A stretch of DNA of 62,072 nucleotides, filler included, from Collodictyon triciliatum (lineage: Eukaryota): NCBI GenBank assembly GCA_043381765.1. It is 4 parts of 4 records of this genome, joined end to end, with 100 filler letters (N's around TTAATTAATTAA, not from the genome) between each part and the next. Parts side by side here need not be neighbours in the genome. Positions count along the whole stretch, not along the records: positions 45,511 to 62,072 come from JBHJMP010001011.1; 3 more parts are not named here. One strand, 5' to 3'. The notes below the pieces were generated by a model. The model did not search any database and was not told where the DNA came from. It saw nothing but the letters and a program-made list of their open reading frames with translations. The position numbers and the translations under genes are program-made. Below, piece after piece: positions 1-62,072 of this stretch. How positions within the stretch are numbered: the first letter of the stretch is position 1; each line of letters starts with the position of its first letter.

Positions 1-274
1 CATCGGAGGCCAGCCCGCCCAGATCGTCGTCTGCCTCGCTCTCTGGCGCAGAGGGTGAAGCACCCACAACAGCCATCAGGCCCGATGCAAAGAGGCGCGA
101 TTGACGCCGCATTTCTCGCGGTGACTTTGGGCTTGCAATCGGGCTGGCCGAGCCGGGCAAAGAGACCTCCGAGGCTCGCTTCCATTCTCCGACCTGCAGG
201 TTTGGTGGGCGGCTCCAAAGGCCTTCCGGGCTCCTCTGGCTTGAGTGAGCTGTGAGCCGCTCGACCTTGGTCAT
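1..274 (-). CDS. Possible 5' end of an unknown gene running off the window edge (MTKVERLTAHSSQRSPEG...ESEADDDLGGLASD)
   Basis: GC-rich segment. The frame from the ATG at 274 stays open to base 1, but a second minus-strand frame is also open, so frame and start are uncertain. Confidence 0.35.
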   Translation of the reverse strand, partial: MTKVERLTAHSSQRSPEGLWSRPPNLQVGEWKRASEVSLPGSASPIASPKSPREMRRQSRLFASGLMAVVGASPSAPESEADDDLGGLASD

Positions 275-1279
275 GGAGAACTGGGTTTGAAAAGATGAGC
301 GCGTTGACTCCTTCGCGTTCGGTGCGATGCTTTGTGTCTGGAAGGTGTGCTATACGTGTAGCTCGTTCGGATATTCGGTAGCCATTTGCCGGGGTTTGGC
401 GCTGGGTCTTTCCTGCGTTTGACTGGCTGATTCTTTTTCCATTCTTACATGTGGCTGTAGAGTTCAGCTGGGGGTTGCAACTGTAGGAGTTATCTTGATG
501 TGTTAATGTGCGAGCCAAACTGTGAAATATTTTATACATCTTATAAAAAATATGATATTGATATGATATTATGTGATCGTGGGCATATCATTGAGAAATT
601 AATAACCATTTACAAATGCTAATAATATATTCCAGAAATGATTCAACGACATTTAAAATTGGCATATTTCATTGAAAAAAGTTTTCCAAATATGACGGAA
701 TATAATGAATCTCCCGTGAGCTTCGACTGATTCGTGAAGGTTTTTTTGGAAAGGTTCGGAATGATAGCAGAAACTCTCCATAAAAATTATTCCACATTTA
801 CAATTTTCTCTTGAAAAATCTCAATAATTATCCAAATATGAAAATTTTAATTCCCAAACAGGACATTCAGCGAATGTGGAAGAACCAATAAAAGTATTTT
901 CACGGAATCCTCGGCTCTTTGGGGATGATAATGCAGGCAGGACAAACTAAAGCAATGCGACAGACACCACCACCAAGTTTGAAGAATCAATTCATAGACT
1001 AAATTGAACCGAACCATTGTATCCAACGAAATACCCATAAAAGTCGATTCTGCCGCTTCATTCCCTTCGTTTTCCTGTCTCTTTTCGCCTTTGACCGCGC
1101 GCTTCCTGATGGGTTGTTGGACATTGTCCTGAATCCACGGTGAAGAGCGAATGATGGAAGCTTTTGTTTGGAAAGTGCTTGTCTATGTGAGTCTGTTTTG
1201 CGCCAAGAGCATGAGTTATTGTAACCTGCTGGGCCAATATTTTAATTAATTCTTTAATTCTTTAATTCTTTATTCGTTT

Positions 1280-1400
1280 AATTCTTTATTTGTTTATTCG
1301 TTTATTCGTTTATTTGTTTATTTGTTTATTTGTTTATTTGTTTATTTGTTTATTTGTTTATTTGTTTATTTGTTTATTTGTTTATTTGTTTATTTGTTTA
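1280..1400. repeat. (TTTATTTG)n-type microsatellite upstream of the kinase
   Basis: Direct tandem repeat; source of the spurious FICL/FVYL ORF. Confidence 0.9.
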
Positions 1401-1568
1401 TTTCTTACGAGGCAACAGAAATGGAGTTTGTGAAGCCAAAGGCAATTTTCTCGTCTATTTTTTTTTTAAACTTCATTTCCGACTCTTTTAAGTTTCTGCA
1501 TTTCGATCAGTGTTTGTGGGTAAGGAGAAGACCAAGGAGGCAAGAAGCCAAGCGTCCAGGCATTTTTG

Positions 1569-4583
<3,015 letters not shown>

Positions 4584-5080
4584 ACAACTGTCGAATCAGC
4601 GTCAAAAGTTATCATCTCCTGGCATTAATAATTCCTAATATCTATTATCAAACTCATTTTTCTTCTCTTACTCAATTCCTTTTCATTTTTCCAGCTCCAC
4701 TTAATATTGCCATTTTTTTTCTTATTGGTTCCGCTTAAAGCCTTTATATTTTCTTTCGAATATAATACCGCCTTTCCTTGCTTTATGTAAAACAGAACAG
4801 TCTTTCATTTTTGGGGGATTTATGTTTATCTTATTTGCCCGTTACCCTCTCCCTCTCGGTTCCATTTTGAAGTATGGTTTCTCGATAAAATGTATCCAAC
4901 TCACCTCACCACCACCAATAGATGAAGTATATCTATTTTTTTTTCTAGTCACACGATTGCTATTTGCTTTTATCTCAAAAGATAAATTATGATTTGAAAG
5001 CATTTCATTAAAGAAATTATTATAGATACCTCGCAATTAAGTGATGTATTATTCGAAACGAAAGCAAACAAAAATGATAT

Positions 5081-7340
5081 TTATAATTTCGTATCCGTTT
5101 TCTTCGGTCGCCCGCGGCGCTTCTTTTCACTCCGAAGCTCTTCAGACTCTGCTGTTTTTGGCTGAGCCGACAAATGATGGAGCTCCACCGCTCGAGAAAT
5201 AACCTCGCCAGGAAGACCTGATGTGATAAGACGCACACTTTTCAGGACATATACAAGATAATAAGCCTATCAATGAGAGAGTATGTGACGAGCGCAGACC
5301 CGCAAAAGTGGCCGTCTGAATCCCATATGAGCTTTGTGTAATGCCAGGACGAAGTTTGTGGGTGTAAAAAAGTGTTCCCTGTATTTGTTTTGATATTGAT
5401 TCGTATTCGAAAATCGAAGAAACCTTTTTTTTTTTAAAAAAAAAAATTCTAAACACATACATTTTTTCATTGGTTATACCCTTCTTTTCCTTTTCTTTCC
5501 TTACATTTTTTATTTTGCTAAACGATTTGCTTGCTACTTTGGTGAGTACCAAAGGGGAAAGAATAAATCAACGCACCTTATCGATGCATATTCCCATTTC
5601 ATAACACTCCAAATGAGACATCGACCCGCAGATACGACGAGCCATGTCCAGATAATGAGTGGAACAGAGAGAACGGCAGCGCTTTGATATGTGGAGGTAC
5701 TCCAAGATTGCCTGAGAAAGTACTACACCGTCTTCAGTTGATGTTCCTCGTCCGATTTCATCCAGCACAACCTTAATGTTCATTTTTTTAAAAAATAAAT
5801 AAATAAATTAATCGTTATATATACATCTTGGTTTTATTTTCATATTTAGAATTCAAGAAGTATAATCATATGCACTTCATGCAAGCCCAATCCAAAATAA
5901 ACATAGTTCACCATATTGATTGCATTTTGTGTTTGCAGATTTTGAAGTATAAAATAAAACAAATGAAAGAGAAAATTTTCAATACCAGTGATTTGCGTGT
6001 GGACGTGTTGAGAATGGTAGCAGTCTCTGCCATCTCCACGAAGAAAGTGGACCGGTCTCCCGTGATATCATCGGCGGAGCCTAACTGTAAATAAACAGTA
6101 AAAATTATATTTAAAAACGAGAAGAGCAGAGGAGCTAATAATTCAAAAAAATATGGTATTATTGACAAAAGAGTTTTATTTACTCACACGGCAGAATATG
6201 CGGTCAATGACCCCGATGCGCGCTCGGTCTGCCGGTACAAAGCTCCCAATATGACTTAACAAAGCGATGAGGCAATTCTGTCTCAGAAATGTGCTTTTTC
6301 CTCCCATGTTCGGACTATAATTATGATATTGAGGATGTAGCATAAATTCACATCAGCATTTCCTCATCATCCATCTTAAACTCACACAATCTTACCCAAT
6401 CAGCATACTTTATATTCTCCTCTCGATTGAATGTTAAAATGAATAAGGTTTTGGTTGCCCTTCCTTTCCATTTCGCGAAATATATGATATTTACAAACCC
6501 AGTGATGAGCCATATTTTCCCATCAGATATTTTGCAGTCATTAGGAACAAATGATATGGGTACCATCTAGAATATCATCCGATTTTTTTGAGTTCCTCTA
6601 ATGTTCCGTGCCAGACATGCCATATCAAAAATTAACTTGAAAAAGAGAAGCCCGACAAATACAGGACAAAAGAAGAATGAAAGCAGGTGTTATGAAACCT
6701 TTTTCATCATTGTGTCTTCAACCACTATGTGTCTTCCCTTCTCAACATCAAAATCTAATCTAATAGAGTAATATTTTTTTCCTTTATTCGATTCAAAGTA
6801 ATCTAATAGAGTAATATTAATTTTTTTCATCATTAATATGTTCTCTTTTTTTTTTTTTTGTTTCTGCTTACTTGTCTGTAATTTCGGGACAAACTAAACC
6901 ATGTTCCATCGCCACAACAGCAAACGATGTTCTAATAAAGCAGGATGGTTTTATGAGGAAAATAAATGGAAAGTTGAAAAGATAACACGATGAAAACGTA
7001 ATTATTTACAGGACGTCAATAGTGGCCAGGGCTTCGGCAATTTTAATCAGCACCGGACGGAAATAGGAAATTCTTTGGCACAATTTTGATACAATGTCCT
7101 TCTCAAGTGTACTCGCAAGCTCTTGAATACGACCAAACTTCATGTACGTATCTTGAAGCTCCTATGTGCGCAGATGTGCAATTTTATATGGAATATTTTG
7201 ACCAATTTGTGAATTATTTTAAAATTTTAAAACGTTACTATACTGCCTCATTGATAAATATATAATAACACTTTACTGGGTGCGTAAGTCTAATGCTGCC
7301 CTTAAGTGCCTTTGTGGAATGGATACAAACATTTCAGAAA
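5081..7340 (-). CDS. MutS-family ATPase, bacterial MutS1/MSH1-like (3' half; 5' part lost in the gap at 7427-8014)
   Basis: Spliced exons give ..[19 protein letters not shown]..|[74 protein letters not shown]..|[21 protein letters not shown]..|[44 protein letters not shown]. These are the MutS domain V motifs (Walker A, STF, DEIGRGT, THY, HTH). Confidence 0.93.
6756..6818 (-). mobile_element. Micro retro-insertion family A: 23-nt insert (6776-6798) with 20-bp target-site duplication
   Basis: TAATCTAATAGAGTAATATT occurs at 6756-6775 and 6799-6818, flanking TTTTTCCTTTATTCGATTCAAAG. The minus strand reads CTTTGAATCGAATAAAGGAAAAA. The same core recurs at 50909-50932. Confidence 0.8.
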
Positions 7341-8014
7341 ATTAAGTAACTAATAATTATTAAGAGAAAAGGATTTTCTCTTTCTTTTATTTTTTATTTT
7401 TTAAAAAAAATCAACTAAATTGGCAGNNNNNNNNNNNNNNNNNNNNNNNNNNNNNNNNNNNNNNNNNNNNNNNNNNNNNNNNNNNNNNNNNNNNNNNNNN
7501 NNNNNNNNNNNNNNNNNNNNNNNNNNNNNNNNNNNNNNNNNNNNNNNNNNNNNNNNNNNNNNNNNNNNNNNNNNNNNNNNNNNNNNNNNNNNNNNNNNNN
7601 NNNNNNNNNNNNNNNNNNNNNNNNNNNNNNNNNNNNNNNNNNNNNNNNNNNNNNNNNNNNNNNNNNNNNNNNNNNNNNNNNNNNNNNNNNNNNNNNNNNN
7701 NNNNNNNNNNNNNNNNNNNNNNNNNNNNNNNNNNNNNNNNNNNNNNNNNNNNNNNNNNNNNNNNNNNNNNNNNNNNNNNNNNNNNNNNNNNNNNNNNNNN
7801 NNNNNNNNNNNNNNNNNNNNNNNNNNNNNNNNNNNNNNNNNNNNNNNNNNNNNNNNNNNNNNNNNNNNNNNNNNNNNNNNNNNNNNNNNNNNNNNNNNNN
7901 NNNNNNNNNNNNNNNNNNNNNNNNNNNNNNNNNNNNNNNNNNNNNNNNNNNNNNNNNNNNNNNNNNNNNNNNNNNNNNNNNNNNNNNNNNNNNNNNNNNN
8001 NNNNNNNNNNNNNN

Positions 8015-10805
8015 CCAAGGAAAGAGATATGGTGAGGAGTCAAACCCCGGAGCAGAATAGTCCGGTTGTACCTGAAGCCAGTAGAGGTATTCAAAATAGG
8101 GGTGTTTCACCGCCAGAGCCAAAATCTGTCGAGCCCCAGAAAACTACAGAGTCCGCGCCAAGTACAATCACACAAGATCAACCGGCGGTTATAACCACCG
8201 AGCAGAAGGGCAAAGAAATGCTGGTGGAGGAAACTATGGAACTTTTACAACCACAGAAAGATGTGGAAGGCGTAGTTGAACAGCGCGTGGAGGAGAGACT
8301 GGGTATCATTTCTCTTCTATTTATCCTCTGTTTCTTCTCTGTTTCTTCTCTGTTTCTTCTCTGTTTCTTCTTCTGTTTCTTCTTCTGTTTCTTCTTCTGT
8401 TTCTTCTTCTGTTTATTCTTCTGTTTATTCTTCTGTTTCTTCTTCTGTTTCTTCTTCTGTTTCTTCTTCTGTTTCTTCTTCTGTTTATTCTTCTGTTTAT
8501 TCTTCTGTTTATTCTTCTGTTTATTCTTTGTTTCTTCTCTGTTTCTCTGCAGTAGGATGTTCATATATCATCTTGTATATCAAGAGACACTCTGTAGTAC
8601 GTTCTGATCCAATTATTTGACGCAATTAATGCACGTTCAGGTGCTATGGCATTTGTCTCAGCAGAAACAAGACCTATGCGAGAAAGTGAAAACGAGGCCG
8701 GAATCGAGGAGCTGGTGACAGAAGGGGTTCGTAGGCAAAAGACCAGCGGGATGAACAGATACAGCTCCGTTGCCAATATACCCATGCTTGTGTTTGGGAC
8801 CGAAGACATTACAGATCGAGAGAGAGACGTTATTACGCGATTGAGTCGTGCAAGACAAGAGCACCTCATGGTAACAGGTCAGCTGAATGAGAATGCACAT
8901 ATTACTGTGATCCTGGAGCGAACCAGAAAGGCGCTAAACAAAGACTTAAAGCTCGCACAAGGAGATGAGCCAAATATTGATCAGATGACTCTAGAAAGCC
9001 TCACTGAACTGGAGGACGGTTTGAGTGGAGCTCTGAAGCGCCTAGAGCAGTTTAAGATGAAGACTAGCGAGTTGTTTGAACATACACAACAAGCTCTTAC
9101 TAGGGCCTCTTTATTTCAGGATGAAGTCACTAACAGTGTTTGCAAGATTGAAGAGCATCACACCACTGTGAATGCAAAGGATGATGAACTGAAGAAGGAT
9201 ATTGAGAAGTGCCATATCAAGAAGGAAACTCTTACTAAAGAATTAGATCGAGACGAAGCAGGTGTTACATTAGCTCGAATTAAACGAGTTGATAGAGATT
9301 TATCCAAGGCTTCCGAGCTGTCTTTAGCTTTTGAGAACCTTCGTAAGTTAATTGAGGATGGATTGCGTGAAATTAAGAATAGGATTCAGTCGGACGTGCA
9401 AGAAAACATCGAAAGGGCGTCTGCATTCAAAGAGTGGTCCAAAGAAAGCGATTTATGGTATACAGATATTCACAGATCCCTTGTTTCAATCAAATCTAAG
9501 GTCACAGAGACAAAAAAATCGAAGACTGAGTCAACCCTGATCGAGAAAAGGGGTACAAAGTCTGTCAATGAGGAACCTGAATCAGGGTATCCGCCTGGCT
9601 CTGATAATGATGTGCCGCCATTCGTTGGTAACCCACATCAGGGATCGGCTGAAAGCAAGGCATGTGCTCCTGAAGACGTCGTTGGAGAAATCTCTCTCCC
9701 CCTTAATGAGTCACCGACAGTCTCCCACGTTGAATTAGAACATAAAACAGGTAGTAGTGACAAAATTACGAAATCTAATCAAGATTCTGAGGAAATATTG
9801 CACAACACTGAGCTTGTCGAGCCTTTGGAGAGTGCGACATATAACTTGCCCGAGATTAAGTCAGAGGTTCAGTCAACTGCACTAATGCCCCTAAAGATAC
9901 CCACCATGCCTATGTTTGTTGTTGCATCCGAGGAGGAAACTTCTAAGGAGAGAGTAGCTGCCCAACAGACGATGAAACTATTATCTGAACTGGATGGATA
10001 CAGGACATCAGATGATACTTGCATGAGAACCATTAACCTGTCAACTCGCTGTCGCAGGGCATTGGAAAGTGACATCAATGATTTGAAATCTGCCTTGGCG
10101 CCTTTGGAGCGAGACCCACCAGGTGAAGTTTCGGACATTCACATCATCAAGTCCATCATTCGGTCTGCGGACAAGAAGTTCATCAGCTTCCGTAAAATGG
10201 TAGAGACTGCCAAGAGAGACGTGATGCAAGGGATTCGAGGGAAGCAAGAGCTAACTGAACGTGCCGCCGAACTTCGAGTACTTTTGAGCGAAGAACTGGA
10301 GCAGGTAAAGCAGGAGTTGGCTTCTGAGACAGATAAGCTTCAGGAGAAACAGAAGCTGCATGAGACCTTGAAATCACAAATTGACACTGAGGGCGAGAGC
10401 CATGCTTCCGCATTGGCGCAGTCTGAGCTGGGGCTAAGAGAGGTCGAAGACCACGTGTTGGCCCAACAGAACAGAGTGGAGTTTCTCAAAGGTCGCTTGC
10501 ATGAGATTGACAATCGCCTTACCCCTCAGCTCGCTCAATCTAGGAACAAGGACGATGAGATGAATCCGGTACTGGATGAATTCCGTGCTTCGTTTGAAGG
10601 GTATCTGTCTGTCTTACGCGAGTTGAAGGACAAAATACGTACATTGCCAGCGACTGAGGATATCAAGCAGGAGACAGATTTTGATAAGGAATTTATGGCT
10701 GCTGTGGGTGGATTTATCAAGGATGAGGAAGACGGAGTGGAGCCCGCAGCAACTAAAGCTAATGGGGAGGGTGGGTTGACTATAGGCCCGGCTGTGAAGG
10801 ATTGA
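8015..10805 (+). CDS. Uncharacterised alpha-helical/coiled-coil protein with two ~245-aa repeated domains (5' end in the gap)
   Basis: Exon 8015-8302, in-phase GT-AG intron 8303-8640 filled with (TTCTTCTGT)n, then a 2.1-kb open exon to TGA at 10805. E/K/L-rich heptad composition. Confidence 0.8.
8325..8545. repeat. Degenerate (TTCTTCTGT/TTCTTCTGTTTA)n intronic repeat
   Basis: Direct tandem repeat inside intron 8303-8640. Confidence 0.9.
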
Positions 10806-11289
10806 AACAGCACGGGATAAGTGAGGCTGTGTCGTGGTGAGTTGATGTATTGGCGTTATTCTTAGCTTTGATAGTCTGTTCGTCGTATCTCTTTGAAAGT
10901 CTTTACTTTTAAGATGAAAACAAAGTGTGGTAGCGTGGAAGAAAAAGAGAGAGAGAAAGACAAACCCATGTAGACAAACGTGCCTTCTCCTCCATGTCCT
11001 CTCTTGTCCAGTCTGAACCAATTGATAATCATTTATCACCCAATCTTTCGACCATACATATAAAACCTTGACGTCAATACCCCGTGCCCTTGCTGTCTGT
11101 ATGGATGAAACTGGAGACAGCTACTATCTTATTTACATGGAGCAGAGTCCCCTCCTAGAAACGATCACAAGGGCTGCAGCACAAAGAGGCTCGAGGGATC
11201 CAGTAGGAGGAGGCAACTTTGCAGTTGTTTTTCAAAGTGTGATTTGTAGGGAATCGCAAGGCGCAGGCTGGCAGGTGTAAAGCAGGAAG

Positions 11290-13598
11290 ATGGTTTCGGG
11301 AAAGGCCTCGTCTCCTAATGACATCGGCTGGAAGGAGCTGGACAAGCAAAAGTTTTTTGCCTTTGGTTTGTACCTCGTAAGAGGACTGCTATTCTTATTC
11401 TTATTTTTCTTTTCTTTTCTTTTCTTTTCTTTTCTTTTCTTTTCTTTTCTTTTCTTTTCTTTTCTTTTCTTTTCTTTTCTTTTCTTTTCTTTTCTTTTCT
11501 TTTCTTTTCTTTCCTGAATAGATGAAATCTAGCATATGCTTCAAAGGGTAGTCATTTAAAAAAAAAGGTATCTGCTTTAAGACTACAAAAATCCCTTAGG
11601 AACCATGGTGTTTTTTGGCGTGAGGACGGCTCTCTACCCCACTGTGGTTGTTAAAACCAGGCTTCAAGTCGCTCGAACGGAGGCTCAAATGAAGGTTGGC
11701 CAATATCATTCTTTAACTTTCAAAACAACATCTTCCTGAATATTTATGTGGTGTTACAACTTTTATGCATATAGCGGATTTCCTTACACTATTTCCTATT
11801 AAATATATTTATCACTATCGCAACTATTTCTACATACCACAGCCCGGCTCTAGAGTCACCTTCCGCATGGTGGATTTTTTCAAATCCATTTACAGAAATG
11901 AAGGGTTTCGCGGGTTTTATAAGGTTGTTAACCTTAAAATTACAGCTTCGTCTGAAACTACTAAAGGGATAAACTTCCTCCAAAGACTATAGACAACCTA
12001 ACCCCAGTCACTATTACTACCCACATCTTAATTTCGAAAATAAAGGGATTTGGGACGATTGCCTTCGGCATCATACCAGCACAAATTGTGTATCTTTCGG
12101 GCTATGAAGTAACGAAAGAGAAAGTTGGACTTGCTTTGAACGGGACCTTCCATCCTTCTGTCGTTGGTATGTCAAGTTTTTGCAAACCCCCAAGAAAAGA
12201 AAAACTGCTGCTTATATCCCTTTGTTCTTCGAGAGCAGAAAAAATTATTGGTTATTATTTCTTTTTTTTTGGGTTGCGTACTGTGATGATAGTATTTCGA
12301 GGATGCTAAACAGGTACTTTTCTGAATATGTAGATGCCATCAGAAATTTTATTGCCGGCGGAGTGGCTTCGATGGCCTCGCAAGTTGTGTCTGTTCCAAT
12401 TGATGTGATTGCTAGTCGACTTATGGTGCAGTCGCCAACAACAGATACTGCGGTCGCCTATAATTACAGAGGAGGAATGGGTGAGTTGAGTTGTTTTTCA
12501 TTCGTTCCAAAACGATGAATGGAGAAAAAAAGAATCATGCCCTGGGGATACCGCACGAAAAGTAGCACGATGACTTTTGAAGAATATATAGCTTAGGGTC
12601 TCTCAATTTTATTAATGGTTGTTTTTTTTTTCTCTATTCATTCTCCATTTTTCAGATGCATTTTCGAAGATCATCCGTCAAGATGGGGTTAAGGGGCTTT
12701 TTCGAGGATATTGGGCATCAGCTGCAACTTATATTCCATCCTCTGCCGTCTGGTGGGCAACATATGATAGCAGTAGGAAAGTATGGGGGTCCGTTTTGGT
12801 ATGAGATGAAATATGGTTGAAGTTGTTTTGATGATAGTGCCATTCCGTTCACCATCTGGAAATTGCTTTTTATCTATATTTCGTTTCACTTCTATGTAAT
12901 GCAACCGTGCCATTGTAATCGCTTTGATTAGCATACTACCATAAAACAATAATAATTCAAAATGTAATCAAATCCTCAATTCAGGAAAAAATCAATCCCG
13001 AGTGGGAGCTACTGCCACAACTTCTTTCAGGAGCTACAGCCGGCATCACAGCCGCTACTGGTAAGTTACATATCATTCCTCGCATTTTTGAGCTATATAA
13101 TCAAAAAAATTTAAAAGTCACATATATTTATGGGTACTTTTGCTGTCTTTACTATCTTTTTATGATAATAATTCTAATGAATATGAAAATGTGGAATGTG
13201 CGACTGAAGGTTTATTTTATGTAGCCACCACTCCGCTTGATGTTGCCAAAACAAGATTGCAGGTTATGACCCAAAGCTACTTGAATACATCAGTCCATGG
13301 CGTGGATGGGTCCCAGCATAGTAGAATTGGGATGTATGGAACATTAAAGGCACTCGTTCGTGAAGAGGGATATCGCGCCTTATATCGTGGATTATCAGCC
13401 CGGTGTTTATCAATGGTTCCTATGTCAATGACTATGGTATGGTTTGAATTTGTCCAGGGTTTCCTTTATTGTTGTCGTCGTTCTACTTTGTTCCTTTCAC
13501 AATTGGGATTGAGCAAGAAAGGAACTGATGGGAAGAGAATGCATGAATGTGTTTGCTCGAGTGGGCCACCGACACGCCAGACATAGCTTTTGTGTCCC

Positions 13599-13696
<98 letters not shown>

Positions 13697-13864
13697 GAAG
13701 GAATATGTAAAGTGGTGAAGAGAGGGATACATGTAAGGGATAAAATATGTCGAGATAAAAAAAAAGAACGCTTTACTTATTTAAAAAAAATATTAATTTT
13801 CCAGGTTGTTTCCTACGAGTTCGTCAAGCAACAAAGTGCAACAAACTTGTCCAAAAATGAGTAA
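11290..13864 (+). CDS. SLC25A44: Mitochondrial carrier protein, SLC25A44-like, ~9 exons
   Basis: Three carrier signatures: YPTVVVKTRLQV, VPIDVIASRLMV and TPLDVAKTRLQV. Also EGFRGFYKG, DGVKGLFRGY and EGYRALYRG. The N-terminal DIGWKELDKQKFF and PSSAVWWATY are typical of the SLC25A44 subfamily. Confidence 0.88.
11405..11512. repeat. (TTTTC)n intronic microsatellite
   Basis: Perfect tandem repeat in the first carrier intron. Confidence 0.95.
13601..13693. repeat. (TTA)n intronic microsatellite
   Basis: Perfect tandem repeat in the last carrier intron. Confidence 0.95.
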
Positions 13865-14284
13865 CATGAAGTTGTGGTTGTCCATCTTCAGATTTCGCCC
13901 TTTCTGTCTTCCAATTTTTTTATCGACATAACCTACCACAAAAAAAGAAAAAATGGGCATTACGAGGGAACACGAGTATCTCTTAAGCCTTTTCTTTATT
14001 TGGAAGACGATATGATCTAATTTAATATGACCATTATACCCATATTATCGTGTTTTGAGAATATTTTTTATCCACCATCCTTTTGCAATACCCTTTTTCT
14101 TTCTTTCTTTTTTTATGATTCAGAAAAATATATACCTGTCTGCGGGTGGCACGCCTTATGATTTGACATAAAGTTTTAAAAAAAAATCCCCTTCTGCTCA
14201 CCCTCTCAGTGCATTTTTCTATGTTTCGTGGTTGGTTGTTTATTACTCTCGAATATATGGGGAACCAGATAGCTTTTTCTTATC

Positions 14285-14370
14285 TTTTTTCCTTCTTTTT
14301 TCCTTCTTTTTCCTTCTTTTTCCTTCTTTTTCCTTCTTTTTCCTTCTTTTTCCTTCTTTTTCCTTCTTTT
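14285..14370. repeat. (TTTTTCCTTC)n intergenic repeat
   Basis: 10-bp tandem unit. Confidence 0.9.
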
Positions 14371-15051
14371 TTCTTATTACTTCAGACCAATCTTCACATC
14401 CGATTATGCCCTTCTCATATTCTTGAACATCCCATAATTGGAATATTGGAAGGGTTGCCAAGTACGGCATTGCCCCAGCTATGTTTTTTTTCTTTTCTGG
14501 CATGACGCAACCGAACCAGCCCCGAAAGGAAAAAAAAAAGGAAAGGGTTTGGATAACAATGGGGTTCTATCGTTTGTGAGCAGAACATATTACGTACAAA
14601 ATAATCTTGAAGCAAATCCATAAAAGTTACGCTCCATTATATTAACCTAGATATCTCACTCGTATCCCTCATTCCCTCTATACTTTAGTGACCCATTTGG
14701 CTTCCTCCTTTTCTCAGCAACCTGCTACATACAAGCAATTTAGCCCAGACAGAGAGACTTATCATGATGCAATCTATGCACCTTCATTTGTGAGTTTATA
14801 TGCCCAATACAAGGCCACACAGACAAGAAACAACCCCTAAGTAATTGGGTTCCCATTTGTCGCACAGGGCGCATGTACACGAAAGAGAGGGACAGAAAGA
14901 AAGAATGAAAGCCTGCCTCCTTTTCTTCATCTTTTGTCTCATCCAAACAAAATGGAGAGCGAGTAGGTATTATAAAGTGTGAGTATATATAGAAAGGAAA
15001 GCAGTAAAACGGTTGCAAGCGACGCGGAGCCGCAGATGAGAGAGGGGCGCG

Positions 15052-16533
15052 TCAGTTGATGAGATTGCCGATGGCCATACGATTGAGATGGGAATGGACA
15101 GGCGAGCCTGCAAGTGCCCGGGTGCGCAGAAGGGAGCGCGGCTGAGGAGCACGGCCAACCTTTGTGGGCATGTCGACATAGTCGTGGATGGAGGGCGCGT
15201 GCTGCGGATGAGACTGAGACTGAGACTGAAGCTGGAACTGGAACTGGGGCAGCTGCTCAGGCAGGGTGTGAGCGAGAGTGTGTGCCTCGATGGCGAGGGC
15301 GTTTGCCTGTGGGCGCAGATGCCAGACATCGATGGTGAAGCCGGCCTGCGTGGCGACGGTGCGGTCGCAGTAGTCTCTGCGGGCGTGTGCGGCCCGCTGA
15401 TGCATGCGAGGACGAGCCGGGGCGGCCTTTGGATTGGAGCCAGGATTAGCACCTGGATTTGCACTTGCACCAGCACCAGCATCAGCATCGGCATCGACAT
15501 CGGCAATCTGGTGCCAGCGGTAGCGACACTGCTGGTCCGTGCGGCCGGGGATGGCGTGGGCCATGCGCTTCCAGTGCGTCGCGCCGTGTGTGCGGACGAG
15601 CAGGCGCAGCAGGCGGTCCTCGTCCGGCGTCCACTCGCAGCGGCGGATGTGCGGGTTCAGCACGCGGTGCCAGCGATGGCAGCACTGCTCCGCCGTCCGC
15701 CGCTGCGCAAGCACGTCTGCCGCGTGCGCCACCACCGCGTGCCATCCCTCCCGGCCCACGGCACGCACCGCCCGGCACAGCGCCCGGTCCTCCTCCAGCG
15801 TCCAGTATCGCGGGCCCTGCTTTGCCCGCCGCACGCGCCTCACATCCACCTTTGCCTCCGCCTTGTCCTCGCTCTCGTCCTCCTGCTTCAGCCCCGTCGG
15901 CTGCCCCTCCCACTCCGCCTTCACGCCCGCCCGCTCTCTTCGCCGAACCTCCGCCTCGTCCTCCGTCTCCGTCTCCACGTCCTGCTGTTGCGGTGTGTGG
16001 CTGCCCCAGTTGCCCGCCCCTCGCGCTGTCGGCGGCTGGTGGAAGGCCGCCGCCGCCGTCAGAAGAGCCATCGTCTTTGTCTGCTCCATTCCGTCTGTCT
16101 CTCTGGTCTGCCCCTGCGTCTTGGGGTCTGCTTGCTCTTGGGAGTCTTGCGTGTGGGGAGAGAGTGCGGGGGAGAAATAAGGCGTGAACGATTGTGCCGC
16201 TGTTGTGGCGCTGGGACGGAGCGGCTTGGAAATGTTGGGAGGAGGCACAGGTTGCTCCTGTGGCGCCGGAGGAATGGGATGATGCCCGCTTTTGATTTTG
16301 ACATTTTGGAAATTCGTTTGTGCATTGCGGATGCGGGTGGTGGTGGTAAATTTTCGAATTGTGGGTTGGATACTGTGATGTTTGCGGGCGATTTTGTAAT
16401 TGTGGGTTGGGTTGGGTTGGGTTGTGCGACATTGGGGTAGGCTGATAGAAGAGGCTTCTGTTTGTTTGGCGTGGATTCGAGGGTAATGTTGTGGGTGGGT
16501 GGGAGGAGGAGGAGGAGGAGAGAGAGCGTTCAT
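15052..16533 (-). CDS. Two-repeat Myb transcription factor, intronless and GC-rich (start may be the downstream ATG of MEQTKT near 16089)
   Basis: Two Myb repeats with regularly spaced Trp: GPRYWTLEEDRAL..GW..RRTAEQCCHRWHRVLNPHIRRCEWTPDEDRLL..HWKRMAHAIPGRTDQQCRYRW. Confidence 0.92.
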   Translation of the reverse strand: MNALSPPPPPPTHPQHYPRIHAKQTEASSISLPQCRTTQPNPTHNYKIARKHHSIQPTIRKFTTTTRIRNAQTNFQNVKIKSGHHPIPPAPQEQPVPPPNISKPLRPSATTAAQSFTPYFSPALSPHTQDSQEQADPKTQGQTRETDGMEQTKTMALLTAAAAFHQPPTARGAGNWGSHTPQQQDVETETEDEAEVRRRERAGVKAEWEGQPTGLKQEDESEDKAEAKVDVRRVRRAKQGPRYWTLEEDRALCRAVRAVGREGWHAVVAHAADVLAQRRTAEQCCHRWHRVLNPHIRRCEWTPDEDRLLRLLVRTHGATHWKRMAHAIPGRTDQQCRYRWHQIADVDADADAGAGASANPGANPGSNPKAAPARPRMHQRAAHARRDYCDRTVATQAGFTIDVWHLRPQANALAIEAHTLAHTLPEQLPQFQFQLQSQSQSHPQHAPSIHDYVDMPTKVGRAPQPRSLLRTRALAGSPVHSHLNRMAIGNLIN

Positions 16534-18493
16534 GATGGAGCCATGAATGGTTATAAAGCAAAAGATCGCATCTTTATTACGGAAGGATTTTGTCTTCTAT
16601 TTGCATTTGGTTTGGTTCCTTCTACTTCTCACATATTTTTTTCGTATGTCCTCTCGTGGTTAATTATGATTGACTGAATAAAGGAAAAGGATGAATGTGT
16701 CCAGTTTTGATGAAGTTTTCTACTCTCTATTTTGTTTTTCCTTATTGCGCCCTTCATTCTACTTTCTGTTTTGATCAGACAAGGCTTTCGTTCCCTCGCT
16801 TTCATAGCGGCCTTTCATACTTTGTGTGCTGGATTTTTTTTCCCTTCTACTTCACGGGCTAAGTTGCCTAGTTTTCAGCTGTTTTTGTTATTTCAACCAC
16901 ACAGCGATGAAGATGAGAGCAGGCGCGTAAAAGCCCATCAAGAGAATGAAAGAACTGGTGAGGAAGGGAAGGATGGAAACGAGTGGTTGGCTGATGCTGG
17001 TTGATCGGTGGCAGGTATCAAGAACGCGATTGTTCAAAAACATATTAGCCTTCTTAATCTGCCTCACACTTTCATTTGATTTCCTCATTCCCCTTTCATC
17101 CACACGAATCCCTCTGATTTTGTAATTCATCGGCCAGCCTGTGAATAAAAAACTGGGCCATTTATATACCATTACATAAAATTGAACTGAATCAATCGCA
17201 CAAGACAGGACGCAACGTTACGTAACCATATCACTTTCCTTGCTTCTCTATTGTTTGTAACATAATTGTCCATTCCGTCAATGCTTCTTTTTTTTGAATT
17301 TTTGGTTGCTAGCACCATATATGTATAAATTTGTGGTCATCTTGAATTTGCGTCCAAAAAAAAACACATATAAGTATTAATACAAGTCGCCAGTCCGCAC
17401 AAATCCATTGCAAAATGAAGCACGATTCCGAACTTTAATTCATTCTCTTTGGCTGTTTCTCCTTCAAATTTTCATTCGTAATCCTTTTTGCTACATAAAT
17501 ATAGCAACATGAATTTTCGACTATTTGTTCATATTCTTGTTTTCTCTTTTCAATCAACACAATTTTTTTGAATTCGTTATTTCATTAGCCCAATCCTGTG
17601 CCTTATCATGTTCTATTTTTAGACTAATTCCAAAATAGGGTTGGTCTTTGCGGTGTGGTGCCCTGCTCTATTTTTAGACCAGATTTTCAATCCTAAATTG
17701 GAATTTTCAGTGTTTTACTATGAAAATGTTCTCTTTTGGATACTTTTGTGTCTTATTTAAGGATGGTGTGCACGCACACTCGATATATATATGGGTATTC
17801 TCTGTACCTTAATTTCTTGCACCAGAATTGTAACTAATCCGGCGAAGGATGAACACCAACAAAATGTGGCAATCCTCCCTAAATAATTGTATATATATAT
17901 GTAGATAATATATTATATTTACAAGAAATGTAGTCTAATTACTTTGTAATTTACAAATCATATACAATAAAAATTAATTTCCAGATTCAATAATTCCTAT
18001 TTTCATCTGTTGTAATGGTGATGGGACTGCACGCTCCGCAATCACTGCATTACCGACACCGGGCATCACAAATATCGTTCATGCGTAATTTACCTTCCTT
18101 CATTCGCACTCTCTTGATAAATCCATGCGATTAATGCCAGCAACAGTCATACAATACTTCAGTTGCCTTCGTGCACTCAACTTCAGAATACCAAAATCTT
18201 TGGTACGAATGGTAACTGAATCACATTTAATACCGTCTCGAAAGAGACGTAGCTATCTAAATGGCCCTTTTCCTTCATTCAGCACAAAATTTAGTGTGCA
18301 TGTTATTTTGTTGATTATTTAATTTCCTTTTTTTTTTTTTTTTTGTAGCTTTAATACGCATGAATTACTCCCAACAAACAACGGATTGTGACGCAAATTA
18401 TATACAGACTGATGGCTCAAAATGTATTATACCTATAAATCTTCTCATTTCTCGCCCCCCCCCCCCCCCCCCTTTTTTTTTTTTTTTTTTTGG

Positions 18494-18593
18494 NNNNNNN
18501 NNNNNNNNNNNNNNNNNNNNNNNNNNNNNNNNNNNNNTTAATTAATTAANNNNNNNNNNNNNNNNNNNNNNNNNNNNNNNNNNNNNNNNNNNN
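18494..18593. other. Artificial 100-nt scaffold linker N44-TTAATTAATTAA-N44
   Basis: The same construct occurs at 18494-18593, ~28604-28703 and 45411-45510. The 12-mer gives stop codons in all six frames. Confidence 0.92.
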
Positions 18594-18879
18594 TGTTGTG
18601 ATGAAGGTGCGGCATATGCTCTCCAGTGTGTCGAGATGCTTTTGTGGTAGGTGAGAGCCCTTCATGTTGTGGATGAGGGTCGATAGCATGAGTTGGTTCC
18701 ACAATATTCATTTTAAGAGAAAACAAATAAACAAAATAATAATAATAAATAGCCCTGCATTTTCAGATGCATGATTGTATACGAATAGAAGTAGTCAATT
18801 GTCTTGGGTCTGAGTTTATGTGCTTGAGCATAGAGTGAACATAGGAGGGACTGATGAAACGAATAAAGACGCAATTATC

Positions 18880-21129
18880 TTAGGAATCTGCATCTTGTTG
18901 CTCTTTTTGATTCCGTGCTGAGTGTGCAGACCCAGGTATTGATGTTGAAGATAGGGCGTATGCAGCAAGAATCCTTTGAGAAGGCAGCTGAGATGTTTTC
19001 GAGGAGTTTATGATGGCTGATGGTCGTGTTAGAGAAGTGGGTGTGGCGGGTAATCTATCAGTTCGAGGCTGTGAGAGGCTGCTTCCCGTTGATAAATGGG
19101 CATTTGCAACATTAAGAGCCGAGTTTGGTCTTGGAGCTTGATTTGCGACTGGTGCAAGAGTATTTGCTTGATAGTTAAAGGGAAAGTTCCCAGATATTGG
19201 CTGGGTCTGGTCTGTGCTAGTTGGATTTGGTCCAGTCTTTGACAACTTTTGACTGGCCTTCCAGCGAGAATACAAATCTTGAGTTTTCTTACTTCCTGGA
19301 TTTGTTGATTGTTGAGAAGTTGACTCTACGGCTTTAGCAGCATCTTGCATGTCACTGCCATGGGGTGTAGATGCACGGTTTCCTAACCACAGTGCGTTGT
19401 AAATGAATCAATGCATGCTTGAAATGAAGTTAAGAAACCTGTGAGCAAAATCAGAATCTAAATTTCCTTTTATATATATATCTATATTTACTACATAATA
19501 GTGAGTCTATCATATAACAAGTCAAATAAATTATGAGGCAATACCAACGAGCAAGCATGATTACTATCAATATAAAAAAAGAACCCGAGAGATTTGCAGA
19601 CGCGCTGAATTGACCAGACGGATGATGGATTTGAAGGCGAGTCTTTGGTGAAGCTGTATGATGATTTGGGCTCGATGGAGATAGAGTCTGCTTTGGTCTG
19701 GAATCTTTTGCTTTCTGTATATTGACAACCGTATTTTCGGCAAAGTTCGATGCATTTTCACCACTTGAAGCCTTTTGTTGACCACGAATAAGTACACTTG
19801 ATGGCTTTGATGGGTCTGCTACACGATGCTGCTGTTTGTTGCTTTCGGTATTTTTTGGTGACTTTTGCTGGTCAGTTTTTGGACTTGAATCCAAACGAGT
19901 CTTTTGAAAGAAAAGAGAATCGTAAGTCGGAGCTTCCTTGGAGGCTGCTTGAGAGGCGAGAAAGAGAGAAGGATGGAAAGTCTGTAAGTCGCTTGGTAGC
20001 GGTTCCTGTGGAGATTTTGATGTCGATTCGTTTGATGCCCAAGTTTTCACAGTAGACGCTGGTGATATTGGACCTATGATAAGAGCCACATAATAAATGG
20101 TACAGTTGAGAGTTTGATGCGGTAGTGAAATTGTTTAATGATACATCTACATGGAAAACCACTACATATATTTCAAGGGAAATAGAGAGAATTGAGAATT
20201 GAGGAACAAGGAAAAAGAAACGAGGAAAAAGAAACAAGAAAAAAGAGGATAAGATAAAAGGAGAAAGGGCAGAAACTCTAACCGAGCGGTGAAGCGGACT
20301 CCTCCATCAGATGAAGAGAATCCGGCTCACCCTCCAACGAATCGATTGCTGCCAAGGCCTTGAGCCTGCCTTGGCGCTCCTGGTCTAGCAGTTTGTGAAG
20401 CTCATCCACCTCAGCCTTGAGCAGCTTGACTTGTTCACGCGAGTAAGCTGCAGCCAACTGCTCCTGCTGAAGCTGCTGGGCCAAGGACCGGGCATCTTTA
20501 GGGCCGTGTGCAGCCGCCTAGAGGGATTCATCTGAGTGGATTCTGCTCCCTCTGCGCACCCATATGCCAGCGAGTCATTCTGCCTTCAATCGCGCACATG
20601 TGGTTAGCCTCTCTCCTTCTCTCACTCTTTCTCTCACTCTTTCTCTCCTTCTCTCATCCGTTGTGCCTGTCATTGTGGATACCTGCTGCACGCAGACAGC
20701 TGCAATCCGCATCGCCTCCAAAGCACGCATCCGCCAGCCATCGACCTGCTGCACAAGCGACTCGATGATGCCCTGCAAGGCTGCCACAACCCGGGCCGAG
20801 GCAATGGGCTCGTCGTCAGCGGGACTCTCCTCCCTGTGATCGTCGCCCGGGCGGACTCTGCTGCTGCTGCTGCTGTGATCTGCGTGATCCGCGTGATCGC
20901 TGCGGTGCGCTTGCACAAGGAGCCGATCAGCGGCAAAGCCCGGCGTCTCAGAGTGCGGCAAAGGAGTCTGCTGGGCCTGGAAACGGGCGATCGACAAGTG
21001 TGCGTCCCGCGGATCGTGCCGCAGCTCCTGCAGCAGGCCGCTCAGGCGATCGAGCTCCACCTGCTTCTGGCTGAGTTTGGACTGCAGGCCCGAGACCAGC
21101 GTCGAAAAGTCTGTGTCTGCGGAGCTCAT
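18880..21129 (-). CDS. Unknown protein: N-terminal coiled coils plus a long S/P/Q-rich disordered tail, ~4 exons
   Basis: MSSADTDFSTLVSGLQSKLSQKQVELDRL..VCVQQ|AAAHGPKDARSLAQQLQQEQ..LKAEVDELHKLLDQERQGR..|..|GNRASTPHGSDMQDAAK..DADS*. Checked junctions are GT-AG; some internal boundaries are approximate. Confidence 0.65.
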
Positions 21130-21240
21130 GCGGGTGACCTACGGGCAGAAGGACGTCTTGTTTTCTTTGTCTTTTCTCTCGCTTTTTTTGATCTCAGTGC
21201 CAGGGCGACGAGACGGAGCCTTTCTGCTTGTCTATTCTCT

Positions 21241-22086
21241 TTATTTTTTGGGGGCTGCGGTTATGATACTTTGTGGGGTCTGCATTGGCGTCTGGTTTGG
21301 AGGATCCTGCGCGACGATTCGAAAGGTGAGTCGGCTGTTCGTCTCGCTTGGATGCACGCGGCAGAGGCTTTGCAGGGCTGCGATGACGACGGTGAAAGGT
21401 GTGTGTGGATGCGCATGGAGGCACTGTGTGATGTCTGCCTCGTGCAGGACGTCCGTGGGTGTCTGCGAGTCCTCCTGCTTTGGAGGGTTTGGGGTTATGT
21501 GGGTGGCCATCAAGAAAATGGAGGGGAAAAGGAGAGGAAAAAGAGATATGTCCAATACAGTAGGATTTGTTGAGGGGTCTCTTTTCAAAATCAAGTAGTT
21601 GAGAGCAGTGATGATGGCGTTAAGCTTCTCAAGGCCGAGTAGATTCTTCACATCTCTGTTAGTGGGGAATGGAATCGGATCAGTTTCTATGAACTGATAA
21701 ATAACGCAGATTAGGATAGAATAAACAAAGAAAGGGAAATAATTAAAGGACAGAAAAAAGAATAAAAAAATTAAATAGAAAAAAAAAAGATGACGTAATG
21801 ACATACGATACGTCGATTTGCTTACGAGGGTATTCGGCCATATTCAATCGCATTCACAAGGTTGATTGTGCGATGTGCAGCGTGTTCGGTTTGTTTGTAT
21901 CGCTTTGTGGCATGGGAGCCGAGTCGCGATGATAGGTCGACTACATCATCCACGGGGGTAATTCCTCCGGAGTGATGGGTGCTAAACACTGAGTTGGATG
22001 CACCTGGTCTATGAGCAACGTGAGGGGCTAACTATTATCTTTTTTTATGTGCGATGCTTATTTTCAGATTATTTATTATTATATTA

Positions 22087-22131
<45 letters not shown>

Positions 22132-23446
22132 TCAAAAAAGTGTGGCTTTTATATAAAATATAATTATTTTTTTTGCAATTCGTGTATTTTTTAAAAATGA
22201 TTTCGTGATGGATTGCTTTCAAAAAAAAAAAAAGGAACATTATTTTTTCTCGTTAAGCATTGATTTACTTTCGTTTGCTGTCTTCTTTAAGGACTGGAAA
22301 TGTACTTGTCATCAAAGCATGATGATTTGAAACGCCATATTTATGCATTAGTTGCACCGACTGGGTCTGTCGTTCAATTTGGCCAATAAGAATCTAGAGG
22401 GTAATAAACATTTAACAGTCTTATGGTCAAATACAATGCTTGTGCAATAGAGCAAGCTTTAGTGATTAGGGCAGCAACAAAAAATACATCCATTATATAT
22501 ATATATATGGGTTATTAGCTTAAAGCGGATGATATCATCCTAACGCACTTTGGCCGAGTGCAGTGCAGCCTTTTCATCTCTCAGATGCTGTCCAAGTATG
22601 CAAAACTCGTTTTCCAATCGAACAAGCCTATCATGAAGAATAGCGAGGGCAGAGTCTACCTTTTGCCGATCTAACCATAATATACCAATAAAAGTAGCGA
22701 GTTTGTTATAGTGATCTAGGAGTGCATTAACTCGAAAAATCACGACTTCTCTTTGGCGAAGTGAATTGACATATATATGCATTAGATACATCATATTTTT
22801 GCGCAACAAGCCAAAGCGAGCGTGAGGATGCACAGACTTAAGAATAAGAAGAAAAGGAAGAAAAGGAAGAAAAGGAAGAAAAGGAAGAATAAGTAGAAAA
22901 GGAAGAAAAGGAAGAAAAGGAAGAAAAAGAAGAAAAGGAAGAAAAAGAAGAAAAGGAAGAAAAGGAAGAAAAGGAAGAAAAGGAAGAAAAGGAAGAAAAA
23001 GAAGAAAAAGAAGAAAAGGAAGAAAAAGAAGAAAAGGAAGAAAAGGAAGAAAAGGAAGAAAAGGAAGAAAAGGAAGAAAAGGAAGAAAAAGAAGAAAAAG
23101 AAGAAAAAGAAGAAAAAGAAGAAAAGGAAGAAAAGGAAGAAAAGGAAGAAAAGGAAGAAAAGGAAGAAAAGGAAGAAAAAGAAGAAAAGGAAGAAAAGGA
23201 AGAAAAGGAAGAAAAGGAAGAAAAGGAAGAAAAGGAAGAAAAGGAAGAAAAAGAAGAAAAAGAAGAAAAGAAAGGGACATAACGAGGCGAGACGAGGTAT
23301 CTGGAAATATTACCAGCACTTTGCAACCGCGCAAAGCCCGTCAACTCTTGGGTCAGGTCGTCGCAGTGCCGGATCAGCGAGAAGAGAGCGTCCGTTGAGT
23401 CTGTCTTATCGGCTGTGCAGCGGCGTTCACCTTCCTTCGGATTCAT
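21241..23446 (-). CDS. Ska (spindle and kinetochore-associated) complex subunit, Ska1/Ska3-like, 6 exons
   Basis: In-phase splicing gives an N-terminal helical region LFSLIRHCDDLTQELTGFARLQSA|DRQKVDSALAILHDRLVRLENEF..AK|ILIGQIERQTQSVQLMHKYG (Ska3 has KYGY). The C-terminus INLVNAIEYGRIPS|DVKNLLGLEKLNAIITALN..VLHEADI..VIAALQSLCRV..LTFRI resembles the Ska1-type winged-helix microtubule-binding domain. Recognised from memory of the family pattern. Confidence 0.62.
22847..23270. repeat. (AAGAAAAGG/AAGAAAAAG)n 9-bp purine-only repeat in the first intron of the Ska-like gene
   Basis: About 420-nt tandem array; source of the spurious FLP/SSF ORFs. Confidence 0.95.
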
Positions 23447-23771
23447 GACCGGGAACCCTCGGGTCTTTGTGCTGCTTCTCCTGCAAACTCGCTCGGGTGT
23501 GTGACATCAATGGGAGAACACCAAACTCACACAATCAACACGAAAATCCTGTGGGTGCGCGATGACAAGAATGAGGATTCGATTTATTTCCGCAATAGGG
23601 ATGGAAGCTTCCTCTTCTGTCATGTTCCGTACATCTGTTTTGGTATGATTGGTATCAGACCTTCTTTTCTCCTTTTCTCGTCTTATTTTCTTTTGTTTTT
23701 CATCTTTTCTTTTCTTTTCTTTTCTTTTCTTTTCTTTTCTTTTCTTTTCTTTTTTCTAAATACAAAGGACG

Positions 23772-26700
23772 TCAAAAATCAACCTTGTCACAGAGTGTGC
23801 GCCATTTGAGCATCCAATCCTTGAAGCTCAGCCCGCCCACCGCAACCCAAGGCACGGTGTACTGCGCAGGCTGCGACCACCTTTGAAAGATATATGCTGG
23901 ATAGTTCCTTTCTGCTGTTTCTTTTGCGCCCATCTAAAAAGATATATGATATGGGAAATAAAAATGAAATCGCATGAGCTCTTTTTCATACCATTCCTGC
24001 AAGAATTCTGCAATCACCATAACTTCCTTCAAGCTAGCCTCCACAGCTTGTATCCTAGTGGTAATGACAGCGTTTAAGACCGGGTTAGATTTGTCTGCTC
24101 GGCGAGGCTGCAAACTTGTAAGGTGAAACGAATGGTAGCATTACAACAAGTTTTTGAGATATAATCAAATATATGTTACTGTGCAGTTATTTCTGGAGTC
24201 TGATTTGTCGCGATTGCTTTCTCCAGCGATTGTATACGGTTCTGCATGTCTTTTTGGGCCCAATTACATTTACAAGTAGAAAGAAAATTAGTAAATGGGC
24301 ACATTTCAGAGGCTACCAACCATTTTTGTGGGATCAATCAACATAATAGACCATGGTTCAAGACATAACAAATTCGGATTTACATGCACAAATGCAGAGA
24401 TGAAAACAAAGATAAAATAAAAGTTCATTGAAGCCACATAATTCTAAAAAGACAGAACCTGATACGCCTTGAATATTCATCCAACCACACGCTTCTGCTT
24501 GATTTCGACAGTCGGAAAGTTGCATTGACCTTGCTTCGATGCGTTTAACATCGCAGTAAACTACAGATATGTTTGAATTTGGTACTAAGGCATTTATGAT
24601 ATATACTTTTAGCGGTTTCAGCAAATTCAGGATAGCCCATTATGAAATTTTTAGAGAAAAGGTAAATTTATGCAGAATAATCTAGATAAAATAATCACGT
24701 TTTCGCTGAGCGCATATAAGGTCGTTTACAATACAATCAATCGATTTATAGGCTGGAAATGAGAAGCTGCTATATAATGCAGATATGTGCACGTGTTTTA
24801 TTCCTGACAATGCCACAGCCGTATCTGAATAGCCAATTCTTTCACTAGAAATTGTTTTTGTATTGATATATTACAAAATTAGTTACATGCAAAGGTTCCA
24901 TAAGAATAAGACTAAAATTAAATGTAGAAAAAACACTACTGGTTGTCTTATTCTCACTTTCCAATTCGAATGCGACGAATTTTATCCAGTTCTAAATTGT
25001 ATATCATCACAACTTCTGGTTTGGCGTAGTTTCGAATCTAAAAGGAATCGAAGGATTTTTTTGATACCAGCCATACACTAAAAGTTTGTTCTATAAGGAG
25101 TCAGATATATTCATCATGACGACTAATTAAAGTTATTTTTAACCCTTGGTATCAAAGCAGCAATTGTTTTCTGGCACGGGTTGATGACTTCGTCTACAGC
25201 TTTGAGGCTATGTCGGTGTACTTCTGTTTGTCGTTAATAAAGTGACTCAACTAATTCATTGATATATGTGAATAGTACGCGAATAACAATCACATTTAAA
25301 AAAAAATTTTTTAAAAAAAAAGACACCTCCAAAGGAAATACGGTGTTGTAAATTTTGCTTAATCAAGCGTTCAATCATCATCTGCTTGCTTCTCTACAAT
25401 AATAATACATGATTTTGATGAGTGCATCAGGATGGTTTTTTTTACAATGAATCAGGTTTATAAGACATCACGGTATGTGAGAATGTATTAGTAGAGCCAA
25501 ACGGTAATCTGATCAAACTCTTGAATTGCGTCGTATTTCAGCTTCATCACCTCATACTGTCCCAGAAGTATCTCTCCTATATTATCATCAATTATATTTT
25601 TCCCTTAACAAACATCGCATTTTGAAATGCATTACTTCGAAAAAGTAGCCCAATTTCAATTTAAACTAAAAGAAATTATACTTTTGTCCTTATAGTCATG
25701 AGCTATGCCCTTCAATACCATGGAGACTTCTTGTTCCCCTTGACATTCGATATCCATCATAAAATATTTTCTGTGATGCAGAATAGGGGGTCTCTTATCA
25801 AAATGTTTCCAAAATTAAAGTAGATAAAGGCTTTAAGATTGCTCACAAGATGAGAGGTCTAACTGTTTCAGGATACTCTGTCAGCCTTTTTTGAAGAGAT
25901 GGCATAGTTTGGTTAAAGAGCTTCATTGTATCATCTTCAATATTTAAAATCTAAACGAAACAAACTGGCCTGAGAGAGTTAAAAATTTTCATCAATGGGC
26001 ATATATTATCGAATAATGTCAAAGAAAAGTAAGAATTATCTGGCTTTTTTGAAGCGAAGCTTTTGAACTCATACTTTTTCTTTATCCATAAAGATTTTCA
26101 TATGTTCAGAGCGCATCTCTCCAAGAAGTCTCTGGACACTTTTGAGAACAGACGGCGTTTGTGAGTTGTCCTGAAACTGTCCTTCCTCCATCCCCAATCT
26201 CAAGTGTATGAAATAAATGACAAATAGTATTAAGTTCGATAATTGGTAAATGTAGATATTTTTCAAATTTGAAATCATGAGAATTTAAGTTGACATCATA
26301 AAATTTTATATACTTTAATAGCTCTGCATCACGAATCAGATCGATTGATTGGGTATCCCTTGAAACTTGAATGGACGCACGAGCAGTTAAAGCACACATC
26401 ATTTTCAAAAAAACACCTGGTTTCCACCGTGAGATTACTTCCTTTTTATTTATTTATTTATTTTTTTTAACAAAAAAAGAGTTTTTTAATAAAGCACCGA
26501 ACCAAAATAAAAAAACTGCTGTGATGTTTATTTTATTTCTTTTTTTAAATTGCGTTTTTGAAAGTTAAGGTTCTATACATCGAATTGTAGGTCTGGGGGC
26601 AAATCCTGGTTATTCTCAAAGTATGTTTCCTCATCCTGGTGAAGATAGCTGGTGTATTTGGTTTTCAAATAGTTGACTATTTTTTCATTCGCTTTGATAA

Positions 26701-28239
26701 GCATGTCCTATAATTTATCATATTATGTTTAAATATCAATGACGGTTGTATTGTTTTAACTTGTCAGTGAGGAAGTATACTTTGGAAGAGATAAATAAAA
26801 AAAATTAATATACGAGTTCGCTATCCAGATCTGAAGAATTGTCAGTGAAGGGAATATCTATGCGAATAAAAGAATATTTGAAAAGAATATATTGAGTCTG
26901 GAAATTGACTTGGGGGCGGAGGTGTTCATATCAGCCATACAAATTGAAAAGTAAAAACCGTAGTGCCCCGTTTTGAAGGAAAATGTAAAATGCAGAAATA
27001 AACAAATACGCTGCTGAATAAAAGTTACCTCCACTTTTAGTCCTCTCATTTCGACTGAGCGCAATACCGGATTAAAATCATGTTAGTGAAATGGTTTGGA
27101 CGATGAAAAAAAAAAAAAGGACTATATGAATGTATTCTTGGTAAACCCAAGCAGCAAAAAAGTAAGCCAAAAATAAAAAAAACCAGAAAAAAAACGAGTA
27201 CGTGATTGAATCAGCTGATTGGCCTGATTTTGTTATAGAGGAATGCAAAAAGTGAGTTCTGTTCCCATATTCTTCCATAATCATTTTTTGTCGTTCGAGG
27301 CTTTTGCTTACTCCAACAAAAATCATATCTTTTCTTTTCATATCCAAAATACCCCCCTCCATCACACTGATTTTAGACTCTTGGTTCGAAAATCATGGAA
27401 GTTATTTTCGTTCAAAGATATTTAGAGTTATAAAATCAAGCTTTTAGTCCATCTGATTGGTCATATAAAAATCAGATGATATCAATTTTCCATTAAATAG
27501 TAGAATAATTGCTATACCTTCTTTGAATATATCACCTTCAAGAAGGTCAAGCTCATTTTCAAGCTGTTTCAAGGAGGTATCCAAAGTCATTGCTTCTTCC
27601 TCTAGTTCATCGTATTCTTGCGCAGCATCACGCACTCTGTCTTTCATATGGATTTCCTTTTCCACATGAACTGAGCTAGGAAAGAGAAATTGCACCAGAT
27701 TTTGGACTTTATTTTCATTGGGAAGTATGATGTTTTTTTTTCCTTTTTTTTTTTTTATCAACCAAATAATTACATTTTTCAGATAGCATGTATGATGAAT
27801 AGGTTTTCAGTGAACTAGACGAAAAAGCACGGTTTGTACCACACTTACTGTTCGATAGCAGACTTGGCGTACTGTACATGGCTTTGCGAGACAATATAAT
27901 GATAGAATCTGTATTAATAACTCAATTTCATCAAGGTATGCGTATATGCAAATACTTTTGTGTTGTTGCATGCTTTATAAGCCAAGCGTAAATCTGGGGC
28001 ATCGGTCCTTTGCAAGAACGCTTCAGCTCCGCGACTGACGGGATCATTATCTACAGTGGTTATTCGGCCATTTAAACCAAAGAAACAAGGACACAATACA
28101 CTTAGATACAATGCTATATTAACAGTAAAAGAACGACCCCGTGGCTGTCTAGATGCATAACATTCCTTGCCCAGTGTTGCACTTGCTCGCATATTGCCGC
28201 GATCGCTCGTGGATCTCCTGGAGTGTCTGCTCTGCTCAT
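23772..28239 (-). CDS. HAUS5: Augmin/HAUS complex subunit 5, many short exons
   Basis: N-terminus MSRADTPGDPRAIAAICEQVQHWARNVM..|IMIPSVAELKRSCKGPMPQIYAWLIKHA. Middle LIKQNLQHRISFG|EVHRHSLKAVDEVINPCQK..RNYAKPEV. C-terminus AEFLQEW|WSQPAQYTVPWVAVGGLSFKDWMLKW matches the HAUS5/AUG5 W-W-x-Q-P-A..PW..G-L-S..W pattern. Confidence 0.85.
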
Positions 28240-28508
28240 CTATAAAACAAGACTGAGGGGCTTCAGAAGCATGCTTAATATATCCCTCCGGCAAAGTGCG
28301 CTGCGCAGAGTGTTGTCAGTCTATGTTTGCCTCAACTTTGGGATCCGTAATGTCACATTTAAAATTACTCAAGAATGTTGAGAAAATATCGCATATGTGC
28401 TTCTGCGTCTTTGTTTGTTCATTTATTTTTGGGCAGTGAAAAGGATGTTTCCTATAACAACCTACTACGAAGGCACACACAAATTATATATTTCCAATGA
28501 TACCGATA

Positions 28509-28818
<310 letters not shown>

Positions 28819-31175
28819 NNNNNNNNNNNNNNNNNNNNNNTATCGTTGTTGTTGCTAAAAACAAAAAATTGAAAAGAACAAAAACCAATAAATAAATATA
28901 TAAATAATTGAGACAAAAGACAGAAAGAACAAAAAAAGAACAAAAAAGAAAAAGTAAATATATAAACCCACTCAAAGATGCTCCCATTAGACGCTCGCTG
29001 CATTAATAACCTCCGATGAATAGGACATGACCGCGGTTTGCAAGGCGGCGGCACTGACAGAAGATACTGCTGGGTTGTTTTGCATAAAATGGCAGAGAAA
29101 TACCCTCGATCTCAATGAGTCAATGGAACCTTAGCCCGAGATTGGGCTATGTGAAAATAGCATATCATGATGGGTGACCCACAGGTTCCACTTTGTTGGG
29201 CGATTCAAACAAAGAATGGAAGAGCGTGTGCACACTATATTGTTTGGGAAATTTGAGAACCATCCAGAAAATTAACTTTTCATGCAGACATAAATATTTT
29301 AAAAGGTTTCATCTAATCCTAGGAGCTTTTGAAAAACATTAGAGTTGCATACTTCTTTGATTGTGAGAAACATGTAGAGAAAAAAAAACTGGTGAACGAA
29401 CGCATGCCATATTTGCATCATAAATAGATCGAAAGCATTTTTATTTTACTGCTCATAATGGGATGGTCAATGAGAACAGAGGAAAGCCTTTGCCCCACGG
29501 TGCAAAGAGCGTTAAAAATTGAAAAGAACTGATTTCGAAAGGTATTGACTTATGTATTTTGCTCCTTCAAGGTACTTGGACCGAACAAAAATGCAATTAA
29601 CTACCGGCTGCGGATGGAGTTTTTGTGAGTCCTGTGTGTGATGGATTTAGAGCGGTGAAAGCTACTTTATGTCTGAACTGGCGTATCGGTCGGCATAACG
29701 GATTTTAAAAAATGGGTTTTGATGGCTCATTAATTTTACATCGGGGATTACACAAAGTGCAATTTTCTCATAATTGACAACAATTTTTAATGGCTCGATT
29801 TACACAATATTTAACGTATTGCTTTTCGTCTATCAATGCTCAAAGATTTCCCTGAAACTCGGCCTATCTTGCAAATGTCAAGTGAGTTATTGAAGCCTAT
29901 TTCTGTTAGTTTTTTAAGCTGTTCAATTACAGCTGTAAAGTAAGCCGGGTCCAGGATGAGATAAGATGGGTTTCCCGCCACCTAATGCAGAGCAAGGAAG
30001 TGTATTCCTAAGCCATGACTACCCCTTCTTGTTTGAAGCACTTGCTTCTTGCGAGCCCCATTGGCAAGGATGGGGCGTGTGTGAATAAAGGTGAAAGTAA
30101 AGTCAAAGAAGAATGGAATGAAAATAGAGCAAGAACAATTACATGCATAATGTCTTCTTCCTCACAGGATATCTTGCAGAATGAAATATCATAGCCATCG
30201 TCGATTAGTGCGTTCAGGCTGCAAGCAACATGCTTTTTACTTCTTGCTGGTGATGTCTATATTTGCTCCCTTTGATTTTCTCGCATTTTACAGCGGTGGT
30301 TGGGACGCTGTGCGAGAATTAATTTATTCCATCAGCCTTTTGACCAATGCTCTGGTGGTCGAGGTGGAATCCTGTTTTTACTTCAAAAAGGTGGCAATAC
30401 CGTATCTGGCTATACTTTCCCAACTTCCGTAGATTCATGATTCAGCTAGTATAGCCGAGGGACTTTCTCATCCCTCTATATTTTGCTGGAACTTTCATTT
30501 TACATATTTTCCTTCGATTCTAAATTATTCAAATGGACTCGCTGCTCGATATCCAATCTGAAATACGCGCCTGGTAGCAGAATATATTTAATCGATTGGG
30601 TGTGATTTTCGAAATCTTGTGAGATTTTTTTTTATTCTAAATCTATCTCGCCTGTAGAGAAGTTGACATACCATAGTTCTGGGTTAGTTGCAAGCTCCTC
30701 AAAGTGCGTATCTAAGATGTTCTTTGGGCGCTTAATTAAATCTGTTGATGCCTGGGAGCGACCTCGCCAACATATATATCACTTTCTGGACACCAGACCC
30801 TGTTAATTGGCGCTGAAAAATCGCACTGGCACAACTCCAGAGTTTTACTTCTGGACTTCACCAGGAACATCCGTGCATCAAGGTTTTATTTTTTTACCTG
30901 GGCCATCATGTCTCCTGCACTTTTTCTATACTTCCAAGCCAAAATAGATTCAACTTTTATATACGACGTCGAAAATCATTGTAAGGAATTAACGAAACAC
31001 ATTTAATACTATTTTCTAAACACGAGTAAAAAAACTGGAGTAAAAAATTACAAAATCATTACATTCCTACTGATTCACTCTCTGAAGGCTTTATCATGAA
31101 AGGTTGATGTCTACGGCAGATTGCGCTCTGACGATTTACGAATCCCGCAATAATCTGGCTGGAGGCTTGGCAAAC

Positions 31176-31235
31176 AACTCTATTATTACAGTAATTGAAA
31201 GGAAGAATAAAAAAAAAACTCCATTATAACAGTAA
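31176..31235 (+). mobile_element. Micro retro-insertion family B: ~22-nt insert with 19-bp TSD (2 mismatches)
   Basis: AACTCTATTATTACAGTAA (31176-31194) and AACTCCATTATAACAGTAA (31217-31235) flank TTGAAAGGAAGAATAAAAAAAA. The same 3' end occurs in the longer copy at 42104-42152. Confidence 0.7.
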
Positions 31236-32829
31236 CCATATGCAAATAGTGTGATTAAGGACTATGGAAGCATCTTGAGGTACCTCCTTCGACGTGTTGC
31301 TTCCAAGCGTGGTGAAAAAGCCTCTAAAAATCGGACCCCATGATTTTCGGAGTGTTTGGTGGCTCCAATTCAAATTTACTGCAACAGCCCGTTTGGTTAC
31401 TACACGGGGGCTTTACTTCGGAGGGTATCTGTTTGTCAGAATTTTCTTTTGGATGAAGGTGTCAATGTAATTTACTCATTAGAGAAAGAGTTCAGAAGGA
31501 TTTGGGATATGGGCCGAGCCATTCGGTCCAACGGCCGTGCAACATTTTGTTTCTGCACTCAATCTTGTGAATGACTCCATTCAAGCGGAGGTCTTTTTGG
31601 CTCCTGTCACTACATCCACGGTATCCCGGACTACTAGTGCATTTTTTTTGGGACGTTGTATAGCAAGTTTGTGGTGACATTCAAGCCTGATGAGCTACTT
31701 CAACCAATAATTAAATATGCTGTGCATAAATCCCGTGTGCAAAGATATGTGCTTTGACAATTATGATGTCATATCATGTCTTTATGTTTGTTTTGGCGTG
31801 TGGTGTTTTTCTTTGTGGCTTCTATCTGTTAAGAATTCTTTTGTGTTGATAGTGAAAAGCTCTCTAGCAAGGAAGTGGCAACCACGCAAAATAACTGGTA
31901 TTTTAGAATATCTCATGCCTCTGCCTTCGACTTCCTTTATCTTTGGCCTCATCTCTTGCAATTGAATTTTGATTAAATCATGTTATTTTCTTCAACGATG
32001 TTGGCCGAAGCCTTCGCCAACCAACCTCCTTAGACAATAAAGTTCATTCATTAAGAAAAAGTGTCGTGTGAATGAAAAGTCGATTCGCCTCCTGCAATCT
32101 CCATTCCAACTCATTGGTTTCGCGTCACAGAACATCGTTTGTGCGCCTCTTGGTTGATTTAATGCACAAAGATGCCGGACAAGAAATCACAGCACGCCGC
32201 TAACTAGTTTGATCCATCCATGGCTGTGTGCGAAGCAAAAGCCTCTGCCTGGATTATCCATGCACACACAGTCCAAAGTGTTATGTACCGGAAAAGGAAA
32301 CGACATGTTGCTGTCATTCGGGAACCCAGCGTGGGTGTGACGGAAATCCGGTCGACATTGGAGCGAGAGATGATGTCAGGCCATGCCGAGAGGGCGTCAC
32401 CTGTCGTCATCACGACAATCTGCATGTGGATATATGCTGAGTTGTCTGCGCGTGGGCGTGTGTGACTGAATACTAGGAAAGGCTGTTCATTGTGCAACGC
32501 TGACGCCAAGAAACGCACTTTGAGCTGAGAGTGGGAACGGGATGGACAGCCAAAAGCGGCTCAATGCCAAGGAGGCAGTTTCCTATTGCCTCTCGACTGT
32601 GCGTTCCTGTCTTGCAGAGGAGGTTTTGCGTCGCAAAAAGGAAATATAGTGCAAAAGAGGAGCAGCCCGATTGGCACTTTCGTATGACCAGGGTGGTTCG
32701 TCACGCCTCATCACAAGCCGAAGCAGCTGTTTTTGTGATGCATCATCACAGCCACTCCTTAGACACACACACACAAGAGCGACCGACAATGCGGAGGAGT
32801 GACGCCAGCACCCGACACTAGCAAAAGAA

Positions 32830-32837
32830 TATAAAAG
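32830..32837 (+). promoter_or_regulatory. Candidate TATA box upstream of the cyclin gene
   Basis: TATAAAAG about 155 nt upstream of ATG 32986, in an otherwise GC-balanced context. Confidence 0.35.
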
Positions 32838-32985
32838 AGAGGAGCGCCAGATTCCAGGCTTTTTCCAGCAGTGCAGCCAAATACCATCACTACACCCAGC
32901 AAAGACGCAGGAGGACATCCAAACCCTGGAAAAGAAAGAAGAAAAAAGGAAAGAGGAAGAGGAAGAAGAAGAGAAGCAAAGAGCG

Positions 32986-33744
32986 ATGCAAAGCCGACAC
33001 GGACAGCACACAATCTTCACCGACGCAGAGCAGGAGACGGAGCAGAGCCACGGGGTGGGGCGGGAGGAGCTGCACGGCCGCATCTGCGCATACATGAGCG
33101 CCTGCTGCCACCGCCAAGCAGCCCAGAGCGGGAGCCGCAGCAGCCTGTTTGACCTTGTGGCGATGCCGATGAGCACGAGCGAGATGCTGGCCCGTGTGCG
33201 GCGCTACGAGATTGCGGCCGACGAGGCTGTGCTGTGCGCCCTGATTCTTGTGCAGCGCTACGCGGCAGCCCGCGGCACGGCACTGACTGTCGCAAACCAC
33301 GGGGCGCTCTTACTTGTGGCCCTGCTGCTGGCCTCAAAGACCCTCGAGGACATTCCCCACAGCAACGCAACCTTTGCCGCCGTCGCAGCTCTGGCTCCTG
33401 CCGATGTAAACGCCCTTGAGCTCGACTTCCTCGCAGCCGTCCGCTTCCGTCTGCGGTGTGCCCCGGACAAAGTTGCCCGCCTCAGGGAGACGTTTCTGGC
33501 CGACGCTCTTGCTGCGCGCGACGCTGCCCCGCTTCTCCCGGCATCCTCGTTCTCAGTCTCGGCCGGTCAGTCTCAGTTTCGGTCTCAGTCTCAGTCTCAG
33601 TCTCAGTCTCAGTCTCAGTCTCAGTCTCAGTCTCAGTCTCAGTCTCAGTCTCAGTCTCAGTCTCAGTCTCAGTCTCAGTCTCAGTCTCGGTCTCAAGCTC
33701 CAATCCGTGCATCGACGCCCTTGCGTGCTGTTTTCTCATCGTAG
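32986..33744 (+). CDS. PHO80/PCL-like (plant U/P-type) cyclin, intronless, with C-terminal (QS)n tract
   Basis: Cyclin-box pattern: LFD..PMSTSEMLARVRRY..AVLCALILVQR..LTVANHGALLLVALLLASKTLEDIPHSNATFAAVA..VNALELDFLAAVRFRL. Confidence 0.9.
   Translation: MQSRHGQHTIFTDAEQETEQSHGVGREELHGRICAYMSACCHRQAAQSGSRSSLFDLVAMPMSTSEMLARVRRYEIAADEAVLCALILVQRYAAARGTALTVANHGALLLVALLLASKTLEDIPHSNATFAAVAALAPADVNALELDFLAAVRFRLRCAPDKVARLRETFLADALAARDAAPLLPASSFSVSAGQSQFRSQSQSQSQSQSQSQSQSQSQSQSQSQSQSQSQSQSRSQAPIRASTPLRAVFSS
33583..33686 (+). repeat. (TCTCAG)n coding hexamer repeat encoding poly(QS)
   Basis: Perfect tandem repeat, in frame within the cyclin ORF. Confidence 0.95.
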
Positions 33745-34241
33745 TTAAACTAATACTGGGTGTTCTTTTCCTCCCATGTTTTTTCTGTATTGCCGGCATA
33801 TGCGGGTAGAGGGATTGCGGGTTGATACATCCTCGTCATTTTATCATACACTGTTGAAAGAAAAAAAAATGCCTATATCATTCATTCCTGTTTGTATTAT
33901 ATATCGTGCTTGACTCAGAGTTGCCTTGTCCCTTCCTTCAAGTGGTCCCGCCAATAAAATCATAAATATCAAGTATGGGTGGTTGTGTGCTTTTGATTTT
34001 GCTTTAATTGAGGATATAATGCAGATTACCCTCTTGTGTATGACAGTAAATTATTCAAAACAATGGACGGGAAGGCAAAGGCAAAAATATGGTGGTTTAT
34101 AAAAAGGGAAAAAGGTCTGCAGTGGTGGATTAAAAATTATCGTAGTTTCATTCTTTTTTTTTTTCTTTACTTCTTTTTACGTGCAGCGCATATCCAAGGT
34201 TAATGTGACTACATTAAAGAAAATCAAAAGGCTAACTGCAC

Positions 34242-37200
34242 TTATGGGATTAACTCGTCCTCTAAAAAACGATATTCGAATGTGAACTCTGTCTTGCGGC
34301 GTTGACACCACCCTGACTCGTAGTCAAAGTAAACATACGTTCCCTGGAGTCCACAAGTTAGAGAAAAAGAAGTGAAAGTAAAACGATATATATATATATG
34401 TGGTTGTTTTAAAATGATCGACCAACTTTTTCAATATGTATCGGATGACGAATAGGAAAGTGTAAATCTATTATGGATAACATGAATTGATTAGTCTACA
34501 GAAAAATCAAACCTGTTCAAAGTCCTCCGTGATGCTTTTTGGCTCTTCGTGTCGTTGGAACCAGGTCAGATACTTTTTGTGAAAACGCCATGATTGTTGC
34601 TTTAGTTCCCTTGGAGTAAAGGAAAAGAATCAATCATACAATTTGTGATAGATATATGCACCAAAGATTGACATAAGATGAGTTCATTAAACTGAAGTTG
34701 CGCCCATTTTAGGGTGCATCCCAATTCATAATAATAGGTCATAAACAAAGATTAACTTAACATGTGTAAAATTATATATTTAGAAACTATATGAGGCAAG
34801 TGGTACTATGTTGAAAGACTAACTTGGCTGCGAGGTATTGCTGGTAGGTGCCGTGTTGGTAGTAAAATATAAAGAACAAAGTATCTGGGTCAAACTTTTG
34901 ATAAATTGCCGGGTCATCAAAGACAGGATGAGGAGTTGAAGGATACTGGTTCGAGCTAGTTGTTTTATTTTATTTTGAGAGACACAAAAAAAAATTAGCA
35001 CGAGTTTTTTCGTGTGTGTGTGTGTGTGTATGTGTATGTGTCTGTGTATGTGTATAAACAGGTGTGTATGTGTGTTTTGTATGTGTTTTGTATGTGTTTT
35101 GTATGTGTTTTGTATGTGTTTTGTATGTGTTTTGTATGTGTTTTGTATGTGTTTTGTATGTGTTTTGTATGTGTTTTGTATGTGTGTTTTCTATGTATGT
35201 CTGTTTTGTATGTGTGTGTGTTTAAATATATGTTGTTTGGTAATAATGTTAAGTCAGGTCATTGAGTACTGAATGAGCCATAATCCAAGAGACAAACTTC
35301 TCTGTTTCCCCTTCAGGAATAAATTTCATGCTGGTTCGCAACATGCTTAACGTATCAGACGGAGCATCCTCCTCTGGTAACTCTTTTCTTTGACTTTCTG
35401 GAGCTATGAGTTTGTTGTAATTAGGATTATCATACCAACACAAACAGTATTCTGATAAGATAGAGCATATGTGTCACACCGAAAAGAATGTAAAAGAAGT
35501 TTCGATAGAGAAAATTAGCTACATAAATCCCCATCAAAATTCGTTTGTAATTAGAGATCAGGCAAACAAATGAGAAGAAAAGTCTAGTTGGAGACATACC
35601 GAGAGCCATGTTGAAGAATCCCTTGGTTAACTCTGACAGCTTCTCGAGTGTACCTTTATCATATAATTAAATTGATATACAAAAGTAAATAATTAAAATT
35701 AGATAACGATTTGTTGTTGTCTTTGGAAAAGTTAAATAAATTGCTGTGGAAAGGGATGTGCATGGTAACCGTCTTGGATATAGAAAGAAAAAGTATTCCT
35801 CAAGGCTATGTGAAATAGAGGTACCGGGCTGTTCATCGTCGTCAGATGCACCTCCGAATGTGATATCATCTTGAGGGTCGTCCCCTAGTCCACACATAAA
35901 AATAAGAGGATGGATCAAATGAGCAACTTAAAGAGAATTAGCATCGCGTGTGTCGATATCGCAATACAATCTTGATAAAGGTTTGTTGTTGATAATAATT
36001 CGGGCAGCTTTGAACCATTCTGTTTTAGTTTGCTCAACGCATGATGGTTCTTGAGGTTCGTAGGATTTCAAATAAGTTCAAATATTCAATTGGTAGTAGG
36101 TGAATCGAGGTCACATACATGAGTCTGGTGCATTGTTTTGCGGGCTTCCCACAGCAGATACTTTGTCAAGACCACCCGAGAATGACGGAGAAGAATTTGC
36201 AAATGAGAACGACTTCGTTGTAGGCTGGCTTGGGGGACTCGCAGTTGCAGATAAAGGAGGATTGCTGACCACTTTTGCGCTTGATGCAGAACCCTGCGCT
36301 GCGGGCGACGAAGACGACGACGTAGTGGCAGTGCTTGAAAGTGGTGTTGGCGTAGGAGCTGGACTTTGCAACGACGCGTTCGTAGGGACGGGCGTCGTCG
36401 TGTTTGATTGAGCGAGAACGGGCTTTGGGGATATTGCATTTGAGACGGGATTGGACGCTGGTGGTTCTAGGGATGGAGACGGGTTCTTTGGTCCGGAGGA
36501 TGTGCTGGACTGATGAGTCGGTGCATTTGGTGTCGCATTGCTTGAAGCAATCGCTTTTCTCGGCTCAGGTGCCTTGACGGGGACTGGGTTTTGGTGAGGA
36601 TTTCGTGAGAAGGTTGGTTTAGGTTCATTACAATCGCTTCGGCTCTTTTTTCGTTGGCAAGATTGACTAAATCTTTACATTTACAAAATCAAGAAGAAAC
36701 TAATAGGCCACGTGTGAAAATGATGTATAAGATGATTAGTTACATAGAAAATATGTTTGGATAAATGTGGATATCTAAGCAAGAAAAAAAAACCTGGAAT
36801 AGGCGGCTTGCTAGTTTTTTCTAAAATGAGGAGTTCGGATATGACGATAGAAGAATCGAAATATTAGCGCAAAATAAAAAGGATGTCAGACTAATTGAAG
36901 AAACAGGTATCACGCTGGCCTCAGTATTTCAAGATAGTCATGTATGCCACATATCATATTCTAACCAATTTGAGGGCCAGAGAGTGACAATGCGGGCATT
37001 GGTATTGGAGTTGTGGTTGGGGTGGCATTTGGGGTGGATTTGCTAGCCTAGTATACCATTTTTATCAAACATACAAGAATAAACAAATGGTATTAACTAC
37101 AGAGGACCTCTCTGCGTTCATGTTCATTATCCACGGGAACTTACAGCGGTTGGCTGCGGTGATTTTTCTAGGGGATTAAGGGATTTGGATGCCACTGGTG

Positions 37201-38476
37201 GCGGAGTTTCTGATTGTAAGGACAATAATACAATACTTTTTTATATAGGATTCACACTTGTCACACATTTCGCACCAACTGGATGATATTTGATTTCATA
37301 TATTCACATGTCCTTAGATAATGTTATATCCAATCAACTATTACGAGTAGGAGCTGGCGATTTTGCCGAAACGGGTACTTGTCCCGATGTCTGTGTGTAA
37401 ACGTTTATCACAAGAAATTAAACAGGCATCCATATCTCTTCATTAAACTTAATTCTATTAAAACTTTATCATAATTTGAATGGTGTCTGGATTTGGATTT
37501 GGATTTGGAACAAATGATTGAGATTGTACCGCTCCTTGTGCCGGGCTTGCCTCTTTATTTTTTTAATAGAAGTCGATCAGTCCATTATACAAATATCACA
37601 TAGCCGTGAATCACACAGTGGATAGGATGCAAGCAGATGAATCGTGTAGTATATACGAGAAAAAAATTAACCACAACCTTTCGAGGTAGAGCTCTTTAAT
37701 GGCTGTGGGGCAACCGTAATGGGTGTTTGTGTTGCTTTCTTTGCCGGGGATGTTAGAACATTCGACAAGTTTGCTGGTGGAATAGCAGGTGATGAGGCCG
37801 TCGGGAGTATGACCTGAATTCATAGATTTTATTGTTTTAAAACAGTAGAAAACCTTCCTTATCAAAGCTTATCGCAATCTGAACATAGAGTCACATATCT
37901 GATGAAAAGTAATGTCGATACTTTTGCTACAAGTGGCACAGCCGCTGTCGTAGGTGTGAGAGAAGCTGCAACTGGCTTTGGCTGAAATGTTTCCCATAGA
38001 GAAAGGAGTAAATTAAGGTGCTATAGATCACTCTGAAAATTAAGGGGGGTTTTGGATGCTTCATTGATCAGATGTGGTAATGTGTTTAAATAATGAGTAC
38101 AACCTGCTCCTTTTTCTTCGCCTCTTGCTGGGTATATGAAAAAATAAACAAATGATAAGTTAAAATTATGATAGGATATGTTTAGACCATATACTTGGTT
38201 GGTAAAAAAAAAAAAGCCCAATTAAGTAAAGACGAATATAAATATTCATTTCAGTCAAAAGATTGGATTATGAATAACGGTAGTGGATTAGTCATTAAAT
38301 TATCTAAGAGAATTTGGTTAATCATATTATGAGGCTAGCCCATGGCGATTGGAAATACACAAACCATCAGCTTCTGTTCAGATTCTGCCTTGGAACCTGT
38401 ATAAATGTAACCATCCGTTAAATGGCATGTGTGAGCTATCATTCAATTGATTACTTTCATGTATTAATCGTTCAAC

Positions 38477-38564
<88 letters not shown>

Positions 38565-40542
38565 AAAGTATAGTGAATAGTGAATAGCATCTTAGTACCA
38601 CTGTCTTCACTATCTTCGTCTGAATCATCCTCTCCGTCTTCATCGTCATCTTCTGCATTGAGCTCATCCTCATTCATATCATCCAGCCCGAGGAATCCAT
38701 ATATATCTTCGTCTTCGATAAAGTCTGGGTCCTTTGTTCAATTATTTTTACGATTAGACATAAATCACTAGCAAAAAAAAAAAATGATGATAATAGTTTA
38801 ATTATATCTGTCATAGTCTATGGTTCGTTTTTTAAATTAGAATTAAAAAATACGTGGTTGTTATCTGTATAGTACTCGACGCTATCCTTAAGCTCTCCGA
38901 TCTAGTGCCATCGTAAGTGTAAATATCAATAAAGACTTGCAGATACTTAATGTTGCAATTGGAGGCAGTTCATGAGTTGAATTCTATCCGATATAATACT
39001 ACCTCGATTGTACTTTCGTTCTATATTGCAAGTATAGATGATGGCATTGTTTTGGGGTTGATGAATACCTGGTCTGGGGTCAGGTGATCATTTTCCATCA
39101 GGCGAAGAGCCTTTTCCAGATACTTGACATGTACTTTGTGCTTCTGAATTCTAGTAACATATCGAATATATACATAAATTATGCGACAATTATCGGTTTG
39201 AAGTATTTGTCTTCATTTTCTGATTTAGAACAGGGTCTGATAATATTTTTGTTACACTAAAAATATGAAAAGAAAGCAAACCGTGTTTCTGATTGTATGA
39301 ATTTCAGGTCTTCGGGTGACCCCTTTTTTCCTTTCTTTTTAGTTTGCAGAGACTCTAATTCGTGCTCCAGGAGATTGACTTGGGTATCAAGTTTGTCAAG
39401 GCATGCGGAAACCCAGTTTCTTGTCTATAAAAAAAACCAACAGTTTTTTATAATTTTTTATATATGTACAAAAGAAACGAAGGGCAGAGGATAGCAAAGT
39501 TTTAATGCTACGGTTCCAAAATTATCAATTGTTGATCATTCTTTAAAATATGTGCCTAGCAGAGTTTCGAGAGATTCAGGGGTGAAAAGAAAGACATATG
39601 GGACACGACAGAACCTCTCTTTTTGCGATTTCAAGAGGGTCGGCCTTTGTGCCTTGCTGCAAGCCTTCCTTTGAATAGGCTTTTGTTTTGGCCTCCTTCT
39701 CAAAAACTTTGAAAATCTCCATTTTCTAAGTAGTGTATTGATTCAATTTATTTGATTGACATAAGGAGATACATGGTGTATATATGTATTTTAAAGAATA
39801 ATAGAAAAGAAAAATATCTATGCAGCCATATACAGATTCGATGGCTTTGCGAGCTTCGACAAGAGCGTTTTTATCCTTGATTTCACCCGATGATATCCAC
39901 CCTTTAATCACATCTCGATGCCTACAATATGGGGCAATATGTCATGATGAATATTTATCATTAATTTGTTTTATAGTTGGGTCCATTTACCGTCTCTCAA
40001 GAAAAAAAGAGAAGAAAAAGACGAGGCCTGGGTTATTAAGAACTCAGATAATACAGAGGAAGTAATTATATTTTTGACTCTGCTCATTGGTATCTTAGCT
40101 GTTCCCGTCCTCATTGCATGGCATTTACAATAGGCATAGACGTGCGCGGCCTCAAATCATATATTATAGAGAAAAGAACTCAATGGGAGAGGAGATACCT
40201 TTGCAGCTTCTTAATCTCCTTTTTGAGATCAGTCTCATACTTTTCCTTCTGATTAGCGCTGGAGGCTGACTGTGCTTTTTCAGACGTTTCTGCAAACAAG
40301 TTAAGGCCCTCCTGAACCTTTTTAAGAGTGCGGTCGATTTCGGCTGCAATGGAAGGTGCATGAAGCTTTTAGATAAGAAAATACGATAAAATGAAGAAAC
40401 TCAAGAAGGCGAGAAGAGTGGATCGCGCCAGCAGAGAGATTGTTCAAGGGTCGGGTAAGCAAGTAAGAAAGAAAAGGAAAACGGGAGAAAAACGATGCAA
40501 GAGAAGAGTCTTCTGTGCACCTTGGAGCTTCCGGTTGGCCAT
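34242..40542 (-). CDS. CNOT3: CCR4-NOT complex subunit 3 (Not3/Not5), many exons
   Basis: [68 protein letters not shown]|..[16 protein letters not shown]-terminal NOT box ..[34 protein letters not shown]..|[33 protein letters not shown]. Confidence 0.96.
35075..35185. repeat. (TTTTGTATGTG)n 11-bp intronic repeat
   Basis: Tandem repeat in a CNOT3 intron. Confidence 0.9.
38478..38563. repeat. (CAA)n intronic microsatellite
   Basis: Perfect tandem repeat in a CNOT3 intron. Confidence 0.95.
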
Positions 40543-41564
40543 TGGACTGGTTGGAAGTTCTAACTTTAAGGGGGGCGGAAAGATCTACGGAATCAGCAAA
40601 GTGTGTCAGCTGTTTACGCATCATTGTTAGAGCGGAGAATAAAGGACGAGGAAAGGATTTGGTCGCCTTCTGTTGTGGAGGTCAACTCTAACAGCCTGAA
40701 AGCTAGTATGCACTTGTTGCTCAGCGTGTTGCGGCTCGAGGGTTGGGACAAAGACACTTTGGTGTGATCCGTCTGCCTTTCTGATCCACGCGAAATCAAG
40801 ACATATACCGCGCCAAGGTGACGTGGTTATGATGATCACTGATTTGGGGAATACTTTCAATGAAATGCGACTGATAGTGAACAGCTGCTGAACCTAAGCC
40901 TCATTATATGCTATTGTGAATATTAATGATGCTATAGTGGTATGAAAAGAACTTTTGTCCGTCTTTTGAGCTCTTAGATATCAGTAGTGTATATATTCCG
41001 TATATGGTAACTAATGAACATGCCATTTTAAGAGTTTGAATACTTGAAGATTCAAAGAATGAAAGCTAATCCGGAAAAGCGATTTGCGAAACCCGCAGCA
41101 ATTTTTTTGGCAATCTTCCACGGTGGTGTCGATACCATCGATAAGGAAGAGACCAGGCGAGAGATCCATTGGAAGAGTGCCCCTGGAAAGACATGACTGT
41201 AAAGCGCATGCCCAGTGATAAGTCGTAGTGCGACATCGGCCGAAAGCAACTGTTGGGGGTTTCACCACCTTTGCGCTCTTGAGCCCGTATCACCTGCCAG
41301 AGGCGCAGATCGCTAACTCGGCGAAGGAATGAGGAGACAGAAGCCACCTCCACACCTCTATGCGTCAACGGGATATTACTCTGTCACATATATTACCTGA
41401 CATATAATACCTTTGAGAGAGATCGTTGTCCTCGCCGCTTTGGAAAAAGCTTGGTGGAAAACTGCGACCTCAAAGCCCGCAGCTTTTGGAAGTGCCGTAC
41501 TTGTTTGTCTTTTATTTCCCGATCTTGCTGGGGCCTCAATTTCTAATACTCCACAGAAAAGACC

Positions 41565-43580
41565 ATGGCAAAGCGTTCGCTTATCTTCTTGGGCATCCTT
41601 CTCGTCCTAGGACTTTTTGCTGTCTCCAAAGGTTTGCTCATCATATGCTTCACACGCACACCTTGAAGCCGCCAAGATCAACATGAGTCTTTCAGACCCG
41701 GGAAATGTATTGACGCAGTCACTTCAAAACTCACTCTACAGTTGCTGCCTCTGAGGAAGTCGTTCTATCCCCAGAAGACGATGAGGTCATCGCCGATCCT
41801 TTTGCCGTAAGTAACAAGAGCCTCATGACTATGTTGTTTAGCCATCCATACTCTGCAGTGATTGGGAAGCTTGACCAAACTTTATAATTTGTGTACATCT
41901 CTTACGCTGGATGTTTTATTTGAATTTTTTCTTCGACTTCAACTTTTATATTTTATCATTCATGGTGATATGTGACATAGAACGATGCCTCGGAAGTTGC
42001 GGATGCTGAATTCGTTGAGGACGTTGAGGCTCCCTCTCAAGATATCACCCATGTGTATCACATTCTGAACCATTCTGACAAACGTAATATGCTCAAGAGC
42101 AATTTTTTTTATTCTTCCTTTCAGTTTTGTGCAGGATGGTGAAGATGTTGGCATGCTCAAGAACAATAGTGTACATTTTTGTCTATTTTAAAATCGACAT
42201 TATTCCCATTCCTTCGTCTTATCTCCGTATTATTCGGTGTGTCCTTCTGTTACAGGATTCCCTGCTGGTGAAACAATGGACTTCCTCATCGGAATCAACA
42301 ATCCTGGTGAGCCGATCATCATTAGTGGCGTTCAAGGATTCTTGGCATCACCTGATTTTGCTCAAAGCTATGTGAATGTGAGTACTGCACCGTGAAGCCC
42401 AAGCATGACGAGGAAAAACTTGATGTTCTCTCATGTCAATATCTTGCCAACTTTTCATTCAATTAGCTCCTGAACATATACCAACGATACACCTTTGTGT
42501 TTTTAGTTCACGGCCTTCCAATACCAGACTGAGGTTCAAGCCCAAACTGAGGCCTCCATCTTTTACAGGTTCAACTTCGCAAAAACTCATCAATAGATAC
42601 AATGAAATCAAAATCTTGCTCCAAGAAGGCCGCACTTTGCTGAAAAAGCTTACAAACAGACTAAAACTTTTCAACCGATGAGTTGAAATGGAATCAAAGC
42701 CCATTGAAGCTATATGTTTCCGTGACTAATGCTCGACATCCACAAATCAGAATGAGAACCGTCCCAGACATGGAAACTCGCAGCTTTGGCCTGATCATCG
42801 TCGTCGCATTCACCACTGCTGTCAGTTTTATCTCTTACCTCTCATGACAGTCTGAGGTTGAATTTGTTTCTCTGGCCCACTCATTCGCACTTATTCACAC
42901 ACCGAATCAATGCTTTTGTTTTTCGTAAATACAGAGTGTCCCAGATACACCTTATCAGCTGATTGTTTTCAAGGACGTCATCGAGATAACTGACCCCATC
43001 ACTACTTTTGACGCTCAAACGTAAGTATACTCCTTTGAAAGCACGTTTCTAAAACGGATATTGCTGAAGAGACAGAACACTGGTCTCGTCGGGCAATGGC
43101 ATTAATTACCCTCATCGACATCCCAGTGGCCTCACTTACCTTGCTCTTCTCGGTATTGCTGGCGCCATCGGGTTCTTTGTCTACACGTCATCTGCCCCAT
43201 CCAAGGTGCCTTTACTCTCCCTTAGCCTCCTAGATGAGCCATCCCTAATCCCCAAATAGCGCGCATTAAACTTCTGGAGCTTAATATTTGACATACGAAT
43301 TGAAACCCACAGAAATCCCGCCCATTGAAGCCTGAAGTGGAGCGTGGAACCGAAAACAAGGAGCTTGACATGGACTGGCTTGTTGGCACCAACGCACTCC
43401 CGTATGTACCACTGCACAATATTTCTTTTGTTTTGCATTCAGCATTGCCTCTATCGCTTCATCCATCAACCTATAATGCAGATGTACCAACATCATGGTT
43501 TCTCGAGCCAGTGTACACTTTTCTATCATTTAACTCGTCTGGTATATAGGGCTACCAAGAGAGCCAAGTCCAAGAAGTAA
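41565..43580 (+). CDS. SSR1: Translocon-associated protein subunit alpha (TRAP-alpha), ~10 exons
   Basis: Signal peptide MAKRSLIFLGILLVLGLFAVSK and an acidic N-terminus. Then FPAGETMDFLIGINNPG..GFLASPDFAQSYVN|FTAFQYQTEVQAQTEASIFYR, ..IEITDP..FDAQT|TM (GLTYLALLGIAGAIGFFVY), and tail VERGT..LDMDWL..KRAKSKK*. Confidence 0.88.
42089..42167 (-). mobile_element. Micro retro-insertion family B, 49-nt copy with 15-bp TSD, in an SSR1 intron
   Basis: ATGCTCAAGAGCAAT (42089-42103) and ATGCTCAAGAACAAT (42153-42167) flank a sequence whose minus strand reads GCCAACATCTTCACCATCCTGCACAAAACTGAAAGGAAGAATAAAAAAA. Confidence 0.72.
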
Positions 43581-44081
43581 AAGACAGACATGGTCAGCAT
43601 TAGAAACTCGCTTTTTCTTGTTCGTATTTGCTCAGCCAAGATTCATCTGACAAACTCGCAGTTTTATAACTTTTCCCTTATCTCAAACCTACATTCAGAT
43701 ACTTGCGTAATATCGACAGGGGCACCAGCAAATCGCCCAGCCATGACTTTCTCTTGTCCTCCCCTCATGTCCTTTCTCCTTCTCTCTTTTTTTTTTCCAC
43801 CGGAATTCAATCCTCGGAGGATTTTGTTTTGATCATAAAGCGCTTTCCACACCTGAGTCCGAGTGCGCAGGCTTTAAGTCCACACCTCCCCGGGTGTTTT
43901 CATTCGAGACACAACGAAAGCGCGACAAAGGCCCATTCTTTTCCCTTCTGTTTCTCTCCTTGGTTTATTCCAATGCTTTCTTCCCTCATCGTCGGGTGCT
44001 CTGGGAAAAGCTGTGTGAAATCAGGGCGGCAGACACAAAGACGACCTCCGCTCAAGACCCTCATCACCACCATCATCATCA

Positions 44082-45403
44082 TTACGAACGGCCCTGTGTG
44101 AAAATGATCCGCGGGTCAATCAAGGCCAGGGGCGGATGCGTAAAGTACAGATACACAGGAAGAAGGCACACACAAGAGGCAGAAAGGGGAGGGTTGAGGA
44201 AAAGCGCGTGGGCGTGCCTGCCGATAGTCTCTGACGGTCAACTCCCGGATGCGCGTCCAGAGCTGCGCGGCGCCCTTGTCGGCAAAGGACTGCGGGAGGC
44301 CCTCGCCGTCGGCATGGAGGAATGCTTTGAAGGTCTGCCAAGCGCCACGGAAACGCGTGGGAGGGTGTCGGAATGGAAACGTGTTTAGCGTCAAAGTTTA
44401 AGTTGTCAGCGCACAGCCTATTTATTCTCTCTCACTGCCTTACTGTTTATTTATAAACACACACACATATATATACTTTTAGCCAACCCCATTTGTTACG
44501 TATATTCCTTACAATTTGCACTTACGTTTAGGGCTCCTTGCAATAGAAGAACGCGTTCGTCGATATCGATGTCTCTCTTCCACATTTTTGAAATCAGGTC
44601 CGAGTATTCCTTTATGGTGACAGCAACGGTGTGATTAGAAATAGCAAAGGAGCGAATTCTGGAGAAAATGGCGCGATGAAAAGCCAACCGACAATCGCAT
44701 ATGTGCACATGATTCTCATATCACACATTTCGTTTTCTGTTTGGTGAGATGGACATGGAAAATATTCTAGAGTGATGCAAGACCTCGACTGTACTGGTCC
44801 ATAGAATGCGCAGGGCTTTTGAAAATAAATCCTCGACCAAAAGCGATTGCAGTTGCGGGAGACCGTCCGCAAAGTCATCCATGAAGGGCTGCAGCATTAC
44901 CGAGACACGGTCGTGGTCTCCATCTTCTGCTGTCTCTGCTTTTCCACGCGAATCCTTTGTCCCTGATTTGTCCTTCTTCCACTTACATTGGCTTTGACCG
45001 GATTTCGATGTCGGTGTGGTGTCATTCTGGAAGATTGCATCGAGTACAGTTGTCACCTGCCCGCGTATGCTGCTCGAAAACTAGATTGAAGATACAATAG
45101 AATTATTTGCAAAACGCTACCAGATGCAGTCTAATATAATAGAACCCATTTACCATTCACAACCATTAAAACATCAACACAAACCACATCCAAAAGTGTC
45201 ATTTTTAAAGTACCTTCGTATACTGAGAATAAATTTCATCAGAGTATAAAAAAGTATCGTTAGTTTATTTTACCCTGCCCAGAACCATTGCTTGGAGTGC
45301 TTCCTGTACTTTTGTTCGAATGGAACGGAAAATTAAAACAAGTTGCTCGTTCGTGTCAATCAAATTAGGGTCAAGGGTGCCCAAAAGCTCATCAAACTTT
45401 GAC
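44082..45403 (-). CDS. 3' end of a Munc13-homology (MUN/MHD2) domain protein; 5' part cut by the linker at 45411
   Basis: ..MLQPFMDDFADGLPQLQSLLVEDLFSKALRILWTSTVE|EYSDLI..RVLLLQGALN|TFKAFLHADGEGLPQSF. The L-x-P-L-M-D..L..LW and F-(F/L)-H-A-x-G-x-G-L-P patterns are characteristic of MHD2. The stop is at 44116, or at 44082 if a GC-AG intron is used. Confidence 0.72.
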
Positions 45404-45410
45404 CTGCACG

Positions 45411-45510
45411 NNNNNNNNNNNNNNNNNNNNNNNNNNNNNNNNNNNNNNNNNNNNTTAATTAATTAANNNNNNNNNNNNNNNNNNNNNNNNNNNNNNNNNN
45501 NNNNNNNNNN
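45411..45510. other. Artificial 100-nt scaffold linker N44-TTAATTAATTAA-N44
   Basis: Same construct as 18494-18593; it separates two apparently unrelated gene fragments. Confidence 0.92.
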
Positions 45511-45819
45511 CTGTAGACATACTTCAAAAAGCGACCCTAAAAATATATACAATCATTTTTGTTGTCCCAAATACATATTACACGATAATATGAATAATAA
45601 CAAACCCCGCTTCCGTAGCCAGCAGCCAAGTCCATCTATTGAAAATATATTCGAATCATTAACAGGGATTTATGGCAGGACATATCATGAAGAAAATCAT
45701 GTATATTGCATGCACACTTACAAATGAGATATACCAAAAAAAAAAAGAAAGTATCGCCTTGAGTTGAAAACATGGAAAAAAATCAACAGTATCGATCGAT
45801 TATATAAAATGGTTATTTA

Positions 45820-48800
45820 TTAAAGCACCTGATTAAAAGGACTTGACTTCGAGCGAGCGTGGTTGGTAAAATTGGACGGCGTAATAGGGCGTGAATTTGT
45901 TTCCCTTTCAGAATTGCTCATTTCATCACCGCTTGACATAATCATCGTATTGACCCTAGAAAGTTGTGGGCTTCCACCAGTCGAGTCTGTGAGCTTTGAA
46001 AAAATTGACGAGGATGAAGTATTCAGTTCCCCGTGAATGCGTGGAAACATCGGCAGAAATCCAAAGCTGTTTGGTGTTGACGAAGCCAATCTCGATGATT
46101 GCAACCCGAATTTCGATGAGTTTCCGTGCTCCAAATTCATTCGCAGACGGTTCTGAGAGCTCATGACAGAGTTATCATCAGACTCTGTATCTGTGTTGGC
46201 ACCAGATGGGAGAACAGATCGCCTGCGACTGCCTCGAAAACTCGAACGAAATGCCTGAAGATTGTCGTGACCCTCTGTATAGTTTTTTATATTAAAGCAG
46301 ATTCGTATCAATATCTTTGTAGGTAAAAAAATACCCTTATTTCCATCGCCAACTCTATTTAGGAAGCTCTGTATAATTGATGTAAAAAAGGAATCGATAT
46401 ATGCGACTTTAGTCTTACATATCAAATTTTGGCGCAAAAAAGAAAGAAAAATATTTGGAGTACAAGAAAAGCATATGAATTAATATATATACAGTGATTC
46501 ATTTTGAATATATATCTGGTGATCAAATATAGTAAAAATAAAATTAACATCCATAAGGTTGTCTTCGTGTGGATGATTTTCTCCATCAAAAATCTTTGCA
46601 GAGTCTTCGTTGAGATCTTTTGTGGGCAAATTTTCTCCTCTGGCGCTTAGTTTCTTGAAGCGGTTAGACAAAATTGCCATAGATAGTTTTGGAGTGGCTT
46701 GAAGAGAACTGTTTGGGTCAATTACGAGTTTAGGGACATTTACGACAGGCTGCTCTGTGATGATTTCGCATTGAACTATAAGGTTGATTAATTTTTTTTT
46801 ATTAATAATTTATTAACCCCCCAAAAAAGGATTATTGACATAAAGAATAAATATTATATTATGCAATCAAGTATGCAAAAAAATAGAAGCATTAATACAA
46901 ACCTTCTTCATCTTTCTCAAAATCACTCAACAGACGCTTCGCGATGATTGGGTCATGCTGAGATGATTTGCTACTGATGACAGGATTAATCTGAACCCCA
47001 CGATTGAATGTTGCTCTCAATCCGGTCTTACTCGGAGTTAAATCTCGCTCCCCTCTTAAAATAGACGTAGTTTCTTCCCGGTCCTGAGTATAAACATTAA
47101 AAAAAATTTAAAAAAGAATGAACAAAAGAAAAAACACGTTCCATAAAATAGATTTAGACTTAGACATAACAGATGCCATAAAATATCACCCAATATTATT
47201 GAATTCTTTTCGCTTAGGAATGGTTCAAATGAATAATTAGGTTATATTTGCGTTAACAAGGTTTTCCTCTCCAACCAATCATCACTTTAATAATAAAAAA
47301 TTGTACACTTACCAAAAAGTACCGAAGGCCAGCTCCAAAAAAGTCAGGGTCGCTATGACTCCTTTGCAACCACCGAAACCCACCTCTGACAAGCTATACA
47401 CAGATAAGCGGTTGATATTTCTTATAAATTACTTCAACATTCAACACTTTTCTCGCCAATTTTTTAAATACCATTTTCCCGTACACGAAAGGGCCTTTTC
47501 GAGCACCTCGCATATTAGGCGCCGTTTCAAGTTCGATAGGGTCAGTTTGAGCCTATATTAGGTATTTTATTGACATACGTAGAGTTTAAATTTTTATCTT
47601 TTGCATAGGTGACTTTGAGTCAAATTATCAAAACATTATTTTTTGGACAAAAGCTCTAATTCTTGCTTAAGGTTGATGCAAAAGCAATTAACCTCGGCAT
47701 CTCTGGGCCATTCGGATAGTAGACTCATCTGTAGATTTTTTTGTGTCATTATTACTTACCACAAATGAAATCTCCTAAAAATATGGATGTAGTCTTTTTA
47801 GAATTTTTTTTTTTAAAAAAAGAACAGAACCTCATACATCAACCGCTTGAAATTTGCATTTGGTAGGTCAGCCAGTATATCCATAGGGGTAACGTTTTGT
47901 TCCGCGTCAGTTTTGTTTGTGACAATGTCAACTTGACATGATTGATTTCTTGGCGGATGGAGGAGGCCATTCTATATTGATATGTAAGTTCTCAAAATCA
48001 TCGGTCATTTCTATTATTTTTTAAGCATGCCAATGCTCGAAAAAAAAACCTTTGATGCTAATGTATAGCGTTTCCATTTTTCCACGCACATTTCCATCAG
48101 TTTTCTTTGTCGCTGCCTGTTTTTTTAGATAGGAAATTATTCAATGTATTTTATTCGATTTATCATACAGGTATTATTATGATTCGAAATAAACCTTTTA
48201 TGAATTTTCGCAACTTTGGATCCTTCGGAAAACATCTCTTCGGAGGAAGCAATTTTCTCTAATTTTTGACGCTATTTGATGAAGGTTTAATAAAGCCTGA
48301 TTTTGATGCGGATGCACGTAGGTATTTTTTTTTATTGACACCGTAGTCTTAAATAATATACCTCAAGCTCGGCCTCCATTTTCTATATTGATTAGAATTT
48401 TTTAGTAGATATGATGAATTAATCATTATTCCTGTATTTTAATACACAATTAAAAAAAAGAAGGATATTATTGGATATAGAAAACCTTTCTATTTTCTTC
48501 TTCGATTTTTTTCGTTTCAGCGAAAGATTCCATCAACTCATCAATCTCTTTCCTAGTATGCAGTCATTTATCATCGATAGAATATAGTTTAAAATTCTTA
48601 AATTAATAAATTAATAATAAGAATAATCATGATAATTATAAATAATTTCGGAAATATATGGGTCAAACCTTCTTTGCTGGATTTCTGCGGCATCGTGTCT
48701 AAAAATAAAAATAAAAATTATGCTAAATAATTCAATACTTTGCAAGAATTTATTTTACCATCGTTTGAAATACAAATACAAATCAATTTATTCACCTGCT

Positions 48801-51800
48801 GAGCTCTGCATGGTGGTTCGATTCCTCTACTGCAATTTTTTCAATTTGTTCTGTTTCATATATTTCATATTAGCGAATGATTATAATTCATTATGATTCT
48901 CTTCAATTAAGGTAAGATTTTGGAGTATGAAACCATAAAAAAATACAAACATTGCATAGGGTGGCATTTATGATAAAATCATTTACCCTTCAAACGTTTG
49001 ACATATTCAAGCTCCCGCTCCATATCTCCTTTTTCCCTGCTTAGCTTTTCGATTGTGGCATCTTGGAATTTAATTTGTTCGACGACATCCTTCACAGTTT
49101 AAGTGAGTGCGAGGCACGATTGTATCATCAAATTCGAAAATAGGGATAAAAAAGTAATACAAAAACTTTACTTGAAGCTTTCTTTCTACTTCTTCCACTG
49201 CCTGTTCAGTCTCCGTTTCATACCTTGGTATCAATAGAGCAATTTTAAGGAGTATATACGAACGAAAAATATAAAGTAAAGATAAAATTGCCATTATTGA
49301 CGTAAATCATTTTTCTTTAATGTGTTTGTATTTACTTTCTTTTTTCTGAAAATATCATTTCCTTGTGCTCCTTGACTAAATAATGAAAATTTTGTCAAAA
49401 ATTCGGATAGTACACCATTGATCAAAGTTGTGCCCTTAACGGATTTAACTGACGACACATACTTAGCTCCTTTTCCTTCCTTTCAAGGGATTCTATTTGT
49501 CCTTTCATATTGACCTGCTTCTTCAAATAATCCATCTCCTTTTTCCTAAGAAGACCTTCAGTCGCATGTATAGATATATCTTTGTCTTCCACTTTCCGTA
49601 TTAAATTTTCAATCTGTGACTCCATACTACCACAATAAAAAAATATGAGCTACAAAATTAAAATATGCATAAAGACAAATGAATTGAGACCTGAAAGAAA
49701 GTGTCGTTTATCTGAACTGAAAAATAAAACTTACGATTGCTTAAGCTTCTCCGAGTCAGATAAATCATTTCGTACTAATAAACGTTTTATTATTGATATT
49801 TTATTCATTTAAGAACAGAAACCCTAACCGAGAAAATATAAAACAAGGTGTATGTACAGAATAATTCGAAGAACAAACATTTTTCAATTCTAGTCTCAAG
49901 TTCCTTGTTCACGTTTAGCACCCTATTGGATAAAGATTTGTACAGCCCCCATGTCTTTTTCAAGATGTCGCCACGTTCTTGGCATTGAATTGATACCTAA
50001 ATGATTATTATACAATTAGGTTCAATACGGTTTATAAAAAAATAATTCTAAACTGTCGTCATTGCACATGTTTTCGCTAACCTGTCTCACTATTTCATTC
50101 ATAGTTCGGCTAAGCAAGTCATCCATATCATGGGGTATTTCTACAACCAAAAATAACAAAATGTAAATAATAATATCAGCTAAAATTAAGAAATAATTTC
50201 GTTCCGAATAAACTGCTTTTTTTTTTAAAAAAAAAAAAGACACCACCAGATACATTTTTATTTGTGTGAAATCAACCATATCCAGATGAGTTCTTGGGAA
50301 GGAGTCTCAGTTTCTTTTCAAACCACGCTTGAAGATGCACCGCATCAGCTCTTCCTGTAGGGCGTCTTGAAGGAAATGTTCGAACATATTTTTGGCCATC
50401 CTCTAGTATCATCATATATCCAATTGCCGATGAACAAACAGTGAGGTGGACGAACAGGATTCATCTTTTTCAACGATCCACATTGAATATCAAATATTAA
50501 TAAAAAATACCTCCAATAATTGCATCCAAATCCTCAAGGTTAATCAGAGGATCTGCAATCGAATATATATGGTCCTCTTGTGGTATGGGCGTCTGAAAAG
50601 TTTCGTCTGATTTCAAAATTCGGTCATCGACGAGATACGAAATATCCTATTGAAACACATCAACACAATTTAGGCCCCTAGTATATATGCAAAAGAGACC
50701 CATTTATCGGCAAAATTCAAGATAATTGAAATTACAATCCCATTAATTTTCTCATGGGTGAATATGTAAGCAACATCATCTTACTCTTAATGATGGTTTT
50801 GTTTGATTTCCAGTAGGCATAACGCCATTTACAACAGACGACAAGGCCCCTTTTGAGTTTGAAGGGGTCAAGCCTAATTGAATATAAAGGGTGTGATTCT
50901 TCTTCGTTTTTTTCCTTTATTCGATTCAAAGAGTGATTCTTCTTCGTTATTGTTGAATTTTATAGATTGCAGAGAAACCATGCCATACTCAGATAAGAAA
51001 AATATTGAATTTGCAAACCTTTTTTTGAGTTATTTCGGGCACTTACAGTGGACTGAAAATCGTGTATACTTAGTCGATTACCAGACATATTAACACTTTC
51101 GTCGAAAAGTAATGAAGCCTCTGATTTTTTTGTGGTGGTTATCAGACATTAGTTGATTTTTCTATTATTCCTTTTAAAACCTTTGTTTCTTTTCTTTTAG
51201 TTTTAGTATTCGTCATAAAATGAATAGTGAGTTTGAGATTCGCTCAAATGGAAGATATATCGCACTTAATCTCCTTGAATCAACATCAGTTGGGGTAATC
51301 GGTCTGGAGGCTATGTTCCTTTCTGATTTTTGAGGGGATATTAAAACTTTATTTTAAAAAACACACACACCACAATAACTCGCGAATCAAGCAATTTAGT
51401 TTTATTTATGAATTTTATCAACAGACAATCTAGTGGTATTTACCAGACACAGGGCTGCAATAAACATCGGCACTTTGATTTGCCTCAGCTAAAATATCAT
51501 GCACTAAGTAAATCGGTCTTTCTTGAAGATAAAAAAGTTGAGACATTACGAATGATTATGATTACGTAGGGTGGTTAAAGACCAGTACAAGTAAAGATTG
51601 GTGCCATGGCATTCAATGATACTTCAAAGTCAAATGATAGGGATTCTTGAGCTGTTGGTTGAAATCATGTTAATTTCTTTTAAAAAAATCTTTATTTCAC
51701 TGCATTATCTCATCTCAATAGGAATACAGAATGATATATTTTACTGTCTGAATAATTGATTGAAGTGTTTCCAATATTTTTGCCCCCTCTAATCCTGGTA

Positions 51801-52629
51801 GATGTAGCTGGTGCAGTGGGCGGTCTGAGGGCAGGAAGAGACCGAGCCGACCTTTTATATACACAAAGGTAAGATCGATACGTTGTTATGAAGCTTGAAT
51901 TGAAAGAAAGTATTGGAGAACCAAATTCATGTCATTATATTGTGGATATCTTTCTTTCATTTAACTCGATTAATAATTTAATCAACCAGGCAGTGTGCAA
52001 TACGACTTATGAAACATAGTTTATGTGTCGATGAAAATACGACAATCCTGGTATTTCACTTTAATGGAACAGATACAACCCTCGTTATAAAATGTAGGAA
52101 ATTGACCCTTTATTGCTACCTTCGATCAGAGCCGGTTGTAGGCCGGGAACCTTGGGCTGTGGTAGAGCTCATCGAAACTTTACTTTGCCTCTAAAAAAAG
52201 AAAAAGAAAAAGAAAAAGAAAAAGAAAAAGAAAAAGAAAAAGAAAAAGAAAAAGAAAAAGAAAAAGAAAAAGAAAAAGAAAAAGAAAAAGNNNNNNNNNN
52301 NNNNNNNNNNNNNNNNNNNNNNNNNNNNNNNNNNNNNNNNNNNNNNNNNNNNNNNNNNNNNNNNNNNNNNNNNNNNNNNNNNNNNNNNNNNNNNNNNNNN
52401 NNNNNNNNNNNNNNNNNNNNNNNNNNNNNNNNNNNNNNNNNNNNNNNNNNNNNNNNNNNNNNNNNNNNNNNNNNNNNNNNNNNNNNNNNNNNNNNNNNNN
52501 NNNNNNNNNNNNNNNNNNNNNNNNNNNNNNNNNNNNNNNNNNNNNNNNNNNNNNNNNNNNNNNNNNNNNNNNNNNNNNNNNNNNNNNNNNNNNNNNNNNN
52601 NNNNNNNNNNNNNNNNNNNNNNNNNNAAA

Positions 52630-52717
<88 letters not shown>

Positions 52718-52920
52718 GTAAAATGAAAAAAAAAACAATGCGATACACCACGATCTGATTCGGTTGCAAGCCACAGCGACAACCTAACTCCACAACATTA
52801 TACCACGTGGACTCTATTTGGAGTTAGACTGACGGTGCCACCTCAACGTCCCAGATATATATATATAAAAAAAATAATGAATTGACCTCCAGGAGTTTGA
52901 GATCGGTGGAGCTGCCATAA
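45820..52920 (-). CDS. Axonemal dynein light chain (p28/DNALI1-type) domain protein with long coiled coil, AXDND1-like; ends approximate
   Basis: Exons at 49880-50395 read FPSRRPTGRADAVHLQAWFEKKL..|IPHDMDDLLSRTMNEIVRQ|VSIQCQERGDILKKTW, the p28 P-x-x-R-x-D..ELIRQV-x-I-x-C-x-ERG-x-LL pattern. Many coiled-coil exons and an S-rich tail follow. The N-terminal exons and the true stop are unresolved. Confidence 0.75.
50893..50948 (-). mobile_element. Micro retro-insertion family A: 24-nt insert (50909-50932) with 16-bp TSD
   Basis: GTGATTCTTCTTCGTT at 50893-50908 and 50933-50948 flanks TTTTTCCTTTATTCGATTCAAAGA; the core is identical to 6776-6798. Confidence 0.8.
52195..52715. repeat. (GAAAAA)n and (TAAA)n microsatellites flanking an N-gap
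   Basis: Perfect repeats at 52195-52290 and ~52628-52715. Confidence 0.9.
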
Positions 52921-53004
52921 ACCTGTTCCTGCCCAACGCTTTCACATTCCGTTGAAATGGAGGCGGATGGGAGGAGGTAAGAGCACAGTGCAAAAACATG
53001 TGGC

Positions 53005-53022
53005 CGCTCCCAGGTGGGCTCT

Positions 53023-53058
<36 letters not shown>

Positions 53059-53077
53059 CCGGTTGCGCCATGGAAGC
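53005..53077 (-). tRNA. tRNA-Asn: tRNA-Asn(GTT) with atypical T-loop
   Basis: The minus strand reads GCTTCCATGGCGCAACCGGTAGCGCGTTCGGCTGTTAACCGAAAGGTTGGTGGTTAGAGCCCACCTGGGAGCG. Acceptor GCTTCCA/TGGGAGC, D stem GCGC/GCGC, anticodon stem TTCGG/CCGAA with loop CTGTTAA, T stem GGTGG/CCACC. A TTTTT terminator lies ~8 nt downstream. Confidence 0.93.
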
Positions 53078-53453
53078 TCCATATGCTGCGGGGGTAATAT
53101 ACATAATATAAACATATATTTTTCTTTATGATTGCTTATTGCATAGTCACTTATTTTCCTTTGTGATTGCTTCTTATTTCCAATGTGTAATACAGAATAC
53201 ATAATGACTCCTTTTCCATTGTGATGCCTTCTTTTCCCTCATGATTTTTTTAATATTTAATTTCTTTGCTTTTATGATATCACAACAATACGAAATAATT
53301 TGCAATATAAAAATTTCCTCATCTTTCGCACCGTCGTCAAGTATTATTCTTATTATTTCAATTTACCAAATAAATATTTTTCAACTTCTGATATGATTTT
53401 TTTCTTAATTTTATATATTTATTTTCTGTGTATATCTCAACAGTCGTGTAATT

Positions 53454-56400
53454 CTATTCCAAAGATTCCTCCTCCAAGATTTCACCATCAATGCTCTCTA
53501 GCGAGTCATTAATATCTGCGATGGACTCCTCCACGAAATCCTCCACTGGAGTTGTATTTTCTGTGCTGCGTGGAGTTTGTGGTTCAGCCGATGGTGAGGC
53601 TTCTTGAGGGGAATGACCGGAAGAAGATGGTGCGGATGCAGCATCTCCTGTGCAGTCTTCGTATTCTCCATGGTATGCCTTTTGGTCAAACTTCGAACCT
53701 ATCGTCGGGGGGCCATGCGAGAATTTGAGTTGGCTGTGGGTTTCATCCGCGTGTGTATCCCCAACTTGGCATACTTCATCCAGGGATAGCTGACGAAGTT
53801 GCTCGAGTTTAAGGGGTGGTATGACGAAACTAACATTTTTTGTATCATTTTTATTGCCTCGACTACTTGAGGGTCTTTGGAAGGGTTCGTCCATATTGCT
53901 TAGTTCATCACAGCTACTGCTATCCTCAACTTGGGGCTTTACCGAACGCCAAGGCTGTCTTGGTAGCCCTTGTTCAATATCTGCGACTACTTGTTTTGTA
54001 TGTTCTTTTGCTACAATTTGATTCAATTCCTTTCTTTTGATGACTAAAAAAATAACGCCAATGGTAGTCATTAAGAGGCCGGCACCACCCAGAACTGCAC
54101 CGATAATTTGTCCAATTATCCCATCCTCGATCTCTTTCTTTGGTCCAGGGAACTTGGTTACAGGATTCATAATGACTGCAAAAGAATCTAAGTGGTCACA
54201 AACGCAGCTAACTTTGTTGATGAGGGTGATGTTCGAGATGCGGGTGAAATTCAAAGCGTGGGTAGCATTAAAGATTTGCGTGATATTACAACCCAGTGGT
54301 GACCAATTTAAAGTATCTTTTCTATAGGATTGACAGCTTAAATCATATTGTGAATGCTTTGATTCCAGTGACTGTTTCCTAGGTAATAACAATTTATTTG
54401 AATTTTCGTTGGGTAGATTCGAAACGTAAATTTCCGTGTAGTTAGTAGAGGGGTCCTCTAATACAATAGAGATAACGTCAGAATAGAGGCTTCCTTTGCT
54501 TAGGGGTGGAAAGAGCTCCTCGGTAATTATCACATGTTGTATGATAAAATCATAATTTCTATAAGCAAGTCCGCTAAGTTGCAGACTGGCCTCACCGTTA
54601 CTGTTTTTCATTTTGATCATGGATATTTTTGCGTCAGGACACAATATAACGGCCTTGCTTTGAAGAGCTATGCCGTTGGTGACATAAGCATCATCTTCAC
54701 ATTGAGAAAGCAAAAGCCCGGCTCTTGACATCACTTTTACAGAGTCAATATATATTCCCATTACTTCTGCTGGCGACTTAGATGATGAATTTGACGTGCG
54801 AACTTCAATCACTCGGAGTTTTGAAGCGTGGTAAAGAATTTCAAAACAGGATGATAGGGCTATACCAGTGTTTGGAGTTGCAGAGATGGAGGAGTAATTT
54901 TCTACATTTTATTTAAAAAGTAAAAAGAAAAAGAAAAGTTAATTAGAAAAAAAAAGAAGTAAACAAACATACGATAAATTTTTTTTTTTTAAAAAAAACA
55001 GGAAATTTCAAGTCACATGTCCATCATAAGTACTATAAAGCCAGTTGAGATATATATTATTATGATATCATATTAAGATTAGTCAACTCACCGATTACAT
55101 ATTTTAAATGCAACGATGCTTCGCCAATAAATTCCATACTTATGCAAACATCCGATATTATCTGGGAATGTTGTTGAAAAATTGCGTCAACTTGGTTTGC
55201 ATCAGTAAATAATTGGCCTTCATCAGCCACTTTAAGCATTTTAAAAACTTTGTATCGCATATCGCCCGCGTGAAGTTGATTTGCAGCACAGGAAGTTGAC
55301 TTTTGTTTGATAACAATCCCTTTCAAAATGTTCATAGTACCAGAATTGTATTGATAAAAAAGGTCATAATCACCCAAATTAAGGGCGTCATTCATTTCGT
55401 TGTCAATAATTCTGGATGCAGTAGACAATCTCTGCAGTTCATTATCGAATAAAAGAGGCTTTACTCTGACACTTCTTGAAACCCTCAACATATTCCCAAC
55501 GGAATCATTGATTAGGACAAACACCTCCAAGTAGGTATAGATTGAATCTTCCTCAATCATCTCACCGGCTGGTAAAACTATACTTCTAATACAAATCGAT
55601 GAAAATCCCGAAACGACAAGGTCAGATTCCCCAGATTTTGGAACATATCCAAATGCAAAACTAAGCGGCGTGTTTTGCAACGTCGTTGACCAGCCAACAG
55701 CACTAAAAGCGAAAAAATCCATCTGATTTCCGCCATCCGGCGATACTTCAAAATTACCACCATAGGGTAAAACATTTGTTTTGAATGAAATTTCAGAGTA
55801 TCCAATATCACCAGATTTTAAATCTTGTGCAGTACAACGAAGGGTGTAATATATGTTTTGTTTGAGCTTTCCTGCTGGGATAGTCAGTCTTGGAGTGCTA
55901 ATGCTGGATAAACTAATACTAATATCGCTTGTTGATGAATTCTCTTCTCTTGCACTCCAAGAATAAACCAATGGATTGTTTATCGGTGACTTTGCGGATG
56001 CCGAAATCCGAAGAGGACTGGACACAGATGGATAAAGCTGCTTTAAAGGGCTCATTTCTACTATCGGAGGATCTCCATCAACAACTACTACAAGTTTAAA
56101 GGTAGAAACAGCAGAATAATTTTCGTCTTGATGACCCACTCTCACAGAAAAATTATAACGCCCTGGTGGCAAAAGAGCAATAGGAGATTGTGGAATGTAT
56201 ACTCTTGGGTGATTTTCGAGAATGAGCTCTGAACCATTCTTATCTAGACATATTTCGTTTGACGGCAGGAAGATGCATGTCCATGAAAAAGACAAAAGGT
56301 TGACATCTTGCTCCTTAACATCGGGGTTAAATGAGGGACTAGCATCAATATAGAATCCTCTCTTTGTTCCGACAACGCTTTCAGAACCACCAGCAATTAT

Positions 56401-59400
56401 AGGTCGCAATCCTGATGAAGCTGCAAGTATACTAACTGTTGCATAATTGCATCTACCAAAGCCGTTATCGTCATTGTGATTTGCACACACTTTGACTTTG
56501 AAAGAGTAAAATTGGAAAGGTTTCATTTGGAAAGGAAGGATAACTAGGGACTTTGCTGACCTTGCAGATGGCTTTATGCTTAACTGTTCCCCTCTCAGTT
56601 GAACCCATTCAAACGAAAATGAAGAGGCATTCAAACAAAATGGTAGTCCCACGATCAAATTTACGACATTGGCCTGGTAAGGGTAAAATATTTTTTCATT
56701 TGACCCATCAATCTGTACATCTGGAATGGCTTTGCTTATTTTTTGAACAGTAATATGTGAAGTGTTGCTGATTCCTGATGGTAAGATTAGGGTCAAATAT
56801 ACTGTATAATTCATTCCATACTTCAAGTCTGCATCCAATTCTAATATTTCCCTAGAGTTATAAATAGCCGATTTCTGAGTATCAGAGAAACTGATATCAG
56901 ATTGTGAAGGTACCAAAGTCCAGTTATATTCGACGTTGGGGCATACGCTATCCGCAATTATCGATGAAAAAGAATTAACGGTTAATTTTGAGCATTTTCC
57001 TATTACTTGCGGCCCACTCAGTTTGACATGTATGCTAGTTTTAGGGTTATTTAATGATATTACAACAGAGCCATTAAATGAGATCATATCTTGGGGATTT
57101 TCACCAGCCATCAAAACATTCGGACGTAAAATTAACGTTTGTCCGATTCTAATTTCACCAGAGCATCCGACGTATATAGTAAGATGTTTATCACTGAACC
57201 ATTCACACAGGAGAGTCTTAATATTTTCAAACAATAAACTGCACATAAAACGATTTTGGGTTCCACCTCTATTCGTAGACTCTGAGAAAAGTACAGATAT
57301 GTTTTGCGCAAATGGATCAAAAACAGCCCTTACTATTGTGACATTTAGTTCTTTGGACTCATAAATGGAGTCCCATATAATTATCGGCTGATAGTATCCA
57401 CCAACACCTTTGAAAAAAGTTACTTCTCTATCCATAGATGTATTTCCGTAAGAATCAAACGTTTTCACTTTGACTGCAGTGCCTATGTTGAGCTCCTTTC
57501 TCTTGACTCTCCCTTGCACCTCGTATATTTGATTGCCTATATGAACAGGAGAACATACTATTGTGTCAGAATCTGATTCAACGATGGATCCTTGTTCAAG
57601 ATCTAAATCTTGATTTTGTTTTGTAAGTATGATTAATTGAAGCTCCACGATTGAATGCACGTAATTTCTTGTTGAACTTTCAATTAGTAAAGACAAAGAA
57701 AATTTGCTATCGTGCTTTGTAGGAGGGGAAATGTTGAGTGATAAAAATCTCCACTTTCCTGCAAGCACACGGATGAGAAAAACAGCATCTTGAACTTGTA
57801 TGACTCCATTTTGATCCGCATCAAGATATGACTTTTGCCAATCAGTTATATTTGAATCAATTAAACTAGCCAGATACTGTAGAGTGTATTGGACATCCAG
57901 AACAGAAAATTCACAGTCCCCGTCAGTATTGCCTCGAATTTGGCTAGGGGAACACTCATCTAGTCCATTTTTCTTGGAAATAAACTCAAAGAAACGATTG
58001 AAGTTGACTTTGTATACACTGTCATTCGATGCAGAATCACATTTGACTTCAATCGCTCCTGCTTTGAATCGCCTCGAGGTATCATTTTGCATGAGTGAGC
58101 CGATTTTTGTTCTCTCTTCATTATTTGCATTCATCTTTGAAATGAGTCCAGTCATAGATGTAACACCTTCCCTCTTTCCAAACAGAGTAATAATAGCCAT
58201 CTCTAAGCTATCTCCTTTCGCAACAGATGACGGATTTGCTGCTCCTATTATCCGTAGTGTCCCTGGAGGGTCATTGAGTGAGACTTCAAACTGTCCTCCG
58301 GGCCAATTGCTTCCTGTGCTGTATGAAAAAGCGTCCAAAATGTCATTATCATAAAATATGCTAAGGTCGAAGCTGCCGATAGACCAAGAGCCTGTGTTCA
58401 ATATTATCGGAATGGATATTGATGCTCCTACTAAAATAGGAGGGATTGGCGGGCCTTGCTTGAATCCTATATCTACGTCACCTACTTCTGGCAAGAGATT
58501 TGCATACATTTGGAGTGTCGAACGCTGGTGATTGCATGCAGTTATTGATATTGTTATGAAATGAAAGGAATTATCAAGCAACTTGACGATACCAAGATTT
58601 TTGTCAACTACTATTATGGAAGGGTAATCAGACTCGTATGTAAAAAGTCCGGCCACTGTATTTGCTTTGGGGAAAATGGTGCCATCAGTCAGAAAGGCGT
58701 CTACAATTATATATTCAGTGGCACCGATAATCCCAGAAAAAGTTTGAGAGAACTTGGGTTCGATAGAATTCACTCCAACAGATGTATTTGTCACTATTAT
58801 GTCCAACACACACGAGATATCCTTGAACTTTCCGAATATTTTCACTGTCCCAAATCCAATTCCTGTTGGTATGACAAGATTATCATTGATTCTTACTATA
58901 TTTAAATCGATATCTGAGACCATAAATTGAGTTAGTGGTGTTTTTGTTACGTCAATAACAGATCCATCCGTCAGAACTAAAAATAATTCTAGCTGAGCTT
59001 GCTGGTAGATATATGTGCAATCAAGCCGACTTAACAAGTTCTCTGAGAAATCCTTGGAATTTTCGTACGAGGGATACGGTGATGAATTCATGTCAAGATG
59101 ACTAAAAGAAACAACATTGATTATAACAGATGAGTACACACTTATTTCATTTGATAACCTGATTCTCAATTCAGACTGCCCAACGCCTTTACCCGTTGCC
59201 TTGACCTGAACTGAGGACATATTTCTGTGGCTCTGAGATATCACGATTTCGATTAAATCTAATTCGTCAAACGTAACATCATCGTAAATCGTCCTGGAAT
59301 CGAGTGTGTAATCCGATTGTAGACCATTTTCAAAAAATGCCATCACAGATAAAATTGCAGCAGTAGGCATTCCCAGTTCTGTAGAAATGTCATTTCCATG

Positions 59401-61900
59401 AACAATTCGAAGAACATTGGCAGAACCAACAATCTTGGAAATTCTAGGCAGCTTGATACTGACAAGAGCACTTCCATTTTTTACCAGCTTTCCACAGGAA
59501 GACCATGTCACATTTATAAGATACCCACAACCTGTTTCCTGGGCGATGATTTCCATGGGTGATTGCGAAATGCCAACAGAGGTACTCGTCGGTGACAAAG
59601 AAATACCCATAAATTCTGACAGATTCATTCGGTTGCCGTCTGAAAATACTGCAGTTGATATCACATACGCTTTCTTTTTCTCAAAGTTTAAATTTTGGAC
59701 ACCTTTTGCTGAAATTGTGATGACATCAGTAGGGTTAGTAATAAAATCTTTTGATACTTGAACATAGATATCTGTCAGAACAACCGATTCTAGCGCCACA
59801 ATTTGGACGGGTTGGTTTGATACTATTATCTGCAATTCGTTGGATGGAAACCCAACTATAGATATAAAAGTGGACCCAAGGGATATACCATGTAAGCTCG
59901 TACCCGAAACAAGGGCTACTTTTGGGTTTGACGAATGGAACGTCACCAAAGGGGTTATATCAGCCACTAAAGATTCATTTCCAGACGTGAAAGTTACTGA
60001 AGCAGTCAACTTACTTCTTTGATAGGATTGCTTTGTACATGGATATTCCAGCCATCCATAGACTGCATTCAAACTTATATCATCAGATGCTATGTTAACA
60101 TTTGGCCGAGGAACCCATATTTTCAAGGTTGAGGTTGCTGAAAAAGATGAAACAACAATACTCCCAGATTTTGCTGTTTGATTTGCTGATAAGATTATTC
60201 TACATTTTTCAATCGACGCAACCATTTGGTCACTAGATTTACATAAAACAGAAGAACTCACATCTAGTGGTCCTTGAAATTCCCAATATTGAAAAACTTG
60301 AATTTGTACAACTACATTATCTCCAGTGAACATGACGATGTTAAAAACTTCTTGCCTTGATATTGACAAATAGTATCCACGAACTGAATCCTGGGCAAAA
60401 TATACTTCACCGTAATGGGAGGCTTTTGTTCTATCCAAAATGATGCCATTACTTCTGGACAATACAATCGGAATATTCTGAATATCGCTCATTGCCCGAA
60501 TGACAATGCTAATTTGTGAACTCTGTGATTCAAGGACATTCCATACATTCCAAACTACTTCTCCTATTTGGAAGTTTCCCGTCACGCTAGAATCTACTAT
60601 GCCGTTTTGTCGAGTCCAAACCATGACTGCCACATTGTTTTTAATGCTAATAGCTCCATCAAACATTTTATTTCCGTTAATAGAGTCTATTCGAAGTACT
60701 TGCGAATCATAATGAATCATTATATCGATTGCTTCAAGTACTTGTTCACCGGTTATTGCAGAAATAGGAGTCTTGAAGGAATGTAATTTTTTGATAGGGT
60801 GGATTGGGAGCTGCATAGTTATTCCCTTTTGAAGTGCTCCATAATTTGGGACCTTGGTAATCTGAACTTTATCAACGGTAAAAATTTGGTTCTCGAATGT
60901 TATTACTGGGGAAAGTCTTGAAGTCTCTGCCTTAAAAATATCCGTAGGAAGAGGAATGGTTATAAGGCATGGTTCATGGCCACTTGTCAAACATAGGGAT
61001 GAAACCCAGGGAAATTCCTTCAAGTGAGCAGAGACGTAACCTCCTGATGTTTTTGATTCTCCTCTTGCACCGACCAACCAGCCAATAATATTCAATTTTG
61101 GATTTGTCTGATATACGGTGGTAGTTAAACTGAATCCGCGAGCAGAAACAGGCTTTGGTAACAAAGTATTCAAGTATATTTCTGATGTTAAGTTCCCGGT
61201 AGTTATCTTGAAATTGACAGCTTTTTCGGAATGAAGAACACCTGTAATGCTCTGACTTTGTTGGTACTTCGAAAAATGCATTGGGGCCTCTTTAAGAAAT
61301 CCACCGCCAATCTCAGAAGCATAGAATTTGAAATCGATTGATGGATTGTTGGAACTGCATGTTCCGCACGCATTTTTTGTCTGACCTGAGATGCACTCTG
61401 TAGTATTGACAATGATGGTCTGTAAAGGTGACTCAGAAGGCAAAAAAGTATCCGTTTGAGATGGTATATCTGCTATATCCATATGTTCGCTCCTGTGGAA
61501 TGAAAGAAGGAGGTATTTAAAAATGGAACATCTCTAGGGCAATTTTGTGCAATTTGATTCTGAGGTTATAGTTGTAGTGATTAATTGTACTTTTTTTTAC
61601 TCTGGCGCATTTTTTTTGCATGTCCCAGACTTAGACATGAAATGGGATACCGAGCCGATATACTTCCGTTGAAGCTCGATGATTTTTTCCTTTCTACAAC
61701 ATTAGAGGGATTAATACAAAAATGTATTTAAGGGTTGGCATAGATGTATCTTATTTTTCATGAGTACCATGCAATATTCACAAATTAAATGTAGAAGCTC
61801 CATTGCATTTCTGGTATAAAAACAAAAACAAAGAAGGATTGAGGATTGTAGAGGTACCCGAGGTGTAACTTTGTTGTGAGCATTGATCCTACATGAGAAA
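53454..61900 (-). CDS. Giant type I membrane protein: TMEM132-like cohesin + Ig (BIG) repeats, second cohesin, dockerin, PKD/REJ, GAIN/GPS, one TM, acidic cytoplasmic tail (5' end probably beyond the window)
   Basis: A 6.4-kb exon (61492-55092) joins in phase through GT-AG intron 55091-54902 to the last exon (54901-53454); short candidate exons lie upstream. Motifs: LCKSSD..KC..LKIWVPR..SDDISLNAVYGW..C..YQ (TMEM132-like); SIPIILNTG..GSFDLSIFYDNDIL (cohesin); GNTDGDCEFSVLDV..DADQNGVIQVQDAVFL (dockerin); IAGGS..IDASPSFNPD..FSWTC and PYGGNFEVSP..F..GW..PLSFAF (REJ); C..W...GC..CVCDHLDSFAVIM (GPS); IIGAVLGGAGLLMTTIGVIFLVI-KRK (TM). Confidence 0.85.
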
Positions 61901-61973
61901 ATAGGATAAGTAAGATAGGAAGGGAAAGGATTGTTCAAATTTTATGAGGCACAATTTTCAAAAGTGAGCAAGA

Positions 61974-62072
61974 AACAAACAAACAAACAAACAAACAAAC
62001 AAACAAACAAACAAACAAACAAACAAACAAACAAACAAACAAAACAAAACAAAACAAAACAAAACAAAACAA
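61974..62072. repeat. (CAAA)n/(CAAAA)n microsatellite at the window end
   Basis: Perfect tandem repeats, probably intronic in the giant receptor gene. Confidence 0.9.

What the first reader, a model, noticed from the sequence alone, without database searches (positions are those of the whole stretch)
53454..61492. Eukaryotic surface receptor combining cohesin and dockerin modules with a polycystin-1-like REJ-GAIN stalk
Seen: one spliced reading frame (>2600 aa) with, in order, a cohesin-like beta domain (~60822-60400), TMEM132-type Ig/BIG repeats, a second cohesin-like domain (~58450-58045), a dockerin-like pair of Ca-binding loops (~57936-57757), PKD/REJ (~57030-55460), GPS, and a single TM. 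Known: cohesin-dockerin is the high-affinity assembly pair of bacterial cellulosomes; TMEM132 has cohesin plus BIG domains; REJ-GAIN occurs in polycystin-1 family proteins, normally followed by 11 TMs. Inference: a protein carrying both partners could polymerise head-to-tail, bind in trans between cells, or scaffold secreted dockerin-bearing enzymes. That would be a cellulosome-like or adhesive/mechanosensory surface system in a protist, and a link between TMEM132 and polycystin architectures. I do not know this combination as a characterised system.
Basis: partly seen in the sequence, partly recalled or inferred. Interest (0 to 1): 0.88.

Follow-up and report, generated by a model that had tools for sequence, protein, structure and literature searches.

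The report
Protist surface receptor with self-paired cohesin-dockerin
A protist gene encodes a giant single-pass surface protein that joins a TMEM132-like adhesion cassette, carrying a true cohesin next to its own dockerin, to a polycystin-type REJ-GAIN stalk; the cohesin and dockerin most likely clasp each other rather than build a cellulosome.

Summary
On the minus strand, two long open frames (61533..55060 and 54908..53454) join in frame through a 190-nt GT..AG intron. They encode about 2,610-2,630 aa, and a Diphylleia rotans transcript (40% identity) is colinear across the junction.

The cohesin-linker-dockerin tandem is not peculiar to this gene. It closes a roughly 1,250-aa TMEM132-like cassette that recurs, up to three full tandems per chain, in at least 93 of 150 examined relatives. 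Those relatives carry cadherin, TNFR, EGF, phosphatase or Dictyostelium-repeat contexts.

A complex prediction (0.73 against best control 0.25) and covariation at the predicted interface suggest that each cohesin binds the dockerin that follows it. This argues for an intramolecular or homotypic clasp, not an enzyme scaffold. Only the fusion to REJ-GAIN-1TM is lineage-specific: it was seen only here and in Diphylleia. The window's GPS reads HL-D, so autoproteolysis is unlikely. I class it as a new variant of known kinds, of moderate interest.

The parts
61698..61741 (-). Candidate first exon (speculative). An ATG is followed by a 14-15 residue hydrophobic, signal-peptide-like stretch. A GTAGAA donor lies at 61697 in the phase needed by the acceptor at 61494-61493.
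   Evidence: Script scan of upstream ATGs and phase-2 donors; sequence read. No RNA or homology support.
55092..61492 (-). Large exon encoding about 2,134 aa of ectodomain: N-terminal domains through REJ and the first, helical part of GAIN.
   Evidence: Open frame; candidate acceptor AG at 61494-61493; donor GTGAGT at 55091; 40% identity to P0003 over aa 26-2143.
60859..61176 (-). N-terminal beta-sandwich domain preceding C1 (aa ~120-225). It sits where the TMEM132 second Ig-like domain would be.
   Evidence: AF2 model of aa 26-400 has pLDDT above 80 from about model residue 95 and is all-beta. The region is conserved in relatives. No Pfam hit.
60403..60825 (-). C1: orphan cohesin-fold domain (aa 237-377), in the same position as the TMEM132 cohesin-like domain. 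It is followed directly by Ig domains and has no dockerin of its own.
   Evidence: Coh-Doc family HMM i-E 2.9e-8 at aa 237-357. BLASTP of C1 against C2 gives 1.1e-5, and 17 of 32 C1 phmmer domains overlap C2 hits. Compact Foldseek matches are cohesins, TMt 0.57-0.71. No Pfam hit for Cohesin or TMEM132_3rd on this sequence.
60106..60360 (-). TMEM132 fourth-domain-type Ig (aa 392-476).
   Evidence: Pfam PF16070, 1e-5, 25.8 bits (gathering score 27). The orthologue scores 38.6 bits. 14 of 21 relatives carry it.
59500..59778 (-). TMEM132 sixth-domain-like Ig (aa 586-678); weak match.
   Evidence: Pfam PF23487, E 0.021, 15.2 bits.
58525..59496 (-). Further beta-rich, Ig-like region (aa ~680-1003) between the TMEM132-type Igs and C2.
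   Evidence: Colinear conservation with relatives, including repeated FSDG-type motifs in the A2 consensus. The P0004 and P0005 alignments span it. The domain type itself was not tested.
58039..58524 (-). C2: canonical cohesin domain (aa 1004-1165).
   Evidence: Pfam Cohesin, 29.9 bits above the gathering score of 24.1. AF2 pLDDT is about 90-97 over the core. Foldseek gives 63 PDB matches at E<=1e-3, and the best-ranked are cohesins.
57943..58038 (-). Linker of about 32 aa between C2 and the dockerin. It is predicted to be disordered and contains a Cys.
   Evidence: AF2 pLDDT below 50 at model residues 172-193. The equivalent region has a median length of 42 aa across 136 related units.
57748..57942 (-). 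Dockerin (aa 1198-1262): two 12-residue Ca-binding loops and three helices.
   Evidence: Family profile A1 against PDB: type I dockerins 2ccl_B 1.2e-9, 1ohz_B 5e-9, 4fl4_A 2e-7. Helices at model residues 212-222, 232-238 and 248-258. Loop columns are near-invariant in 137 units. The region aligns with Pfam-significant dockerins of P0005 and P0025.
57409..57696 (-). Conserved beta domain of about 95 aa immediately after the dockerin (aa 1280-1375). It belongs to the cassette.
   Evidence: Matched in 21 further stored relatives that lack REJ. Beta strands at the end of the AF2 model.
55360..56436 (-). REJ domain, best Pfam stretch (aa 1700-2058). The PKD/REJ region starts further upstream, at about aa 1440-1500.
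   Evidence: Pfam REJ 1.4e-48, 166 bits, two stretches. The orthologue has REJ 6.9e-50 plus a K319L-like PKD domain.
54902..55091 (-). Intron of 190 nt (GTGAGT...TAG), AT-rich, phase 1.
   Evidence: Sequence. The P0003 alignment is exactly colinear across the junction.
53454..54901 (-). Last exon: GAIN subdomain B with GPS, the TM helix, the cytoplasmic tail and the stop codon (53456-53454).
   Evidence: Open frame. Alignment to P0003 residues 2251-2481. Both proteins end in similar acidic C-termini.
54171..54338 (-). GPS motif (aa 191-246 of the exon frame). The cleavage tripeptide reads H239-L240-D241 instead of HL-T/S.
   Evidence: Pfam GPS 1.7e-4, 22.4 bits (gathering score 22.5). The orthologue scores 8.8e-11 and has HLT. 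The role of the Thr nucleophile is taken from PMC4810088 passages.
54039..54122 (-). Single transmembrane helix (aa 263-290 of the exon frame), followed by KRKE.
   Evidence: Kyte-Doolittle scan: this is the only segment with a 19-residue mean >= 2 in either frame.
53457..54035 (-). Cytoplasmic tail of 193 aa, rich in Ser, Glu, Asp and Pro. It carries one RVxF-like motif (KNVSF, nt 53840-53826).
   Evidence: Composition and motif scan. The orthologue's tail has KKVSF.

Best explanation
The locus is one gene of a protist whose closest relative found is the collodictyonid Diphylleia rotans. It encodes a type I surface glycoprotein of about 2,610-2,630 aa.

The ectodomain is one copy of an old, mobile, roughly 1,250-aa cassette: N-terminal beta domain, orphan cohesin-fold domain C1, TMEM132-type Ig domains, more Ig-like domains, canonical cohesin C2, a linker of about 32 aa, a calcium-type dockerin, and a small beta domain. 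The cassette sits on a polycystin-type PKD/REJ + GAIN/GPS stalk, followed by one TM helix and an acidic Ser-rich tail.

The dockerin most likely binds the cohesin just before it, through the canonical type I interface (dockerin helices 1 and 3 on one sheet of the cohesin). That would form a Ca-dependent, mechanically strong clasp within the chain, or between identical chains. The cohesin would then not be a free docking site for other proteins.

The whole protein probably works as an adhesion or mechanosensing receptor. In this reading the cassette engages a ligand or surface, the REJ-GAIN stalk bears load, and the tail signals. In this species the GPS lacks the hydroxyl nucleophile (HL-D), so the GAIN domain is probably an uncleaved structural stalk.

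Shown: the gene structure, the domain identities, the conservation of the tandem, and computational support for C2-dockerin contact. Inferred: cis rather than trans pairing, calcium dependence, surface location, and the adhesion or mechanosensory role.
For: Gene and architecture: (the orthologue has the same order of Pfam domains and is colinear across the intron).

Cohesin C2: Pfam above its gathering score. AF2 pLDDT 78.8, pTM 0.76. Foldseek best matches are cohesins, 63 at E<=1e-3.

Cohesin-like C1.

Dockerin: the family profile hits solved dockerins at 1.2e-9. The Ca-loop columns G202, D214 and D250 are 137/137, D239 is 136/137 and D203 is 135/137.

Tandem conservation: 483 library representatives at E<=1e-3. 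Among the 150 listed, 136 single stretches in 93 proteins span cohesin plus dockerin. A further 45 of 98 cohesin-only stretches have a dockerin within 200 aa. Linker median is 42 aa, long enough to fold back.

Binding: complex prediction score 0.73, best of 3 controls 0.25. That mark was reached by 51 of 78 solved complexes and 2 of 108 mismatched pairs; on eukaryotes, by 39 of 65 and 2 of 126. The runs agree in at least 95% of contacts, and the partner's pLDDT is at least 55. The interface is dockerin helices 1 and 3 on cohesin strands. Like complexes are solved, so this pass may partly be memory.

Covariation over 137 units: of 6,966 cohesin x dockerin column pairs, 7 of the top 10, 12 of the top 20 and 16 of the top 50 have both columns in the predicted interface (expected 0.6, 1.2 and 3.0). 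The 24 predicted contact pairs average 0.074 against -0.002 +/- 0.047 (0 of 20,000 random draws reach this). Slid partners give 0.008-0.042. The top pair, 97-259, shows size compensation (G-F 67, V-A 11, I-A 6, L-A 6). In 15 multi-unit proteins, 37 of 39 units are complementary.

Control blocks: C1 x dockerin and C1 x C2 show no outlier (maxima 0.298 and 0.278, against 0.562 for C2 x dockerin).

Membrane topology: single TM and 35 N-glycosylation sequons in the ectodomain frames.

GPS chemistry: HL*T with Thr as the nucleophile, and T-to-V blocks cleavage (PMC4810088 passages).
Against: - No RNA evidence from this organism.
- No signal peptide is established. The candidate first exon is speculative.
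- Pfam Dockerin_1 does not hit the window's own sequence at E<=1.
- The predicted interface columns are not more conserved than the rest (cohesin 1.49 vs 1.83 bits, p 0.95; dockerin 1.80 vs 2.08, p 0.82).
- Apart from pair 97-259, the top covariation scores (about 0.2-0.27) are no higher than in control domain pairs. The units are related by descent, so the counts overstate independent events.
- Neither covariation nor the complex model can tell cis pairing from pairing between identical chains.
- I could not inspect coordinates of the AF2 monomer model, so cis packing rests only on pTM 0.76.
- The complex model did not use my alignment and belongs to a textbook pair.
- No ligand, localisation or signalling evidence exists.
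Confidence: 0.55

Rival explanations
1. Trans pairing. The dockerin of one molecule binds C2 (or the orphan C1) of another. This would give head-to-tail polymers on one cell, or homophilic cell-cell or cell-prey adhesion.
For: The predicted C2-dockerin binding and the covariation fit homotypic trans pairing just as well. There are two cohesin-fold domains but one dockerin, so C1 has no partner in cis. Some bacterial proteins carrying both modules are thought to self-assemble; this is recalled, and only search listings were seen.
Against: The dockerin always follows its cohesin at a conserved linker length of about 30-50 aa, including up to three full tandems per chain in giant relatives. This is the signature of a self-contained unit. 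C1 x dockerin covariation shows no outlier. AF2 gives pTM 0.76 for the single chain.
Confidence: 0.2
2. The cohesin and dockerin are structural relics. They are folded spacer domains of a long stalk that no longer bind each other or anything else. The protein's function would lie in the Ig and REJ parts.
For: The predicted interface is not more conserved than the rest of the domains. In the window, Ca-loop 1 has N at position 1 and S at position 9, where the family has D. The vertebrate TMEM132 cohesin has no known dockerin partner (PMC6030884 passages).
Against: The Ca-ligand columns are near-invariant over 137 units. Interface covariation with steric compensation is present. The complex score is 0.73 against a best control of 0.25 (counts as given under the best explanation).
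Confidence: 0.15
3. A cellulosome-like scaffold. The surface cohesins recruit secreted, dockerin-tagged enzymes of the same organism.
For: Both modules are true homologues of the cellulosomal pair. C1 is unpaired.
Against: C2's binding face covaries with its own dockerin. No other cohesin- or dockerin-coding frame occurs among the 1,211 six-frame ORFs of the 62-kb window. Relatives carry the tandem in cadherin, TNFR, EGF and phosphatase receptor contexts, not next to glycoside hydrolases. The genome is not held, so a proteome-wide search was impossible.
Confidence: 0.03
4. Gene-model artefact: two adjacent genes, or a pseudogene read through.
For: The 5' end is unresolved.
Against: There are 2,157 and 484 stop-free codons in 37% GC DNA. 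A canonical GTGAGT..AG intron sits in the right phase. A Trinity transcript of a relative is colinear over both exons without a gap at the junction, and the C-terminal ends are similar.
Confidence: 0.03

Closest known systems
TMEM132 family (animal single-pass adhesion proteins) and the TMEM132-like cassettes of the choanoflagellate and sponge cadherins lefftyrin, coherin and hedgling
   Same: The order is the same: N-terminal conserved domain, cohesin-fold domain, then tandem BIG2/TMEM132-type Ig domains (PMC6030884 passages). Both are type I with a single TM. Both have an RVxF-like motif in the tail (the paper mentions a PP1-docking motif in TMEM132).
   Different: Here the Ig array continues into a second, canonical cohesin plus a dockerin and a small beta domain. 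A REJ-GAIN stalk then lies between the cassette and the membrane. No Pfam hit to the TMEM132 N- or C-terminal families. The paper states that dockerin homologues are not detectable in vertebrates. I could not see its supplementary figures, which may show whether dockerins were noted in the cadherin relatives.
Bacterial and archaeal type I cohesin-dockerin pairs (e.g. C. thermocellum CipA cohesin with Xyn10B dockerin, PDB 1OHZ/2CCL)
   Same: Homologous folds and sequence motifs. The predicted interface uses dockerin helices 1 and 3 on the cohesin sheet. Small proteins with both modules are the nearest ESM-Atlas clusters.
   Different: In cellulosomes the two modules sit on different proteins (scaffoldin and enzyme). 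Here they form a fixed tandem in one eukaryotic chain. A conserved Cys (115 of 137 units) stands in Ca-loop 1 where bacterial dockerins have Gly. No enzymes are attached.
Polycystin-1 / PKDREJ / sea-urchin REJ proteins
   Same: PKD/REJ module followed by GAIN with a four-Cys GPS motif next to the membrane.
   Different: Only one TM helix. No PLAT domain, 11-TM domain or channel-like region. The window's GPS reads HL-D, so it is probably uncleaved. A single-TM REJ protein (sea-urchin REJ1) is known to me from memory only; no call confirms it.
Adhesion GPCRs
   Same: A long adhesive ectodomain ends in a GAIN/GPS domain next to the membrane.
   Different: No 7TM domain, only a single TM and a disordered acidic tail.

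Membership tests
Cohesin (PF00963), domain C2 | Pfam score above the gathering threshold | tested here: met
   29.9 bits against 24.1, aa 1035-1098. The orthologue scores 48.4 bits.
Cohesin (PF00963), domain C2 | Cohesin beta-sandwich fold | tested here: met
   AF2 core pLDDT is about 90-97. Foldseek's best-ranked PDB matches are cohesins, e.g. 1ohz_A TMt 0.68 and 1anu 0.66; 63 matches at E<=1e-3.
Cohesin (PF00963), domain C2 | Binds a dockerin | tested here: inconclusive
   Computational support only. Complex score 0.73 against best control 0.25; the mark was reached by 51 of 78 solved and 2 of 108 mismatched pairs; it is a textbook pair, so the pass may be memory. Interface covariation. No measurement.
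Cohesin-like (TMEM132_3rd PF23039 / Cohesin), domain C1 | Profile match to a curated cohesin model | tested here: not met
   No Pfam hit at E<=1 or <=1e-3.
Cohesin-like (TMEM132_3rd PF23039 / Cohesin), domain C1 | Homology to C2-type cohesins and a cohesin fold | tested here: met
BLASTP against C2 gives 1.1e-5. Compact Foldseek matches are cohesins, TMt up to 0.71.
Dockerin type I (PF00404) | Pfam score above the gathering threshold on this sequence | tested here: not met
   No hit at E<=1. Aligned relatives pass: P0005 35.4 bits, P0025 32.8 bits, against 22.9.
Dockerin type I (PF00404) | Profile-level homology to solved dockerins | tested here: met
   A1 profile: 2ccl_B 1.2e-9, 1ohz_B 5e-9, and about 20 further dockerin chains at E<0.05.
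Dockerin type I (PF00404) | Duplicated 12-residue Ca-binding loop followed by a helix | tested here: met
   Loops at aa 1202-1213 and 1238-1249, with D/N at positions 1, 3, 5 and 12. The columns are near-invariant in 137 units. Three helices in the AF2 model. Ca binding itself was not tested.
TMEM132 family | TMEM132-type Ig domains above the Pfam thresholds | tested here: inconclusive
   The fourth domain scores 25.8 bits against 27, and the sixth 15.2 against 27.8, in the window. The orthologue's fourth domain scores 38.6 bits.
TMEM132 family | Ig array followed directly by the TM and the TMEM132 C-terminal region; TMEM132 N-terminal family | tested here: not met
   No hit to the TMEM132 N- or C-terminal families. 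About 1,900 aa of cohesin, dockerin, REJ and GAIN intervene before the TM.
Polycystin-1 family | REJ module | tested here: met
   PF02010, 1.4e-48, 166 bits.
Polycystin-1 family | GPS with an HL-T/S autoproteolysis site | tested here: not met
   The GPS pattern is present (22.4 bits against 22.5; four Cys and a Trp). The tripeptide is HLD in the window and HLT in the orthologue. Consensus taken from PMC4810088.
Polycystin-1 family | PLAT domain and an 11-TM C-terminal half | tested here: not met
   One hydrophobic helix only, then a 193-aa hydrophilic tail and a stop. No PLAT or PKD_channel hit.
Cellulosome-type scaffoldin system | Cohesins recruit dockerin-tagged enzymes encoded elsewhere | not testable with these tools
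   No genome is held for the window. Within the window no other cohesin or dockerin frame occurs. Covariation ties C2 to its own dockerin.

The most novel reading that the evidence does not exclude
The cohesin-dockerin tandem is a eukaryotic, force-gated intramolecular latch. Under load the very strong Coh-Doc bond would open and release the hidden linker of about 30-40 residues. In series with the REJ-GAIN stalk, this would give a two-stage mechanosensor. The latch would be the ancestral partner arrangement of the TMEM132, coherin, lefftyrin and hedgling cassette, and vertebrate TMEM132 would have lost it. The orphan C1 cohesin might then capture an opened dockerin in trans, turning tension into homophilic adhesion.
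Probability: 0.15. Interest if true: 0.8.

Novelty: new variant of a known kind. Interest (0 to 1): 0.55.

Why it matters
The TMEM132 paper left one question open: does the animal TMEM132 cohesin do what bacterial cohesins do? No dockerin is detectable in vertebrates (PMC6030884). This locus and its relatives show that non-vertebrate versions of the same cassette carry a true dockerin in the same chain, paired with a second cohesin. Evolutionary covariation and structure prediction both point to a real contact between the two. That makes eukaryotic cohesin-dockerin binding directly testable with small recombinant modules.

The locus also documents a REJ-GAIN stalk used with a single TM helix in a lineage near the base of Amorphea. 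This bears on how the polycystin and adhesion-GPCR ectodomain machinery was assembled by domain shuffling. It is not evidence for a protist cellulosome.

Tried and rejected
- RNA check. The look-up of sequencing runs listed 8 runs; 5 held a small share of the sampled words (<=0.18), several of them labelled freshwater metagenome. Nothing was laid, so these shares say nothing about expression or habitat.
- Own-genome search: no genome is held.
- Earlier scan notes: none for this place or for these words.
- phmmer of the single sequences against PDB. The Coh-Doc segment gave only a weak dockerin-like hit (8x39_A, E 0.015). The N-terminal 365 aa gave nothing. The family profile was needed.
- Interface conservation test: negative.
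- C1 x dockerin covariation: no signal above the control level, so I make no claim that C1 binds the dockerin.
- Word-indexed homologue searches over the whole frame and over the REJ half each found only 4 proteins. Their sensitivity is limited, so the statement 'only Diphylleia shares the architecture' is provisional. In addition, only the best 150 of 483 library hits were examined.
- Taxon names for the giant relatives: none on record for the 10 I looked up.
- Papers not held: Peer et al. 2009 (PMC3035643) and Nichols et al. 2012 (PMC3420208).
- One paper search failed because a term was too long. I repeated it in corrected form.

Full report
**1. What is in the sequence**

The minus strand of 53454-61533 holds two stop-free frames of 2,157 and 484 codons in DNA of about 37% GC. 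Between them lie a GTGAGT donor (starting at 55091) and an AG acceptor (ending at 54902). Removing these 190 AT-rich bases joins the frames in phase: g55092 + aa54901-54900 gives GAA.

The best relative found is P0003, a 2,743-aa protein predicted from a Trinity transcript of Diphylleia rotans in EukProt.
- It aligns to residues 26-2143 of the first frame at 40% identity.
- It aligns to residues 7-256 of the second frame at E 9e-19.
- The P0003 coordinates at the two alignment ends (2242 and 2251) are exactly what the proposed splice predicts, with no gap.

A single mRNA of a relative therefore covers both exons. I could not test RNA from this organism.

The scan found a short ORF at 61741-61698 with a hydrophobic, signal-peptide-like peptide and an in-phase GTAGAA donor. 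This first exon is speculative.

The window is eukaryotic. A Myb gene and a cyclin gene lie elsewhere in it. No genome is held for it.

**2. Domain identities**

Pfam on the two frames gives:

| Family | Score | Position |
|---|---|---|
| REJ | 1.4e-48 | aa 1700-2058 |
| Cohesin | 29.9 bits (gathering score 24.1) | aa 1035-1098 |
| Ig_TMEM132_4th | 25.8 bits (gathering score 27) | aa 392-476 |
| Ig_TMEM132_6th | E 0.021 | aa 586-678 |
| GPS | 22.4 bits (gathering score 22.5) | second frame |

The Diphylleia orthologue passes all of these clearly: REJ 6.9e-50, Cohesin 1.4e-12, GPS 8.8e-11, Ig_TMEM132_4th 1e-9, plus a K319L-like PKD domain.

The dockerin is not found by Pfam in the window's own sequence. 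An alignment of the cohesin-dockerin segment with 19 short relatives (A1) gives a profile that hits solved type I dockerins: 2ccl_B at 1.2e-9, 1ohz_B at 5e-9 and 4fl4_A at 2e-7. There were 35 PDB sequences at E<=1, and nearly all of the significant ones are dockerins. The window's segment also aligns with Pfam-significant dockerins of relatives P0005 and P0025.

AF2 on A1 gave pLDDT 78.8 and pTM 0.76. The model has a beta-sandwich, a disordered linker (model residues 172-193) and three helices. Foldseek's best-ranked PDB matches are cohesin modules, 63 of them at E<=1e-3.

The N-terminal cohesin-like domain C1 (aa 237-377) has no Pfam hit. Three other results support it:
- It is matched by an HMM built from the C2-type units (i-E 2.9e-8).
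- It matches C2 directly by BLASTP (1.1e-5).
- In an AF2 model of aa 26-400 (pLDDT 81.9) its compact fold matches are cohesins, with TMt up to 0.71. The other high-ranking rows are long multi-Ig chains with TMt below 0.2.

A hydropathy scan finds one TM helix (aa 263-290 of the last exon), followed by KRKE and a 193-aa Ser/Glu/Asp-rich tail.

**3. The cohesin-dockerin pair is a conserved tandem inside a mobile cassette**

I searched the 291-aa cohesin-dockerin segment against 1.84 billion representatives. This gave 483 proteins at E<=1e-3, 211 at <=1e-10 and 43 at <=1e-30. Many are giants of 5,000-8,000 aa with several matched stretches.

Among the 150 listed:
- 136 single stretches in 93 proteins span cohesin and dockerin together.
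- 45 of 98 cohesin-only stretches are followed by a separate dockerin stretch within 200 aa.
- 15 proteins have two full units and 14 have three.

The N-terminal module (including C1) recurs upstream of these units at a regular distance. A global alignment of 20 relatives shows the same order throughout: N-domain, C1, TMEM132-type Igs, further Ig-like domains, C2, dockerin. A beta domain of about 95 aa after the dockerin is also shared.

The relatives place the cassette in many contexts. In the 21 members of A2, Pfam finds Ig_TMEM132_4th in 14, Cohesin in 13, Ig_TMEM132_5th in 7, Dockerin_1 in 3, Cadherin in 2 and TNFR_c6 in 2. Y_phosphatase, EGF/teneurin, Dicty_CTDC, ankyrin, REJ and GPS each occur in 1. 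Their sources are mostly unnamed assemblies. Their eukaryotic nature is inferred from this domain content.

The REJ-GAIN part was found joined to the cassette only in the two Diphylleia isoforms. This holds among the 165 stored proteins and among the REJ relatives retrieved by a word-indexed search, where 3 others have REJ with or without GPS but no cohesin. That negative is provisional, because the index is insensitive and only 150 of 483 hits were seen.

The nearest ESM-Atlas clusters are small proteins annotated with both Cohesin and Dockerin_1, and some are bacterial. The tandem as such therefore also exists outside eukaryotes.

**4. Do the two modules bind each other?**

*Complex prediction.* complex prediction on C2 (model residues 5-170) and the dockerin (194-264) scored 0.73, against 0.25 for the best of 3 controls.
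- That mark was reached by 51 of 78 solved complexes and 2 of 108 mismatched pairs. On eukaryotes the counts are 39 of 65 and 2 of 126.
- The three runs agree in at least 95% of contacts, and the partner's pLDDT is at least 55.
- The interface is dockerin helices 1 and 3 on cohesin strands.
- My alignment was not used. Like complexes are solved, so the pass may reflect likeness rather than this copy's binding.

*Covariation.* As an independent test I computed MI-APC covariation over 137 tandem units.
- Of 6,966 cohesin x dockerin column pairs, 7 of the top 10, 12 of the top 20 and 16 of the top 50 have both columns inside the predicted interface (expected 0.6, 1.2 and 3.0).
- The 24 usable lowest-error contact pairs average 0.074 against a background of -0.002 +/- 0.047. 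None of 20,000 random draws reached this. Sliding the dockerin partner by 1-3 columns gives 0.008-0.042.
- The strongest pair (cohesin 97, dockerin 259) shows steric compensation: G-F 67, G-L 8, V-A 11, I-A 6, L-A 6, V-V 6.
- In 15 multi-unit proteins whose units differ at position 97, 37 of 39 units are complementary.

*Caveats.*
- The units are related by descent, so these are not independent events.
- In a control with 88 full cassettes, only pair 97-259 (0.562) stands clear of the maxima seen for domain pairs not expected to touch (C1 x dockerin 0.298, C1 x C2 0.278). The other top C2 x dockerin scores are at that background level.
- The predicted interface columns are not more conserved than the rest.

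*Other observations.* The Ca-ligand columns are almost invariant: G202, D214 and D250 in 137/137, D239 in 136/137 and D203 in 135/137. The linker region has a median of 42 residues, mostly 30-50. That is long enough to let the dockerin fold back on its own cohesin.

**5. Most likely mechanism**

I read the evidence as follows. Each C2 binds the dockerin that follows it, forming a Ca-dependent clasp. The fixed adjacency, the conserved linker length, the several units per chain in relatives and the single-chain pTM of 0.76 favour a cis clasp. Pairing between identical chains cannot be excluded with these data.

This leaves little room for the cellulosome-like reading, in which free cohesins recruit dockerin-tagged enzymes. 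The binding face is tied to its own dockerin. The contexts are receptors, not glycoside hydrolases. No other cohesin or dockerin frame lies in the window.

The whole protein looks like an adhesion receptor on a load-bearing REJ-GAIN stalk. That role is inferred from the known roles of TMEM132-like cassettes, REJ and GAIN, and is not shown here.

One species-specific detail stands out. The GPS tripeptide is H-L-D in the window but H-L-T in Diphylleia. The Thr hydroxyl is the nucleophile of GAIN autoproteolysis, and T-to-V blocks cleavage (PMC4810088, passages read). The window's protein is therefore probably uncleaved.

Both tails carry exactly one RVxF-like motif: KNVSF here and KKVSF in Diphylleia. 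This recalls the PP1-docking motif noted for TMEM132 (PMC6030884 passage). Such a short motif is expected by chance fairly often, so I give it little weight.

**6. Comparison with what is known, and novelty**

- *TMEM132.* The cassette matches the TMEM132 architecture described by Sanchez-Pulido and Ponting (PMC6030884, passages read). They traced it to choanoflagellate and sponge cadherins. They noted that dockerins are not detectable in vertebrates, which leaves the role of the cohesin open. The protein is not a TMEM132 orthologue, because the N- and C-terminal families are absent and about 1,900 aa intervene before the TM.
- *Polycystin-1.* It is not a polycystin-1 family member. It has one TM, no PLAT domain and no channel-like half.
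- *Adhesion GPCRs.* It is not one, because it has no 7TM domain.
- *Literature.* Full-text searches found 0 papers with 'dockerin' and 'REJ domain'. They found 2 with 'dockerin' and 'choanoflagellate', neither describing this tandem by its listing. The key survey of non-cellulosomal cohesins and dockerins (Peer et al. 2009) and Nichols et al. 2012 are not held. Supplements were closed. Prior mention of eukaryotic dockerins next to these cohesins therefore cannot be excluded.

I class the locus as a new variant of known kinds: a lineage-specific fusion of a widespread cassette with a REJ-GAIN single-pass stalk. The more general point is the self-paired eukaryotic cohesin-dockerin tandem. Interest is moderate, at 0.55. 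The domain calls are ordinary homology. The evidence that the eukaryotic pair really touches, and the link to the open TMEM132 question, are worth a bench test.

Noticed in passing
window 54186-54188 (codon of D241 in the GPS tripeptide): The GPS cleavage tripeptide reads HL-D here but HL-T in the Diphylleia orthologue. Autoproteolysis of the GAIN domain may therefore have been lost in this species.
   Followed up: partly
window 53826-53840; P0003 residues 2704-2708: Each cytoplasmic tail holds exactly one RVxF-like (PP1-docking-type) motif: KNVSF here and KKVSF in Diphylleia. They lie at different distances from the TM. TMEM132 tails are reported to carry a PP1-docking motif. This could be chance.
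   Followed up: partly
window 57910-57912 (Cys at model position 208 of the Coh-Doc segment) and relatives: In Ca-loop 1 of the dockerin, 115 of 137 related units have Cys where bacterial dockerins have Gly. A second conserved Cys lies a few residues upstream in the linker. This suggests a eukaryote-specific disulfide stapling the loop.
   Followed up: no
relatives P0008-P0156: The same TMEM132-like + cohesin-dockerin cassette is fused in other proteins to cadherin repeats, TNFR Cys-rich repeats, EGF/teneurin repeats, a tyrosine-phosphatase domain, ankyrin repeats or Dictyostelium CTDC repeats. Giants of 5,000-8,000 aa carry up to three full tandem units.
   Followed up: partly
window 61973-62072: The window ends in a TTTG/TTTGT-type microsatellite (read on the minus strand), just upstream of the gene's unresolved 5' end. 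It may mark a contig end.
   Followed up: no
window 52098-52823 and 7364-8143: Stretches where three or more frames on both strands stay open for 145-240 codons. The second lies in the 6-8 kb bin with GC 0.25. This suggests low-complexity or repeat DNA; one stretch lies just downstream of the gene's 3' end.
   Followed up: no
window 15052-16596 (-) and 32803-33744 (+): An R2R3-type Myb DNA-binding ORF (Pfam 1.2e-23) and a cyclin ORF (2.8e-12). Both sit in locally GC-rich islands (0.52-0.53, against about 0.37 elsewhere).
   Followed up: no
window 8598-10805 (+) and 7405-8607 (+): Long ORFs of 735 and 400 codons with no Pfam match at E<=0.01.
   Followed up: no
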